Origin: a virus
Lineage: Duplodnaviria; Caudoviricetes
Direction: 5' to 3' (one strand)
IMG/VR virus record: IMGVR_UViG_3300006428_000052
Location: 1 to 53,096 of that record
DNA: 53,096 nt
Shown here: piece by piece, positions 1 through 53,096 of the stretch
How positions within the stretch are numbered: the stretch's first letter is position 1
Layout: each line of letters begins with the position of its first letter
Notes under the pieces: model-generated
What the model was told of the DNA's origin: nothing
The model's database searches: none
What the model saw: the letters and a program-made list of their open reading frames with translations, nothing else
Translations under genes and position numbers: made by a program

Positions 1-2997
1 TTATTGCACACAATTCTCAACAAACTTATCGTAATCATCAGCTTTGACAAATTTGGCTCCCTGCCCCAGCGCTGCAAAGTGCTTTTCGCCGCAGCGAATC
101 TTCGCACTCTCGGTGGGTCGCAGAGCATCAGCCAGAATATTGCCTTTTGTCTCTACTACGAAATAGAGCCTATTCTGCCCGTTGTCCTCGATGACCACCG
201 CCCAGTCCGGGTTGTAACTGCCCAGCGGGGTGGCGATCTTAAACCAATCCGGTAGTTTGGCGTAGACCTTGACACTCTCGTTGCCCTCAAATCGTTCGGC
301 AAAGCTGCGCTCCACCTCGCTGTCGTAGACCACATAGTTATATACGCTGCGCTGGCTCTCAATCATATTCCGATTCAGGTAGCCGGTCAGCTCCTCGGAA
401 TCAAACAGTTCCTGGGCATAGAACTCGCTGTCTCCCAGCTTCGTATACTTAATGCCGTCCACGATCAGCAGGCGCATTACCGAGGCAATCGTTTTGGCGG
501 CATCCTCCATGTACGCCTGAGGGTTTTTCTTGAACAGCGGCAGCGTTTTGCTGCGGGTGAGAATCTCCACAATGGTACGGCGGGTGAGGTTGGTGCGGTT
601 TTGCAGATAGGTCACGATGTCCGGCAGGTTCTCTTTGACATCTGCCGCCAGCACCGAAAGCCGCTGCGTCTCGGCTGCGGCTACGCCGCCCTCAGTCACA
701 CTGACCTTCGCCTTGGAATACACCAGCTTGGCCGCTCCCACATTCAGGTTCATCTGCAGATTGTCGCAGCATTTTTGGATCAGTTCTTCAGAATCAAAGT
801 CCACCCGGTAGGTGGTTTTATACTTGATCTTCTCCCACAGGGCCTTAAAATCCTCGCCTAAAAACAGCTCCTTGTTCAGCGCTACCACACGCTTGTCCGC
901 CGCCGGCTTGATATTCAGGTTGCCGCTGGCCTTCTTGCAGACCGCCGCAATGGCGTCGCGCTGCTCGGCGACTGCTTCCGGCACGGTAAGCGTGTTGCTT
1001 TTCAGCGCTGTCTTCAGCGCATCCGTTACCTGATCCTTGCCGTCGATATAGCCGCAAGCCTTGAAGGCATGATAGATAAGCTCCGATTTTTCCGCACCGA
1101 GGTAGGCCGCACTGCCATCGGCCTGCTTGACCGGGATATTGGCAAAGCTGTGGCTTTCCAGCACGCCGAAACGAATACCCTCGTCGGTTTCATACTCGCT
1201 TTGCAGCTTCTTGGCAAAAACATCGTAACTCTCGTTTGCCATAACCGTCAGCGTGTTGATGGAAAAGCCGTGCTGACGTTCACCGTTCTGATTGACGCAC
1301 AGGCGCAGACCGCGCCCAATCTCCTGCCGCTTTTTCACATCGCTCTTGGTTTCGTTCAGCGTGCAGATCTGGAACACATTGGGGTTGTCCCAGCCCTCAC
1401 GCAGGGCGGAGTGAGAAAAGATAAAGCGCAGGGGACACTCAAAAGAAAGCAGCCATTCCTTATTCCGCATAATCGTATTAAATGCCGTTTCGTCGTCAGC
1501 ATTTGCGCGGATATTTCCGGTTTTATCTTCTTTGCTGTCCTTAAATTGTTTTGTGTTTTTATCTATAGAAAAGTATCCGTCATGTACCTTTTCCACCGGG
1601 GTATCCACGTCCACATCCTCAAACAAGGTGCGGTATTTGGGGCGGGCGATCAGTTCCTTATAGCTACGCTCAAATATTTCAGCATAAGGACCCTTACAGG
1701 CATTGCCGTTCTCGTCGTAATAGCGGTAGTTTGCCACCCGGTCGATAAAAAACAGGCTCAGCACCTTGATGCCGCGATGGTTCAGCGCCAGTTCTTTGTT
1801 CAGATGCTCCTCAATAGTTTTGCGGATCTGCTGCTCTTTAATGGCAAGGTCGTCAATGTCGCCCACGGCCTCGCCGATGCGCAGAATCGTGGGCTTGGTA
1901 GAAAAGCTGACATATTCGTTGCTCTGTTCGCAGTAGATTTCATCCACAAGGTAGTTATCATAGACCTCGCGGCCGCCGGTGAGCTGCTGCAAATCGTCCC
2001 CGGCGCGCACAGTCACGCTCTTGCGTTTGACCGCACCTTTCACTTCACAGTCCAGCTCAATTTTCGCCGTAATGGGCGATTTTTTGTTGTCCACGCTCAG
2101 CAGCTTCATGTAGGCGTTGTTGTGATAGTCCACGCTCTCAAAACTGGCCACCTCGATCTGCTTCACCAGCTCCATGTCAAAGGCGTCCACCGCGTCCAAC
2201 TTATAGACCAGATTGTGTTTTACAACATGGGTGGCGGAAAAGCGCAGAGTACATAGGGCGTTCAGCGACGCCATGGCCTTTTTGGATGCCACCGCACCCT
2301 TGCCCTCCACCGACTGCGGCTCGTCCACAATGACAAAGGGGCGTGTTTCCTGAATCAGCTCGATGGGACGCATACCGTTGAGCTTGTCGTTCTGGCGGTG
2401 GATGATATTGGCTTTGTTTTCCTTGTCCGGGTCGTCAAAGCTTTTGCGGAAAGCGTCAATGTTAATGACCATAATGGAAATATGATCGCTGACGGCAAAA
2501 GAGCGCACCTGCTCCAGCTTATTGCTGTCGTAAATAAAGTAGTCGTACACCGTGTTGTCGTAGAGGTTGCCGAAATGCTCCTGCGTGATTTGCAGGTTTT
2601 TATAGACGCCCTCTTTGATGGCGATGCTGGGCACCACGATAACAAACTTGGAAAAGCCGTAGGCCTTGTTCAGCTCAAAAATCGTACGCAGATACACATA
2701 GGTCTTGCCGGTGCCGGTCTCCATCTCCACGTCGAAATCATATGTATTCTTTTTCAGAACCTTGGTCTGGGGCAGACCGTTGCGCAGTTGTACCGCCTGC
2801 AAATTGGCAAGAAGCTCGTCCTCGGTCAGCTCCAGCTTGTTGCCGATGCCGTGGTTCGTGTCCTCCATGCCGACCTGCCCGGCGTAGGCGGATACGGTGA
2901 AGTTGGACTGCTTAGGCGTCTGGCCGCGAAAGAGGTCAACCACGGAAGAAATCGCCTGCTCCTGATATTGGAGGTTTGCGTCAAATTGTAGTTTCAT
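1..2997 (-). CDS. res: Type III restriction enzyme Res subunit
   Basis: 998 aa; MKLQF N-terminus, Walker A METGTGKT, DEPQ, ALREGWDNPNVFQIC, C-terminal nuclease YNPDW..VETKG; downstream of mod. Confidence 0.95.
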   Translation of the reverse strand: MKLQFDANLQYQEQAISSVVDLFRGQTPKQSNFTVSAYAGQVGMEDTNHGIGNKLELTEDELLANLQAVQLRNGLPQTKVLKKNTYDFDVEMETGTGKTYVYLRTIFELNKAYGFSKFVIVVPSIAIKEGVYKNLQITQEHFGNLYDNTVYDYFIYDSNKLEQVRSFAVSDHISIMVINIDAFRKSFDDPDKENKANIIHRQNDKLNGMRPIELIQETRPFVIVDEPQSVEGKGAVASKKAMASLNALCTLRFSATHVVKHNLVYKLDAVDAFDMELVKQIEVASFESVDYHNNAYMKLLSVDNKKSPITAKIELDCEVKGAVKRKSVTVRAGDDLQQLTGGREVYDNYLVDEIYCEQSNEYVSFSTKPTILRIGEAVGDIDDLAIKEQQIRKTIEEHLNKELALNHRGIKVLSLFFIDRVANYRYYDENGNACKGPYAEIFERSYKELIARPKYRTLFEDVDVDTPVEKVHDGYFSIDKNTKQFKDSKEDKTGNIRANADDETAFNTIMRNKEWLLSFECPLRFIFSHSALREGWDNPNVFQICTLNETKSDVKKRQEIGRGLRLCVNQNGERQHGFSINTLTVMANESYDVFAKKLQSEYETDEGIRFGVLESHSFANIPVKQADGSAAYLGAEKSELIYHAFKACGYIDGKDQVTDALKTALKSNTLTVPEAVAEQRDAIAAVCKKASGNLNIKPAADKRVVALNKELFLGEDFKALWEKIKYKTTYRVDFDSEELIQKCCDNLQMNLNVGAAKLVYSKAKVSVTEGGVAAAETQRLSVLAADVKENLPDIVTYLQNRTNLTRRTIVEILTRSKTLPLFKKNPQAYMEDAAKTIASVMRLLIVDGIKYTKLGDSEFYAQELFDSEELTGYLNRNMIESQRSVYNYVVYDSEVERSFAERFEGNESVKVYAKLPDWFKIATPLGSYNPDWAVVIEDNGQNRLYFVVETKGNILADALRPTESAKIRCGEKHFAALGQGAKFVKADDYDKFVENCVQ

Positions 2998-3518
2998 TTG
3001 TGGTCACCTCCATATATTTTTAGTAGGTTCTTTATTGTGTCTGCGTTCTGACGATTATGATCTGCCATTCTTGAAAAGTCCTTAACTTTATATGGCGTCT
3101 GCAGGCCATTTGAAATACCAATCAAATTTGCCGTTGCATCATAAATGACTTCTTTCTTAGGGATACCAATCTTGAGCCATGACAAGGTTTCGATAAAAGC
3201 ACGCAACTCGGCGGCACTCTTACGCAGTTCTTTTGCGGCATTCTCATAATCGTCCGGTAACTTATTGTCCGTTTCTGCAATATCAACAGGATTACTGTAG
3301 TAGCAGGCATAAACTGTCAGCATGTATGACACTTTTCCGCGAATTTTCTTGTATTCCTGCAGTGGTGTTAGCCAAATTTCTTTGAGCCACTCGCTGATGG
3401 CAAAGACAAGAACGCCGGACAATACTGTTACAATAATCGTCAGAGCATACTCTGGAACGCCTGCATTATCCGCCTGCTCAACAATCACATGGAGCACATC
3501 ATTTGTCATCATCCTCAC
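2994..3518 (-). CDS. Hypothetical protein with N-terminal transmembrane helix, inserted between mod and res
   Basis: 174 aa AT-rich ORF; hydrophobic LTIIVTVLSGVLVFAI; stop overlaps res ATG. Confidence 0.75.
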   Translation of the reverse strand: MRMMTNDVLHVIVEQADNAGVPEYALTIIVTVLSGVLVFAISEWLKEIWLTPLQEYKKIRGKVSYMLTVYACYYSNPVDIAETDNKLPDDYENAAKELRKSAAELRAFIETLSWLKIGIPKKEVIYDATANLIGISNGLQTPYKVKDFSRMADHNRQNADTIKNLLKIYGGDHK

Positions 3519-3519
3519 C

Positions 3520-5406
3520 TTAAACCGTTGTAAATGCGTCTTCGTCTAATCCGGCGCATTTGAGGATTTCTTTGATGTTGACCTTGGCGCTGTCGTCGGT
3601 AAAGCCGTTGTCCTTGAACACGACCTTCCAGGTTTCCGGGGCAAGCTCCTTGTGGAGCGCCACCATGCCTTCGGCTACGTCGGGGGTAATATGGTCGTCC
3701 AGACAGATCATCAGCGCGCCCATGCCAATGGCATAGACGTTTTTGCCGCCGTAGATGCGGGTTTCCAGCGGCCATGTCAGGTCAAGGCCCATTTTGAGCA
3801 TGATTTCATAGACCACATCCAGCTCGGAGCGGCCATCCACATAGTTGCTGACGCTGTCAAACAAGCTCTGTTCCAAATCGTCCGCGTCCGGCTGCCACTT
3901 GCGCAGGTTGGAGGTGTCCAGCTTGAAGTCCTTAAAGCCGATGTCCGGCACCCGCTTTGGCTCCTCACCAATTTTGAGCTGGGCGTTCTGCTCCTCAACC
4001 TCGGCCTTGATTTTCTCGCCTGCCCGGCGGATGCGCTCTTTGCCGATTTCGCAGATATTTTTGTAACCGGCCTTGGCGGCTTCCGTGCCCTCGGCGCAGG
4101 GCTCCGGCAGCTGCACCATGATGAATTTGCGATTTCCGCCGTCCTCAGCATTCAGCTGCATGACGGCGTGAGCGGTAGTAGCAGAGCCGGAAAAGAAGTC
4201 GAGGATGATATCGTTTTCTTTACTGCATAGGTAGACAAGACGGTGCATGAATCTCAGAGGTTTTGGGTAGTCAAAGAATTGGCCGTCTAATAAAGTTTTT
4301 AGTTGACGATTTGCTTCATCACTATGTCCCACTTCGGAATAATCTAAGAAAGTTGACTGACTAACACCATCTTTTACTTCAGAAAGGAATCTTTTAATGG
4401 AAGGTACACTATCGCCATTAGTACCAAACCAAATGCGATTATCTTCCAAAAGTTTACAAAACGATTCCCGGTTTGTTATCCATCGTTTTCCACTTGGCGG
4501 AGTGACAAGTCTGCCACTGGGCGTTGTTATAGGAAATATACACGATGGAGATTCTCCAACTCCAGTAAAATCTCCACTTTTCCATACTCCACGGGTATCA
4601 TTATCTGGGTTTTTATATCTATCATTCTGCTTATCAGTCCTTGGAAGGAAGTTGGGATACCATAAGTCTTTTTGTTTAGCATATACCACAATATAATCAT
4701 GATAATGTAGAAACCACTTGCTATCGTTTTTTCCTCCGTACATTTTCTTCCATATAAGTGTGTCAATAAAATTATATTCGCCGAAAATTTCATCACATAT
4801 TTTTCTGAAATTGTTTACTTCTTCTTCACCAATAGAAATCACTAATACTCCGTCATCGGTCAGCAGGTTTCTTGCCAACCTTAGCCGGGGGTACATCATA
4901 TTCAGCCAGTCGGTATGGTAGCGACCGTTGGCCTCGGTGTTCGTGCTGACCTTGCGCCCCTCGGCGTCCACCTGCCCGGTGATCTCCTTGTAGTTTTCCA
5001 GACTGTCGGAAAAATCGTCCGGATACACAAAGTCGCTGCCGGTGTTATAGGGCGGGTCTATGTAAATCATTTTCACCTTGCCGTGGTAGCTCTTTTGCAG
5101 CAGCTTGAGCACTTCCAGATTGTCGCCCTCGATATAGAGGTTCTGGGTGTCCTCCCAGTTTTTGCTCTCGGCCTTGCAGGGGCGCAGCGTCCCCATGGAC
5201 GGCGTCTGGCTCAGCCGCAGCGCCTGTCCCTTGCCGTTCCAAGTGAAGTTATACCGCTCGGCACTGTCGTCGGTGTACTCGCCCAGCAGTTGCTTGAGCT
5301 TGTCAAAATCCACCTTGCCCTCGCAGCAAACCTCCGGAAACAGCTCCCGCAGCGCCGCAATATTGTCCTTCAATATATCCTCGGATTGCCCGTTAAGTGT
5401 TGTCAT
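3520..5406 (-). CDS. mod: Type III RM adenine methyltransferase Mod
   Basis: IYIDPPYNTG (motif IV), DFFSGSATT (motif I), beta-class order; AT-rich central target-recognition domain. Confidence 0.95.
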   Translation of the reverse strand: MTTLNGQSEDILKDNIAALRELFPEVCCEGKVDFDKLKQLLGEYTDDSAERYNFTWNGKGQALRLSQTPSMGTLRPCKAESKNWEDTQNLYIEGDNLEVLKLLQKSYHGKVKMIYIDPPYNTGSDFVYPDDFSDSLENYKEITGQVDAEGRKVSTNTEANGRYHTDWLNMMYPRLRLARNLLTDDGVLVISIGEEEVNNFRKICDEIFGEYNFIDTLIWKKMYGGKNDSKWFLHYHDYIVVYAKQKDLWYPNFLPRTDKQNDRYKNPDNDTRGVWKSGDFTGVGESPSCIFPITTPSGRLVTPPSGKRWITNRESFCKLLEDNRIWFGTNGDSVPSIKRFLSEVKDGVSQSTFLDYSEVGHSDEANRQLKTLLDGQFFDYPKPLRFMHRLVYLCSKENDIILDFFSGSATTAHAVMQLNAEDGGNRKFIMVQLPEPCAEGTEAAKAGYKNICEIGKERIRRAGEKIKAEVEEQNAQLKIGEEPKRVPDIGFKDFKLDTSNLRKWQPDADDLEQSLFDSVSNYVDGRSELDVVYEIMLKMGLDLTWPLETRIYGGKNVYAIGMGALMICLDDHITPDVAEGMVALHKELAPETWKVVFKDNGFTDDSAKVNIKEILKCAGLDEDAFTTV

Positions 5407-6172
5407 TGGTTGTGGCCTCCTTTATTCCAATTCGTTGCTGATTGCTTAGCAAGTAAACATACAAGTGAAGTTCATCCTCAAGCTCATCTTCCGAAACCTG
5501 CCGCGGTTCGCAAACCAATTTATAGAATAATACTTGCTTAAACTGATAGCCGACGATGTTTTGATATTCAATCTCCTTAGTAATGACTTTATCAATTGCT
5601 TTTTCAGTTAAACTGATATGATATTGGAACGATTCTCCAACATTTATGGCTTGATTTACTTTGTTGTCCATTGGATTTGAAATTCTCCCAAAGCCCTGTT
5701 GATAGCTAACGTTTGTCGCTATTCCTTGCCCAATATTTTTAATATTGACTACTGCCTTAGAGCCGTTAAGTGTGTAATGACTTTTCTCAAATTCCACGAA
5801 GGTGCTGTTTCCTTTTTCTGTATAATGCTGCTTGCTTGCGATGGGTACTACAGATTCAATTACGAAAAATGGAGTTAATGTATTTGCCGCTTCATAATTA
5901 ACTTGTGATGCTTTATGTCTTTCATTTTGTTTGTACGCAACAAATCCTAAAAAAGTAGTACCAGCAAAAGCAAGAAACGAACCATAGAATGACAAAACAT
6001 CCTTTGCATCCCATAATGTCTGATAACCTGTACCCGTCTTGTAACACTCGTTGATTATAAAAGGTACAGACAGAATAATGACAAGTCCAAAAATCCAAAC
6101 CCACCATCTCTGATGCCATGGTTTGCGCCAGGCAAAGAACCATTTTATATCATGCTTTTTCTGATTCTGCAT
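5393..6172 (-). CDS. Hypothetical protein with two N-terminal TM segments, inserted between DUF4391 and mod
   Basis: 259 aa AT-rich ORF; GGAGG RBS; overlaps both neighbours. Confidence 0.75.
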   Translation of the reverse strand: MQNQKKHDIKWFFAWRKPWHQRWWVWIFGLVIILSVPFIINECYKTGTGYQTLWDAKDVLSFYGSFLAFAGTTFLGFVAYKQNERHKASQVNYEAANTLTPFFVIESVVPIASKQHYTEKGNSTFVEFEKSHYTLNGSKAVVNIKNIGQGIATNVSYQQGFGRISNPMDNKVNQAINVGESFQYHISLTEKAIDKVITKEIEYQNIVGYQFKQVLFYKLVCEPRQVSEDELEDELHLYVYLLSNQQRIGIKEATTNDNT

Positions 6173-6869
6173 GGCATGTGGCCTCCAATCTCTTAATCTC
6201 CATATTGATTTCCACCTTGCGGTTGAACTGTGTTTCCTTTTTCAGCTCCGCACGCAGGGCTGCGATTTTGGCTTCCGTGGCCTGCCGCTTTGCCAGCAGC
6301 TCCCGCGCCTGCTCGCCGGTCAAGTTTTCGCAATTATGAATTATGCATTGTGCATTATGAATTGAAATCCTGTCCACCAAGTCGCTGTACAGCTCATAAA
6401 AGTTGCCGTGCCGCAGCGTCCGGATGTCCAGCTCCTCACGCAGCGCTCCAAACTCCGCACTGCCCATCCACCCGGTGCAGACCGGCTCCTCCAGCACGTT
6501 CTTCTCGCTATCGTTCTGGCTGCTGCGCTGGTGCGCCGCCCAAAGCTGCGTCTGGTTTTCGCACTGCAGCACCAGCAGCATGGGGTACGGGATGGTACGC
6601 ATGATGATCTCGGCAATGCGCCGTTCTCCGGCCTGCCGGGTCAGCGCCACTTCGATAAGCTCCACCTCGCCATACTCCCGCGCGGCGTCCTTGTAGGGTT
6701 TTACAAAGCAGTTGTCGGGTTTGAGGGAATACCGCCATGTGATTTTCTCAATGCCCTCGGAAAACAGCTTTTTATCCGCCGCCGAGAGCACGCCGTTTTC
6801 ATAAAACAGCTTCTTATAAATAACATTATCCACCTTGCAGGCGGCAGGAATATGCAGCGCGTCGTACAT
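6150..6869 (-). CDS. DUF4391-family protein
   Basis: IYKKLFYENG, IPYPMLL, C-terminal coiled coil KKETQFNRKVEIN; canonical position between SNF2 helicase and mod. Confidence 0.85.
   Translation of the reverse strand: MYDALHIPAACKVDNVIYKKLFYENGVLSAADKKLFSEGIEKITWRYSLKPDNCFVKPYKDAAREYGEVELIEVALTRQAGERRIAEIIMRTIPYPMLLVLQCENQTQLWAAHQRSSQNDSEKNVLEEPVCTGWMGSAEFGALREELDIRTLRHGNFYELYSDLVDRISIHNAQCIIHNCENLTGEQARELLAKRQATEAKIAALRAELKKETQFNRKVEINMEIKRLEATCHAESEKA
6332..6363. repeat. Tandem heptamer repeat inside the DUF4391 gene
   Basis: AATTATG AATTATG CATTGTG CATTATG AATT. Confidence 0.7.
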
Positions 6870-6880
6870 GGTTTCACCCC

Positions 6881-9800
6881 TCATTTTAGCACTAAGAAAC
6901 TAATCAGTTCAAAATCCTCAATGCCGTCGTAATACTCCTTCTGCATGGTGGTGCCGCCCTTGCTGAACAGGCTGGCCACGCCGATCTCCTGCTTTTTGCC
7001 CACCAGATTTTCAATGGCGGTCTCCAGCAGTGCGGAGTAGGCTTTCATGTTGCTGCCGTCCTGGGTTTCGGCGTTGAACTGCGCCGCCAGCTCCGTGAGC
7101 ACTTCGCCTTGCCCGGAGCAGAGCTTTTTGTAAGCATCCAGAATCTTTTTGGCGTGGAGAAAAGAGAGCTTCACCTCGCCGCTTTGCGTGACATAGAGCA
7201 GATAATAGGGGAACAGCGCGTTCTGCTCCCGTGTCTGCGCCGCGCCGTGTACCTGCCGCAGGGTAAAGATCACGCCGGGGGACAGCTCACCTTGCAGTTC
7301 GGTCGGAATCTGCGCCACGGCGTACATCCCGGAGGGCGCCTGCGCCAGCTCCTTTTTGTGGTCTTTCAGATAGCCCATCAGGTCGGTTTTGAAGTCATTG
7401 AAGGTCATATCCGTGATGGAAATGCCGCCGGAGATGTCCTCCAGATCCACCACTTGGTTTTGCAGGCTCTTGAGCTGCTTGCGGCGGTACTCCAAGTCCT
7501 TCATCTCACGGCTGCCCTCGTCGATGACGTTTTCTTCGCCGGTGGCGGAAACATCCAGCAGCACCATGCGCCCCTGCACCCGCTGCTGCAGGTTGATGTA
7601 TTCGTCCAAATCCTGCATAGGCCAGAAATTGACCAGCTGGATGACGTCGTTGGTGGAGCCGATGCGGTCGATCCGGCCAAAGCGCTGGATGATGCGCACC
7701 GGGTTCCAGTGGATGTCGTAGTTTATGAGATAGTCGCAGTCCTGCAGGTTTTGACCTTCGGAAATACAGTCGGTGGCGATCAGCACATCAATTTCGCCGG
7801 CCACATCCGGGAATATCTTCTCCTTGTTTTTGGAGCGCGGGGAAAACAGAGTTAGCACCGTGTTGAGGTCGCTGATTTTCACCCGGCCGCGCTGACCGGA
7901 TGGGATTTTCAATGTGGTTTTATTATCGCCGCTGCCGGTCACCATGGCGGCAGTCAGGCCGAGCCCGGACAAAAAGGGCGTCAGGTTTTCATACAGGTAG
8001 TTGGCGGTATCCGCAAAGGCGGAGAAAATGACCAGCTTCCGATTTTCGCCGTTGAGGGGATTATTCACCTTATCGGAAATCAGTGTCTTGAGGTCGGAGA
8101 GCTTCTCATCCCGGTCAGGCGTCACCTGACGGGCAATCTGCAAAATCTGTTCCAGATTTGCGCGGTCACTCAAAAGGTCATCCTTCCAGCGGATCAGATC
8201 CATATCCTGCAGCAGTACCTTGACCGATTTGCCCACGGCCAGATCGTCAAGCTCCGGGTCATCCAGATCAATGTCACCGATGCTGACATCTGCCGGTTCG
8301 GACAGCATTTTGCTGTCGGCAAGGGATAGGGCATGGTCAATGCCGTGCAGAATCTTGTCCACCGTCAGAGAAAAGGAATGGATGGAGCTTTCCATGCGCT
8401 TGAGAATACCCACACGCATGAGGTTCACCAAGCTACTTTCGCGGTCGATCTGCTTAAAGACACCGCTGCCCACCTGAGCGTCATAGCGCTTGCTGTATTC
8501 CGCGCGCTTTTCCGGCAGCAGATAGGCCAGAGGTGAATAGACGCAGAGGGTCAGGCGCTTGATCATCGTGTTGACGTCGCCGATAGGCGGGAATTCATTT
8601 TTACTGTCCACACCGGAATAGAGGTTTTTCGGCGGCAGGCGTTTGGGGAACTGGCCGATCTCCGCGATGTTGTAGTATTTTTCAATGTGCTTGCGGCTAC
8701 GGGCGATGGTGATGGTATCCAGCAGCTTGAAGTAGCTTAAATCCATCATTTCCACAAAGGTGTCGGAGGTGCGCTCCTCATCCGGCAGCTCCGACCAGCG
8801 GTTAAACACCAGCTGCGCCTTGCGCAGAACGTGCTCAATGCTGGGAATACCCACCTCGGAAAACGCGTCATTTTTGCCCTCGGTGATGAAGGCAATCTGA
8901 TTCTTTATATCGTTCATCCGGTTATTGACCGGCGTTGCAGACAGCATGAGAACGCGGGTCTTAACGCCCGCGCGAATAATATCTTCCATCAGCCGCTCGT
9001 AGCGGGTGATATGCCCTTTGACGGGCGGATTGTTGCGGAAATTGTGGCTCTCGTCTATGACCACAAGGTCATAGTTGCCCCAGTTGACCGTGGCAAGGTC
9101 GATGTCGCCGCTCTTACCGCTTTCGCGGGAGAGGTCGGTGTGATTGAGCACATCGTAGTGGAAGCGATCAGCAGAAAAGAGATTCCGCCGGTCATTCAGG
9201 GTGTAAATGCTCCAGTTTTCCCGCAGCTTCTTGGGAGCCAGCACCAGCACCCGGTCATTGCGCAGCTCATAGTATTTGATGACCGCCAGCGCCGTAAAGG
9301 TTTTGCCGAGGCCGACGCTGTCTGCGAGAATGCAGCCGCCGAACTTCTCAATTTTTTCAATAATACCGATGGCACCGTCTTTTTGAAACTGATAGAGCTT
9401 GTTCCAAATCTCGGTTTCCTTGATACCGGTGCGGGACTTCATAATATGGTCTTCGGACAGCTCGTCCAGATACTGATTAAAGATGTGGTAGAGGGTGACA
9501 AAGTAGATGAACTCCGGCGTGTTTTCCTTATAGAGTACCTGTACCTGCCGGAGCACCTCGTCCTTGATATCCTCAACCGCGGAGCCATCATTCCAGAGAT
9601 CGTCAAACATTTTCAGAAACTGTGCTGTGCAGTCGCTTCCGTACATACAGAGGTTGCTGTCCGCTCGGCTGGACGGGGTCAGGCCGAGGCCTTCCGTGGT
9701 AAAATCCACGGTGCCGTTGATGGAGACAGAATCAGCTCCGTTGTCGATATAGACAAGGCGCGGCTGTGCGGAGTTTGGGGATGTAAACATCTTAATCTGT

Positions 9801-10141
9801 GCTTTTCGCTCCAGCCATTGGGCACATTCCCGCGCGACGGAGGCCTGACACATTTCATTGCGCAGTTTGATTTCGTATTGGTTGCCCGAGAGAGCCTGTC
9901 CTGCAGGGTGATCTATGTAATATTCACGGCTGGGTTCTTCCTCATTTTTGATAAAAACCGGATCAGTGAACAGCATCCGCACGCCGTCCACCTTCATGAG
10001 TTCTTTTTTTAGCTCTGCAAAGGCGTAGATGGTGAAGTAGGCCGTCATTACTGACAGCTTGGAACCTTTGCTTATATTTTCCCGCAGTTCGTCCGCAACG
10101 TTGCCATTGCGTTTATTGTCAAGCATCTTTGGTGGCTTCAT
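6881..10141 (-). CDS. SNF2-like helicase with N-terminal PLD-like domain
   Basis: 1086 aa; ADSVGLGKT, DESHNFRN, SATPVNN, SEGQNLQD, QRFGRIDRIG. Confidence 0.92.
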   Translation of the reverse strand: MKPPKMLDNKRNGNVADELRENISKGSKLSVMTAYFTIYAFAELKKELMKVDGVRMLFTDPVFIKNEEEPSREYYIDHPAGQALSGNQYEIKLRNEMCQASVARECAQWLERKAQIKMFTSPNSAQPRLVYIDNGADSVSINGTVDFTTEGLGLTPSSRADSNLCMYGSDCTAQFLKMFDDLWNDGSAVEDIKDEVLRQVQVLYKENTPEFIYFVTLYHIFNQYLDELSEDHIMKSRTGIKETEIWNKLYQFQKDGAIGIIEKIEKFGGCILADSVGLGKTFTALAVIKYYELRNDRVLVLAPKKLRENWSIYTLNDRRNLFSADRFHYDVLNHTDLSRESGKSGDIDLATVNWGNYDLVVIDESHNFRNNPPVKGHITRYERLMEDIIRAGVKTRVLMLSATPVNNRMNDIKNQIAFITEGKNDAFSEVGIPSIEHVLRKAQLVFNRWSELPDEERTSDTFVEMMDLSYFKLLDTITIARSRKHIEKYYNIAEIGQFPKRLPPKNLYSGVDSKNEFPPIGDVNTMIKRLTLCVYSPLAYLLPEKRAEYSKRYDAQVGSGVFKQIDRESSLVNLMRVGILKRMESSIHSFSLTVDKILHGIDHALSLADSKMLSEPADVSIGDIDLDDPELDDLAVGKSVKVLLQDMDLIRWKDDLLSDRANLEQILQIARQVTPDRDEKLSDLKTLISDKVNNPLNGENRKLVIFSAFADTANYLYENLTPFLSGLGLTAAMVTGSGDNKTTLKIPSGQRGRVKISDLNTVLTLFSPRSKNKEKIFPDVAGEIDVLIATDCISEGQNLQDCDYLINYDIHWNPVRIIQRFGRIDRIGSTNDVIQLVNFWPMQDLDEYINLQQRVQGRMVLLDVSATGEENVIDEGSREMKDLEYRRKQLKSLQNQVVDLEDISGGISITDMTFNDFKTDLMGYLKDHKKELAQAPSGMYAVAQIPTELQGELSPGVIFTLRQVHGAAQTREQNALFPYYLLYVTQSGEVKLSFLHAKKILDAYKKLCSGQGEVLTELAAQFNAETQDGSNMKAYSALLETAIENLVGKKQEIGVASLFSKGGTTMQKEYYDGIEDFELISFLVLK

Positions 10142-10326
10142 CTTGCCACCTCTGTTTCATGACTTGCAGTACGCGGGTCGGCAGGCTTTTTCGCGTCTGG
10201 TGGCAAGAGCCATGTCTTACCAGCCTTTACCGTACCGGGGATGCGCCCCTGTGCACAAAGAATTGCCACTCTGCGGGGAGATATTCCCCAAAGCTGAGCT
10301 GCCTGCTTTGTTGTTAGAAACTCCAT
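10138..10326 (-). CDS. Small HTH (HTH_17/excisionase-like) DNA-binding protein heading the RM operon
   Basis: MEFLTTKQAAQLWGISPRRVAILCAQGRIPG; GAGGTG RBS; stop overlaps helicase ATG. Confidence 0.85.
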   Translation of the reverse strand: MEFLTTKQAAQLWGISPRRVAILCAQGRIPGTVKAGKTWLLPPDAKKPADPRTASHETEVAR

Positions 10327-10362
10327 AATTCGCACCTCGCCGACTATATTTCTACAGATAAT

Positions 10363-10391
10363 AGTATATTCTTTTATCTGAATATTTACAA
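10363..10391 (-). promoter_or_regulatory. SigA-type promoter of the RM operon with overlapping palindrome
   Basis: TTGTAA-17bp-TATACT; ATATTC-N8-GAATAT at 10366-10385. Confidence 0.6.
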
Positions 10392-10438
10392 GCGCTTTTT
10401 TGCAGATTGAGGTTATAGATATTTATCTACTAAACTGC

Positions 10439-10475
10439 AAAAGCCGTCTAAAACGAAAGTTTTAGACGGCTTTTT
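10439..10475. terminator. Bidirectional intrinsic terminator
   Basis: AAAAGCCGTCTAAAAC-GAAA-GTTTTAGACGGCTTTTT. Confidence 0.8.
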
Positions 10476-10613
10476 AAGTGTTGGCATTACTTGGATACGC
10501 ACTTGGTGGATATGAATAGATTTCTTTCAAATAGGCTTAACAAGTAATAATAAATATGAGCATCCAGGTGAGGACTGTCCTTGGCATCTGTCCATATTTC
10601 CCCGTACACGGCA

Positions 10614-10653
10614 TTAAGCCCCATAGGTCACAAAGTGTACCTATGGGGCTTAA
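10614..10653. repeat. Long inverted repeat/hairpin next to the tRNA remnant
   Basis: TTAAGCCCCATAGGT...ACCTATGGGGCTTAA. Confidence 0.7.
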
Positions 10654-10679
10654 CCCTTGTGGTTACAGGCTTTTTCTTT

Positions 10680-10702
10680 TGGCTGAGAAGGAGGGATTCG
10701 AA
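10680..10702 (-). repeat. tRNA-Ser 3'-end remnant (att core copy)
   Basis: TTCGAATCCCTCCTTCTCAGCCA, one mismatch to 14215-14237. Confidence 0.85.
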
Positions 10703-10921
10703 TTATTCAATTTCATTTTCTATGGTTGTAGGCAGTATACTAATTGCCCCATTTTAGGCAATTGTATGGTACTACGTGGTTTTTTCGTTCTTTTGCTAAA
10801 AGTGGACTAAAGGGAAAAAATAAGGGAAAACTTTTACATTTTTTGCTGCCTTGTCCTGTCGAGAGGAGCGGGGCCAGCCCACAGGAATTTCGTTTCGGAG
10901 ACAGGAGCGGCAGCTCCGAAC

Positions 10922-11104
10922 CTCCGGCACAGCTATGCCGTAGCCGCTATTCGCTCCGGGGACGATATAAAAACGGTGCAAGGCAATCTCGGGCACGCCA
11001 CTGCAGCTTTTACCTTGGACGTATACGGCCATGTTACTGACCAGATGAGGCAGGAGAGCGCCGCACGAATGGAGAGCTATATTGAAGACATTTTAAATTT
11101 GTAA
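10922..11104 (+). pseudogene. Tyrosine integrase C-terminal fragment
   Basis: LRHSYAVAAIRSGDDIKTVQGNLGHATAAFTLDVYGHVTDQMRQESAARMESYIEDILNL*; no upstream coding region. Confidence 0.9.
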
Positions 11105-11189
11105 GGTAAGCGTCAAAGCTGAGGACGTATAAAAGTAGGGCTGCCATCGGCAGGCAGACTTGACTTTTCTTTTTAGGTCTCGCTCCCAT

Positions 11190-11339
11190 ACCTGTTTCCT
11201 TATAGCTCTCTATGCTCATCACCACAATAGAAACAACCCCGTTCTTTGCTAAGAGTACTGATTCCTTGCTCTCTTGAACCTCTTGCGTAATTTCCGAGAG
11301 GAGATTTCGCAAATCGGATACCGGTCGGATACTCGGTAT
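11190..11339 (-). pseudogene. Phd/YefM antitoxin relic
   Basis: (ATA)PSIRPVSDLRNLLSEITQEVQESKESVLLAKNGVVSIVVMSIESY; start appears mutated ATG>ATA; no toxin follows; 3' boundary approximate. Confidence 0.75.
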
Positions 11340-11602
11340 CCTATCGCCTTCTTTAGCATTATCATAGGCATTATGCTAAAAGCCAATTGTAATATCCGGC
11401 GCCATATGCGCTTCACTTTGGAGTGGCCTATGTGACTGTCACTATAAAAAGCAGAGGAAGCATCACCCTGCAAAAATAATACCTTAAACCTGCCCGTAGG
11501 CTTTGTGGTCATATTCCGGGAATCGGCTTTTCACACTGTCCGAGCGATAAAATAAGTGTGGAATGAATTGGATAAAAGAAGGTTATATTTCATAAAACTA
11601 CT

Positions 11603-11629
11603 TAAGAAATTTGTCGAAGAAGCCGAGAT
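11603..11629 (+). promoter_or_regulatory. Sigma-28 (SigD)-like promoter of the MCP gene
   Basis: TAAG-N15-GCCGAGAT resembles TAAA-N15-GCCGATAT. Confidence 0.55.
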
Positions 11630-11679
11630 ACATGTAAAAATGTAAATTTGTTTACAGAACTCAATTTGGAGGTATAAGT

Positions 11680-13491
11680 ATGGGACAGCGCAAAGCGGTA
11701 ACATCGACCAAGCGAGTAAAAAAGCAGTCCGTGATTCGGAAAATCTGGGGAGTTTACATTTTCATGTCCTTGGCAGGATTAATTTTGGTTTTGACGGGCT
11801 ATTACGGTATGAGCCGCATCAATACGGCGGGGGAATTCCTTTACAAAAATAAGATAGGGCCAATGCAGCAAGTTTCAAAAATGATCCAGCTGTCTCAACA
11901 AATGCAGACGGATGTCGGTCACGCAGTGATTTACTCCGGGAATTCTGTCGCTCAATCTGACATTGAAAAAAGTATTGAAACCGCTGATCAGGCGTTTCAG
12001 TCCTGTGCGCAAAACTTCATTGACCTTGCGACTGACCAAAATGACCAAGATTTTATGAACCAGGTACTGGAAACCTATCAGGGAAAATTTCTGCCCCAAA
12101 TTACGAAGGTACTGGACGCTGCTAAAACGCAAGATGCCAGTGCCACCATGCATGAACTGTCAAGCAGTGAGAATATTGCGGAGAGTCTCAACAAAAGCCT
12201 TGCAGATTGCTTGGATGAGATCAACAGCGATGCGGCGGCAACAAGCAATGACAATCAGACGCTGTTTTTAATGCTATCTATTGCTCTCCTGATCACCCTT
12301 CTGTTGGCAACGTCTGCCGCGCTAACGCTGAACCTGAAGCTCGTCAAAGCGATCAAACTGCCCATAAAAGAATTGGTCCGAGTCTCCGACGAATTCTCCA
12401 TGGGAAAGTTGGATACGGAAGTCAATGTCACTTCCCAGGACGAGTTCGGAAGACTGGCTGATACCTTCCGTTTGGTATTCAGCCGGCTGCGGAGCATTGT
12501 GGCCGAGATTTCTACCATACTGAACGGAATTTCTGAAGGGAATGTTGCCCAGCCTTCTGTCCGAGAATACCTGGGAGACTATAAGCCCATATCGAACTCT
12601 CTAAACGAAATTTTAAATTCTTTAAACGGGCTTCTCTCAGTAATTCAGATCTCGGCAGATCAAGTTGGATCGGGCTCAGAGCAGGTATCTTCCGGGGCGC
12701 AGGCCTTGGCTCAGGGTGCAACCGAGCAGGCCAGCTCTATTGAAGAGCTTTCCTCGGCCATTGCGGAAATATCCAATAAGGTGAAGAGCAATTCGGAGCA
12801 TGTAGATGAAGTGGCCGTCCACATGGGGAATACGATGGTACAGGTGAATGCCAGCAACGATCAGATGGGCCAGATGCTTGCCGCCATGCAGGATATTGAC
12901 CATTCTTCAGATGAAATTGCCAAAATTATCAAGACAGTGGAGGAAATTGCGTTCCAGACCAATATTTTGGCTTTGAACGCGGCAGTAGAGGCCGCCAGGG
13001 CGGGAGATGCCGGAAGGGGCTTTGCCGTAGTGGCAGACGAAGTGCGGAACTTAGCAGGCAAGTCGGCGGAAGCCGCCGAGCAGACCACACAGCTCATCCA
13101 AAATTCCATGGGAAAAGTGGCCAACGGCAAAACCATCGCCCACAGTACCGCCGAGGCATTGGAAAAAGCTACTCGTGAAATCGAGCAAGTGAATGGGACT
13201 GTGCAGAAAATCAAACAGGATTCGGACGAGCAGGCGACCTCTGTGGCAGAAATCAGTCTGGGAATCGAGCAGGTCTCCGGCGTTGTGCAGAACAACTCAG
13301 CCACCGCAGAGGAGAGTGCAGCCGCCAGCGAAGAGCTCACTGCTCAGGCAAATGCGCTAAAGCAAGAAGTTGGGCATTTCCGCCTGAGAGAAAAAGGCTC
13401 TATGGAAACGGACTTTTCCCTGGAGAGCCCCGAGACCGTAATGGAGCAGGGGGAAAAAGATGCCCAGGCTGTTCCGGCAGCGAAATATTAA
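11680..13491 (+). CDS. Methyl-accepting chemotaxis protein
   Basis: TM-helical sensor-TM-HAMP (DEFGRLA), signalling hairpin [34 protein letters not shown]. Confidence 0.97.
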
Positions 13492-13524
13492 TTCAGGGCT
13501 CTTTGACGGAACGTCTATTCGGCT

Positions 13525-13825
13525 CTCATCGCATAGATATGGCGAAGGTTGAGAACGTGGGTAGTCTGCGTACCAATACTTATCACGATCTTCTTGAAGC
13601 AATCATACATGGTACATAAGAGCGGATCCTGCCAGCTTTGTTGGTAAACACCAGGTTATTTTCTTTTTAGAGGCCTCTCACTTTCAAGCGTATTCAGGAC
13701 TTCCGGTTTAATAGATTCCAAATACGGCACGACGTACTGCTTCATGTTTTTGCTGTACAGATGCCCCGTGGACCTATCAGTAGTTTTCAGTGTTCCATCC
13801 CCAGATACCGTAGTCCAGCCCGCCT
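13525..13825 (-). pseudogene. Degraded, frameshifted tyrosine integrase fragments
   Basis: Across frames: HLYSKNMKQYVVPYL, ENNLVFTNKAG, TMYDCFKKIVISIG..LNLRHIYA; boundaries approximate. Confidence 0.6.
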
Positions 13826-14052
13826 TTTATATCGCAGATATAAATAAAAGTGCTCTTGTGAGTACACAGCACCGGAGAAAATTTGGCCCACTATACTTGA
13901 GAAATCCGAATTTAGTCCTAACAGGGTCTTGGTTCGGATTTCGTAACCGTCAAATGAGGATATACAATGGGCCTGCCAAAATAGGCAGGCCCATAAATTT
14001 TAAGCGGTGCTGTTTTTCGGTTGTAAGTTCCGGCAGCTTTCTGGAGCAAGGG

Positions 14053-14151
14053 GCCTTTACCCTGGACGTATACGGGCATGTCACTGACCAGATGAAACAA
14101 GAGCGTGCCGCCCGGATGGAAAGCTATATTAAGGATGTACTGAACCCGTAA
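14053..14151 (+). pseudogene. Tyrosine integrase C-terminal fragment
   Basis: AFTLDVYGHVTDQMKQERAARMESYIKDVLNP*, paralogous to 10922-11104; points at the tRNA fragment. Confidence 0.85.
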
Positions 14152-14176
14152 GGGAAAACTCAAGGGAAAACAATAT

Positions 14177-14213
14177 AAAAAAACCTGTAACCATTGCGGT
14201 TACAGGCTTTTTT
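14177..14213. terminator. Bidirectional terminator downstream of the tRNA fragment
   Basis: A-run CCTGTAACC-ATTGC-GGTTACAGG T-run. Confidence 0.75.
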
Positions 14214-14214
14214 G

Positions 14215-14275
14215 TGGCGGAGAAGGAGGGATTCGAACCCTCGAAGCGCTTTAGACGCTTACATGATTTCCAATC
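14215..14275 (-). tRNA. 3' half of tRNA-Ser(GGA), prophage att site (not a complete tRNA)
   Basis: TTGGAAA anticodon loop, long variable arm, GGTTCGAATCC T-arm, CCA end; D arm and 5' acceptor strand absent. Confidence 0.85.
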
Positions 14276-14335
14276 GTATAAAAATCTTTTATTTTCAGTA
14301 AAAAATAAATTTATGACTGCAATTTGACTACAGAA

Positions 14336-14539
14336 TTAATTGTAGATCACATTTGCGGTCGGCGTTCCACTCGTGTGTACGGACATCACAAATGCCTCGC
14401 ATTTAGGGCAATATACGTCTTCTGATTCACCAAATCCGGGCCAATTATCATTATAGTCGATTTCAAGTTTAATACCACACCCCGGACAAACCGTATACGC
14501 AAACTTTCCAGAATCATTCGAAAATATGAAACTTCCCAT
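14336..14539 (-). CDS. Small Zn-ribbon protein
   Basis: 67 aa from ATG after GAGG; CPGC...CPKC. Confidence 0.7.
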   Translation of the reverse strand: MGSFIFSNDSGKFAYTVCPGCGIKLEIDYNDNWPGFGESEDVYCPKCEAFVMSVHTSGTPTANVIYN

Positions 14540-14615
14540 AGATTTAACCTCGCTAATAGTTTCTATTCCAAAAAATATGTAAGATTTCAAAAGCAATAGG
14601 AAACCAAAACGATTA

Positions 14616-14795
14616 TTAATTATGCTGGCCAGATTTCCAATCCATATAAATCTTTAAAACATCCGGACCGGTAGTATTATGTCTATCCGCAATTTCCCAT
14701 AGACGTTTTTGTAATATAGGGAGTCCCTCATTAAACGGAAGGTTTTGCTGCTTGATTTCAAGGTCAAGCTCTTTAATTTCATCAATAATTTCCAT
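14616..14795 (-). CDS. 59-aa hypothetical protein (absent from ORF track)
   Basis: AAGGAG RBS; MEIIDEIKELDLEIKQQNLPFNEGLPILQKRLWEIADRHNTTGPDVLKIYMDWKSGQHN*; upstream TTTACA-16-TATAAT with TG extension. Confidence 0.65.
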   Translation of the reverse strand: MEIIDEIKELDLEIKQQNLPFNEGLPILQKRLWEIADRHNTTGPDVLKIYMDWKSGQHN

Positions 14796-14904
14796 ACCTT
14801 ATTCTCCTTATCAGATATGCCTTGACTTCCTATTGCTTATGACCTTATATAAATCTCAACTTCTCTCAAATTATACCACAATCTTCCAATATGTAAAGCA
14901 AAAT

Positions 14905-14985
14905 CCGACTCCCATGTTTTATCCTCAGAGGCGGACTTTGCTTTACATATTATACCACGGCCTATATGCCTCAGAAATATTGGCA
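14905..14985 (-). repeat. Diverged duplicate of the endolysin 3' end and terminator (copy of 16534-16616)
   Basis: Translates ANISEAYRPWYNM* vs lysin ANITGAYRPWYNM*; shared TCCTCAGAGGCGG. Confidence 0.85.
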
Positions 14986-15026
14986 CACAGTATTAAAACT
15001 CTATATTTTTGTGTAAAATTTCTTTC

Positions 15027-15064
15027 TAGCACCTATTGACGTATACGCTAATAGGTGCTATACT
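15027..15064 (+). promoter_or_regulatory. Moron promoter with overlapping operator
   Basis: TTGACG-17bp-TATACT; inverted repeat TAGCACCTATT-N12-AATAGGTGCTA. Confidence 0.8.
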
Positions 15065-15096
15065 TTAGTTACAGTAAAGGACAGGAGGACAGGAAA

Positions 15097-15474
15097 ATGA
15101 AGTTCATGGGGATTATGGGTAGTGAAATGGTCAACAGCGTAGACGAGTCCAAGGTTAATGCGCTTGTCGAGTCTATGCTCTCCAATGGATGGCATGGCTG
15201 TCCGATCCTCGTCTGGGGAAACACTCTGGTAACCGGAAGCCACCGTTATGCCGCCCTCCAGAAGATCTATGAGATGGTCGATGATGGTGAGATCGATAGT
15301 GCCGCCGTCCTGGATCAAGATGTCGCAGCTGATGTCTCCGAGATCGTAGAGTCCGCCGTAGCTACACGCACCGCCGAGGATGGATACGCTTCTATGGTTG
15401 ACTTTTCCGACATTGGTTGGATTTTTGAGGGTACTTGGGTTGAGGAATATAAAAATGAAATTGAGGAGTGGTAA
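15097..15474 (+). CDS. ParB/Srx N-terminal-domain protein without HTH
   Basis: DESKVNALVESM..GW..PILV..LVTGSHRYAAL; AGGAGG RBS. Confidence 0.8.
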   Translation: MKFMGIMGSEMVNSVDESKVNALVESMLSNGWHGCPILVWGNTLVTGSHRYAALQKIYEMVDDGEIDSAAVLDQDVAADVSEIVESAVATRTAEDGYASMVDFSDIGWIFEGTWVEEYKNEIEEW

Positions 15475-15477
15475 TTA

Positions 15478-15681
15478 ATGAAAACAGCCGTTACACTGTT
15501 TGGCCTGGACACCGACGTATCTTACGATGAATCTGATACCTTTGCATTTACCACCAGCAACGGTAACATCTACGAGGAGTCCGTGATAACTGAGGACGGT
15601 CGCCTGATCGCATTTGACGAGGCGTGCAGTGCCTGGGTACAACTGGCCCCGGTGGCCGCTGATGTTATGGAGGTAGGTTGA
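15478..15681 (+). CDS. Small acidic hypothetical protein
   Basis: 67 aa; GAGGAG RBS; operonic spacing. Confidence 0.7.
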   Translation: MKTAVTLFGLDTDVSYDESDTFAFTTSNGNIYEESVITEDGRLIAFDEACSAWVQLAPVAADVMEVG

Positions 15682-15682
15682 T

Positions 15683-16021
15683 ATGACATACAAGACATTT
15701 TATCAGCTGTTCGGGGAGGCGTTGGAGAGCTCCAGCGCCGACATCTTTGTCGCAGAGCGCGGATGGCAGGACTGGATGGACACCGAGATGGGCGGTGACA
15801 GCGACGCCGTGATGGAGGTGTTGCAGCGTATCTACCTTGTGGCGCACATGACCTTGGCGGAAATCCGCGCAGTAACCGGATTGACGCAGGTTAAGTTTGC
15901 GGAGCGATTTTGCATTCCTCGGCGTACGGTACAAAACTGGGAGCTGCGGAACAACTGCCCCGACTACACCCGGCTGATGATGGCCGACTTGCTGGGCTTG
16001 GTCGGCGTAGAGCGGCAATGA
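15683..16021 (+). CDS. XRE-family HTH protein (C-terminal HTH)
   Basis: LAEIRAVTGLTQVKFAERFCIPRRTVQNWE. Confidence 0.85.
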   Translation: MTYKTFYQLFGEALESSSADIFVAERGWQDWMDTEMGGDSDAVMEVLQRIYLVAHMTLAEIRAVTGLTQVKFAERFCIPRRTVQNWELRNNCPDYTRLMMADLLGLVGVERQ

Positions 16022-16530
16022 CCGGGAAGTGTAAATACTGTGGAGCGACGCTCAAACGGGCGGATAGAGTCTATTGCTCCTATCGCTGTGCCGGTTTGGA
16101 TCGGCAGCATTATAAAACCTGTGTCGTGTGCGGTGCCCGTTTTGCCGCGCCCCCGAGCAGTGACAGTGTAACGTGCTCTCCTAAGTGCTCCGCAATTCAG
16201 CGCAGCCGCATGGCTGACGCGCGGGGACATACTGCCAAGATCAACGAGGAGCGCCGCTTACACCTGCAGACGACCGCTCCAGAGGATTGGCAGACAGCAA
16301 AGGGATGGGTGTTGCAGTCGCCTGATGATAAAAAATACGAGTGTAAAAATCTCATAGAGTTTTTTAGGACGCATCAAGACCTGATCGATTGTCCCCCAGA
16401 AACTGCAGCGCGTGGGATTAAAGTTGTCAAGTCCTCCATGACCGGCGGCAGGCGCAAAAACAAGGTCTACTGCTGGAAGGGCTGGCAGCTCCTCGCTTGG
16501 GACGACTGCGGTATCAAACCCAGAAAATAA
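16018..16530 (+). CDS. Zn-finger protein with C-terminal domain resembling homing-endonuclease DNA-binding modules
   Basis: ATGA overlap; two CxxC...CSxxC units; GW..SPD..YECKNL..F...KGW. Confidence 0.7.
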   Translation: MTGKCKYCGATLKRADRVYCSYRCAGLDRQHYKTCVVCGARFAAPPSSDSVTCSPKCSAIQRSRMADARGHTAKINEERRLHLQTTAPEDWQTAKGWVLQSPDDKKYECKNLIEFFRTHQDLIDCPPETAARGIKVVKSSMTGGRRKNKVYCWKGWQLLAWDDCGIKPRK

Positions 16531-16570
16531 GACCCGCCTCCAAGGTTTTGTCCTCAGAGGCGGGCTTCTT
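16531..16570. terminator. Terminator between the converging moron and lysin
   Basis: CCCGCCTC...GAGGCGGG stem followed by CTTCTT. Confidence 0.65.
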
Positions 16571-16573
16571 ATC

Positions 16574-17050
16574 TTACATATTATACCACGGCCTGTATGC
16601 CCCGGTAATGTTGGCATAGGCCCGATTGCGCTGCATGACGCTGCCGCCGTTGGCCTGACTGGCAAGAGAGGTATTGCCCTCATAGGTCACCACGTATTTT
16701 CCTAGGACCTCCTTGACGATGCCCACATGCTCGGTGACCGTCTTGTCCTTGCCCCAGTGCATGAACAGGATGTCTCCGGGTTTATATCCAGATGTCACCC
16801 ACTGGCCGTGCGCCCTGGCATAATTGGCCAGTGCGGTGCAGCTGGCCGTCCGGACCGGCAGTGGAAGGTCTGCCCGATCAAATACCCATTGTACATAGGC
16901 CATGCACCAGGCCGCAGAAATGCCGTACTTGCCTGCGCCCCAGAACCAGTCGTTGTACTTGACCTTGTTGGAGCCGGATGGATACTCGATCACGCCAAGC
17001 TGACTCTCGGCCCACTGCAGGACGAGGGCGCGTTTCTCTGCGTTGGTCAC
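16574..17050 (-). CDS. CHAP-domain endolysin (catalytic domain only)
   Basis: AWCMAYVQW Cys, EHVGIV His, TYEGNTS. Confidence 0.9.
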   Translation of the reverse strand: MTNAEKRALVLQWAESQLGVIEYPSGSNKVKYNDWFWGAGKYGISAAWCMAYVQWVFDRADLPLPVRTASCTALANYARAHGQWVTSGYKPGDILFMHWGKDKTVTEHVGIVKEVLGKYVVTYEGNTSLASQANGGSVMQRNRAYANITGAYRPWYNM

Positions 17051-17331
17051 GAGGCATCACCGCCCGATGTGAGCTGCTTATAAATCTGATTTACTCCTGT
17101 GGCCGCCAGTCCGGAGATAATGCCCACTGAAATAGCCGTCAGCGGGTCCGTGGCCGGGAAATTAGGCAGACCGGTATACAGCGCCACCAGACCGAGAATC
17201 CCGCCCAGTGCGCCGCAAATCACCGGCAGCCATTTGTTATTGAGTGCGGTTGCCTTGGCCACCTGCGCGGCCAGATAGCAGATGACGGTAATTGCCGCCA
17301 CAGTTGCAATGCCTAAAGATGTAAGATCCAT
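17047..17331 (-). CDS. Holin (Dp-1-like)
   Basis: ITVICYL, NKWLPVICG, GLAATGVNQIYKQL; start chosen after AAGGAGG. Confidence 0.85.
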   Translation of the reverse strand: MDLTSLGIATVAAITVICYLAAQVAKATALNNKWLPVICGALGGILGLVALYTGLPNFPATDPLTAISVGIISGLAATGVNQIYKQLTSGGDAS

Positions 17332-17344
17332 GATATAATCCTCC

Positions 17345-17677
17345 TTAATCCACCAGGGTATCGCCCTGGACGTGGTAGGTCTTGCCACCGATCAGCAGCA
17401 GCGCGGTCATATCGCCGCAGTCGTTGTCTACCAGCTTGCCGTCCTCGACAAATACCTTGTCAAGGCTGCCGGTGCCGGTATCCAGCAGGCCAATGCCGTA
17501 GGCTTCGTCCGGAGTCTCGCCGGCGACGGTTTCCTCGATCTCGTCCTGCGTCAGGAGGTTGCGTTCGGGGTCCAGATACAGGTCGGAGCCTGCATCCTTC
17601 AGATCGGCGTTGGCCTGCTCCAGAGTGATCTCGCCCGTGGTGTATTTGCTCAGGATTTCATTGATTTTGGTATTCAT
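17345..17677 (-). CDS. Hypothetical acidic protein in the lysis module
   Basis: 110 aa; AAAGGA RBS. Confidence 0.75.
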   Translation of the reverse strand: MNTKINEILSKYTTGEITLEQANADLKDAGSDLYLDPERNLLTQDEIEETVAGETPDEAYGIGLLDTGTGSLDKVFVEDGKLVDNDCGDMTALLLIGGKTYHVQGDTLVD

Positions 17678-17714
17678 ATGTATTTCCTTTCCCCGGCTCT
17701 TGGCCGGAACAAAA

Positions 17715-18014
17715 TTAATTGTCTACCACCGGGAGTTTGCGGATGTCTTCCACCAGTTTAGTGACCGTCCCGTTACCTCCCAGGTTGTGGTACTCCGTGT
17801 ACATTCGGTTGACGTTATCGAGACCGTGCAGCGTAATGGAGCCCCGTTCCGTGTAGTGGTAATACGCCTGCAACACCCGGTCCCGCAACAGCGCCTGAAT
17901 GCCCTTTTCGATGGCGTGCTGCCGTTTCCATAAAAAACAAATGCCTGTTATCAACCCACCCGCAAGCAGGCCCATAGCCCACTTGACCCACCAGTCTACA
18001 ATCATTTCCGTCAC
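17715..18014 (-). CDS. Holin-like membrane protein
   Basis: One TM plus GIQALLRDR..YHNLGGNG. Confidence 0.8.
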   Translation of the reverse strand: MTEMIVDWWVKWAMGLLAGGLITGICFLWKRQHAIEKGIQALLRDRVLQAYYHYTERGSITLHGLDNVNRMYTEYHNLGGNGTVTKLVEDIRKLPVVDN

Positions 18015-18026
18015 TTTGTCGCCTTC

Positions 18027-18443
18027 TTAAATCAATCTGTAATGGGGCCGTGGTCCCTGGCCGGTCCAGTAATCCATCCAGTCAAACAGCACGATGGCCA
18101 CGCCGGCCAACAGCATCCACAGCGCCGCATACTGTGGGCAGATCTGTCCCCACAGGTTACCCCATAGCCCGGAGTAGTCCCAGATACCGAGCCCCAGCCA
18201 AACGTTGAGGATCAGCCCGGTCACTAGCTCCGCCGCGGTGATGGTTAGTCCTCCGACCAGCGCCTGCAGCCACAGCGGCATCTCCCACGGGATATGATTG
18301 TTTGCCAGGTCCAGCGGGATGCACAGCGCCGCCGCCAGCAGGATCATGCTCCAATGGGTATACCCGTGGTGGATGATCTCCAACAGGCCGTACAGCAAGC
18401 CGCCAGCGGCCCAGCGGAGGATATGGTTAAGCACTTGCCGCAC
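18027..18443 (-). CDS. Membrane protein (putative ABC-permease-like/DUF1113 type)
   Basis: GGLLYGLLE..THWSM..WDYS..NLWGQICP. Confidence 0.8.
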   Translation of the reverse strand: MRQVLNHILRWAAGGLLYGLLEIIHHGYTHWSMILLAAALCIPLDLANNHIPWEMPLWLQALVGGLTITAAELVTGLILNVWLGLGIWDYSGLWGNLWGQICPQYAALWMLLAGVAIVLFDWMDYWTGQGPRPHYRLI

Positions 18444-19074
18444 TGATGATCGCCTCCATGTTGGCCTTGAGGTCGTCCGGCAGCGTAGCTCCGTATGTAA
18501 TGGCCGGAAGCTCGTCCGCTGTGGTAATCCGCTGAGCCCATGCCCGCAGGTGGTTGCAGTAGGTCGTGTGATAGAGGATGTGTGCCACGGCCGCCTTGCC
18601 CATGATCAAGATATCTTCCGCCGAATAGACCTTGCACAGCTGCCCATCCAGATGATACGGGTACCCGGAGGCCCCGCCCTGCACAGCTGCCTGCGCAGTG
18701 GACAGGTTGATCTGATCCTCCGGCGTCAGGCTGATGTGTCCCGTGGTATCATCCGAGAGCGTGACATCACATCCGGCGATTATGGCAGCCTGTGCGGCTG
18801 CGGACAGCTCGTCCAGTTTGGCGGTTCGCACCGTCTCCAGATCAGGCCCTGCCGGCTCCGGCGCGTTGGTCAGCACCAGCGTGGTGCCGTCCATGTAATG
18901 CCGCAGATAGTCCGCCACGGTGTCTGTGCGCAGCACCATGCCATCGTCGTGCTGGAGCTGAATGGTGTCACCGATAGCCGTTGGAGTGACTTTCAGCGGG
19001 ATACGGACGGTACCCCCGCCAATAGTCGGGACGCCTGCGACGGTGACCGTCTCGCCGTTAGTAATAAGTTTCAT
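18427..19074 (-). CDS. Tail-fibre-associated protein (DUF4376-like)
   Basis: AKLDELSAA..IIAGCDV..SLTPEDQINL..YHTTYCNHL. Confidence 0.75.
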   Translation of the reverse strand: MKLITNGETVTVAGVPTIGGGTVRIPLKVTPTAIGDTIQLQHDDGMVLRTDTVADYLRHYMDGTTLVLTNAPEPAGPDLETVRTAKLDELSAAAQAAIIAGCDVTLSDDTTGHISLTPEDQINLSTAQAAVQGGASGYPYHLDGQLCKVYSAEDILIMGKAAVAHILYHTTYCNHLRAWAQRITTADELPAITYGATLPDDLKANMEAIISAASA

Positions 19075-19077
19075 TGA

Positions 19078-19416
19078 TTACTCCTTCCACAATACATAGC
19101 GGTATGTATTTCCAGCAGTGAACTGCGCGTCCGTATAAGTCCCATTTTCATATATCGTTGCTACTCCGTTAGCTACAGAGAGATATAATTGCACAGCGGA
19201 GCTTACAACGCTCGAATCTTTTCCAACGATAAATGATGGATCATTTTGTCCGGCTCACAGACCTGTGTATGTCCCTGATTGTCTAATTACATTTACATGG
19301 TCTGGAATAAATTTTAACCCGCTGACTTGAAATGAGTGCGTAGTGGACGATGGTGTGAACGTTCCGACTGCAAATTTTGCTGCACCACCGATCCTTCGCA
19401 GGGCCAGTTCACCCAT
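19078..19416 (-). pseudogene. Tail-tip paralog B with one in-frame TGA
   Basis: MGELALRRIGGAAKFAVGTFTP..TYTGL*AGQND..YRYVLWKE*; TGA at 19255-19257; N-terminus matches 19529-19885. Confidence 0.8.
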
Positions 19417-19458
19417 TGCAGATGCCTCCCCAAGAGGCCCCGCAGGGAGTAGCGAGAT

Positions 19459-19515
19459 TTACTTGTGTGTGTGTGTGTGTGTGTACATACACACGGTCAA
19501 ATGTTTATTTCTCAC
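19459..19515 (-). CDS. Leader peptide containing an (AC)10 microsatellite
   Basis: GAGGAGG RBS, GTG start, MRNKHLTVCMYTHTHTHK*. Confidence 0.6.
   Translation of the reverse strand: MRNKHLTVCMYTHTHTHK
19465..19484. repeat. (GT)10 dinucleotide microsatellite
   Basis: Read directly from the sequence. Confidence 0.97.
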
Positions 19516-19528
19516 GGACTGTTCCTCC

Positions 19529-19885
19529 TCAATCCTCGATGCAAACCGCTTGGTAACGGCCAACGAACTTATAAGTTGTAGTGCTGGAATAAATGTGTAT
19601 CTGGTCTCCGGTAATTTCCAGAGTTGGGTACAGACTGCCATAGCTGTAATTACTACTGTTTATCATAGTTCCATAGCCACTTCCTGATGCAACGTCACTA
19701 AATGTTATAGTTGCAACCGTTCCCGGAGCAGAGTACGCATCTTGCATAACTTTAAGGACGTAGATTCTACTTGGTTTAATAGTAAGGCCTGTAAAGTACA
19801 TATTAGCGTTGCTAGATCCTTGATAAACTGTTAAAACCTGTACTTTTGCGCCTCCACCCATCGCTCTCTTGGCTAACTCACCCAT
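19529..19885 (-). CDS. Tail-tip paralog A (candidate receptor-binding protein)
   Basis: 118 aa AT-rich, beta-rich ORF directly after the tail fibre; MGELAKRAMGGGAK. Confidence 0.75.
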   Translation of the reverse strand: MGELAKRAMGGGAKVQVLTVYQGSSNANMYFTGLTIKPSRIYVLKVMQDAYSAPGTVATITFSDVASGSGYGTMINSSNYSYGSLYPTLEITGDQIHIYSSTTTYKFVGRYQAVCIED

Positions 19886-19890
19886 CTATA

Positions 19891-20655
19891 TCACCTCGAA
19901 ATCACCACGGCCGCTTGGAAGTCCACGGTGGGCGCTCCATCCGGGCAGCGGGCATACAGGTATCCATCCGTATCACAAGACTCGCGGTCGATCATGGCAA
20001 AGGCTGCATCCGTCAGGGCCTGCGCATCGGCGTCCGTGCTTCCCACCGGCTCCACACGCACGTTTTTGCCGTCCGATGCCAGCAGCCCCGCAACGGACAC
20101 CGTCTGCTCATAGCACCCGGTGGTTCCATTGAGCGTCCAGCTGGCCGTGGCAAAGGTCACGGTGACGATGGTGGGCTTAGTTGCAGCTCCTACATCCGCA
20201 GCGGTGGCTCCATGCGGATTGCCGGTGGTCTGGCTGTGATCGTATGCGGTCTTTCCCCGGTCACCGCGATAGGCTGTTGCTGATGTTTCCCCCAGCGCCA
20301 GACTTTGGGAAATCTCCACGTAGGCGGACCCGCTCCAGCGATAGGTCTTGTTGGTATCCTGTGCCACGTAAATTTTTCCGGTTTCACCGAAGGCCGGAAA
20401 AGCGGCGAGATTTAAATACTCCAGCACATCGTCCACGTAGGACGGGAGCTGAGCGGATGGCACCTTTCCGCTGGAATCCAGCTCAGCGACACCGCTTGAC
20501 GCGCCTTTCTGCGCCAAAGGGATTTTGGCCGCCGCGGCGTCAGCGTTGGCTTTCATCTGCGCGTCAATAGCCGAGGTATTTTCGTTGAGTTTGGTGATGT
20601 CGGCATAGTCGGAAGTTTCCGGCAGATTCAGGCCGTAATTGTCGGTTGTATTCAT
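19891..20655 (-). CDS. Tail fibre protein
   Basis: MNTTDNYGLNLP N-terminus; GVAELDSSGKVPSAQLPSYVDDVLEY module; follows XkdU-like gene. Confidence 0.8.
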   Translation of the reverse strand: MNTTDNYGLNLPETSDYADITKLNENTSAIDAQMKANADAAAAKIPLAQKGASSGVAELDSSGKVPSAQLPSYVDDVLEYLNLAAFPAFGETGKIYVAQDTNKTYRWSGSAYVEISQSLALGETSATAYRGDRGKTAYDHSQTTGNPHGATAADVGAATKPTIVTVTFATASWTLNGTTGCYEQTVSVAGLLASDGKNVRVEPVGSTDADAQALTDAAFAMIDRESCDTDGYLYARCPDGAPTVDFQAAVVISR

Positions 20656-21191
20656 GTCAAGTCACTCTCCTTAACGTCGGCCCATGTGTGGGTTGCCAGC
20701 TCGGCCCACGTGTGGGCCTTTACGGCGTCCCAGGTGTTGTAAATAATGATGTAATCCCAATGGAGATGCGCCGGCATGATCTCCCGCAGGGCCGCCGTCA
20801 GATCGTCCATGTTGGGTGGGATGCCGATGGTGCCCACAAACTTGATATCCAGGCCATACTCTGCCGGGTGCTCCGTGACCTCCACATCGCCGTTGGAATA
20901 GCTCTCTGCCACGTTCTGGATCAGCGCCACGGTGGTGGTGCCGGCTCCGCGTAGCTTGGAGCGGATGCGGCTCCGGCGATAGGCGATACTTTTCTCCACC
21001 TCCACGGGAATGCCCAGGGCCTGCTCCCAGTATTGGAGGCCCCATGTGGCGGTATCGACACACAGCTGATCTACAAGCCCGTCACGGGCTTGCCACGCTG
21101 CCAGAACATCCGGCTCCATTGCATCCTGCAGTGCTACAAACTGGGGAGACGCCGCGTAAAAATCCGGGTACCGAGCAATCAGAGGCGTCAT
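20652..21191 (-). CDS. Baseplate wedge protein XkdU/DUF2313-like
   Basis: TATWGLQYWE, RRSRIRSKLRG, PAHL. Confidence 0.88.
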   Translation of the reverse strand: MTPLIARYPDFYAASPQFVALQDAMEPDVLAAWQARDGLVDQLCVDTATWGLQYWEQALGIPVEVEKSIAYRRSRIRSKLRGAGTTTVALIQNVAESYSNGDVEVTEHPAEYGLDIKFVGTIGIPPNMDDLTAALREIMPAHLHWDYIIIYNTWDAVKAHTWAELATHTWADVKESDLT

Positions 21192-22282
21192 GATACCGTC
21201 ACCTCCGTCAGTACCGGAACCTCGTCCGCCGCGATAGTGATATTCTCGGTGCCTCCGCCCACAGTAAGAACGGAAAAATCCTTGACGCCGGAGATGCTCA
21301 GCAGCAGATAAGACACCCGGTTATAGGACACCGTGTAGGTCTTACCCTCCATCGTCTCAAAGTCCAGATCAATGGCGTCGTCAAAGGCACTCTTCGCCAG
21401 GTCCTGCAAATAGGACTCCAGCGCCGCCTGGAAGGCTGCCTGCACCGTTGCCAGTGTGGTGGTGCCGTCTATGGTGATGGTGGCCATCACAGCCAGATCG
21501 TGAGCCGTGGCGGATACTACGGTCACGGCAGGCCCCACGGGGCGCTCCTTCTCGATGTAGGCCACTGCCGCCGCTCTCACGGTCTCGTCCACCGGCTCCA
21601 TATTCTGGGATGCCAGGATCACCTTGACCGTGCCTGGACCGTCCCACTTGCTGACGATGCGGGCCGCGCCCACACCGTCCACGCTCGCCGCCCACTGCTG
21701 ATAGTGATAGGGATTTCCGGAGGTCGGTGCCCGGCGCAGTTGGTTCTGGAGCCGAGACAGCAACGCTGCGTCCGTCTCGGCGTCCGTCCCGCCAGTGGCC
21801 GCCCCATTGGCGTACCCTGTCACGCCGCTGTAGTTTTGCAGGGCGGTCACGATCTCCCCCGCCCCGATGTTGTAGGCGTCCCCCACTTCTGCCGCTGTGA
21901 GCGTCCCTGTGGCCGTTCCTGCGGTTATGGTGGCGTCCGCGTCAAGTGTAAAGGCAAGTCCCGCCTGCGTATAGTAAACAGCACCGGCGGGCACCGTGGA
22001 CCCGTCCGAGCCGGTAAAGGTGATTGTGCAAGCTGCCAAGGTACCTGCCTTGCGGGTCAGGCCAAAGACGGCCGCTTGTTTGTCGATGTACTCCCCGGAC
22101 GTCTCGTCCAGATAAAACATGGGGATCAGAGCGTCCATGCTGTGATAGAGGTTGTAGATTTCCAAAGCCGCCGCGCTGAGCACGTCATTGGCAAAGCTGC
22201 CCTCCCGGGTCTGCAGATCGCTGTTGGTCAGCCGGGCAAGCATGTCGCTCTTGATGCCTTCAACGGTAATATCCTCAAACAC
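21188..22282 (-). CDS. Baseplate J-like protein (XkdT-like)
   Basis: TREGSF, GGTDAETD, SGNPYHYQQWA, GPGTVKV. Confidence 0.92.
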   Translation of the reverse strand: MFEDITVEGIKSDMLARLTNSDLQTREGSFANDVLSAAALEIYNLYHSMDALIPMFYLDETSGEYIDKQAAVFGLTRKAGTLAACTITFTGSDGSTVPAGAVYYTQAGLAFTLDADATITAGTATGTLTAAEVGDAYNIGAGEIVTALQNYSGVTGYANGAATGGTDAETDAALLSRLQNQLRRAPTSGNPYHYQQWAASVDGVGAARIVSKWDGPGTVKVILASQNMEPVDETVRAAAVAYIEKERPVGPAVTVVSATAHDLAVMATITIDGTTTLATVQAAFQAALESYLQDLAKSAFDDAIDLDFETMEGKTYTVSYNRVSYLLLSISGVKDFSVLTVGGGTENITIAADEVPVLTEVTVS

Positions 22283-22697
22283 TGATACTCACCTCCCCGT
22301 AAATCGTCACGACGGTGCAGTTGATCGTCAGCTGATCACCGGCAAAGGACACGTTGATGTTATCCACGGATGAGACATAGGGATTGATCTCCAATGCCTC
22401 CCGGATGTATCGGGCCGCCTCGCTTTGCTTGATATCGGTGGTGTAAGCCTGCCCGATCAGGCTTTCCGCTTCACAGCCAAAGTCCCATGTGTAAATCTCA
22501 TGCCGGAAGCGCACCGTGTGCAGCGCCTTCCAACACCAGACCTTCACCGCAGCGGCCCCGGTGACCTCCACCGGCTTCCCGCCGGAAAAGATCGGGCGGT
22601 TGTTGGTAAAGTCCCAGGCAATTTCCCGGCACAGCGGCAGGCTCTCAACCGCCGGCGTCTCCACCTCCGGCTGGATGATGGGAAAAATCTGCGTCAT
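22275..22697 (-). CDS. Baseplate protein XkdS/DUF2634-like
   Basis: EIAWDF, KALHTVRFRHEIYTWDFG, TIYGE. Confidence 0.88.
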   Translation of the reverse strand: MTQIFPIIQPEVETPAVESLPLCREIAWDFTNNRPIFSGGKPVEVTGAAAVKVWCWKALHTVRFRHEIYTWDFGCEAESLIGQAYTTDIKQSEAARYIREALEINPYVSSVDNINVSFAGDQLTINCTVVTIYGEVSISV

Positions 22698-23056
22698 GTC
22701 GCCTGCACCACCTTGTCAATAAGATAAAAGGTCTGATCATCATCCGTCAGCAGCAGTACCGTATCCCCGGCTTTGAGTACGGGCTCCCGCACTTCTATCT
22801 CGGCCTCGCTGCCGTCCACCGCACCGGTGGAGCAGGTCAGCCCGGACAGCGTCACCGGCTCCGTATGCCCCTTCAGAAGTCGGGCACTGATATAGATGCG
22901 CTCTGCTTCCTGGGGCGTCCCCTCTACGTTCAGCGTGAGAGGGCTCGTGGAAAGGACGGTGCCACAGGTCATCCGGAGTGCATCCGTTTCGGCCTGTTTG
23001 GCTCCCTCGGTACGCATGAGATTGCGCAGACGGGTATAAGGATTGCCCTGCATCAT
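22694..23056 (-). CDS. XkdR/DUF2577-like tail spike protein
   Basis: GTVLSTSPL, LKAGDTVLL, FYLIDKV; start after AAAGGA RBS. Confidence 0.8.
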   Translation of the reverse strand: MMQGNPYTRLRNLMRTEGAKQAETDALRMTCGTVLSTSPLTLNVEGTPQEAERIYISARLLKGHTEPVTLSGLTCSTGAVDGSEAEIEVREPVLKAGDTVLLLTDDDQTFYLIDKVVQAT

Positions 23057-23069
23057 TCTGTCCTTTCCG

Positions 23070-23086
23070 GTGTCCGAATCGGACAC
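23070..23086. repeat. Dispersed 17-bp palindrome, copy 1
   Basis: GTGTCCGAATCGGACAC, intergenic. Confidence 0.95.
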
Positions 23087-23089
23087 CAT

Positions 23090-24076
23090 TTATTTTGTCG
23101 GGACGCTCCCGGCCTCCTGCTTATCCATGAGATTGCGGAAATCCAGCGTCAGTTTCGCCTGATAGATTCCATTTTGCTTGGTGTGGCTGTCCGACAAGAT
23201 CCAAAAGAGCCCGTCGGTACCCGTCGTGGGCTCGTGGACCACTACCGTGTTGCCGGTGATCAGCCTGGGATTGCCGATGCACTGCGCCGTGATGGTAGTT
23301 TTAATGCCATTATCCTCCAGCAGCTGCTTTGCAGTTTTGGCGGAGTCCTCGCTTTTGCTGGCCTTAATGGCCTCCTCCATCAGCCCATACAGCGCTGCAT
23401 AACCCTCCGGGCTCTTGTAGGTGGCAATCCGCTTGTAATCGTCGTCGTATATCGCCACGGAGTTGACCATATCCGTGATGGAGTCGATGCTGGAGCAGTT
23501 CAGCAGGTTATTTCCGGGAATCAGTCGCAGAGTGTCGGCGTTTTTTTGCTTAATTACTACGTTGAGCAGGTCGCCGGTAAACCGCACCTGATACTGTTTT
23601 CCCGTCTGCTCCGCCGCCAGCGTGTAAAGCGTCTGGATCACCTGATAGATCGAGGAGCCCAGAAAATTGCGGCTCAGCGCCACACCGGTGGCAGCCAGAG
23701 AGCCCACGGAGATCCCATACTGTCGGCATAGTTGCTGGGTGATAGCCTCCGGAGTCTGTTTGCGCACCGGCAGATACACCTTGTTGCGTTTCAGATAAAT
23801 TCCCCAGTCGTAGGACACCGGAGATAAAAACTGCTGCGAGCTGTCCCGGCTCCGTTCAAAAACACGGCCGGAGAACAGCAGATTGGTATCATGGTACAGC
23901 CGCACCGCGCCGCCCAAGTCGCACAAAGCCGTCGGAAGAATATCGGCTGTCAGTTGCCGAGCGCAGTCCGCATAGCTTCCGGACCAGGCGAGGGATTTAA
24001 GGTAACTCGTGATGTCCGCCGACTTGGCACCGTCCAAACTCCAGGTTAAAAGGCGAAAGGCGTCGTTAAAAGCCAT
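23090..24076 (-). CDS. Tail hub protein (XkdQ/YqbQ-like)
   Basis: WSGS..CARQL, YDWGIYLKRN, FWILSDSHT. Confidence 0.88.
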   Translation of the reverse strand: MAFNDAFRLLTWSLDGAKSADITSYLKSLAWSGSYADCARQLTADILPTALCDLGGAVRLYHDTNLLFSGRVFERSRDSSQQFLSPVSYDWGIYLKRNKVYLPVRKQTPEAITQQLCRQYGISVGSLAATGVALSRNFLGSSIYQVIQTLYTLAAEQTGKQYQVRFTGDLLNVVIKQKNADTLRLIPGNNLLNCSSIDSITDMVNSVAIYDDDYKRIATYKSPEGYAALYGLMEEAIKASKSEDSAKTAKQLLEDNGIKTTITAQCIGNPRLITGNTVVVHEPTTGTDGLFWILSDSHTKQNGIYQAKLTLDFRNLMDKQEAGSVPTK

Positions 24077-24088
24077 GCTTCCGCCTCC

Positions 24089-24730
24089 TCATAAATTGCC
24101 CTTGTCGGTGATGGTGATCCGCTGTCCTACTCGGATCAGATTGGCGTTTTTAATGCTGTTATAGCTGGCCAGGCTGGCGTACAGCGTCCCATCCCCGTAA
24201 TACTTGCGACAGATGCTCCACAGCGTTTCTCCGGATGTCACAATATGGACGGTGGTTGCCTTCGTGGACGTAGCGGCCACCCGCCCGGTGTTGCCGGTGG
24301 AAGTCTTTTCTGTGGTTTCCATGCCCAGATACCGGTACCGCCGGAACGTCAGTTTAACCGTCACATCGTTGGTGCCGTCATATTCGCCGTAGATCACCGG
24401 ACCCAGCAAGACAGGATAGGTCACAGAGGTACCCGGAATGATCAGCCGGAGCACGGTTCCAGCCAGACTCCAGCCCACCAGCTTTTCCACGGTCACATAG
24501 GGACTTCCAGACCATGCGGCATCCGTATAACTCCGGCTTGACGTGGGGAGCAAAAACTCCATCTGCTGGTTAAACAGCTTCTCCAGGCCGGGGAGATTGA
24601 CCTCTCCGGCCTGGGCCATGTCCAGAGCTTCCACATTCCGTCCGGACTCAAACTCAAATTGAGATGGCGTGACGGGCAACAGCATCGCCTCGCCCGTTTT
24701 GGTATTGATCAGAGTGATATTGCGCAGCAC
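24089..24730 (-). CDS. LysM-containing tail protein (XkdP-like)
   Basis: LPVTP N-terminus; C-terminal LysM GETLWSICRKYYG..NANLIRVGQ. Confidence 0.9.
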   Translation of the reverse strand: MLRNITLINTKTGEAMLLPVTPSQFEFESGRNVEALDMAQAGEVNLPGLEKLFNQQMEFLLPTSSRSYTDAAWSGSPYVTVEKLVGWSLAGTVLRLIIPGTSVTYPVLLGPVIYGEYDGTNDVTVKLTFRRYRYLGMETTEKTSTGNTGRVAATSTKATTVHIVTSGETLWSICRKYYGDGTLYASLASYNSIKNANLIRVGQRITITDKGNL

Positions 24731-24741
24731 GTCCTCGCCTC

Positions 24742-26763
24742 CTAATCCTCTCCAGTCATCGCGGATCGTTCCAGCTTGGTCACGATCGCCTCCGCGATGG
24801 CGTCAACGTCGCTGTCCTGGCGGACGGTAAAATTTGCGCCAGCAAAAGAGACCGCTACACCGCCGCTGCCGCCCTTCTGACGGGCCTGGGCCGCTGTCAG
24901 AACCTTTTCGCCCTGGTGGAGCAGCGCCGGATAGTTGTCATAGGGCACATAGTCAAGCCCGAATGCATCGCTGTTGGCCCCACCACCGGCTTTGTACGCA
25001 TTGAGAATGTCGCTGGCACTAGACTGGCTGTTGATCGTCGGACCGAAATCGCTGGTGTTATTGGAGCTCATAGCAGCCGCCCGTCCCAGGGTAAATTGAT
25101 TACCAAGTTCATATCCGGCGTCATAATAGTCTGTGTTCAGCGCAGAATCGTCCCGGACGGCTCCGATCAGAGCCTTCTGGCTCTCCAGCTCCAGCTGCGC
25201 CCCTTCACTGGCATTATAGTTGTTGATGCCCTGAATCTGAGCCCTGGCGAGGATTTCTCCCATTTTCGCGGCATCGCCGGTAGCCTGGGCGGACCGGTAC
25301 TCATTGGAGCTCATGGCGGTCGTCTCCGCGTCTCGAATGGCCTTCTCCTTGGCGTTTTCCAGGGACGCCTGCCACGCGCCGATCGCCGAGTTTGCCTCTT
25401 CCATGCGGGTTCCGCTGGAGCCGGTCAGATAATCCTGCTGGGCCTGGATGCCCTTTTTACGCTCCTCGTTGTAGCCTTGGCCCATAGCAGCGTCCATAGT
25501 ATCCTGTGCGTCCTGCAGGTTGTTTACCATGGCATCGTAGGTGGATGCCAGTTTATCCGACAATCCGCCGAAGGTCTTGTTGATATAATCCAGGATGGCC
25601 TGGGCGGCTGTGTCACCGGAAATTTTCCCTTTGGTCACCATGTCGGCAATACTGCTCTTTTTGGCCCCGGTGGCGTCGGCTAAGGCCTGATAGACGTCTA
25701 CACCACGCTCGGAAAAGTAGTTGAGATATTCTGCCGTTGCCTTTCCGGTGGTGCGCATCTTGGAAAGGCCGGATATCAGCGTGTCCACGTCGGAGCTGTT
25801 GAGATCCAGTCCCGCGGTGGCGTCGGAAAGCGTCTGCAGCACTCCGAAAACCTTGTCCGGCTTGTAGGTGTTTAGCAGCTTTTTGGAGTAGCCCGTGATC
25901 TCGTCATAGGAATAGTTGGTGTCCTGGGCCATTTCCTGCACCTTGTTGAGATAATCCTTGGCCGCCTGTGCGCTGCCCAACCGCTGGGCAAAAGCAATCT
26001 GCGTCTGCTCACGGGACCCGGCAATGGTGCTGCCATTGGAAAGGCTGGTGCTCTGCTGCTCCGTAACAGTGTTGTAAGCGTCCTGCACATAGGATTTAAA
26101 GGCATCGTCCTTGCTGCTCTGATTGGCTGTGACGCCCTGCAGCAGTCCGGACGCTCCGCCCACCGCCGCGCCGATGGCCACACCGATTGGATTGCCGGAT
26201 AGAGCGCCGATAGAGCCACCGGAGATTGCGCCGCCCAGAATACTGGATAGCAGCCCTCCCGTCTGACTGCCGGCGGAACTGGAAATCAGGTAGTTGGCAT
26301 ATTCCTGCACACTGCTGCCAACCATCTGCCCCAGGCCCGCCGTCATCAGCCCTTTGAGGAGACTGCCGGACGATCCGCCGGACTCGTTGCCCAGTTTGCG
26401 CATTTGCTCCTGGGTGTTGCTGATCTCCTTCCGGGTGCTGCGGGACGCCTCTTCATAGGCTTTTGCCGCGTCCGTCAGATCCTTGTACTGCTTTTTCGCG
26501 TTATCAAGGTTCAGGCGGCTCTGCTCGTCCCCGTTTGCCTTGAAAGCGGCCTCCGCCTCCTTCAGCGCCTTCTTGGCCGCCGTAACCTGGGTAGAGGTCT
26601 CGGCAAAGGATTTATTAAAACTGTCGTTTTTCTTACTCAGCTGCTGGATGCGGGTTTGCAGCACCTCAAATTCCTTGTCCAGGGCTTTGCTGTTGCCCTG
26701 GACGGATTTCATGGTGCCGCTGATCTCGTCGTATGCTTTGAGTACAATGGATGCCTCTGACAC
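24742..26763 (-). CDS. Tape measure protein
   Basis: 673 aa Ala/Gly-rich helical protein; GLDYVPYDNYPALLHQGEKVLT. Confidence 0.9.
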   Translation of the reverse strand: MSEASIVLKAYDEISGTMKSVQGNSKALDKEFEVLQTRIQQLSKKNDSFNKSFAETSTQVTAAKKALKEAEAAFKANGDEQSRLNLDNAKKQYKDLTDAAKAYEEASRSTRKEISNTQEQMRKLGNESGGSSGSLLKGLMTAGLGQMVGSSVQEYANYLISSSAGSQTGGLLSSILGGAISGGSIGALSGNPIGVAIGAAVGGASGLLQGVTANQSSKDDAFKSYVQDAYNTVTEQQSTSLSNGSTIAGSREQTQIAFAQRLGSAQAAKDYLNKVQEMAQDTNYSYDEITGYSKKLLNTYKPDKVFGVLQTLSDATAGLDLNSSDVDTLISGLSKMRTTGKATAEYLNYFSERGVDVYQALADATGAKKSSIADMVTKGKISGDTAAQAILDYINKTFGGLSDKLASTYDAMVNNLQDAQDTMDAAMGQGYNEERKKGIQAQQDYLTGSSGTRMEEANSAIGAWQASLENAKEKAIRDAETTAMSSNEYRSAQATGDAAKMGEILARAQIQGINNYNASEGAQLELESQKALIGAVRDDSALNTDYYDAGYELGNQFTLGRAAAMSSNNTSDFGPTINSQSSASDILNAYKAGGGANSDAFGLDYVPYDNYPALLHQGEKVLTAAQARQKGGSGGVAVSFAGANFTVRQDSDVDAIAEAIVTKLERSAMTGED

Positions 26764-26769
26764 TCTGCC

Positions 26770-26943
26770 TCACCTCTCGTCCCGTAAATCACATTCATGG
26801 AGGGCAAACGCCCGGATCAGATCCTGCCAACCGTCCTCCCGCTCATAAAGGTCCCGCAGGTCGCGGGCCGACCAATTGTGGGCGGAGAACAGGTAAAACA
26901 GCAGGCTCACTTCCGGATCGCGGCCCCCCTCTAGCCGTTTTTT
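26770..26943 (-). CDS. -1 frameshift extension of the tail assembly chaperone
   Basis: A AAA AAC at 26943-26937; -1 frame KRLEGGRDPEVSLLFYLFSAHNW..RAFALHECDLRDER*. Confidence 0.75.
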   Translation of the reverse strand, partial: KKRLEGGRDPEVSLLFYLFSAHNWSARDLRDLYEREDGWQDLIRAFALHECDLRDER

Positions 26944-27323
26944 ACCTCATCCAGCGCCCCGGAAAGATACCCGGAGAGAAGCTGTATCTGCACAGAGATT
27001 TCATCGATCTCTCCGGCGGTCAGCTTGGCCTTGATAGCATCAAAGGGCGTCACAATGCCGTCGCTCTCGTCCAACAGCCGCTTATCCCGGAAATCCGGCT
27101 CCGCGCAGCCGTCCAGGACAATACTCAGCGCCCGGTCATCCTCCAGCTTCTGGGCCTTTCGGATTTTGTCATAGGGCAGCCCCCGCAGGGTAAAAATCAC
27201 GTCCTGTCCCGCCAGTTCCGTCAGACGCTTCACCATGAAGCGCTTTTCAGGCAAATGCTTCCGTACATTCTGCACCTCCGGCCGGAGCAGCAGATCCAAC
27301 ACATTTTCAGTCTTGTTTTCCAT
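26931..27323 (-). CDS. Tail assembly chaperone (XkdN-like)
   Basis: Between tube and tape measure; ends EVKNG. Confidence 0.85.
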   Translation of the reverse strand: MENKTENVLDLLLRPEVQNVRKHLPEKRFMVKRLTELAGQDVIFTLRGLPYDKIRKAQKLEDDRALSIVLDGCAEPDFRDKRLLDESDGIVTPFDAIKAKLTAGEIDEISVQIQLLSGYLSGALDEVKNG

Positions 27324-27749
27324 TTACGCCTCCACCGTGTCCAGATACTTAAATCCGGTAGCTGCGAAGGGAAGCGTCACCGTTCCGCTCTTGGTCATTG
27401 CCCAATCCGCCAGCGTCTGGTCGTCGAAGCTGACGCCATAGACGGCGATCCGTTCAGCACCGTAGGCGTCCGGATCGTCCAGCTCACCCACCAGCGTATG
27501 ACGTATGTCCTTTCCGGCCATGGCGGCGACAATATCATCCACATGCCGGGTATAAACCTTATCCACCGTAATTGATCCGGTGATCTTGACGCTCACCAGC
27601 TTGCGGTCGGTGGCCATCAGGCCGGCGCGGGCTTTATCCTCATAAGTCTTAGATACCTTGACCTGGAATGCGGTACACTCCGCCCACATGTCTCCGTCTT
27701 CCCACAGCTGCCCATGGGTTCCATTCATAATCCTTTTTGCGCTATCCAT
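27324..27749 (-). CDS. Tail tube protein (XkdM-like)
   Basis: RIMNGTHGQLW, LDDPDAYGAERI. Confidence 0.9.
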   Translation of the reverse strand: MDSAKRIMNGTHGQLWEDGDMWAECTAFQVKVSKTYEDKARAGLMATDRKLVSVKITGSITVDKVYTRHVDDIVAAMAGKDIRHTLVGELDDPDAYGAERIAVYGVSFDDQTLADWAMTKSGTVTLPFAATGFKYLDTVEA

Positions 27750-27760
27750 GATGTCCTCCC

Positions 27761-28861
27761 TTACATGGTGATAGCCATCTTAATATCCTCGATGGCGTTA
27801 ATCGGCTTGATCGTGACAGCGATAAATACCCATGTCCCGGTATTGGCCTGCTTGATTTCCTGCTCCGTCATGGCGCTGGTATCCGTCTCCTGACTCTGCA
27901 GATACGCTTCCTGGGCATCCACGTCGATGCCGCAGACAAAGCCGGATTCAATCAGGCCACCGTCCGCCAGCGTCTGAAGGTAATCCTGGATTGCGGAGAC
28001 CAGCAGCTGCTTGTTGGCGTACGTATTTGAGTATTTTCCGATGTAGCTGTCCTGGGCTGCCTGACGCAGATCGTGATCGATCATGTCCAGCAGCTCCACA
28101 ATCTTGATGTACTTCCAATCGTCGCCCTTCGCGGTTGTAGTAGTCTGGAAACTGTTGACGGACCGGCCGGTTTTAACCTTTTCTCCGTCCCACCACCAGA
28201 TAAATTTTCCGGCCCCGACGGCGTCATCCCGCTCCGCCTGCGTCAACCGCTCCACATCCGTCGCCTCGCTCATGGGAGCAAAGGTGGCAGAGATCGTCAT
28301 AGGTGCGCCGGCCAGCAGACCCGCGATCCGTCCGCAGTAGGCCGCCGCATCAAAGGTGTCAGTGCCCACCACCGTGCCGTTGGTCGTCACGTTGATAATG
28401 GCGGGATCGTCCGCTGCCACATCGGGAAGCACGGCTTTGTAAATTGCGTGATTGTCCGCTCGTTGCGCCAACACCCAGGTCTTGAGAATGGCGGCTTCCT
28501 CCGCGGTCAAGTCCGATGGACCTGCCAGATAGTCAAAGGACTGGGTGGCCAGCCAGACAAGAGCGGCACTGTCAGACGCGATCACGTCCGCCGCTCCCAT
28601 GATGTAAAGCAGGACTTTCTTGGGCGGATTTGCCGAGCCGGACACCGCCTCATACCCGAGAAACGTCCGCATTACCGCCGCCTGATTGGCCGCGCCCAGT
28701 GTAGCGGGGATCTGCTTGTTGGATGCCAGGGAAAAGGTTTGCCCGGTCAGTGCGGCATCCCGCAAAATCAGGGCAACCACGCCCTTTTGACTGCGTACAA
28801 TGGCCGTGCTGGCCGCCTCGGAAAAAGTAATGGATACGCTTGGCATGGTTAAAGTGCTCAT
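27761..28861 (-). CDS. Tail sheath protein (XkdK-like)
   Basis: MPSVSITF, RIAGLLAG, KIVELLDMI, YIGKYSN. Confidence 0.92.
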   Translation of the reverse strand: MSTLTMPSVSITFSEAASTAIVRSQKGVVALILRDAALTGQTFSLASNKQIPATLGAANQAAVMRTFLGYEAVSGSANPPKKVLLYIMGAADVIASDSAALVWLATQSFDYLAGPSDLTAEEAAILKTWVLAQRADNHAIYKAVLPDVAADDPAIINVTTNGTVVGTDTFDAAAYCGRIAGLLAGAPMTISATFAPMSEATDVERLTQAERDDAVGAGKFIWWWDGEKVKTGRSVNSFQTTTTAKGDDWKYIKIVELLDMIDHDLRQAAQDSYIGKYSNTYANKQLLVSAIQDYLQTLADGGLIESGFVCGIDVDAQEAYLQSQETDTSAMTEQEIKQANTGTWVFIAVTIKPINAIEDIKMAITM

Positions 28862-29322
28862 TCAGATGCCTCCTTAAAAATCATTTGCAGCTGCTCCATG
28901 ATGGGCAGCGTCTCCGACGGCGTAAACTCGCTGCGGTCGTAGGTCAGCGAAAGTGTCACCGTCGTCACGGTATAATCAAAATTGTGCTCCGTCTGGACAC
29001 TCTCTACGCTGGGGGCGCGGTCGGCAACCTTAAGATAGCCCTGGCCGAACACGCCGCCTACAATCGTCATGGTGCGAAAATCCAGCAGCACCGTGTCAGA
29101 GTTGTAATAATCGTCCACCGGCACAAAATCGGTGATCTTGTAGGTAAATAGCAGTGTCAAAGCATTGGGACGGATTCCTCCCAGACGGATAGAAAGCAAC
29201 TCCACCAGGTTGCTGGGGCGGCTGAATTTGTTGGGCGTCCGATTTTCATAAATCGTCTCGCCCGGAAACTGCGCCGACAACGCGGCCTTGATGGCTGTCA
29301 TAAAATCATTGGGTCCGATCAT
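28858..29322 (-). CDS. Tail terminator-like protein
   Basis: Position before sheath; PNKFSRPS. Confidence 0.7.
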   Translation of the reverse strand: MIGPNDFMTAIKAALSAQFPGETIYENRTPNKFSRPSNLVELLSIRLGGIRPNALTLLFTYKITDFVPVDDYYNSDTVLLDFRTMTIVGGVFGQGYLKVADRAPSVESVQTEHNFDYTVTTVTLSLTYDRSEFTPSETLPIMEQLQMIFKEASE

Positions 29323-29843
29323 TACGTAATCTCCCTAAAATCATCACCGAAAACATCGTCAATGACATTTTCCAATCTAGCAAGGCACAGGTCCGCCGCA
29401 TGAATGGCAATCTGTTCCGCTTCCAACTTCGAAAAGGAATAAAATTGGTATCCCTTCACATAGACGCCGTTTCCGCGCAGCCGGGGTTTATAATACTTTG
29501 CTCTTCCGCTTGGCATTCTCACGCCGTGCCCCTGCTCCAGATATCGAGTGATCTTCTTTTTATCAGATTCGCCGCCGGTTGTGATTGCGACTCCATCATC
29601 CGGACGAACAGCCACATATCCACCGCCGCTTCCGATTTCCGGAGATTGCCAGCTGCGGACACGGCCAAACTGATCGTTGACGCCCTGCTTCCCGATCTGG
29701 GACTGGACCTCCTGCATCAGGGCTTTGCCCGCCTCAAATAGGGCTGCGCGTTTCGCCTCCGGCATGATTTGAATGACTCGCTGCCATCCTTTTGCGCCCC
29801 AGAATTCTTTCCAGCGGGTCATGTCCAGATCGTTCCTCGCCAT
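29322..29843 (-). CDS. HK97 gp10-like tail completion protein
   Basis: YLEQGH, VKGYQFY; position. Confidence 0.7.
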   Translation of the reverse strand: MARNDLDMTRWKEFWGAKGWQRVIQIMPEAKRAALFEAGKALMQEVQSQIGKQGVNDQFGRVRSWQSPEIGSGGGYVAVRPDDGVAITTGGESDKKKITRYLEQGHGVRMPSGRAKYYKPRLRGNGVYVKGYQFYSFSKLEAEQIAIHAADLCLARLENVIDDVFGDDFREIT

Positions 29844-30419
29844 TTACACGCCTCCCACATCCGCACGCCTGGTGATTTCATATTCGTTTTTATACTTGTC
29901 CAGCGTGTGAGCGATCTGGACCGGATAATTCACAGTGCCGCAGCGTACGCTGGAGCCCACATCCAGCGTAATCACCTTGGGAACGACCAGCACCAGCGTG
30001 GTGGTGGTCACCGCCATCGGCTCCTGCTGGTCATGGCCCAGATATTTCTCGGTCAGAATGCCCGGGAAGCGATGTCCGGGCGTCTCCGCATTCACGTCCG
30101 CCTGGCAGGTGATCGGGTCGCACAGTGCCGCCTGCACGGTACTGCGCAGCCCATCTCCGACCGGTACGATGGAGGTAACAAAACAAAATTGGTTCTTCCA
30201 CCAGAGCGCTGAAAGCAGCGTCAACTTGGGATTGGCCCACATCGTAAACGTCACGCCTCGGGCTCCGATGCCCACGGAAGAAAACAGGTTGCTCTTGGTA
30301 TCCATCTCCGCCGTTGCCCAGGCCGTGTACAGCGTATCCCAGATGTAGATGTCCTCGGTCTCGTCATAGACCAGCTGCATCACCTGCACGCGCTGATTCA
30401 TCGCGCCCACGCTTGCCAT
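29844..30419 (-). CDS. Head-tail adaptor (head closure)
   Basis: GAMNQRVQV, TAWA; position after connector. Confidence 0.7.
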   Translation of the reverse strand: MASVGAMNQRVQVMQLVYDETEDIYIWDTLYTAWATAEMDTKSNLFSSVGIGARGVTFTMWANPKLTLLSALWWKNQFCFVTSIVPVGDGLRSTVQAALCDPITCQADVNAETPGHRFPGILTEKYLGHDQQEPMAVTTTTLVLVVPKVITLDVGSSVRCGTVNYPVQIAHTLDKYKNEYEITRRADVGGV

Positions 30420-30440
30420 GTCTTCCTCCCTTCCGCCCCG

Positions 30441-30457
30441 GTGTCCGAATCGGACAC
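30441..30457. repeat. Dispersed 17-bp palindrome, copy 2
   Basis: GTGTCCGAATCGGACAC extended by GCCCCG/CGGGGC; intergenic. Confidence 0.95.
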
Positions 30458-30469
30458 CGGGGCAAGTCC

Positions 30470-30802
30470 TTAAAATGAGATCGGGCTTAACTGATTGATG
30501 ATCTGGCGAACACCAAGCGGGAAATCCATGGATTTCCCCTGTGTCTCGTCCTCGTCGCCGCGGTTATCGTCCCAGAACAGCACCATGCCGTTGACTGCCA
30601 GATCATAGAGCTTGTCCCCGCCGGCGTTCGTCAAGTCCGCATCCGCGGTATTCTCTGCATCAGGACGGATAATGTCGGCATTGGCCAGATACTGCACCGC
30701 TGAGTCATAAAACTCGGTCAGTGTCGCCTTTACTTCGTCGTCTTCGGAAAACTCCTCTTTTTTGCAGTATCGTAGCAGCGATGTCATTCTGGCATCCGTC
30801 AT
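30470..30802 (-). CDS. Head-tail connector (gp6-like)
   Basis: AVQYL, LFWDDNR, GVRQIINQL. Confidence 0.8.
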   Translation of the reverse strand: MTDARMTSLLRYCKKEEFSEDDEVKATLTEFYDSAVQYLANADIIRPDAENTADADLTNAGGDKLYDLAVNGMVLFWDDNRGDEDETQGKSMDFPLGVRQIINQLSPISF

Positions 30803-30805
30803 AGC

Positions 30806-31216
30806 TTAAATCACCAATTTCCAGTCGTTGTCGGCGGGCAGATAATGAACAGCGCCCGACATCGTGGCGGCACAGACCACATCAGCATCGGCATCATGCT
30901 GGAATTTGACGGCATAATAGCCGCCCCGATCCGCTGTTACCTTGGCGGAAACAACCGCCAGTGCGGACGCCATGGCCTCCGACACGGTAAAGGTCTTTTC
31001 GCTCACTTTTACGGCGTTGGTGCCGGCCGCATCGTCCGCAGAGTAGATCCCTGCCGTCAACGTTTTTCCCGCGGCCAGTGCTCCGGTAGTGATAAGGAAC
31101 TCCACTTCGGAGAAGCCGGAGACAGAAAGATAATCGCTGGTCTTTTCCGTGGCAGTCGCCACCGCCTGGGGGACAAAAGCCACCTGATGTGCAAACGCTT
31201 CGCAAATTCTATTCAT
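30806..31216 (-). CDS. Putative capsid accessory/decoration protein
   Basis: 136 aa beta-rich ORF directly after the major capsid gene. Confidence 0.55.
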   Translation of the reverse strand: MNRICEAFAHQVAFVPQAVATATEKTSDYLSVSGFSEVEFLITTGALAAGKTLTAGIYSADDAAGTNAVKVSEKTFTVSEAMASALAVVSAKVTADRGGYYAVKFQHDADADVVCAATMSGAVHYLPADNDWKLVI

Positions 31217-31233
31217 CGTTACTACCTCCTAAC

Positions 31234-32541
31234 TTATCCGCGTGCGGCCAAGCCGATAAACGGGCTGCGCAGCTTGGTGCTGTTCTTGATTTTCAGGGGT
31301 TTATTGATCTTGGGAGCGCCATTGCAGCGCATGACCATGCGGAAACACTGCTGATCAGTCAGAAATTCCACATGGATGGACCAATCCTGTTTTGCGGTGC
31401 CCTTGACCAACAGGATGTACTGCAGCGGATCAATCAGCGTCACATCGCCCAGGGAGCCAACCGCAGAACAGTTGTCGTCAAACAGGACAGGCTTATTCAG
31501 AACCCGCTGCGTATCGAAGTTACCTAGACCGCCCTCGGGATTCCAGAGGAATTTGGCTGCGTTACCGCTCTCGATGTGCAGATAGGGAAGCTGCTCTTCC
31601 ACATCGGGGTGCATTACCCAGACCAACCGGTCGCGGTTGCGGGGCATAGATCGCGCCTGCATTTTAATCGCGTTGTCTCCCACAAATGTCTTCGCTACCT
31701 GATCGGTCTCTTTATCCACAGAGATCAGAGCGCCGGATTTCAGATAGCCGAGAGGCTTTCCAACGCCGTCTCCGGAGATTACGGAACCAGCCAGCAGACG
31801 GTCCGAGGCCAGGGAAAACGCATTGCCGAAGAACCCGGACATGAATGCCACATCCTGCAGCATTTCATCCGTGCAGTAGGCAATGCCCATCATCTTTTCC
31901 AGATCCATCTTAACCTCGTTGAACTGAGGCTTACTGGCTTTTACCGAAGCGCCCTCCGCGGCCCAATACATCATGATCCCGCCGAAAACAGACTCAGAGA
32001 CATCGGTCTCGTCACCTCGCAGCCAGCGGGCACTGTTGGAGGGATTGGATACCACATAACGATCCAGGCGATTCAGCAGCGGGCTCTTCTGCACAGCGCT
32101 TTCCAGAATCGTGCCGGCGAAATCAGTCTGCAGCGCAAAGCCGCCGTCCGGGCCGGTAATTGTGGAAGTACCCAGCACATCGTCATTCACCTGCATCAGA
32201 CGCTTATCCTGCGCAAGGCCCTTGGTCTGTTTATAGATTGCCTGCAGCTGCTCACCCAGGCTGTCAAAAACTTTCAGGCCCTTTTTCTCCCCCTTTATGG
32301 GTTCGCCACCTTTGTCATGCAGAATACTGTCGTCCGGATGATTCTCCGGCACCGCATTCTTGCGGCTGGCGTCCATGAGCTTTTCCAGCGACTGAATATT
32401 GGTGTTGATGCCCTCCATCTGAGCGGTAACTTTATCAACCTCCTCAAATTTGCCGTCCGTGGCCAGCGTTTGCGCTTGGTCCACCAGCTGGGACTTCTGC
32501 GCCCGCAGCTCGCTGATTTTTTCCATGTAGTCCATTTGCAT
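31234..32541 (-). CDS. HK97-type major capsid protein
   Basis: N-terminal coiled-coil delta domain, DGGFALQTD, GDGVGKPLG. Confidence 0.93.
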   Translation of the reverse strand: MQMDYMEKISELRAQKSQLVDQAQTLATDGKFEEVDKVTAQMEGINTNIQSLEKLMDASRKNAVPENHPDDSILHDKGGEPIKGEKKGLKVFDSLGEQLQAIYKQTKGLAQDKRLMQVNDDVLGTSTITGPDGGFALQTDFAGTILESAVQKSPLLNRLDRYVVSNPSNSARWLRGDETDVSESVFGGIMMYWAAEGASVKASKPQFNEVKMDLEKMMGIAYCTDEMLQDVAFMSGFFGNAFSLASDRLLAGSVISGDGVGKPLGYLKSGALISVDKETDQVAKTFVGDNAIKMQARSMPRNRDRLVWVMHPDVEEQLPYLHIESGNAAKFLWNPEGGLGNFDTQRVLNKPVLFDDNCSAVGSLGDVTLIDPLQYILLVKGTAKQDWSIHVEFLTDQQCFRMVMRCNGAPKINKPLKIKNSTKLRSPFIGLAARG

Positions 32542-32556
32542 TTACTTCCTTTCGTC

Positions 32557-33261
32557 TTAATAACTCGCAAGCGCTCTGATCCGAGCCAGGGCGCGGCTTG
32601 CTTTATCTTTTTTTCGGGCCTCCGCTTTTTCCGCGGCAATATGGTCCTGATACCGGGCCCGCATAGCCGAGGTAATACGGATGCGGGAGCCGACGGCGGC
32701 CACCATCGGAGCCGGATCAGCGCCGACCGCATCCCCCAGCTTTACGATTTCATCGATCAGGCCGTATTCTAGGGCCTGCGAAGGGGGAATGTAGATGTTT
32801 TTATCCATTAAAGCGATCAAATCCTCCTTGGATTTGCTGCTGTTCCGGGCCGTGTACATTTCGAGGATGCAATCCCTGGCGTTTTTCAGGCCCTCCGCCG
32901 CGCTTTCCATTGCGTGAAAATCGCCTTCCTGGCCACCGCTGGGATTGTGATAGCACAGCAGAGCTCCAGGCTCGCTCCGGATCACCGTACAGGCAGAAAC
33001 GGCCAGCGTGGCCGAGGATGCACCCCAACCTTGGAATAAAGCCTCCGTTTTCCCGGAATAACGCCGCAGCATGGAGCGAATCTCGCCTCCCACCGTCATA
33101 TCTCCTCCGGGAGAGTTGATCAGGATCGTCACATCTTCTCCATTTGCCTTTTCCAGAGCCGCCGCAATGTCCATGGGGGCCGTAATATCGCGCCAGCCCC
33201 AGTAGCGCAGAACATCGGCGCTGTCGTTGTCCCAGAGCTCGCCTCTTAGTGCAATATCCAT
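32557..33261 (-). CDS. ClpP-like prohead protease
   Basis: INSPGGD, GASSAT, YHNP, YGLIDEI. Confidence 0.9.
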   Translation of the reverse strand: MDIALRGELWDNDSADVLRYWGWRDITAPMDIAAALEKANGEDVTILINSPGGDMTVGGEIRSMLRRYSGKTEALFQGWGASSATLAVSACTVIRSEPGALLCYHNPSGGQEGDFHAMESAAEGLKNARDCILEMYTARNSSKSKEDLIALMDKNIYIPPSQALEYGLIDEIVKLGDAVGADPAPMVAAVGSRIRITSAMRARYQDHIAAEKAEARKKDKASRALARIRALASY

Positions 33262-34485
33262 CTATTTCTTGCCTCCATTTATAATGTTTTGAAGAGAACC
33301 AAGGTTCTTACTTGCCAAAAATTGCTTACCAATCCCGCCCGGAATAGGATTTTTCTCCTCCAACGCCCGGCATTCATCCGGATTGTAGACGCCGTTTTGG
33401 ATCATCCGCTGATAGAACTGGCCTCGGCTCTCATCATCGCCCCGCATCAGGACGGATACATTGCCTTTCATGTACCAGCCCTGTGACCGCTGGAATGGCA
33501 GCAGCGCTTTGTAGGTATTTTCCTGCTCCCACTGAGTTACATATGGCACCAGAGTATCCGTCACATAGTCCACACGCTGCCGGGCATTGCTGTCATAAGA
33601 CTCTTTTCCGCTCTGCAGCATGTATTTCGGGATTCCGGTAAAGCGGCTGATCTCCTCCACGCCGAAAGCCCGGCTTTCAATGTACTGTGCGTCACTCTGG
33701 CTCAGACCGATGGGATTGTATTTATAGCCACGGGTCAGAACAGCCACGCGAAAAGCATCCTCTCCCATTGGAGAAAACCGCTTGAACTGGTCCCGGACCT
33801 CTTCGCGGCCTTCTTTCTTCAGGTCGGGGTCCACTTCCACAATTCCGCTCATCCGGGCACCGTTTTGATAGAACTTTTTTCCATATTGCTGGGCTGCACC
33901 CTCTGCGCCGATGGTTTCATGGGCAAGATCCAGGAGGCCGCGCCCCTGGATTCCGTCGTAGCTCTCGAAGAACAACATGGAGAGCTCATATCCGGTAAAG
34001 GAGTGGAATGAGCCATCCACTGTAAAGTCATACCAGTATTGTCCGGTTTCCTGATCCCTCCGAATGTGGCAGCATTCCGTCGGGAGCGGCAGTCGTTCTA
34101 TGATTCGGCCGCTTCCATCACGACGATTCCAGCAGTATCCGACACCCCGCCAGAAAGCATTGGACATAATGGTATGTCCGCACATAAACGGCGACATATT
34201 GTCATTGGGACGAACTTTGAATACTCGGTCGATGGACTCATCACTGACAGCCTGCCGTTCTTCTCCATTTTTCTGGTAAATGGACATGGGAATTAATCCG
34301 AAAGAGCAGGTCAGAATACGGTGAGCTGCTGCCACGGGTGAGAGTTTTTCTGCGCCCCATCGGCCCGCATCGTATACCTCGCCGGATAAAAAGAGATCGC
34401 TGAACTGTTGGTTGACTTCATCCCAGGTCAAAGAGCTGTATTCAACTGCCCGTGGAGGCCGGATTGCTTTGGATAAAAACATCAT
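33262..34485 (-). CDS. HK97-family portal protein
   Basis: RPNDNMSP, FYQNGA, EEISRFTGIP, NPDECRALE. Confidence 0.93.
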   Translation of the reverse strand: MMFLSKAIRPPRAVEYSSLTWDEVNQQFSDLFLSGEVYDAGRWGAEKLSPVAAAHRILTCSFGLIPMSIYQKNGEERQAVSDESIDRVFKVRPNDNMSPFMCGHTIMSNAFWRGVGYCWNRRDGSGRIIERLPLPTECCHIRRDQETGQYWYDFTVDGSFHSFTGYELSMLFFESYDGIQGRGLLDLAHETIGAEGAAQQYGKKFYQNGARMSGIVEVDPDLKKEGREEVRDQFKRFSPMGEDAFRVAVLTRGYKYNPIGLSQSDAQYIESRAFGVEEISRFTGIPKYMLQSGKESYDSNARQRVDYVTDTLVPYVTQWEQENTYKALLPFQRSQGWYMKGNVSVLMRGDDESRGQFYQRMIQNGVYNPDECRALEEKNPIPGGIGKQFLASKNLGSLQNIINGGKK

Positions 34486-34489
34486 TTCC

Positions 34490-34708
34490 TCACTTTCCGC
34501 GCTTGGCCCTTGCCACCGTCACAGCATAGGCCGCGAAGCAGATACCAGCCACAGCCAAAGCCGCCGCATAACCATATCGAATTGCAGCTGATGCAATAAA
34601 GCAGATGCCTGCCGATACAAATAGCAAGTCCTCAAAATAAAGGCCCAGCAGCTCAACCACTTTTTCTTGGCTTGCCCGCCGCCTCTGTCGTTTTTCCTCC
34701 TTGGTCAT
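34490..34708 (-). CDS. Small membrane protein between terminase and portal
   Basis: 72 aa, two hydrophobic segments. Confidence 0.7.
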   Translation of the reverse strand: MTKEEKRQRRRASQEKVVELLGLYFEDLLFVSAGICFIASAAIRYGYAAALAVAGICFAAYAVTVARAKRGK

Positions 34709-36498
34709 AGGCCCCAGTCCTCTCCTAAGTGTTCTGTGTCAAATGTTGCTTTGTTCCGCATAATCATCCACACCGCCACGACAATGATCATGCCGACAGA
34801 CGGGTCAATTCGTCCGGTAGACTTATTTTTCAGCGGTTTTTCGTTTCCGTTACCATCCACATAGCAGCGTACATTGCCAAAACACCACCGGGCACAGGTA
34901 TTGTGGACGTGCAGCATCTCATGCTTGATCATTCCGGTCTCGATCTCCTTCATGGCAGGGCTCATATTCTTAAGGTCCTGCGGAATCTCGATGACATCCA
35001 CAATCGGCGTAAGCCGCTGCGTAATCGTCCGGGACAGATAGGGGTCAAAGCCCACTGCTTTGAGGTTATAATCCCGCTTTGCCTGCGCAATGGTCGCTTC
35101 CACGTCACCGTAGTCGATTACATCGCCCTCACATAGCTTTATGAATCCCGCACGATCCCAGTCCCGATACGGAACATGGTCCCGTTTTTCCGCCGCTTCC
35201 ACGTTTCCACGCGGACGCCAGATATGGAAAAGGAAAATACCATGATCTAGCCCGTTCTGAACCGGAAAAAACAGCACAAATGCCGTCAGGTCCCGGGAGG
35301 AGGAAAGGTCCACACCGCCGTAACAGAGCTTCCCTTTCAGCTGTTCCAGCCACTTCTCCCGCTCCGCCTTGGCGGACGGACCCCACTGGGTCTTGTCCCA
35401 CAGCGTCAGCGGCAGCCATCCCACCGCTTTGACGGAGATCCACTGATTCAGACGCAGCCAACGAAACAGCTTTTCGTCTGCTTCACTCTTTTTGGCGGCC
35501 ATGGCCTCCATCCGCAGCGTGCGGATCTTCAAGTGCTTTCCCAAGGATGGATTGCACATGTACCATAGCCGCTCATCCCAGATATCAACCTTGGCCAAGT
35601 CCTCCGGATCATCGCCAAATATTGCCGTCAGGCCGTAGAGCACTGGCAGCCAGTTCGGGAAATCCCGGCTTAGCAGATCCGCTTCCGCAGCCGGAAGGTC
35701 CTCTTTCTCCACATGGCGGAGAGACAGCACGGTGCATGGATCGCCGTCCTCATCCAGCACCTTGCGGAGCTTTCGGGCGTCCCGGATGGCCACGGCCTTT
35801 TCGTGGATTTCCCAGCCAATGGAGCCCCGGTCCGGGTCGTCGCCGGCGGTCGTCAGCACGATATATACCGGCTGCTTCCGACCGGAGCCGGAGCCGAAGG
35901 TCATAACGTCCCACAGGTCCCGATTCGGCTGCGCGTGCAATTCATCGAAGATCACACAGCTGGGCTTATAACCATGCTTCGAAAAAGCCTCGCTGGACAG
36001 CACCTTCATGATGCCGACGATCACCCATTTAAAGCCGCCGTTACCGGTGCGGATGCGCTGTCGGTACTCAATCCGCTTCTGGGATTCCACAATTTTCAGT
36101 TCCCCGCGGGCGATCATCTTAGCCGTCCAGGGAGCCGATGTCAGCATAAACAGCGCCGCATTAAATACGATGCCAGCGTTTTCTTTATCCGCTGCGCAAA
36201 TGTAAACCTCCGCGTTCAGCTCGCCATCCGCAAACAGATGATAAATGCCCAGAGACGCCGCCAGTTCACTTTTGCCGTTTTTCTTTGGAATCTCCAGATA
36301 GAGATACCAGTATTTCCGCAGCCGTTCGCCGGTCTCCTCGTCCTGGTCCATCGTGGAGTAAAACTCCATGATGGGATCTCGTTCCCAGTCGTACAGCTTA
36401 AACGGCTTTCCGGTGTCCGTGGTCGGCAGCCGCTCGATGAAATCACAAACGAACAGCCCGGCCCCCTCGTCAAAATACTCGTGGTTTTTCTCCGGCAT
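34705..36498 (-). CDS. terL: Terminase large subunit
   Basis: IPKKNGKSEL, IFDELH, LTTAG, GVDLSS, RIDP. Confidence 0.95.
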   Translation of the reverse strand: MPEKNHEYFDEGAGLFVCDFIERLPTTDTGKPFKLYDWERDPIMEFYSTMDQDEETGERLRKYWYLYLEIPKKNGKSELAASLGIYHLFADGELNAEVYICAADKENAGIVFNAALFMLTSAPWTAKMIARGELKIVESQKRIEYRQRIRTGNGGFKWVIVGIMKVLSSEAFSKHGYKPSCVIFDELHAQPNRDLWDVMTFGSGSGRKQPVYIVLTTAGDDPDRGSIGWEIHEKAVAIRDARKLRKVLDEDGDPCTVLSLRHVEKEDLPAAEADLLSRDFPNWLPVLYGLTAIFGDDPEDLAKVDIWDERLWYMCNPSLGKHLKIRTLRMEAMAAKKSEADEKLFRWLRLNQWISVKAVGWLPLTLWDKTQWGPSAKAEREKWLEQLKGKLCYGGVDLSSSRDLTAFVLFFPVQNGLDHGIFLFHIWRPRGNVEAAEKRDHVPYRDWDRAGFIKLCEGDVIDYGDVEATIAQAKRDYNLKAVGFDPYLSRTITQRLTPIVDVIEIPQDLKNMSPAMKEIETGMIKHEMLHVHNTCARWCFGNVRCYVDGNGNEKPLKNKSTGRIDPSVGMIIVVAVWMIMRNKATFDTEHLGEDWGL

Positions 36499-36504
36499 GG
36501 GCCA

Positions 36505-37023
36505 TCACTCCGTGGATGCCATGGCGCTGGCCTGCCGCGCATGGAGCCGCTTTGAAAACTCGTCGTCTCCTTCTGCCGCGGGAGCAGCGGCTGGAGTGAG
36601 CACCTTCGGGAGCACCAGCCGGCAGCGGGATGTGATCGACAGGCCCATTGCCTCCGCGCACTGGCGGCACTGTTTGAAATAGGATGCCTGGATGCTGCTC
36701 CAATCCTTGGCCTTCACCTCGTCCTTGGCCCGGATCGCGGTCGCCGCCTGCTTATCAGCCCGCACCCAGCGTTCCCGCGTGACCAGGTACTGCGCAAGGA
36801 TATCTTTGTCCAGGTCCGTATAGAGCTCTACACGCAGCAGCATCTCGCCCAGCTCCTCAAATTCGGCGTGAAATTTCTTTGCCAGCCACTTGGGAGGGAT
36901 CGCCTTCTCCGGCGGCTCGACCTTCACTTCTGCATCCAGCCGGGCATCAATCTCCGCCTGGGGCATGTGCTTTTTTCCGTTTGCTATCACCACGCTGGTG
37001 GGCTGTCGTTTTCCTGCCATCAC
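36505..37023 (-). CDS. terS: Terminase small subunit (P27 family)
   Basis: PPKWL, D..ILAQY, MGLSITSRCRL. Confidence 0.9.
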   Translation of the reverse strand: MMAGKRQPTSVVIANGKKHMPQAEIDARLDAEVKVEPPEKAIPPKWLAKKFHAEFEELGEMLLRVELYTDLDKDILAQYLVTRERWVRADKQAATAIRAKDEVKAKDWSSIQASYFKQCRQCAEAMGLSITSRCRLVLPKVLTPAAAPAAEGDDEFSKRLHARQASAMASTE

Positions 37024-37147
37024 TCAGCACCTCCTCCGGCAGAAATAAAGGGCCGTCACAGGCCGGACACCTCCAGCCATCCATGCACTGGCTTCGCGTC
37101 TGAATAGAATATCCGCAGTCGCGGCAGCGCCATGTTGTTAAAGCCAT
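36947..37147 (-). CDS. Small Zn-ribbon ORF
   Basis: AAAGGA RBS; MALTTWRCRDCG..RCPACD; overlaps the terS start. Confidence 0.45.
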   Translation of the reverse strand: MALTTWRCRDCGYSIQTRSQCMDGWRCPACDGPLFLPEEVLSDGRKTTAHQRGDSKRKKAHAPGGD

Positions 37148-37162
37148 TTCGTTGTCCTTTCC

Positions 37163-37260
37163 TTCCGGCGCATCACCCGGCCCTCGCGGTTGGTTCGCGG
37201 GGGCCAGGCAGGAGAGAAGGAATGAAAGCCGGCCGGCAAAGGCCGGGTAACACGCCGGAA
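37163..37260 (-). ncRNA. Candidate structured RNA unit 2 with anti-SD/anti-ATG loop
   Basis: 24-bp closing stem with 5 G-U pairs; inner stem GGCCGGC/GCCTGGCC; loop UUUCAUUCCUUCUCUCCU. Confidence 0.7.
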
Positions 37261-37266
37261 TGCTGT

Positions 37267-37360
37267 TCGGGCACAGCACCCAGCCTTCGCGTATACGCTC
37301 CGGCCGGGCAGGAGGGAATGTCATGGCAACGCCAGCCCGAAAGCTGGGTGCCGCGCCCGA
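37267..37360 (-). ncRNA. Candidate structured RNA unit 1 with anti-SD/anti-ATG loop
   Basis: 23-bp closing stem with 3 G-U pairs; inner stem GGCTGGC/GCCCGGCC; loop GUUGCCAUGACAUUCCCUCCU. Confidence 0.7.
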
Positions 37361-37437
37361 TATTTTCGGTTGCCCTGGCGACGATCCCGGATCTTTACCG
37401 TCCTGCCGCCCTGGTTCCCGCTAAATTTTTGGTTCAG

Positions 37438-37454
37438 GTGTCCGATTCGGACAC
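37438..37454. repeat. Dispersed 17-bp palindrome, copy 3
   Basis: GTGTCCGATTCGGACAC. Confidence 0.95.
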
Positions 37455-37479
37455 CGCCGGCAGCCTGGGGCCGCCGAAA

Positions 37480-37565
37480 TTTCGCCGTGGGGAAATTTTT
37501 TCGTATGTGCCCTCGCTTGCGGTATTCCGCGGCCCGGTCAAAACTTTCTTGACCGGGGGGAGGGT
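37480..37565 (-). other. Probable cos/packaging region
   Basis: Non-coding gap between HNH and terS, the usual cos location in HNH/P27/HK97-type phages; cut site not determined. Confidence 0.45.
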
Positions 37566-37624
37566 TGCGAGGAATCGCACTCACATGCGCTCGATGCGCC
37601 CATGCGCCCAAGCGTCCAGCCTCG

Positions 37625-38005
37625 TCAGCGCCGCCGCCCGTTGAAATCCTGCTGTTTTTCTGCAAGGATTTCACGCAAAGTCTTTCGGCTGTGGCATGAA
37701 TGGCACAGGCTCTGGTGATTCTCTGGGTTAACGAACAGCGCCCAGTCGCCTTTGAACGGCTGCTTATGGTCCACTTCCGTGGCTCTAGTTCGGATTCCAC
37801 GCTTTGCGCACTCTTGGCAGAAGGGCTCTCTCAGGAGTTGCGCTGGACGCAGATCGTCCTTCCAGATCGGCAGATTGTACCAGTTATGCCAGGATGCACT
37901 CTCGGACCCTCGCTCACGCTTTGGACGATGAGCCAGACACCAACCATCCCCGGTCAACTCCCCGCACCCTGGATGCTTACACGGCCGCAGCGGCTTCATC
38001 GGCAT
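37625..38005 (-). CDS. Terminase-associated HNH endonuclease
   Basis: MPMKPLRPC, EPFCQEC, EVDH, NHQSLCHSCHSRKT; GGAGG RBS. Confidence 0.92.
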   Translation of the reverse strand: MPMKPLRPCKHPGCGELTGDGWCLAHRPKRERGSESASWHNWYNLPIWKDDLRPAQLLREPFCQECAKRGIRTRATEVDHKQPFKGDWALFVNPENHQSLCHSCHSRKTLREILAEKQQDFNGRRR

Positions 38006-38021
38006 CAGATCACCTCCAGGC

Positions 38022-38093
38022 AAAACAAAAAGAGCCCAAACCGACATCCCCGCATTCGCGGTTCAGTGGCTCAGGCTCAAAGGCTCAGGCTCA
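38022..38093 (-). terminator. Late-leader terminator preceded by four TGAGCC repeats
   Basis: GAGCC..TGAACCG / CGGTTTG GGCTC TTTTTGTTTT. Confidence 0.65.
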
Positions 38094-38257
38094 GCGATAT
38101 TCAAAAGGCCGTTCCAGCCGCACAGTTTGCAGTGGACTGGAAGGTTTCGGGCTGTAGTTGCTGCTGTAATCGGGATCAATTTCTTTTTCCCGCAGGCTGG
38201 GCATGTAATCCATCCAGCTCTTGCAATGATTGTAACACTTTCGGGAACTTTTTGCAA
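38063..38257 (-). CDS. Cys-rich KTR-like Zn-ribbon protein
   Basis: GWITCPACG..TTARNLPVHCKLC. Confidence 0.75.
   Translation of the reverse strand: MQKVPESVTIIARAGWITCPACGKKKLIPITAATTARNLPVHCKLCGWNGLLNIAEPEPLSLSH
38229..38257 (-). promoter_or_regulatory. Candidate late promoter inside the Zn-ribbon gene
   Basis: TTGCAA-17bp-TACAAT. Confidence 0.55.
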
Positions 38258-38330
38258 TGAATTTCACCGCCTTTTTGACTTTATTTCAGAAGATATACAT
38301 GGTTCCAAGATTGAAAAAGACAAAGCCGTT

Positions 38331-39098
38331 TTAAATTCGATCCGTCTTCCTGAACGGGCGCTGTCGATGGTATTCGCTCGGCCAATCCTGCGGCTGATCA
38401 GGGAGCAGATACTTTAAATAACTGAACTCTCCGAAGGTGTTCTGCACGCTTTCACGGAGAATGACGACTGCTCCGGGCGGAACTGTCAGCGTAAAGTTGT
38501 CCGGAACCCAGCCTTTATCCGGCTTCGGATGCTTGAGTCCTTTTGATGGTGTCCAGGTCCGCTCCCCGAGTACCCACTTGCCTCCGTCCCGCGGTTCTTT
38601 TGTAAGATACTGCGCAAGTTTGGTATATCCAACAGCGCCCACAGAATTAAATCGGACGTTACCGTATGGCCACAGACGCCGAATCGCAGCAAGATCATCG
38701 TTCGTACCATTGACAACGATATGATGATGGATGCGTTTGTCTCCGTGATTTCCCTCCGTTACATATATGTAAATAAGGGCTTCACCCGTTGCACTTTTCC
38801 GCTCCTCCCGTAAAGTGCGAATAAACCTTTTGAGAATCTTAACTGCATCAGCCCTGGTTTCTGGAAGAAACTCATCCTTATATGTCAGAGTAACATGCAT
38901 ATCCACATAGCTGAAATTCGCCGCCAGAACCTGCTCTAACTTTTGCCATGACAATCTGAGATTCATGACTTCCCGGGCCTGTGATGAAATATTTGTCTTT
39001 GCAGATCGCTCCTGCTCTGTGTCTCTATCCTTGCTGACCGTATATACAACTCCGGTAACCAACCGGCCGGCTGTCCGGATATTTTTACGCTTTGCCAA
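38331..39098 (-). CDS. HUH-superfamily Rep-like protein
   Basis: HVTLTY, HHHIVV, YLTKE; TTG start after AGGAGG. Confidence 0.75.
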   Translation of the reverse strand: MAKRKNIRTAGRLVTGVVYTVSKDRDTEQERSAKTNISSQAREVMNLRLSWQKLEQVLAANFSYVDMHVTLTYKDEFLPETRADAVKILKRFIRTLREERKSATGEALIYIYVTEGNHGDKRIHHHIVVNGTNDDLAAIRRLWPYGNVRFNSVGAVGYTKLAQYLTKEPRDGGKWVLGERTWTPSKGLKHPKPDKGWVPDNFTLTVPPGAVVILRESVQNTFGEFSYLKYLLPDQPQDWPSEYHRQRPFRKTDRI

Positions 39099-39157
39099 AA
39101 TACTCCTCCTAAACGACGTAAAGCGGAGCCGCAGCTCCGCCAACGTCTTTTTAATTT

Positions 39158-39388
39158 TCAGTCTTCTTTCCATTCCGAGAGCGATTTATATGCGGCAATC
39201 ATCCCCGCAAGGTCACCCTCCATCATTGCCTTTTGAACTGCGTAAATATCCTGCTGCATCAACGCCGCCGCAAACTGTCCATTGGGCACGCTCCGGTATA
39301 GGGCAATAATACCTTGCACACGGGCAATCTCTTTAGGTAAAGCCTCTCCTAAAGTTTGGGTTTCTCCGTGCTTCAATTCATCACTCAT
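39158..39388 (-). CDS. Hypothetical phage protein
   Basis: 76 aa; RBS and overlap with upstream ORF. Confidence 0.75.
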   Translation of the reverse strand: MSDELKHGETQTLGEALPKEIARVQGIIALYRSVPNGQFAAALMQQDIYAVQKAMMEGDLAGMIAAYKSLSEWKED

Positions 39389-39519
39389 TTGTGGGCCTCC
39401 TTCATTGCTTTTTCAAGCCATTTGCACTGTTTGCATCTTACAGCAGTTGTGCCCTTGCGTGTCGGTTTACCGAGGCACACGTTGCGAACATAAGGCTTAT
39501 AGCATTTCGGCTTACTCAT
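39385..39519 (-). CDS. 44-aa Cys-containing protein (absent from ORF track)
   Basis: MSKPKCYKPYVRNVCLGK..CKQCKWLEKAMKEAHK*; GGAGG RBS; overlaps both neighbours. Confidence 0.55.
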   Translation of the reverse strand: MSKPKCYKPYVRNVCLGKPTRKGTTAVRCKQCKWLEKAMKEAHK

Positions 39520-39727
39520 CCTGTCCGCCCTCCCCGGCCTGCGCGGCCTTTTTCAGTGGGCACCAATCTGGCGCGGCCACCAGAACACTAACATAATTTC
39601 CGCTTTCGTCTTCCGGGACACAAGGCTTCATTTTCTGCAAACGGCAGCGGTATGTGTTGTCTTCAATAGATTTTACATACCTGATCTGACAGTAATTGCA
39701 GCTTTCGCATGCCACATCAGTCCTCAT
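39512..39727 (-). CDS. Cys-rich hypothetical protein
   Basis: MRTDVACESCNYC..PDWCPL. Confidence 0.7.
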   Translation of the reverse strand: MRTDVACESCNYCQIRYVKSIEDNTYRCRLQKMKPCVPEDESGNYVSVLVAAPDWCPLKKAAQAGEGGQDE

Positions 39728-40089
39728 TACGCCTCTCCTTTCCCGGCCTCCTGCGGGCCGCGCCACTCAAAGTTTTTGCGGCTTCGGTTTTCCTGTATGC
39801 ACCCTTTGCATGGCTTATATCGCATATCTGGTGTGTTCCTATGCTTGCAAAATGTACACGTGCCGAGTAATTTACATTTTGCCATTGTCGTAATATCCTC
39901 CACCGCCGCCCGCTCTCTGCGCTGGCTCTCGGAAAGCCGGGCTTGCAGGCTCTCAATCAGGGTGGCGGCAGTGGTGCAAATACCAACTACGGCTGTATTG
40001 GTATTCCGCCCATGTAATGCAAACCATTCCGCGACATTCAATAACTCCGCGGTGATCTGCTCTGCTGTCGGCTCAAAATCGCTTTTCAA
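39727..40089 (-). CDS. Hypothetical phage protein
   Basis: 120 aa; CTFC..CKGC..FEWRG. Confidence 0.7.
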   Translation of the reverse strand: MKSDFEPTAEQITAELLNVAEWFALHGRNTNTAVVGICTTAATLIESLQARLSESQRRERAAVEDITTMAKCKLLGTCTFCKHRNTPDMRYKPCKGCIQENRSRKNFEWRGPQEAGKGEA

Positions 40090-40367
40090 TGTTTTGCCCT
40101 CCCGATCAGTATAAATTTGCTGCGAGCGACTGCCGCCTTTTTGTCTGTATACCGCCGTACTGCATCAACGTGCTTCTGTGCCTCTATGTACCCCGAGCAA
40201 TCTGATCGCCAAAAGCTGCGTTTGCTGTGGTCTCCACCGTACATATAACAATCATCACAGTCAAAGCAAAGATCATCCACACGCTGAATCTCACCTGGCG
40301 TAAAGTATTCCAATCCTATCTCTGCATTCCGGGCACAAAAGTTACATTTACATCCGTAGCAGCTCAA
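40086..40367 (-). CDS. Cys-rich hypothetical protein
   Basis: CYGCKCNFCARN..CFDCDDC. Confidence 0.7.
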   Translation of the reverse strand: MSCYGCKCNFCARNAEIGLEYFTPGEIQRVDDLCFDCDDCYMYGGDHSKRSFWRSDCSGYIEAQKHVDAVRRYTDKKAAVARSKFILIGRAKH

Positions 40368-40768
40368 AATGGTAACTCGCCGCTCTCATCCGTGATTTCC
40401 TGGAACCCCGGCTCAGTATTCCCTTTTCCGGTGTCCGAATCGGACACCTTTTTACTGTCGCCAAAGTATACGTTATCAGCAACAACTTCGGCGGTGCGCC
40501 GTTTTCCGCCCTCGCGGTCGGTCCAGTCACGGATCTGCAGCCGGCCCTCGACCACGGCCATACGGCCCTTGGAAAAGTACTTGCTGACAAATTCAGCGGT
40601 GGCACGCCAGGCAACGATATCGATAAAATCGGTCTCGCGCTCCCCACTTGGGTCTTTAAAGTCCCGATCCACCGCCAGAGTGAAGGACGTCACAGAGAGG
40701 CTGCTTTGCGTTTTCCGCAGCTCTGGGTCACGGGTCAGGCGTCCCATTAAGACAATTCTGTTTAGCAT
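40364..40768 (-). CDS. ssb: Single-stranded DNA-binding protein
   Basis: MLNRIVLMGRLTRDPELR, VEGRLQ, ELPF tail. Confidence 0.97.
   Translation of the reverse strand: MLNRIVLMGRLTRDPELRKTQSSLSVTSFTLAVDRDFKDPSGERETDFIDIVAWRATAEFVSKYFSKGRMAVVEGRLQIRDWTDREGGKRRTAEVVADNVYFGDSKKVSDSDTGKGNTEPGFQEITDESGELPF
40431..40447. repeat. Dispersed 17-bp palindrome, copy 4 (in the ssb linker, encodes VSDSDT)
   Basis: GTGTCCGAATCGGACAC. Confidence 0.95.
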
Positions 40769-40977
40769 TACCGTCCTCCTGTCTTATAGGTGCGTTTATA
40801 GCGATTGGTCTTATACCCGATAATTACACATTGCTTTTCATTCCGCTTGTGCGCTGCGTCTTCGGCTATTTGCTTCCGCATCAGATATTCGGACCAGTCC
40901 GGGCAAGTTTTTGGATTATGGCAGCCGATCCGCCGCCGCGGGCAGGAAGGAGAACATGGGTTCGGGATATTAACCAT
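40768..40977 (-). CDS. Small Cys/His protein
   Basis: PCSPSCPRRRIGCH..CPDW. Confidence 0.65.
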   Translation of the reverse strand: MVNIPNPCSPSCPRRRIGCHNPKTCPDWSEYLMRKQIAEDAAHKRNEKQCVIIGYKTNRYKRTYKTGGR

Positions 40978-41176
40978 CCTGCAGCCCCCAAAACTCATCG
41001 CTCGCCTGCTGCACAACATCATCGGGAGACTCAGGATTCTGGATTGTAGCGATCAAATCTTCGACTTTTTTGAGTTTACACAACGCTGCATACGCCCGGG
41101 GAGGAAGTTCCGACAAGTCAACCCCCTTAATCCCCCAACTTCCGTCCGGATTGCTCCATGTAATTCTCTTGCCCAT
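40970..41176 (-). CDS. Hypothetical phage protein
   Basis: 68 aa; GAGG RBS. Confidence 0.7.
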   Translation of the reverse strand: MGKRITWSNPDGSWGIKGVDLSELPPRAYAALCKLKKVEDLIATIQNPESPDDVVQQASDEFWGLQDG

Positions 41177-41185
41177 GGTAGCACC

Positions 41186-41425
41186 TCAATCCAGCGCAGA
41201 CAGGACGTCCGCAGCAGTGGCGTGGAGGCTGTCTCCGGTGACATTCACCCGCTTGACGTAGCCGGAATCAAAACGGATGATTACAATTTCGTCCTGATGG
41301 AATTTATCCATATCATCGTATAGGTGGTATTCCAACTTCACCACGCCAGGATGGCTGGCCGCGATGCAGCGGCTCAGCTCCCGGTCAACAAAATTCTTCT
41401 TTGCTTCAAATGTCTCCTGGCTCAT
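41186..41425 (-). CDS. Hypothetical phage protein
   Basis: 79 aa; GGAGG RBS; VNVTGDS. Confidence 0.75.
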   Translation of the reverse strand: MSQETFEAKKNFVDRELSRCIAASHPGVVKLEYHLYDDMDKFHQDEIVIIRFDSGYVKRVNVTGDSLHATAADVLSALD

Positions 41426-41441
41426 ATAATCCTCCAGTCAA

Positions 41442-43451
41442 TCAGGCCACTGCCGCGGCCCGCTTCTTTTGCTTTTTTGCCTTATTGACGCATTTGGATA
41501 TCCAAGCATCCACAAATTCTTTGATCGCCGGAGCCTGATCATAGCTCTTGTTATTGAGCGTCCGGCACTGAACGACCTTTTTACTATTGGACAACTCCAG
41601 CGTAAAAAAGGGCTTATCTGGCTCCGCTTTCCGGCGTACAAAGAAAATCGCCGTCTCTCCTTTAGCCATGCGCCCGATGTAGCCGCCCACGCAATGATGC
41701 AGCGCCGCGCCTTCGGCCGACAGTTCCTTCTGTTTTCGTGCCGGCCGGATCATCAGGCCGCCCTGCTCCCAGGCCCACCGCTCCAGCTTTGCAACCTGCG
41801 CGGCAAAGGCCCGTTGATTAGCTTTGTTCTTTGCGAATGTGATCTGTGCCATTGTCCGATTGTGGGCCTCCTGCAGATCTCTCGGAAAGAGCACATCATG
41901 GTCATGCAGATTAAGGTGTAGCTGTTCGCATTCCTGCAAATAGTCCCGATATGTACGCTCAATATGCGTATGGGCGGCTTCCTGCTGCATCCCCAGATAT
42001 TTAATGATTTTCCGGACGGAGGCATACGGCATCGCGGGCTCCATCAATTTAAATTCCAGATCCAGCCTGAGCATTTCCGGGATATCCGCCTCAGGCAGCG
42101 CGCCCTTCAAATGATATTCCCATAGTTGGCTGAGCTTCTGCACATCGGCCATCTTCCACTGCGCAGGCTTCTTTAGCTTGAGCAGGCGCAGCGGAAACTT
42201 GAAGCACTCCTTCAAAGCGCCACGGTTCCACCGAATGGCATTGCGTTCGGACTTATTCAGCCCGGCCACCCGCTGAAACACCAGTCTCCGATACCCGGCC
42301 TTCCAAAGGAATTCCATCACCGGGTACCGTGCCCAGTCCATGGCATAGCGGACCGTGTTGTGATATCCATAGCCGCCGTCTCGATACTGGTCCCAAGACG
42401 TCTGAATGTACCCAGGAATATCGGCATACTGGAGCTTTGTCCCGGCCACCGCTGCCTCAACGGAATCGGCATAGAATTCGTAGCTTCCGTCATATACAGA
42501 CACGCCTTCAAATCGGGTCCAGGCATCCAGGCCATAGCGCCAGGCGCTCATGCAATAATTTTCTTTATACTCATGGAGCCACTTGGCCACCCGGCAACCG
42601 CGAACGGCGTAGCGGCCGAACTCCTCCAACCACGGCGCAATGTTTTCATACTGTGCAGTCGGATCGCGCTTGACATGCCACTGCCGGAAAAATACGGTTT
42701 TACCATCCGTTCCAAGCTGCGCCGCTACAATGTTCTGAACAAAGTCGGCATGATAGCTGTCACCATCGCTCAGGACACAGGAAACGCGCTCACCGCAATT
42801 CGGACATGTTGTAAATTCATTCTGCCGGAACCGTTGGCCTGCTGCGGCCCTGACCTCACGGCCGCAGCAATAGCACACGCCCCTGACATTTCCTTTTTTA
42901 TAAACCAGCGTATGGTCCGTGCCAATGATCTCCCTGCGCACCCACTGTTCCAGCCCGGCCGGAAGGACCTCCGGGCAGAGGTTTACATCCTCAATTCTGA
43001 GCTCGCCCCGGGAATCCTGCTGATCCTGTTTCTCCGCCGCCAACGCCTCGTCAACCCAGTCCGAAAGATGCTCCATATGGTGGTTTGTAGTCTCAGACGT
43101 TCCCAGCCACTTTGCCAGGGCAGCCTCGTCTTTCTCGTCCAGACACGGATAGCAGGTTTTGGGATCAGTCAGCGCCTCCCACATGGCCTTGCGGAGCCGA
43201 TGCCGCTTTCCCTGCCGTTCCTCCTGATAGAGGATCACTGCCCGATGCTGCTTTTTGGAGCAGATCAGCCGGAAATTCCGCGCGGAGTCTTCAGCTCGCC
43301 ATCCTGGACGGTCGCGGTTGACCAGAAATGTGACCACCATAATCCGCTCATGGTCTGCGACCGGCCAACTCAGTAAAACCCGGTAATGCTCACTGCCGCC
43401 ATGGAAGTCTTCGGGCCATGGCATGGACTTGATGCTCTTCGGTATCTGCAC
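41442..43451 (-). CDS. PcfJ-domain protein
   Basis: YRDYL..LFPRDLQEAH..EGAALHHCVGGY..PFFTLE. Confidence 0.9.
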   Translation of the reverse strand: MQIPKSIKSMPWPEDFHGGSEHYRVLLSWPVADHERIMVVTFLVNRDRPGWRAEDSARNFRLICSKKQHRAVILYQEERQGKRHRLRKAMWEALTDPKTCYPCLDEKDEAALAKWLGTSETTNHHMEHLSDWVDEALAAEKQDQQDSRGELRIEDVNLCPEVLPAGLEQWVRREIIGTDHTLVYKKGNVRGVCYCCGREVRAAAGQRFRQNEFTTCPNCGERVSCVLSDGDSYHADFVQNIVAAQLGTDGKTVFFRQWHVKRDPTAQYENIAPWLEEFGRYAVRGCRVAKWLHEYKENYCMSAWRYGLDAWTRFEGVSVYDGSYEFYADSVEAAVAGTKLQYADIPGYIQTSWDQYRDGGYGYHNTVRYAMDWARYPVMEFLWKAGYRRLVFQRVAGLNKSERNAIRWNRGALKECFKFPLRLLKLKKPAQWKMADVQKLSQLWEYHLKGALPEADIPEMLRLDLEFKLMEPAMPYASVRKIIKYLGMQQEAAHTHIERTYRDYLQECEQLHLNLHDHDVLFPRDLQEAHNRTMAQITFAKNKANQRAFAAQVAKLERWAWEQGGLMIRPARKQKELSAEGAALHHCVGGYIGRMAKGETAIFFVRRKAEPDKPFFTLELSNSKKVVQCRTLNNKSYDQAPAIKEFVDAWISKCVNKAKKQKKRAAAVA

Positions 43452-43463
43452 AGCCGCACCTCC

Positions 43464-43838
43464 TCAAAGGAAATCGGTCAGATCCAGCGCCACCCGCTTG
43501 GCCGCTGGAGGAGACACAGGCATATGGGACGAAGCACAAGCCGCCATAATTGTGCGCTCCCGTACATCATCGTCTCGGATGATGCCAAAATAAGCGTCCA
43601 CAGCATCAAAAACAATATCCTGGGTAAGAGCTGCCACGTTATTCACGGCTGCTTTTTTTGCGATGTTCTCAACCGACTGCATGGCACCGTTGAGCGTCTT
43701 CCCTTCGACCATCACCCGGGCGGCAGCGATATCATCAGAGCAGCGGTCAATGAGATAATGCCCAACGATCTCCACATAGGTGTTGGATGCGTTTTTCTGC
43801 ATCTCCGCGTTAATTTTTTCAATCGCCCGATCAATCAT
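43464..43838 (-). CDS. PcfK-like protein
   Basis: AIEKINAEM..KTLNGAM..VFDAVDAYFG; upstream of PcfJ. Confidence 0.7.
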   Translation of the reverse strand: MIDRAIEKINAEMQKNASNTYVEIVGHYLIDRCSDDIAAARVMVEGKTLNGAMQSVENIAKKAAVNNVAALTQDIVFDAVDAYFGIIRDDDVRERTIMAACASSHMPVSPPAAKRVALDLTDFL

Positions 43839-44931
43839 TTTCGCCACCCACTTTCTGCGGCACACTGCCGCTCAGAGTCTTCAGAAGTTCCTGCATGGCG
43901 TCTACCAGCTTGTCGTGCTCCGCAGCGTTTCCGGCGTTGACCATTTTCTGGAGGCAGCCCAGCAGACGGTTAAAATCTTCCTGAATGGAACTGAAGTAGA
44001 TGGAGAATGCCGCCATTTCCTTATTGCCGGACAGCCGCACCTGTTTTTCGAGAGAAGCGACCCGGTCCCTGAGCAGGCCGGCTTCCTTGGCAGCTTCATC
44101 CTGCGCCGCCTTCAAAGATTCCTGCAGGGACAGCAACTTCTCCTGAGCTGCCTTTTTCGTCTCCTCGGCCTTTTTGATCTTCTCCTGCAGCTTCTGCTCG
44201 GCTTCCTTCCGGGCAGCAGAAGCTCCCTCGCTTCGGGCCACAGCCAGCGCTTTTTCATCCGGGACAGCAGCACCCGTGACTTCAATAGGGCGCTTTTTCA
44301 GTTCGGACAAAGACTCGCGCAGTTCTGCTTCACGGTCTGCGGCCGAATCCAGTTCGGATTGAGCAGACGCCAGCCGTTCGTTGGCTACTTTCATATCCTC
44401 GGCCATTTTATCCCGTGCCTGCTCCGCAGCCTGTTTCTCAGCAAGGGCGGACTCCCGGGCCTTGGCGGCCTCGTCACGGTCGCGGATTGCCTGCTCAAGT
44501 TCCCGGGCGGACATGTCGATCACATTTTTATCTTCGCCGTCAACGAGGTGGTTTTGCTCCATGAAAATTTCGCGTTCTTCTGCCGGTAAAGCCAAAAGCG
44601 TCAATGCTTTGGTTGCTCCCAAATCGGACAGCGCTGTCTGATTTGACCACTCCCGCGCAAGCCTCATAAAGCGGGTTGCCGTGCGCTCTGAAAATTCCAC
44701 CTGTTCCGTCAGCCACGGGAGCCATGCACCGTGTGGCAGCATGGATTTTGCCTCAATCAACCGCTGCCCGATGGAGATGATGGCATTACCAGCATCTTCC
44801 TTGAGATGGAGAATCTCTCCGGTAATGTCCTCTATGGAACGCTCTCGCACTTCTCCCTTTTCGCTCTGAGACAATCCAGAAGGCGATGTCTGCAGCGTCT
44901 TTGCAAACTCTCCCATATCAAACTTAGCCAT
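43831..44931 (-). CDS. DUF3102-domain coiled-coil protein
   Basis: IGQRLIEAKSMLPHGAWLPWL..FSERTATRFM; MSARELEQAI; long coiled coil. Confidence 0.85.
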   Translation of the reverse strand: MAKFDMGEFAKTLQTSPSGLSQSEKGEVRERSIEDITGEILHLKEDAGNAIISIGQRLIEAKSMLPHGAWLPWLTEQVEFSERTATRFMRLAREWSNQTALSDLGATKALTLLALPAEEREIFMEQNHLVDGEDKNVIDMSARELEQAIRDRDEAAKARESALAEKQAAEQARDKMAEDMKVANERLASAQSELDSAADREAELRESLSELKKRPIEVTGAAVPDEKALAVARSEGASAARKEAEQKLQEKIKKAEETKKAAQEKLLSLQESLKAAQDEAAKEAGLLRDRVASLEKQVRLSGNKEMAAFSIYFSSIQEDFNRLLGCLQKMVNAGNAAEHDKLVDAMQELLKTLSGSVPQKVGGEND

Positions 44932-45703
44932 GCTGCACCTCCTCACCGACCAGTTCCCGCACCCATGCCCGGTAATCCTGACTAGCAGCGCTTCCGGGGC
45001 TGTAATCCCGGATAGGTGAGCGGTCAAAGGTGCTTTCTGGAATCTTATCCGTCCGGCGGATTACTGTCTTAAAAACCGGGATTTGCAGAGAGCGAAGCAG
45101 ACGCTCCCCCTGAATCACTGAATCCGTCCTATGCCACTGCGTTACCAACACACCGGCAATACGGATTTTTGCATTTGCATCCCGCATGCTGCCGACCTGC
45201 GCGGACATATCCACCATGCCAGCCATTGAAAACCCATCTACCAGCATGGGGATCACAACCTCCTCCGAAGCCATCAGAGCCGCACAACTGGCCGCTGTAA
45301 AGCCCGGTGGGCAGTCAAAAATGAAATAGTCCGTTTCGCCGTCCTCGGCGGCACAGTCTTTGAAATCCCGCAGAGTGCGAAGCGTAAAATTCCCCTGCTT
45401 AATGGAATCCACATCCAAGCGGTAAAGCGCTGTGGATGCCGGAAGAATGTCCAACCCCGGGCTGATCGGCATCAGATTATCCGACCAGACTGGCTCAGAG
45501 CTGCCATCCAAAACATTGGCAATATTCAGGTCCAGTTCCGGGTCGAACTCCGGCAAGTAGAACCGAGTCAAATTCATCTGTCCATCACAGTCAACCAGCA
45601 CAACGTGCTTCTTATAGTCGCTGACAAGAATATCCGCCAGATTGATAGCGGTCACGGTCTTTCCGACGCCGCCTTTGTTATTCATAATTGCAATCGTCCT
45701 CAT
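44924..45703 (-). CDS. parA: ParA/Soj-family ATPase
   Basis: KGGVGKT, DCDGQMN, DCPP. Confidence 0.92.
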   Translation of the reverse strand: MRTIAIMNNKGGVGKTVTAINLADILVSDYKKHVVLVDCDGQMNLTRFYLPEFDPELDLNIANVLDGSSEPVWSDNLMPISPGLDILPASTALYRLDVDSIKQGNFTLRTLRDFKDCAAEDGETDYFIFDCPPGFTAASCAALMASEEVVIPMLVDGFSMAGMVDMSAQVGSMRDANAKIRIAGVLVTQWHRTDSVIQGERLLRSLQIPVFKTVIRRTDKIPESTFDRSPIRDYSPGSAASQDYRAWVRELVGEEVQHG

Positions 45704-45718
45704 ATGTACGTCCTTTCT

Positions 45719-45901
45719 TTAGCCGTTGCCGCGGCGATACCGAACCGGATAGGATTCGCGGAAAGGCATCCCGTTTTCTCCGATTATTTCCACAATGTAA
45801 TACCGGCGTTCTGGGTGAATAAAAACCACTGTACCTTCTGTCTGTCTGGCCTTGACTCCCTCAATGATAGGCGTTACTTGGATTTTGTCTCCTACTTGCA
45901 T
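45719..45901 (-). CDS. Hypothetical phage protein
   Basis: GTVVFIHPERRY..FRES. Confidence 0.7.
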   Translation of the reverse strand: MQVGDKIQVTPIIEGVKARQTEGTVVFIHPERRYYIVEIIGENGMPFRESYPVRYRRGNG

Positions 45902-47292
45902 GCGGTGGGCTCCTTTCCGTCAGGCGGGAAAATTTTGTCCATCTGCGGATCTGGCGGAAGCTCCTTGAAATCCTTGTCAAACATGCTCCGCTGCGTCCGA
46001 TCCGGCTCCTTTGGCTGATAGTGTGAATCCGGTGCGATCCGGGAAAAGGTCTGGTGGTCACCATCAAACTTAAACCGGACCATATCCAGCGCCTCGCCCT
46101 CTTTGTTCTTGGCGATTCTCAGAATGCGGTTTGAAAGCTTATCGTCATCATTTTCCCGATAGAGGAGCAGCACCACGTCTGCATCCTGCTCAATCTGTCC
46201 GGATGAGCGAAGATCCGACATGCTGGGCGGTCTGGTCTCACCGGTGCGCTTGTCCTTTTCAGGGCGGCTCAGCTGTGAGAGTGCAATCACCGTTGTCTTG
46301 GTTATCCGCCCGAACTGCTGCAGCTCCGTGGATATGGAACTGACCCGATCAAATTCCGTCATACGGGAGCCTCGTGGAGCCGCGCATTTTTGCAGATAGT
46401 CCACAAATACCACGTCGTAGTGGTGGGCCTGACTGTCCGCCTGGATGTCAGACACCGTCATGCCGGCCGCGTCGATGGTATCCACCTGCGGGGCCAGCAG
46501 CTTGTCCTTCAAGGCAAGCAGCTCCGAATAATCCGCCTCTTTCAATTCGTTCCGCTTGATCTTGGTGTAGGACAGCATGGCGGCATTTGCGACATATCGG
46601 TCAAACAGCTTTTCCTTGGTGCTCTCAAAGCTGTAATACCCGACCCGGTGGCCCTTTCCGATCCCGGTTGAAAACTGGCGTGCCAATGCCGTTTTACCGG
46701 CGGAAGGATAGCCGCCCAGCACGATCAGATCGCCGGGCTCCGCAAAGATTCGCTCATCCAACACTGGGACTCCCCAGCTGATATAATCCGGCTTTTTTTC
46801 TCCGTCGTGGCGGTCGAAGAACTGCTCTAGTCCCTGCTCCATGTTGATGCGCTCCACGCCCGGCTTGCTGACGCGCATCTGGAACATCTTGTCTAGGATA
46901 TCCTGCGCATCCTCCAGCGTCATTGCCGTGCTCATCTGGATGCCAAGATCCTGCAGGTGGAGCAGCCCGGAGGACTGTTTCAAAAGGTCTATGTAGACAT
47001 CTACATTGGCAGCTGTAGTCGTCCAATCCATCAGTGCAATAAAGATTTTTTGAAAGTTACCACCTAGTTTTTCGTTGATGATTGTGGGATCAATAGAGGA
47101 GCCCGCTGCAAATAAATTCCGGATTGCATAGAAAATAGTCTGGTACTGCTTCTCTGTGAAATCACTTGCCCGGATCGTCTGCATAACCTGACCAACTGTT
47201 GAAGGATCAATGAGCATGGACCCCAGCACACCCTGCTGAGCATTCATAAGGTTCGTGGAGAGCAGCGCCGAATCCGTCTTAATATCGCTCAT
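45892..47292 (-). CDS. dnaB: DnaB-like replicative helicase
   Basis: GYPSAGKT, VDYLQ, LSQLSR, DLRSSGQIEQDAD, AKNKEG. Confidence 0.95.
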   Translation of the reverse strand: MSDIKTDSALLSTNLMNAQQGVLGSMLIDPSTVGQVMQTIRASDFTEKQYQTIFYAIRNLFAAGSSIDPTIINEKLGGNFQKIFIALMDWTTTAANVDVYIDLLKQSSGLLHLQDLGIQMSTAMTLEDAQDILDKMFQMRVSKPGVERINMEQGLEQFFDRHDGEKKPDYISWGVPVLDERIFAEPGDLIVLGGYPSAGKTALARQFSTGIGKGHRVGYYSFESTKEKLFDRYVANAAMLSYTKIKRNELKEADYSELLALKDKLLAPQVDTIDAAGMTVSDIQADSQAHHYDVVFVDYLQKCAAPRGSRMTEFDRVSSISTELQQFGRITKTTVIALSQLSRPEKDKRTGETRPPSMSDLRSSGQIEQDADVVLLLYRENDDDKLSNRILRIAKNKEGEALDMVRFKFDGDHQTFSRIAPDSHYQPKEPDRTQRSMFDKDFKELPPDPQMDKIFPPDGKEPTACK

Positions 47293-48047
47293 AGGAACCG
47301 CCCTCCCCTCTCAGGCTCTCGGACCTGCTGCCGGGGAATCTCGTCCGGCTTCAGCGGGTAGACCGTAAGCCAGTTGCTTGTGGTGGCCTTCTCCAGCAGG
47401 CGGAGCTTCAATTCTCGGTTCCCGCCTGAGAGTTTGTCCAGCTCACGCAAAATCCCGCTCATGGCCTTGACTGTCTTAACCGGCTTTTTGTTTGCCTTCT
47501 GTCGGTTTTCCAGCAGGCCGAGGATAGCATCCTGCAGTTCCGCATCGCCGTCAGAATACTCGGAAACCCGTTCCAACACCTCCGGGGATATAGGGGTATT
47601 CTTATTATTTTTCTTTTTATTTGTATGGTCATCATTTTTGAGGATACCGTCTAATCTCTTTTGAGGGGACGTATCATCATTTTTGAGTACACCTCCCGAT
47701 GAAGTATCTACAGGGTCTTCAGGAGGGTCTTCTTGGGCCAGCTCCTGCCCGCAAAATATACGTCTCTGGATAATGTCTCCAGCATTACCATACCGGCGAA
47801 TCATCTTCACCCGTACATGGCCAGCCTCTTTCAGCTTAGAGACCAGCCGCGTGATAGTCGGCTCGCTGCACTTGCAAATGTGCATGAAATCTTCATTGCT
47901 GGCATAGCAATAACCGTTTGCATAAGAAAGCCGATAAATTTCACCATATAGCAGTTTCGCTGTAGCGGGTAAGCTGTCGTCATAGAGCACCTTTGCCGGT
48001 ATCAGGGCAAACTGGCCGCCGTTGGTTCTGTCAACAGGCACTGTCAC
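47289..48047 (-). CDS. Phage replication initiator (N-terminal HTH)
   Basis: AKLLYGEI..GYCYASN; internal iterons. Confidence 0.88.
   Translation of the reverse strand: MTVPVDRTNGGQFALIPAKVLYDDSLPATAKLLYGEIYRLSYANGYCYASNEDFMHICKCSEPTITRLVSKLKEAGHVRVKMIRRYGNAGDIIQRRIFCGQELAQEDPPEDPVDTSSGGVLKNDDTSPQKRLDGILKNDDHTNKKKNNKNTPISPEVLERVSEYSDGDAELQDAILGLLENRQKANKKPVKTVKAMSGILRELDKLSGGNRELKLRLLEKATTSNWLTVYPLKPDEIPRQQVREPERGGRFL
47601..47687. other. Probable replication origin within the initiator gene
   Basis: TCATCATTTTTGAG at 47629 and 47674, related CTCTTTTGAGG between them; adjacent AT-rich tract. Confidence 0.7.
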
Positions 48048-48303
48048 TCATCCCCCTCTCACGCATCAGGCGCTCCACCTTCGCATTCCAGGCCGCCGGC
48101 GTCTCGTCCGGCATCTCATAGATCGGCATGGCCGGAAAGCGGCCCAGCGGATCACAGAATGTCCCAACTGCCTGCCACTTGACTGCTTGGCCCACCTGTG
48201 CTAAAATAACAATATCGTCCTCATGTGCTGTTTTTTTGGGCTCATGTGGGTCCCGCTCGGAGGTTGCCGCCTCCGGGCGGTTCTTTTTTTGCGCTGTTTT
48301 CAT
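48031..48303 (-). CDS. Hypothetical phage protein
   Basis: AGGAGG RBS; 90 aa. Confidence 0.65.
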   Translation of the reverse strand: MKTAQKKNRPEAATSERDPHEPKKTAHEDDIVILAQVGQAVKWQAVGTFCDPLGRFPAMPIYEMPDETPAAWNAKVERLMRERGMSDSAC

Positions 48304-48315
48304 GATCTCTCCTCC

Positions 48316-48525
48316 TTATGACATAGCTCTCGCCAGCGTTGCAATGGAAATCCAACAGGTAGCACCCTGGACCCCGCCGCCCTTCATGGGAAACACTTTC
48401 TGCACAGTCTTGGAATCCATGTGCAGCCACTTGGCGATATCCTTTTGCGTCAGAATCTCCCTGCCGGGAAAGGCCGCAATGATGCGCTCCAGATTGTCTC
48501 GGTAGGCTTCCTTTTCTCGCGCCAT
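48316..48525 (-). CDS. Excisionase-like HTH protein
   Basis: MAREKEAYRDNLE..ILTQKDIAKWL. Confidence 0.75.
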   Translation of the reverse strand: MAREKEAYRDNLERIIAAFPGREILTQKDIAKWLHMDSKTVQKVFPMKGGGVQGATCWISIATLARAMS

Positions 48526-48537
48526 ATGTCTCCTCCC

Positions 48538-48989
48538 TTATACGTCCTTGTCCGGCTCCGTGGCCAGCTTGACCTCAGTGCTGGCTTTAATCAGCCCATC
48601 CAGCTCTTTCAGAATTTCATCAAACAGCGGCCGCTCATCCGATGAGATCACACCATCCTCCGCGATCTGGAGCAGCTGTCGGTCTCGGTGCTTCTCGGCA
48701 AACTCCATCACCCGGTTGATCAGCCGGATCGTTGCTGTTGGAAGATCCACTACATCCACATCCGGCACAACCTGAATGTTGTGAGAGGTCAGCCGGGTGT
48801 GCTGGTAGGCCAGATGCAGAGCATTATAAACATGCACATCGCCTCCACCACATCACTGGGCGGGAGCCGGTTATAGGCCTCATAGTCCTTGATTGCTGTC
48901 ACGGATACTCCGATGGCCTCGGCAGCCTTTTCTTGGGTTAAACCGGCCGCAATCCGCGCTGCCTGATAAATATTTGTACTGACCTTCAC
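48538..48989 (-). pseudogene. XRE-HTH regulator split by a 1-bp frameshift
   Basis: HTH frame ..PPSDVVEAMC continues as VYNALHLAYQH..IAEDGVIS in another frame near 48830. Confidence 0.7.
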
Positions 48990-49045
48990 GATGGTTATAA
49001 ACCCTCTTTCTTGGTAAACTAAAGCTACGGGGTAAGATGGGATTG

Positions 49046-49360
49046 TTATGCACTGGCGTTCGGAATCTCTTCCAACATGCCGAATCTGCGAAGCGCATCA
49101 AGATCCAGCCTGTGTGTTTCTCGGGCCTTGATTTCCTCACCATTATCTTCATAGTAAGAATACTCATCCGCCAGTAACACTCTGCCAAAACAAGCGGAAA
49201 GAAAAACTTCATGATAATAACTACCGGCTCGGAAAGTCAGCTTATAGTCCCGGACCCGAAAATACTTTACGAACTCCGTCCTGCGCATGGGCTCGATGTC
49301 CGGCCAGTAGAACTTTGCCAGCGCGTAGAACTTGGACTTGTTGGCAGTGAGTTTCATCAT
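49046..49360 (-). CDS. Hypothetical phage protein
   Basis: AAGGAG RBS before MMKLTANK. Confidence 0.65.
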   Translation of the reverse strand: MMKLTANKSKFYALAKFYWPDIEPMRRTEFVKYFRVRDYKLTFRAGSYYHEVFLSACFGRVLLADEYSYYEDNGEEIKARETHRLDLDALRRFGMLEEIPNASA

Positions 49361-49374
49361 AGACGGCACTCCTT

Positions 49375-49575
49375 TCAAGCACTGGCATCGACGGAACGTC
49401 CAAACAGCGCATCGATGGAACAATTAAGTGCATCTGCTAACATGGGAAGCACTTCTGCGCGTGGCATTGAAGCATTAGACTCCCAATAAGCGATGGTTGA
49501 ACGATCAACCCCAATTTGCCTAGAAAGTTCTTCTTGAGTTAATTTAGCTGCCAGCCGCAGTTCTTTAACTTTCAT
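49375..49575 (-). CDS. Cro-like HTH repressor
   Basis: LTQEELSRQIGVDRSTIAYWE; divergent from cI. Confidence 0.92.
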   Translation of the reverse strand: MKVKELRLAAKLTQEELSRQIGVDRSTIAYWESNASMPRAEVLPMLADALNCSIDALFGRSVDASA

Positions 49576-49596
49576 CGCCGTCTCCTTTCATGGTAT

Positions 49597-49705
49597 TGTG
49601 AAGTTTCTTCACACATTGGATTATAAGTGACGATTCTTCACTTGTCAATATGTAATGTGGATTTTTTTCACATTTCTTGCAATGTGAATCTGTTTCACAT
49701 AGAAT
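49597..49705. promoter_or_regulatory. Lysis/lysogeny switch: four 17-bp operators and two divergent promoters
   Basis: TGTGAA-N5-TTCACA-like sites at 49597, 49626, 49656, 49683; minus TTGACA-17-TATAAT (49648-49620); plus TTGCAA-17-TAGAAT (49677-49705). Confidence 0.9.
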
Positions 49706-49722
49706 AAATTCGAGGTGAAATT

Positions 49723-50337
49723 ATGGAACGATTGAAAATGTTACGGAAGCGCGAGAAGTGGACACAGCAAGAAGTCGCTTCAAAACTTGGAGTTGATAGA
49801 TCCACTTATACAAAGTATGAGACCGGTCAGAGTGAGCCTAATTTCGAAATACTGCAAAAAATTGCTGGGCTATTCGGCGTTTCAACAGATTTCATTCTCA
49901 ACGCAGATGTCAACGAAAAGCCTCATATGCATAAAGGTGTAATGATTCCGGTTCTCGGTGAAGTTGCTGCCGGTATCCCGATTGAAACGGTTGAAAACAT
50001 CCTGGACTATGAAGAGATCAGTAAAGAGATGGCAGCAAAAGGCGATCACTTCGGCCTGCGGCTCCGCGGAGATTCCATGGCTCCCAGAATGTGCGAGGGC
50101 GATGTGGTTATTGTCCGGAAGCAATCAGACGCAAATACCGGAGACATTGCCGTTGTCCTCGTCAATGGAGATAGTGCAACAGTAAAAAATATTCGCAAAG
50201 AGCCGGGCGGGTTATGGCTGATTCCCAATAACCCCGCAGCCTTCCAGCCTAAATTTTTTACTTGCGAAGAATGTACGCAGATACCTGTACAAATTATTGG
50301 CGTGGTAGTTGAGCTCCGCGCAAAGTTCAATTCATAA
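49723..50337 (+). CDS. CI/LexA-like repressor (XRE HTH + S24 peptidase)
   Basis: HTH; VAAG cleavage site; GDSM Ser; ATVK Lys. Confidence 0.95.
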   Translation: MERLKMLRKREKWTQQEVASKLGVDRSTYTKYETGQSEPNFEILQKIAGLFGVSTDFILNADVNEKPHMHKGVMIPVLGEVAAGIPIETVENILDYEEISKEMAAKGDHFGLRLRGDSMAPRMCEGDVVIVRKQSDANTGDIAVVLVNGDSATVKNIRKEPGGLWLIPNNPAAFQPKFFTCEECTQIPVQIIGVVVELRAKFNS

Positions 50338-50341
50338 AAAA

Positions 50342-50358
50342 GTGTCCGAATCGGACAC
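50342..50358. repeat. Dispersed 17-bp palindrome, copy 5
   Basis: GTGTCCGAATCGGACAC, intergenic. Confidence 0.95.
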
Positions 50359-50378
50359 TAAAATGGGAGGGCGTAAAG

Positions 50379-51467
50379 ATGGATTTTATTGATCAACTCA
50401 AGCAATTTTCAAAGCGAGTAGAGTCACTCCAAGAGACTGTTCTGACCGAAGAAGCTACAAAAACGGCAATCATCATGCCGTTTTTTGCGATGCTTGGCTA
50501 TGACGTATTTAATCCCCAAGAGTTCGTCCCAGAGTTTACAGCAGACGTTGGGATTAAGAAGGGCGAAAAGGTTGACTATGCCATTATGAAAGATGGCGCG
50601 CCCGTAATTTTAGTTGAATGCAAGGCTGCGTCGGAAAAACTGGACAAGCATGATTCGCAATTGTTCCGGTACTTTGGAACGACCACGGCTAAGTTTGCAA
50701 TCCTTACGAACGGTATTTTCTATCGATTTTATACAGATCTAGAAAGCGCCAACAAAATGGACGATGACCCATTCCTGACTGTTAATATCCTGGACATCCG
50801 TGACAATCAGGTGCCGGAACTTAAAAAGTTCTGCAAGTCTGAATTCGACATTGATTCTATTTCCAGCACAGCGTCGGATCTGAAATATGTTCATGCGTTC
50901 AAAGAAATCTTCAAAACACAGTTGGATGGTCCTTCCGACGACTTCACAAAACTGTTCCTGCAGTCCTGTTATTCTGGGCAAAAGACGCAAAACGTGATTG
51001 AACGGTTTCGCCCGATTCTTCGCAAGGCCCTCAATGATCTTGTCAGCGAAATGATGAACGACAAGATTAAGACGGCCTTGGGTGGCTCAGGTGGAAGCGT
51101 GTCCGTAATTGAGCCGAAGCCGGCACAGGAACCGCAGGAAGAACCGGCGGAAGGTGAACCAGAAAAGCGAGTTCCCAATATCGTTACGACGGAGGAAGAA
51201 CTGGAAGCATATTTCATCATCAAAAATATGCTGAGTGGGATTGCCGACATCCATGATATTACGTACAAAGATACTGAATCGTATATTAATATCCTATATA
51301 AGGGAAATACCCGCAAATGGATCTGCCGTTTACGGCTGGCGGATAGCTTAAAAACCCTTATTGTTCCGGATGAAAATAAAAAAGAGACAAAATATCAGTT
51401 GCAGGATATATACGATCTCAGCCAGTACCGTGACGCTTTAACTGAAGTCTTGAGCAGATATCTTTAA
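50379..51467 (+). CDS. Stand-alone HsdR N-terminal-like (PD-(D/E)xK) nuclease protein
   Basis: TEEATK, KVDYAI..ILVECK, QLFRYF, ILTNG. Confidence 0.88.
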   Translation: MDFIDQLKQFSKRVESLQETVLTEEATKTAIIMPFFAMLGYDVFNPQEFVPEFTADVGIKKGEKVDYAIMKDGAPVILVECKAASEKLDKHDSQLFRYFGTTTAKFAILTNGIFYRFYTDLESANKMDDDPFLTVNILDIRDNQVPELKKFCKSEFDIDSISSTASDLKYVHAFKEIFKTQLDGPSDDFTKLFLQSCYSGQKTQNVIERFRPILRKALNDLVSEMMNDKIKTALGGSGGSVSVIEPKPAQEPQEEPAEGEPEKRVPNIVTTEEELEAYFIIKNMLSGIADIHDITYKDTESYINILYKGNTRKWICRLRLADSLKTLIVPDENKKETKYQLQDIYDLSQYRDALTEVLSRYL

Positions 51468-51476
51468 TGCAGTGTG

Positions 51477-51493
51477 GTGTCCGATTAGGACAC
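51477..51493. repeat. Dispersed palindrome, copy 6 (one mismatch)
   Basis: GTGTCCGATTAGGACAC, intergenic. Confidence 0.85.
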
Positions 51494-51506
51494 AAAAGGA
51501 GAAAAA

Positions 51507-52016
51507 ATGCATAGATTGCTTACCATCACTACCGTAATTATGATGCTGGTGGGCATTACCGCCTGTGGCAGTTCCAAGTCCGATGTCTCAGTGGATAACG
51601 GGGCCTTTACCTGCACACCGCAAGAGTTGATCGACAGCATTAATGCCACCGTAAAAGCAGCGAACAACGATGAATTATATGCTATCGGGGATTTTGCGGG
51701 CGACGGTGAGGAGTTGCAGATATCCGGAACGGCATTGACTCTTACGCTTGACCAAAATGGTGACGGAAATCTACAGCACGTAAAGCTATACTGGTACTCA
51801 GGCGATGGAAGTGGGAATGTGCTTGCTTCGGCTGGCTACTATATGCAGGCTATTTTAAATCAGTTGACGCCTTCTGATGCCACAGATATCGGTAACAGTA
51901 TTCAGAGCGCCTTTACCTCCGGAGGGAAAATTGAGCGCCAGTCTGGAGATGTAAAAGTAACCTATGGTGCATTTGGTGCCGGCGGAAATGAAATGGACGT
52001 CTCAATTGTTTCTTAA
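51507..52016 (+). CDS. Lipoprotein
   Basis: Signal peptide with lipobox ITAC. Confidence 0.8.
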   Translation: MHRLLTITTVIMMLVGITACGSSKSDVSVDNGAFTCTPQELIDSINATVKAANNDELYAIGDFAGDGEELQISGTALTLTLDQNGDGNLQHVKLYWYSGDGSGNVLASAGYYMQAILNQLTPSDATDIGNSIQSAFTSGGKIERQSGDVKVTYGAFGAGGNEMDVSIVS

Positions 52017-52017
52017 T

Positions 52018-52046
52018 AAAAAGAGCCGCCCACGCCGGGCGGCTCT
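52018..52046. terminator. Hairpin upstream of the integrase (terminator-like on minus strand)
   Basis: AAAAAGAGCCGCCC-ACGCC-GGGCGGCTCT. Confidence 0.6.
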
Positions 52047-52064
52047 ACTCACAGGAGGAACTCT

Positions 52065-53096
52065 ATGAAAAAGCGTGAGGATGGGCGCTATATATCGAAT
52101 ATCACCATCACGGACGCCAGCGGGAAAAAGAAGCGAAAGTCCTTCTATGGAAAATCTCCACAGGAAGTTCGCCGCAAACTTCTGGCCTTTACAGGGGAGC
52201 AGCAGCGGGGGAGAACAGTAAAAGAAATCTGTGGGGACTGGCAGACGGAAACCGAGGATTCAATTCGCTATAATACTCAGGTCTGCTATAAAAAGCCCAT
52301 TGAAGATGTCCTGGAGGCATTTGGGGATACGCCGATCCGGCAGATTACTACGCTGCAGATAGAAGCCTTCCTGCGCAGCATCGCAAAGAAAGGGTTTGCG
52401 AAACAAACGGTAAAAGTACGGCTGATCGTCATGAACCAAATCTGCAAATATGGGCTGAGGCACGGAGACCTTGACACAAACCCGGCCGCTTCGGCAGAGC
52501 TCCCTGCAGGCCTGACAGCGCAGAAGCGCCAGATCGCCCCGGATGATGTGCTCAAGAAAATTGATATGCTTCCGGCAAAAGGTTTTAATCTGTTTCCTAT
52601 CCTGCTCCATTACGCTGGCTGTCGGCGCGGTGAAGCGCTGGCACTAACCTGGGAGGACATCGACCTGAAAAGCCGCCTGATCCACATTAACAAGGCCGTG
52701 GAGTATCATGGCAATGTCGGAAAGATCGTCCCACGAACAAAGTCAGAGGCCGGTATGCGTGATATTATCATCCGCAAAAAACTGATGGACAAGATTCCAA
52801 AGCGAAGGAAAACCGGTTTGTTATTTCCGGGCAAAGACGGTGGAATTATGACCAAAGGCGAATTTATCGAATGGTGGGGCGGCTTAAATCTTGGCGTCAC
52901 TCCGCACCAGCTGCGGCATGCTTATGTGACAGATCTATATGAGGCCGGAGTGGATGCCGAGGTTGCTATGACGCAGACCGGGCACTCCGATATTAAGACG
53001 ATGCGCGGAATTTATACTCACATCCGGAACAGCCAAAAAGAAAAAGCCACTGCTCTGCTGGACAATTACGATTCAGGCCCAGATAAAAAGCAGTGA
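52065..53096 (+). CDS. int: Tyrosine integrase
   Basis: GCRRGEALAL, TKS, HQLRH, GHS, IYTH; AGGAGG RBS. Confidence 0.95.
   Translation: MKKREDGRYISNITITDASGKKKRKSFYGKSPQEVRRKLLAFTGEQQRGRTVKEICGDWQTETEDSIRYNTQVCYKKPIEDVLEAFGDTPIRQITTLQIEAFLRSIAKKGFAKQTVKVRLIVMNQICKYGLRHGDLDTNPAASAELPAGLTAQKRQIAPDDVLKKIDMLPAKGFNLFPILLHYAGCRRGEALALTWEDIDLKSRLIHINKAVEYHGNVGKIVPRTKSEAGMRDIIIRKKLMDKIPKRRKTGLLFPGKDGGIMTKGEFIEWWGGLNLGVTPHQLRHAYVTDLYEAGVDAEVAMTQTGHSDIKTMRGIYTHIRNSQKEKATALLDNYDSGPDKKQ

Follow-up and report, generated by a model that had tools for sequence, protein, structure and literature searches.

The DNA analysed here, referred to as the window, is the whole 53,096 b of one IMG/VR provirus record and represents a complete temperate, myovirus-like phage. 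PHROG scans covering 45 different ORFs among the 61 listed detected an integrase (52065-53096), repressor and replication genes, the terminase, portal, protease and major head protein, as well as the sheath, tape measure and baseplate genes. The genes from tail to lysis are tightly packed on the minus strand, where 14 of the 15 junctions in 16574-26763 measure at most 37 nt, the exception being a spacer of 112 nt between two small paralogous genes, here called A and B, which are located between a tail-fibre gene and a gene for a DUF4376 protein. The features of this region are listed below, from the baseplate towards the lysis genes.

22282-21188, minus strand: gpJ-like baseplate gene (PHROG)
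21191-20652, minus strand: tail protein gene (PHROG)
19891-20655, minus strand: tail-fibre gene, 254 aa (PHROG minor tail and tail fibre families), with its stop 5 nt before the ATG of A
19529-19885, minus strand: gene A, 118 aa (ORF), first 42 nt with 55% GC and the rest with 41% GC
19524-19528, minus strand: leader Shine-Dalgarno sequence GGAGG, directly after the stop codon of A and 8 nt before the GTG at 19515
19459-19515, minus strand: leader ORF MRNKHLTVCMYTHTHTHK, 18 codons at 10 repeat units, from GTG 19515 to TAA 19461-19459
19465-19484, minus strand: perfect (AC)10 tract, read from the sequence (19464-19484 in the TRF output)
19417-19444, minus strand: predicted 12-bp hairpin with a 3-nt loop, -15.7 kcal/mol (MFE fold)
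19078-19416, minus strand: gene B, a paralogue of A with 112 codons, of which codon 54 is an in-frame TGA (19257-19255)
18427-19074, minus strand: DUF4376 protein, 215 aa (PHROG 'tail fiber protein'), whose Shine-Dalgarno sequence overlaps the stop of B
17050-16574, minus strand: endolysin gene, located after the A/B region, downstream of the DUF4376 and membrane genes

A 113-aa ORF at 17388-17047, just before the endolysin gene, has a hydrophobic sequence and, judging from this and from its location, was regarded as the holin gene. In 29 viral and 20 genome loci, the DUF4376 gene is kept beside a gene that encodes a membrane protein of 138 aa. Among the relatives of the DUF4376 protein in the 20 genome loci, the best has 67% identity, and since the MAGs that carry these relatives are mostly named Dysosmobacter, Evtepia, Agathobaculum or Butyricicoccus, the host of the phage is probably a member of the Clostridia, an assignment to be read as a lead only. 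These relatives conserve only the C-terminal two thirds of the protein; its N-terminal part (18987-19039) had 14 listed differences from metagenome contigs in 53 nt, seven synonymous and seven non-synonymous, and constitutes a second variable module adjoining B.

One end of the provirus record (1-10141 of the window, minus strand) holds a defence island detected with PADLOC, in which a type III restriction enzyme (1-2997, open at the window end), a type III methyltransferase (3520-5406) and an HKD+Snf2 helicase-nuclease (6881-10141) were recognised. The mod genes of type III systems are often repeat-switched in other bacteria; the repeat census of the window revealed no perfect repeat tract in this island. 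An imperfect heptamer array (AATTATG, 4.6 copies, 84% matches) lies at 6332-6363, inside the island ORF 6150-6884. At 47629-47687 there is a 22-nt unit present in 2.6 copies (72% matches), which overlaps an ORF (47289-48047) assigned to PHROGs for replication initiation or a DnaD-like loader, and these repeats are possibly origin iterons.

Genes A and B and the slot behind the fibre gene

The proteins encoded by A and B have in common the N-terminus MGELAxRxxGGxAK, encoded by the GC-rich first 42 nt of each gene, and these 42-nt 5' ends form a direct repeat with 71% identity. The initial annotation had described this shared N-terminus and had confined the likeness of the two proteins to it; the first part stands, while the likeness extends further, with 17 of 45 residues identical over the N-termini (E 1e-7) and 25% identity over the whole length. 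The base composition of the region is mosaic: the first 42 nt of A and B have 55-57% GC and the hairpin part 64%, compared with 59-61% in the phage backbone, and the bodies of both genes, as well as the leader part of the spacer, have 41-43%.

Gene B, which had been taken as intact, is not so in this provirus, where the TGA at codon 54 splits it into ORFs of 53 and 38 aa. Sludge metagenome contigs of three runs from three studies (X1, X3 and X8) have a C at position 19255 of the plus strand, which restores a TGG (Trp) codon. In comparison with the window, B in these contigs contains an in-frame GGG insertion, five synonymous and four non-synonymous changes, and A in metagenome contigs differs by two synonymous changes and one non-synonymous change. 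Given that the contigs of three studies read TGG and that the changes are of the coding type, B is, on this sequence comparison, a real gene under coding constraint that was broken by a nonsense change in this provirus. The option that TGA is read as an amino acid under a different genetic code was rejected, since TGA ends both the fibre gene and A.

Neither A nor B was assigned to a Pfam, PHROG or NCBIfam family, and A had no PADLOC family; lowering the Pfam threshold to E values of up to 1 yielded nothing for the two proteins but one unrelated match at 0.16. The small proteins XkdW and XkdX of PBSX, encoded behind the tail-fibre gene, are presumably positional analogues of A and B, and their Pfam families matched neither protein. 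No homologue of A was recovered by tblastn of phage records, by a word search of 5.8 billion proteins, or in viral and genome contigs, collections from which records close to the window had possibly been left out. Five HMMER matches for A among 1.84 billion representative proteins were discarded as homologues: one was an identical 45-aa fragment, and the other four, long or repeat-containing proteins of which the two inspected are internally repetitive, were judged compositional noise. Likewise, the protein word search and the metagenome contigs gave no homologue of B (these collections may also omit records close to the window), and a profile built from A and B had no match in viral contigs. 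A feature search of a protein atlas returned unnamed clusters and a single family, DUF7483, at 0.87, to be taken as a lead only. The AlphaFold model of A was all-beta with a pLDDT of 44.8, an unreliable model too poor for a fold search, and neither a signal peptide nor a membrane segment could be read from the sequences of A and B.

A is separated from the fibre gene by 5 nt and B from the DUF4376 gene by 3 nt, and from this position and packing a role of A and B at the tail can reasonably be inferred. The name of tail-tip genes given to them earlier agrees with their place in the tail module, but no family, fold or homologue speaks for a tail role. The neighbouring fibre protein ends in a C-terminal domain (residues 160-254, encoded by 19891-20175) that was modelled with a pLDDT above 90 and that has 19 homologues with 58-85% identity, borne on N-terminal parts of varying length in proteins of 180-399 aa. 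The fold matches of this domain were only middling and comprised H-type lectins and end domains of phage receptor-binding proteins (Z 5.5, rmsd 3.0, 78 residues); the best structural likeness, a weak one, was to the H-type lectin Helix pomatia agglutinin (Z 5.5).

In the nearest relatives, the slot of A and B is occupied by a single small gene without a repeat (L085 and L084) or by none (L086). The locus L085 has a low-GC gene of 134 aa with the N-terminus MAEGFIVRRGGGNA (MAEGFIVRRGGG..), L084 has a small low-GC gene with the N-terminus MGKGIILRRG, and L086, a close relative, has no small gene in this place. The likeness of the L085 and L084 N-termini to those of A and B was perceived by eye and with a regular expression only, and BLASTP gives no support to it. 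The fibre C-terminal domain of L085 is common with that of the window (44% over 85 aa). A supposed resemblance to A and B of the fibre C-terminus of L086 and of the small protein of L085 was dropped, as it was unsupported by BLASTP. The locus closest to the window in the DUF4376 (80%) and membrane (86%) genes, L083, has no fibre gene upstream; at 2785-3970 it contains an ORF with a C-terminal baseplate-J match (27% over 132 aa), followed by a low-GC ORF of 82 aa, and it resembles a rearranged or truncated element.

The metagenomes X1 and X3 each include one contig that matches the window up to 19529 and continues with unlike sequence, as well as another contig that carries A; as read from these contigs, a different gene is joined to the same spacer exactly at the stop of A. 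In both metagenomes, the contigs of B break off at 19389, within the conserved 5' end of the gene. The contig breaks at 19529/19530 and 19389/19390 point to break points of cassette exchange, or to a longer array in the relatives.

The spacer between A and B

The (AC)10 tract is unique in the window, with no match in 100 shuffles, and is the only dinucleotide repeat of at least 5 units in the 53,096 b. Among 883,434 b of related phage loci, no dinucleotide repeat of at least 6 units was detected, the only exceptions being L001 and L002, which are copies of the window itself. The tract is uninterrupted and, as a perfect repeat, long enough for the frequent slippage expected of a simple-sequence-repeat contingency locus. 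Perfect tracts of this kind are hypermutable, and poly-CA/TG tracts in phage M13 reportedly frameshift at high frequency, a result ascribed to Levinson and Gutman (1987). Searches with DNA patterns from the spacer had no match in viral contigs or in metagenome contigs, a pattern of the flanks that allowed 8-38 bases (4-19 units) between them matched no metagenome record, and no contig spanning the tract was present among the listed sludge-metagenome assemblies. Against Rfam, the spacer gave a mir-297 noise match on the TG tract only.

The leader ORF starts 13 nt past the stop of A (GGAGG, 8 nt and GTG), and the placement of its Shine-Dalgarno sequence and start codon is like that of a normal gene junction. 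GGAGG is weak evidence for a start in this window, where 23 of its 155 occurrences precede listed gene starts and 132 do not; furthermore, the predicted fold also pairs the leader GUG, open frames of some 15 codons are not uncommon, and the features of the leader and the switch were chosen after the sequence was seen. With 10 units, the leader is in the frame of B and is separated from it by the TAA.

The position of the leader stop was recomputed for 6 to 14 units. A TAA at -44 from the ATG of B ends the leader with 7, 10 or 13 units, a TGA at +6 inside ATGGGTGA, overlapping the start of B, ends it with 6, 9 or 12 units, and a TAA at +101, inside B, ends it with 8, 11 or 14 units; in silico, a change of one unit thus moves the stop from -44 to +6 or +101. 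The overlap of stop and start is absent from the 10-unit state of the window and appears only with 6, 9 or 12 units. The TGA at +6 arises incidentally from the codons for MGE, and A has one at its own start as well.

In the predicted fold, the hairpin encloses the Shine-Dalgarno sequence of B (GGAGG, 19429-19425), with GCCUCU paired to GGAGGC, and ends one base before the AUG at 19416; the TAA that ends the leader at 10 units lies 14 nt before the hairpin, which begins at 19444. The start region of B had the second lowest folding energy of the 61 gene starts (-20.2 kcal/mol), a value that is only marginal against base shuffles (z -1.9, 5% of 2000), and the fold of the 151-nt spacer had a z of -2.66. 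Immediately 5' of the tract is GTGTGTATGT, which is able to pair with it, and the predicted pairing of GUGUGU with the ACAC tract places the latter in a long, imperfect hairpin extending across the leader. Between 8 and 13 units, the predicted fold of the spacer is nearly constant (-39.6 to -40.8 kcal/mol), and only the loop grows. The hairpin before B is devoid of a T run, the stem being followed by AUGGGUGAAC, and no terminator-like site was found on the minus strand; between 18300 and 21000, this strand contained neither a sigma-70-like promoter nor an intrinsic terminator. The spacer was also considered as a promoter and rejected, as this interval lacks a promoter-like site and the TA-rich hexamer closest to the TTGACC of the spacer is 33 nt away, a distance exceeding that of a promoter spacer. 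Given that the number of units leaves the predicted RNA structure unchanged and that no promoter or terminator consensus occurs on the minus strand, the reading frame is likely the sole carrier of a signal, if the tract matters.

This anatomy agrees in its essentials with the initial annotation, which had read from the letters a leader ORF with its own ribosome-binding site containing (AC)10 (located exactly at 19465-19484, behind GGAGG, 8 nt and GTG) and a GC-rich hairpin pairing the GGAGG of B (the 12-bp stem of -15.7 kcal/mol that encloses it). The stops that it had assigned were all reproduced by the recomputation: at 10 units the TAA at 19461-19459 upstream of the hairpin (-44 from the ATG of B), at 9 or 12 units a TGA overlapping the start of B (+6 in ATGGGTGA), and at 11 units a leader that runs past this start out of frame (TAA at +101).

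A candidate leader-frame switch and its alternatives

Slippage in the (AC)n tract may switch B through the frame of the leader, a plausible candidate mechanism to which we give somewhat less than an even chance. Replication slippage would alter the number of units by at least one and hence the frame of the leader. With 7, 10 or 13 units, as in the window, the leader would stop 14 nt before the hairpin, so that B would be masked and its expression off or low, whereas in the other two frames ribosomes would melt the hairpin as they translate across it. At 6, 9 or 12 units, termination at the TGA of ATGGGTGA could be followed by a restart at the AUG of B, which would be on; with 8, 11 or 14 units, ribosomes would run 101 nt into B out of frame, with an uncertain effect. 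Such a switch predicts an output of B with a three-unit period, dependent on the leader start and on the hairpin. In this provirus any switch would be vestigial, controlling only a fragment of 53 aa, because B has a premature TGA where the related contigs have TGG.

Phase variation of host range through translational coupling, as proposed in the initial annotation, is consistent with the required anatomy, which is present; on the other side, full-length B is broken here and the role in host range is positional only. Coupling alone is also a narrower reading than the anatomy suggests, given that by the logic of the pil1 system described below both out-of-frame states would open the hairpin. The wider proposition that a temperate phage of anaerobic Clostridia hedges its bets, with slippage in the leader repeat deciding for each virion lineage whether the small tail-associated B joins the constant A, we regard as doubtful. 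If true, the host-recognition end of the phage would be randomised without invertases or retroelements.

A different account, which also seems to us rather unlikely, views the tract as a neutral microsatellite in a recombination junction, where slippage would have expanded the GTGTGTATGTACACAC palindrome within a non-coding scar that separates two horizontally acquired cassettes. The 'leader' would then be what remains of the start of a gene since replaced, the hairpin would constantly damp B or have no role, and unit number would be without a selected effect. This account is in keeping with the mosaic GC content, in which 5' ends of 55-57% and a hairpin of 64% alternate with gene bodies and a leader of 41-43%, with the different sequence found at the stop of A (19529) and the break of the B contigs at 19389 in X1 and X3, with the decay of B by a TGA in this provirus, with the presence of the repeat in no relative, and with the modest statistical support for leader and hairpin. 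It requires, however, a rare event to have occurred just before a masked start, as long dinucleotide tracts number one in the window and none in the other related loci; and if the leader is translated at all, melting of the hairpin would depend on the frame by ribosome mechanics, whether selected or not. Should the switch not be real, the locus shows the swapping of relative-less variable genes behind a fibre gene by way of a conserved 42-nt 5' end.

The function of the gene under the candidate switch could also be other than supposed, and there is a minor but appreciable chance that A and B belong to the accessory 'moron' genes, with functions such as exclusion or host modification, and that the late operon provides a permissive slot for them, in which case any switch would not be about host range. 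The lack of a tail family, fold or homologue for both proteins, their low GC, typical of acquired genes, the well-folded domain in which the fibre itself already ends, and the locus L086, which does without such a gene, would be expected under this explanation. It is harder to reconcile with the packing of A and B inside the tail module, with junctions of 5 and 3 nt, with two proteins devoid of signal peptide or membrane segment, and with the small low-GC genes found in the same slot of L085 and L084, whose N-termini are alike by eye only, without BLASTP support; L085, moreover, shares the fibre C-terminal domain (44% over 85 aa).

That tract length tunes B irrespective of the leader frame, through RNA structure or processing, or through transcription (spacing or Z-DNA), appears very improbable: the GUGUGU-ACAC pairing does place the tract in a long imperfect hairpin, and there is a precedent in a transcribed repeat that, in the available part of the source, acts via a 5'-UTR hairpin and RNase III (PMC12721329), but fold and energy barely move for 8 to 13 units (-39.6 to -40.8 kcal/mol), and 18300-21000 of the minus strand has no promoter-like site, with TTGACC 33 nt from a TA-rich hexamer.

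Comparison with known systems

Phages Mu and P1 generate progeny of mixed host range by inverting tail-fibre segments, the G segment of Mu with Gin and the C segment of P1 with Cin. The locus studied here is similar to them in that a constant tail-fibre part is followed by two variable genes that are alternatives to one another, and differs in that A and B are in tandem on the same strand, without flanking inverted repeats or an invertase. The best inverted repeats, of 13-23 nt with 74-92% identity, do not flank A and B, and the PHROG scans of 45 different ORFs among the 61 listed included no invertase. Nor was a reverse transcriptase present among the PHROG-scanned ORFs, and the sole repeat of A and B is their 42-nt 5' end with 71% identity, which separates the locus from diversity-generating retroelements.

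The opening of a ribosome-binding site by translation of an upstream frame is known from phage MS2, where the replicase site is closed by structure until ribosomes in the coat frame open it. Coupling of the MS2 type is fixed, whereas access to the start of B would depend on a mutable frame.

Repeat switching described so far for phages concerns homopolymer tracts, mostly within genes, as far as the available part of the source covers it: contingency tracts in T2 and T4 genes, and polyG tracts in the receptor-binding genes of Fletchervirus (Sorensen et al. 2021, cited in the same source; bioRxiv 10.1101/2025.10.21.683753). From what that source describes, the present locus has in common with these the slippage-prone tract and the prospect of mixed progeny, some of those tracts being in host-recognition genes; they mostly frameshift a structural ORF, whereas here a dinucleotide tract in a spacer ORF would act on the start of the next gene. 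No case of a phage repeat in a leader ORF was found in open-access papers and preprints. If the leader-frame switch is true, it would be the first contingency locus of a phage to act on the initiation of a neighbouring gene instead of frameshifting a structural gene.

In Haemophilus influenzae, the heptamer repeat in the 5' UTR of hmw1A acts, according to the available part of the report, with RNase III in a processing-dependent manner, and its effect is graded with repeat length (PMC12721329). Both loci have a transcribed intergenic repeat in an RNA hairpin, upstream of a surface-protein gene in the case of hmw1A; the graded effect described there contrasts with the predicted structure here, which is insensitive to unit number, so that the frame is the plausible signal.

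The closest design is that of the pil1 operon of Streptococcus gallolyticus (Danne et al. 2014, PMC3894217), in which, as far as the article was available, 39 bp separate the end of the short leader from a hairpin, and with repeat numbers that are out of frame the stop falls inside the hairpin or past it, in which case ribosomes melt the stem and expression is on. In both systems, a repeat whose unit length is not divisible by three lies within a short leader ORF that has its own Shine-Dalgarno sequence, and in both the short leader stops before the hairpin and the other frames stop within or beyond it, here at -44 against +6 and +101. The hairpin of pil1 is described in that article as an intrinsic transcription terminator with a T run, whereas the one before B has no T run and masks a ribosome-binding site; pil1 has 22 GCAGA units that control the transcription of a pilus operon in a bacterium, and here a dinucleotide lies in the late operon of a phage; and the pil1 switch is an experimentally tested one, the present locus a candidate. 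As its hairpin is without a terminator T run, the locus does not belong to attenuation of the pil1 type, but would work similarly at the level of translation. If true, repeat switching in phages would also include a design with a leader ORF, one that is known from a single pilus operon of a bacterium.

Follow-up and report, generated by a model that had tools for sequence, protein, structure and literature searches.

Tandem hairpin units in the leader of phage packaging genes: a candidate RNA family displaying an anti-Shine-Dalgarno tract

The DNA analyzed here, hereafter the window, is a stretch of 53,096 nucleotides that comprises positions 1 to 53,096 of a caudoviricete record in IMG/VR (IMGVR_UViG_3300006428_000052). 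On its minus strand a gene for an HNH endonuclease is followed by a cos-like block, a short palindrome, two structured units, a small zinc-ribbon ORF and the small terminase gene terS (Table 1). The units appear to lie in the untranslated leader just ahead of the DNA-packaging genes of a prophage. At a distance of 1 kb upstream the window encodes a Rep-like protein (PF23343, phrog_3584). The zinc-ribbon ORF matches phrog_16900 (E 1.2e-5) and no Pfam family at E <=0.01, with looser cut-offs adding sub-threshold matches only. A search of the window for tRNA and tmRNA genes returned none. A simple consensus scan of the late strand from 36400 to 39400, aimed at sigma-70-type rather than phage-specific promoters, found no promoter ahead of the units, and over the same interval and strand no terminator follows them, the single terminator-like match lying within unit B.

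Table 1. Coordinates of the two units, their parts and the neighboring features in the window
Feature	Position	Strand	Description	Basis
HNH endonuclease	37625-38047	minus	upstream of leader	Pfam HNH E 1.1e-7; phrog_144 E 2e-32
Cos-like conserved block	37470-37624	minus	between HNH and leader	sequence comparison
Palindrome/hairpin GGTGTCC-N5-GGACACC	37437-37455	minus	upstream of the window units	sequence
Unit A	37267-37360	minus	distal copy	predicted fold, covariance model, pair counts
Unit A P1	5' arm 37338-37360, 3' arm 37267-37289	minus	23 bp, 3 G-U	
Unit A P2	37331-37337 with 37302-37309	minus	bulged C	
Unit A loop	37310-37330	minus	pyrimidine tract at its end; plus-strand letters AGGAGGGAATGTCATGGCAAC	
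Unit A side hairpin	37289-37301	minus	weak	predicted fold
Spacer between units A and B	37261-37266		6 nt	
Unit B	37163-37260	minus	proximal copy	predicted fold, covariance model
Unit B P1	5' arm 37237-37260, 3' arm 37163-37186	minus	24 bp, 5 G-U	
Unit B P2	37228-37234 with 37202-37209	minus	bulged U	
Unit B loop	37210-37227	minus	pyrimidine in 17/18 nt; plus-strand letters AGGAGAGAAGGAATGAAA	
Unit B P3 (side hairpin)	37181-37203	minus	3' strand can alternatively lengthen P1	
Purine-rich SD region of next ORF	37148-37162	minus	abuts 3' foot of unit B	sequence
Zinc-ribbon ORF	36947-37147	minus	66 aa; first gene after the units, overlaps terS start	ORF list
terS, small terminase	36505-37023	minus		Pfam Terminase_4 E 1.6e-11; phrog_83 E 5e-28

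Each unit is predicted to consist of a mismatch-free closing stem of 21-24 bp (P1) topped by a small three-way junction with an inner stem (P2) and a side hairpin (P3). Candidate conformations are this junction form with a P1 of 22 bp, one in which P3 is complete and P1 shortened to 16 bp, and one made of two hairpins. In both window units P2 has the form GGCYGGC/GCC-Y-GGCC with a bulged pyrimidine, and the AGGAG motifs of the two loops, read on the plus strand, are spaced by exactly 100 bp. The eight non-Watson-Crick pairs of the two closing stems are all G-U on the minus strand and hence C-A mismatches on the plus strand. The predicted stability is asymmetric: on the minus strand the region 37150-37375 has a minimum free energy of -120 kcal/mol (z = -5.39, none of 200 shuffles being as stable), versus z = -2.03 on the plus strand, where 5 of 200 shuffles were as stable. 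A covariance model of the family scores unit A at 76.1 bits on the minus versus 35.2 on the plus strand, and unit B at 88 versus 30.2. Across six units, 125 of 126 P1 cells are paired on the strand of the late mRNA versus 105 of 126 on the opposite one, and every one of the 20 wobble cells in this count, read as late mRNA, is a G-U, with no A-C among them.

Homologous units were found in five further IMG/VR phage records, the search for additional family members relying on exact-pattern scans. This gives nine units in six records, with two each in the window, L002 and L069 and one each in L019, L023 and L042; the overall range is 1-3 copies, and the distal members of tandem arrays are decaying, having lost P3. 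The length of P1 stays at 21-24 bp although its sequence changes: over the nine units 188 of the 189 cells in its 21 aligned pairs are paired (99.5%), 8 of the 21 columns have changed on both sides, and the covariation score was matched by none of 500 shuffles. Likewise, both sides have changed in four of the eight pairs of P3, and by these alignments two apparently mutually exclusive helices both covary. Parts of the stem are conserved in sequence as well. An 18-nt core of the 3' arm is identical in window unit B, L019, L023, L042 and the first unit of L069, and two adjacent wobbles are retained, a G-U at column 8/90 in eight of the nine units and a U-G at 7/91 in six. Among the contig variants listed, G-U pairs become G-C or A-U, a G-C pair becomes G-U and the sole P3 mismatch is mended, while at least two changes (37268 C>T and 37272 C>T) yield C-A on the RNA strand; in unit B the listed variants from metagenome contigs preserve or restore pairs.

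Comparison of the window segment 36000-39000 with Rfam 15 gave chance matches only (E > 3), and among L019, L042, L023 and L002 the best match, to mir-3130, reached 29.3 bits where the gathering score is 95. A blastn search of GenBank phages in distant mode with 37100-37660 returned nothing, and in the literature that we searched we found no published description of such an element. Scans of genome and metagenome contigs with an alignment of the zinc ribbon returned mostly unrelated zinc ribbons, and the matches L015, L016, L018, L024, L025 and L029-L032 proved on inspection to be devoid of a unit. Two products of a pattern scan of viral contigs (L033 and L034) were discarded on inspection as chance matches in coding regions. 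A later pattern scan yielded 30 loci, four of them already known, and 25 of the 26 new ones had no model match above 20 bits. The units thus appear to constitute a genuine, previously undescribed RNA family of a few related phages, whose function we infer from form and position. The original prediction had posited a strand-specific RNA of the late transcript, with a conserved and covarying scaffold in variable copy number, outside the named families. The agreement of z-scores, model scores and wobble bias, the pairing and two-sided changes of P1, the range of copies and the sub-threshold Rfam scores all bear it out, and every sequence detail that it listed was recovered when the window sequence was inspected again.

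Several familiar explanations of such a repeat were rejected. The open sense frame through the unit differs between phages (translations read by eye place the window and L023 in one frame and L019, L002 and L042 in another), which argues against sense-strand coding. Plus-strand coding from the ATGs in the loops is contradicted by their absence from most relatives and by an antisense frame that differs between the window and L019; a 170-aa plus-strand ORF matches no Pfam family. An intrinsic terminator would need a U-run, and on the late strand there is none behind the units. Integron attC sites combine R''/R' core sites (RYYYAAC ... GTTRRRY) with extrahelical bases and a cassette array; on inspection, P1 ends in CCGGCG/CGCCGG, fully paired and with no extrahelical bases. 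A riboswitch aptamer would combine constant nucleotides in its junction or loops with variable stems; here the reverse holds, the stems being conserved in sequence and the loops keeping composition only.

In all six records the units sit between cos and the first post-cos gene, and in five the distance from the end of the unit to the SD of that gene is 0-15 nt, an SD placed directly at the foot of the unit being common to L002, L019, L023 and L069. In L042 the unit lies about 130 nt from the SD, and a second long hairpin (element 2), with a perfect 9-nt complement to the SD after it, occupies the SD-proximal place; in contigs of runs X1 and X6 the distance is about 20-25 nt. The exact spacing between unit and SD is thus dispensable. 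The first gene after the units is variously the small zinc-ribbon ORF, terS, or a ParB-N/methylase gene, so that the units go with the leader rather than with any single protein. Homologues of the zinc-ribbon ORF follow the unit in L002, L019 and L023, and the ORF is missing in L042, L069 and the contigs of runs X1 and X6; an obligatory link of the units to this protein was accordingly rejected. The GGTGTCC-N5-GGACACC palindrome is kept in all relatives, with or without units. In the window, L002, L019 and L023 the units follow this palindrome, whereas in L042 and L069 they precede it; the cos-like blocks are common to L002-L014, L019, L023 and L042. A Cys-rich KTR ORF is found upstream of the HNH gene in the unit-bearing L019, and a C-terminal remnant of it was recognized by eye in L008, which has no unit.

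Twelve relatives found through similarity of terS have no unit. Seven such leaders were folded, five of them 50-80 nt long and those of L012 and L013 178 and 219 nt, and none of the seven contains a comparable long helix. The existence of such close relatives marks the units as accessory, and the module is dispensable for expression of the packaging genes. Where present, units precede two quite different terS genes. When the covariance model was applied to the window, to the loci and to G001 and G002 as whole records, every match fell between cos and terS, and the whole records of two unit-less relatives (G003 and G004) have none.

All nine units keep a pyrimidine tract of 9-14 nt containing CCUCC, CCUUC or CUCCC, and so do two more variants that are loose ends in run contigs. 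Six of the units were folded singly, and in these the tract is wholly or largely unpaired, in the loop or junction; it is also unpaired under both alternative predicted folds. The original prediction took each loop to be antisense to a complete translation-initiation region (TIR), and the scaffold to carry an exchangeable guide for specific targets. The loops do differ between units, as it stated. However, a CAU 5' of the pyrimidine tract is present in just four of ten elements (the nine units and L042 element 2), namely window A, window B, L069 unit 2 and L042 element 2, and is missing in L019, L023, the L042 unit, L069 unit 1 and both L002 units. An anti-AUG of such limited occurrence suggests that the loops add little specificity over a generic SD, and what is conserved is the pyrimidine tract, a generic anti-SD, rather than a specific guide. 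Nor did a specific target emerge in the phage: for neither loop did the best duplex with the 57 window TIRs surpass that of shuffled loops, 41 of 200 shuffles doing at least as well for loop A and 93 of 200 for loop B. The mean duplex energy of loop A over the window TIRs was better than that of shuffled loops, with 3 of 200 shuffles reaching it. Complementarity between loop and SD is generic (5-8 bp), with no clear covariation with the SD. The loops of the L002 proximal unit and L042 element 2 read GAUCCUCCU, which would seem to resemble the 16S rRNA sequence that surrounds the anti-SD.

Beyond the structure, strand, covariation, copy-number variation, position and accessory nature of the units, all of which the sequence comparison shows, we tentatively favor their interpretation as a cis-acting leader module that tunes the first packaging gene or genes through an RNase III-type cut and the anti-SD tract. 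Each unit would form an autonomous RNA module within the untranslated 5' part of the late (packaging) transcript and would work after transcription, chiefly in cis. The two-turn P1 could provide an entry site for a double-strand-specific RNase of the RNase III type, whose substrates typically span about two helical turns; at 23 and 24 bp the window stems have the length of such a site (continuous dsRNA over at least some 20 bp). The cut would part the packaging-gene mRNA from the upstream HNH or read-through transcript, and would also take away an anti-SD tract otherwise able to mask the neighboring SD. The strong SD of the next gene would then be left between a few and about 25 nt from the new 5' end, where a bound ribosome might shield the message. 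By these steps the module would determine how strongly, or when, the first gene or genes of the packaging operon are expressed. In line with this, the SP82 mRNA has a shorter half-life when its RBS is mutated (PMC7509114). RNase III of B. subtilis has a narrow specificity (PMC4838370), so that helix length alone does not prove cleavage. Moreover, in the junction fold the pyrimidine loop lies opposite the SD across a 22-bp helix, making direct masking in cis sterically unlikely unless the alternative fold forms. We infer that transcription passes through the units, that they are cleaved and that translation or stability is affected; the lack of a sigma-70-type promoter and of a terminator in the simple consensus scan, together with the proximity of the SD, is no less compatible with a leader element than with an sRNA gene.

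The model of the original prediction, a trans-acting anti-SD RNA, seems unlikely. In this the units would be cut out of the late mRNA, for instance through RNase III acting on P1, and the pyrimidine tract of the stable capped junction would pair with the SDs of host, defense or competing-element mRNAs and block initiation, in the manner of the C-rich-loop sRNAs of Bacillota. Such a role is consistent with exposure of the tract in nine of nine units despite their sequence differences and in both predicted folds, and an accessory module of varying copy number and leader position would suit a portable function. RsaE, RNAIII and other Rsa RNAs bind SDs via unpaired UCCC or C-rich motifs and so prevent initiation (PMC2790875), and the mean duplex energy of loop A, which so few shuffles reach, points the same way. 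However, in the simple consensus scan the units have no promoter or terminator of their own, their best phage target is readily matched by shuffled loops, the anti-AUG is present in a minority of elements, and a generic anti-SD would strike the late genes of the phage itself. It is conceivable, if rather improbable, that the units instead form an accessory "anti-SD display" array, in which stable capped junction RNAs, released by an RNase III-type cut in the two-turn P1, would mimic the anti-SD tail of 16S rRNA through their exposed tract and act in trans late in infection, either masking the RBSs of host, defense or rival-element mRNAs or serving as a decoy that draws off a nuclease of abortive infection, or a host factor, specific for the 16S 3' tail, with the exclusive covarying helices acting as a switch that sets the amount released.

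To a selfish or neutral palindromic insertion of the MITE or REP kind, spread by recombination and tolerated without function through its self-folding in mRNA, we assign a small chance. It would account for the presence and absence of units among close relatives, including the 12 terS relatives without one, for tandem copies of which the distal ones decay, and for a variable position relative to the conserved palindrome and ahead of two quite different terS genes. Against it, the model scan found no dispersed copies in the window, the loci or G001-G004, sequence inspection revealed no target-site duplications at the ends, and the compensatory changes in P1 and P3 and the constraint on loop composition indicate continuing selection.

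The prospects of a protein-binding module or decoy are slim. Here P1, the nearly invariant tandem wobbles and the pyrimidine tract would serve as the binding site of a protein of the phage or its host, for instance a dsRNA-binding or pyrimidine-binding factor or one that recognizes the 3' tail of 16S rRNA. Conservation of the stems rather than the junction, seen in the 18-nt core shared by five units and the two retained wobble columns, would agree with this, as would the presumed 16S anti-SD likeness of the GAUCCUCCU loops. However, recent common ancestry may alone explain the conservation of the stems. The zinc-ribbon ORF is missing from several unit-bearing loci (L042, L069 and the X1 and X6 contigs), and the KTR ORF is found both with a unit, in L019, and, as a remnant, in the unit-less L008.

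Hardly probable at all is a role at the DNA level, as a single-stranded hairpin (a Rep origin or a site of lagging-strand priming) or a double-stranded array for the small terminase beside cos. A DNA hairpin of one strand is also compatible with the G-T wobble asymmetry, the Rep-like gene is close by, and the interval from cos to terS that holds the units is where the terminase-binding sites of lambda are found. However, the Rep homologue is present in five of five records checked, four of them unit-less, by which a rolling-circle origin (dso/sso) of this Rep was rejected; the 20 G-U against 0 A-C cells are unexpected at a duplex protein site, and the units are dispensable in relatives. Further, the TerS site of HK97, a characterized phage of the HNH/cos type, is a 15-bp sequence containing an A-tract 15-29 bp from the cut and is unlike a 22-bp inverted repeat (PMC11331095).

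To our knowledge, leader RNA structures of phage packaging operons have hardly been charted. The comparative support is unusually clean in the present case, combining near-perfect pairing, compensation, a full strand bias of the wobbles, copy variation and exclusive covarying helices. If the units control the processing or translation of the first packaging genes, as in the cis-acting interpretation, the late genes of Bacillota-type HNH/cos phages would be regulated at a further, post-transcriptional level. If an excised RNA acts in trans, it would represent a phage-borne anti-SD effector or decoy, relevant to phage-host conflict and offering a compact, portable part for translation control. 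The family can now be searched for with a covariance model and tested by simple reporters.

Among known systems, the ToxI arrays of type III toxin-antitoxin loci are similar in being variable tandem repeats of structured RNA directly upstream of a gene in a phage context. ToxI-like repeats are about 36 nt long, whereas the present ones are about 95 nt and the gene downstream varies and matches no defense or toxin family; no type III endoribonuclease toxin was found downstream, where the PADLOC match was only an MTase. REP/BIME and MITE elements share several traits with the units: imperfect palindromy over about 90-100 nt, conserved arms, tandem arrangement, presence/absence polymorphism and strand-specific wobbles. 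Unlike them, the units occupy one locus per genome, the cos-terS leader, with no dispersed copies in the window, the loci or the unit-bearing whole records G001 and G002, and have no target duplications. The hairpins of RsaE and RNAIII from Bacillota (PMC2790875) also present an unpaired C/U-rich motif complementary to the SD on a stable scaffold, but these RNAs are independent genes with their own promoter, terminator and defined targets, while the units are embedded in an mRNA leader with neither flanking signals nor a specific phage target.

Leaders that sequester the SD (translational operators, RNA thermometers and expression platforms) resemble the units in that the gene under control has an anti-SD in its leader; such a complement, perfect over 9 nt, is also carried by L042 element 2. 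Unlike in those, the anti-SD of the units sits in a loop that the main fold places at a distance from the SD and that is unpaired in both folds, with no evident anti-anti-SD logic. Finally, RNase III processes hairpins between the genes of phages, such as the R sites of T7. Comparable sites of SP82 are cited in PMC4838370. Unlike the T7 and SP82 hairpins, the units are mismatch-free, cap the stem with a three-way junction bearing a conserved pyrimidine loop, and are accessory and tandem, and their cleavage is hypothetical; like them, they are long, self-contained and intergenic stems of about two turns, repeated with a shared architecture just upstream of an RBS.

The two RNA modules of about 95 nt in the packaging-operon leader, distal unit A and proximal unit B, form an RNA structure that is strand-specific and under selection (in formal terms, a structure of single-stranded nucleic acid). 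They are separated by 6 nt, and all genes around them lie on the minus strand. Each has a closing helix (P1; 23 and 24 bp), an inner hairpin stem common to both with a bulged pyrimidine (P2), and a side hairpin (P3); the eight non-Watson-Crick pairs of the closing stems are without exception G-U on the minus strand, and the loops, offset by 100 bp, resemble Shine-Dalgarno (SD)-spacer-ATG on the plus strand. The original prediction had listed these units, stems, G-U pairs, side hairpins and loops, and all are found in the sequence. Its further proposals, a structured RNA on the late strand and a conserved, covarying scaffold, are both borne out. For 37150-37375, the predicted fold of the minus strand has an energy of -120 kcal/mol (z = -5.39; none of 200 shuffles as good), whereas the plus strand reaches only z = -2.03. 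In a MAFFT alignment of six units, 125 of 126 P1 cells are paired on the late strand against 105 on the opposite one, and every one of the 20 wobble cells, which fall in eight columns, reads G-U on the late strand while none does on the other. When nine units are fitted to a covariance model, with P1 gap-free, 188 of 189 P1 cells are paired and both sides have changed in 8 of 21 columns; no shuffle out of 500 reaches this covariation score, and slid controls are paired in 42-48% of cells. P3, taken as an 8-bp helix, has four pairs changed on both sides and 82% of its cells paired, the failures coming mostly from the two distal copies, which have lost it. P2 (GGCCGG/CC-N-GGCC) is bulged in most units; in the related locus L023 it shows a change from G-C to A-U, and the proximal unit of locus L002 has an unrelated hairpin in its place. 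The P2 count of 65-71% paired is an underestimate caused by poor MAFFT alignment of this stem.

Features of the leader and its surroundings in the window and in related loci
Record	Feature	Coordinates	Strand	Remarks
Window	Rep-like gene	38331-39173	-	PF23343 REP_ORF2-G2P; phrog_3584; upstream of KTR ORF and HNH
Window	Cys-rich KTR ORF	38063-38257	-	64 aa; PF14205, E 9e-7; just upstream of HNH
Window	HNH	37625-38047	-	
Window	cos-like conserved block		-	between HNH and palindrome
Window	Short perfect palindrome	37437-37455	-	GTGTCC-N5-GGACAC type; cos-terS leader
Window	Unit A	37267-37360	-	distal
Window	Unit B	37163-37260	-	proximal
Window	Zinc-ribbon ORF	36947-37147	-	66 aa; CxxC...CxxC
Window	terS	36505-37023	-	
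Window	terL	34705-36498	-	
Window	Portal, protease, major head protein, tail sheath		-	after terL, in that order
L002	Short extra hairpin	~2205-2250	+	between the two units
L019	Extra ORF	1805-2443	+	212 aa; between zinc-ribbon ORF and terS
L042	Terminator-like hairpin	640-698	+	strong hairpin and U-rich run; ends exactly at unit start
L042	Second long hairpin	813-906	+	18-bp perfect stem

Contigs from four DNA runs on sludge and biofilm show variants of the window that are, for the most part of those listed, consistent with the predicted late-strand structure. Among them, 37249 A>G converts G-U to G-C, 37242 G>A converts G-C to G-U, 37352 and 37354 C>T each convert G-U to A-U, 37202 G>A gives G-U, and 37200 G>A mends the sole A-C mismatch in P3 of unit B; two others run counter to it, since 37268 C>T and 37272 C>T would each yield C-A. 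The P3 3' strand has two possible partners, the P3 5' strand or the top of the P1 5' arm, and the latter pairing lengthens P1 from 16 to 22 bp. This strand reads CGAGGG in most units and CGGAGG in L042 and unit 1 of L069; in the alignment the A of L042 is shifted one place and both possible partners are altered to match. For L019, L023 and the distal unit of L002, the minimum free energy structure is a second alternative fold that combines the outer 10 bp of P1 with two hairpins; a triple change in L023 agrees with this fold, but most of its pairs never vary. Bistability of the units is taken to be likely, though not proven.

The window is a provirus record of 53,096 bp in IMG/VR, and the prophage is myovirus-like, with DnaB- and DnaD-like replication genes and a TerL similar, in a similarity search, to terminases of Bacillota and phages. 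Thirteen phage loci share its terS, and units are present only in the closest of them, L002 (TerS 77% identity), which also has the zinc-ribbon ORF. In the other 12 (62-66% identity) HNH and cos are followed by terS through unit-less leaders; no helix of similar length is present in the seven of these that were folded (50-80 nt in five, 178 nt in L012, 219 nt in L013). L012-L014 carry instead a purine-rich stretch ~180-220 nt upstream of terS, which may encode a small, very basic peptide. Pattern scans started from the unit arms and the zinc-ribbon alignment added four records: L019, L023/L027 and L042 with one unit each, the last also having a second, different long hairpin, and L069 with two, before a quite different Terminase_4-like terS. 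Unit number is thus variable, as had been expected, with nine units in six IMG/VR records. With a covariance model built from six of them, the scores of all nine lie at 45-93 bits for the late strand against only 26-44 bits for the other; the model found no further match in the window, the fetched loci or the whole unit-bearing records G001 and G002, and no match at all in the unit-less whole records G003 and G004. As a module of the packaging-operon leader the units are accessory and portable, and their distribution is narrow (the six records and the sludge and biofilm contigs).

In all six records the units are flanked by cos and by the first ORF downstream of it. This ORF is the zinc-ribbon one in the window, L002, L019 and L023, a ParB-N/methylase gene in L042, and terS in L069 and in contigs of the DNA runs X1 and X6. 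In five of the six, a unit comes to within 0-15 nt of the SD. The second L042 hairpin occupies this SD-adjacent place, and its interior holds a perfect 9-nt complement of the SD located 3 nt past the stem; its position is that of L069 unit 2, but the covariance model does not detect it. The terminator-like hairpin of L042 would imply read-through or antitermination into the packaging operon of that phage. One run contig joins unit B straight to the terS leader, 29 nt replacing the zinc-ribbon ORF, and one has unit A alone before terS. The palindrome type of the window, which may be an RNA hairpin or a protein site, is kept just upstream of the first packaging gene with or without units (window, L002, L003-L007, L019, L023; remnants in L042 and L069); four records have the unit downstream of it and two have the unit upstream. 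The zinc-ribbon ORF, kept at 40-71% identity in L002, L019 and L023, matches phrog_16900 (function unknown) and, up to an E of 0.01, no Pfam family, with nothing but sub-threshold matches when the cut-off is relaxed; its 3' end overlaps the terS start by ~75 nt, much as the small zinc protein gene com overlaps mom in phage Mu. The extra L019 ORF has matches to phrog_20533 (E 8e-9, function unknown) and to the endonuclease family phrog_16945 (E 4e-7); accessory insertions seem to have a hot spot in the cos-terS interval. The KTR protein has a weak match to phrog_6417 (annotation: translational regulator; E 2e-4), and comparable ORFs are found ahead of HNH in L019 and, as a C-terminal remnant, in L008.

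In several phages an open frame passes through the unit and continues into the ORF that follows. As read from the translations, the window and L023 have the unit nucleotides in one frame and L019, L002 and L042 have them in another, and sense-strand coding was rejected because of this difference. Coding from the plus-strand loop ATGs was likewise rejected, as most relatives lack these ATGs; the long plus-strand ORF matches no Pfam family.

We tentatively favor a cis-acting post-transcriptional role, which we hold to be somewhat short of an even chance, because P1 is mismatch-free and its length is held at two turns, like a typical RNase III-type substrate. Cleavage in P1 of a presumed late transcript would separate the packaging message from upstream read-through, place a strong SD near the new 5' end and take away the anti-SD tract. 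The half-life of SP82 mRNA is reduced by RBS mutations according to PMC7509114, which cites Hue et al. 1995. Against this role, Bacillus subtilis RNase III is reported to be narrow in specificity (PMC4838370), the loop is far from the SD in the main fold, unit-SD spacing varies, and relatives dispense with the module.

The original prediction saw in each loop the complement of a complete translation-initiation region (TIR) and an exchangeable guide for silencing in trans. A pure pyrimidine tract of 9-14 nt is kept in all nine units and two contig variants, and in the six units folded singly it is wholly or largely unpaired in each predicted fold; it contains CCUCC, CCUUC or CUCCC in differing order, and short run contigs depart from the window within the unit B loop, with other pyrimidine-rich loops there. 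This pattern is a constraint on composition, not mere descent. The complete anti-TIR is not general, the 5' CAU ("anti-AUG") occurring in only 4 of 10 elements (window A and B, L069 unit 2, L042 element 2). Among 57 window TIRs the best duplex partner of both loops is that of ORF 29844-30419 (A -23.0, B -18.5 kcal/mol), energies equalled or beaten by 41 and 93 of 200 shuffled loops, respectively; mean TIR affinity alone is raised (reached by 3 and 18 of 200). At least toward the phage itself, then, the loops are anti-SD sequences of a generic kind rather than specific guides. The L002 extra hairpin has AGAAGG in its loop, which might contact CCUUCU of the distal unit loop over 6 bp, possibly by chance. 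A trans-acting anti-SD RNA, sharing the release step with the cis model, is rather unlikely: its loops lack specificity and an identified target, and the units have no transcription unit of their own. A simple consensus scan of the late strand found neither a sigma-70-type promoter before them (sigma-70 consensus only) nor a terminator behind them.

A selfish palindrome is improbable as an account of the units, and a role in protein binding or as a decoy slightly more so. DNA-level roles are the least probable, since a Rep homologue is present in all five related records checked, four of them without units, and the TerS site of HK97 is a 15-bp A-tract site near the cut (PMC11331095), unlike the units.

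The units are well supported as a structure. They match no Rfam family, and no description of such an element turned up in the literature collection searched. C-rich-loop RNAs of Bacillota (PMC2790875) offer a good precedent for anti-SD loops acting in trans. Every type of mechanism that comes into consideration for the element is already familiar: the processing hairpin, the anti-SD leader and the C-rich-loop RNA.
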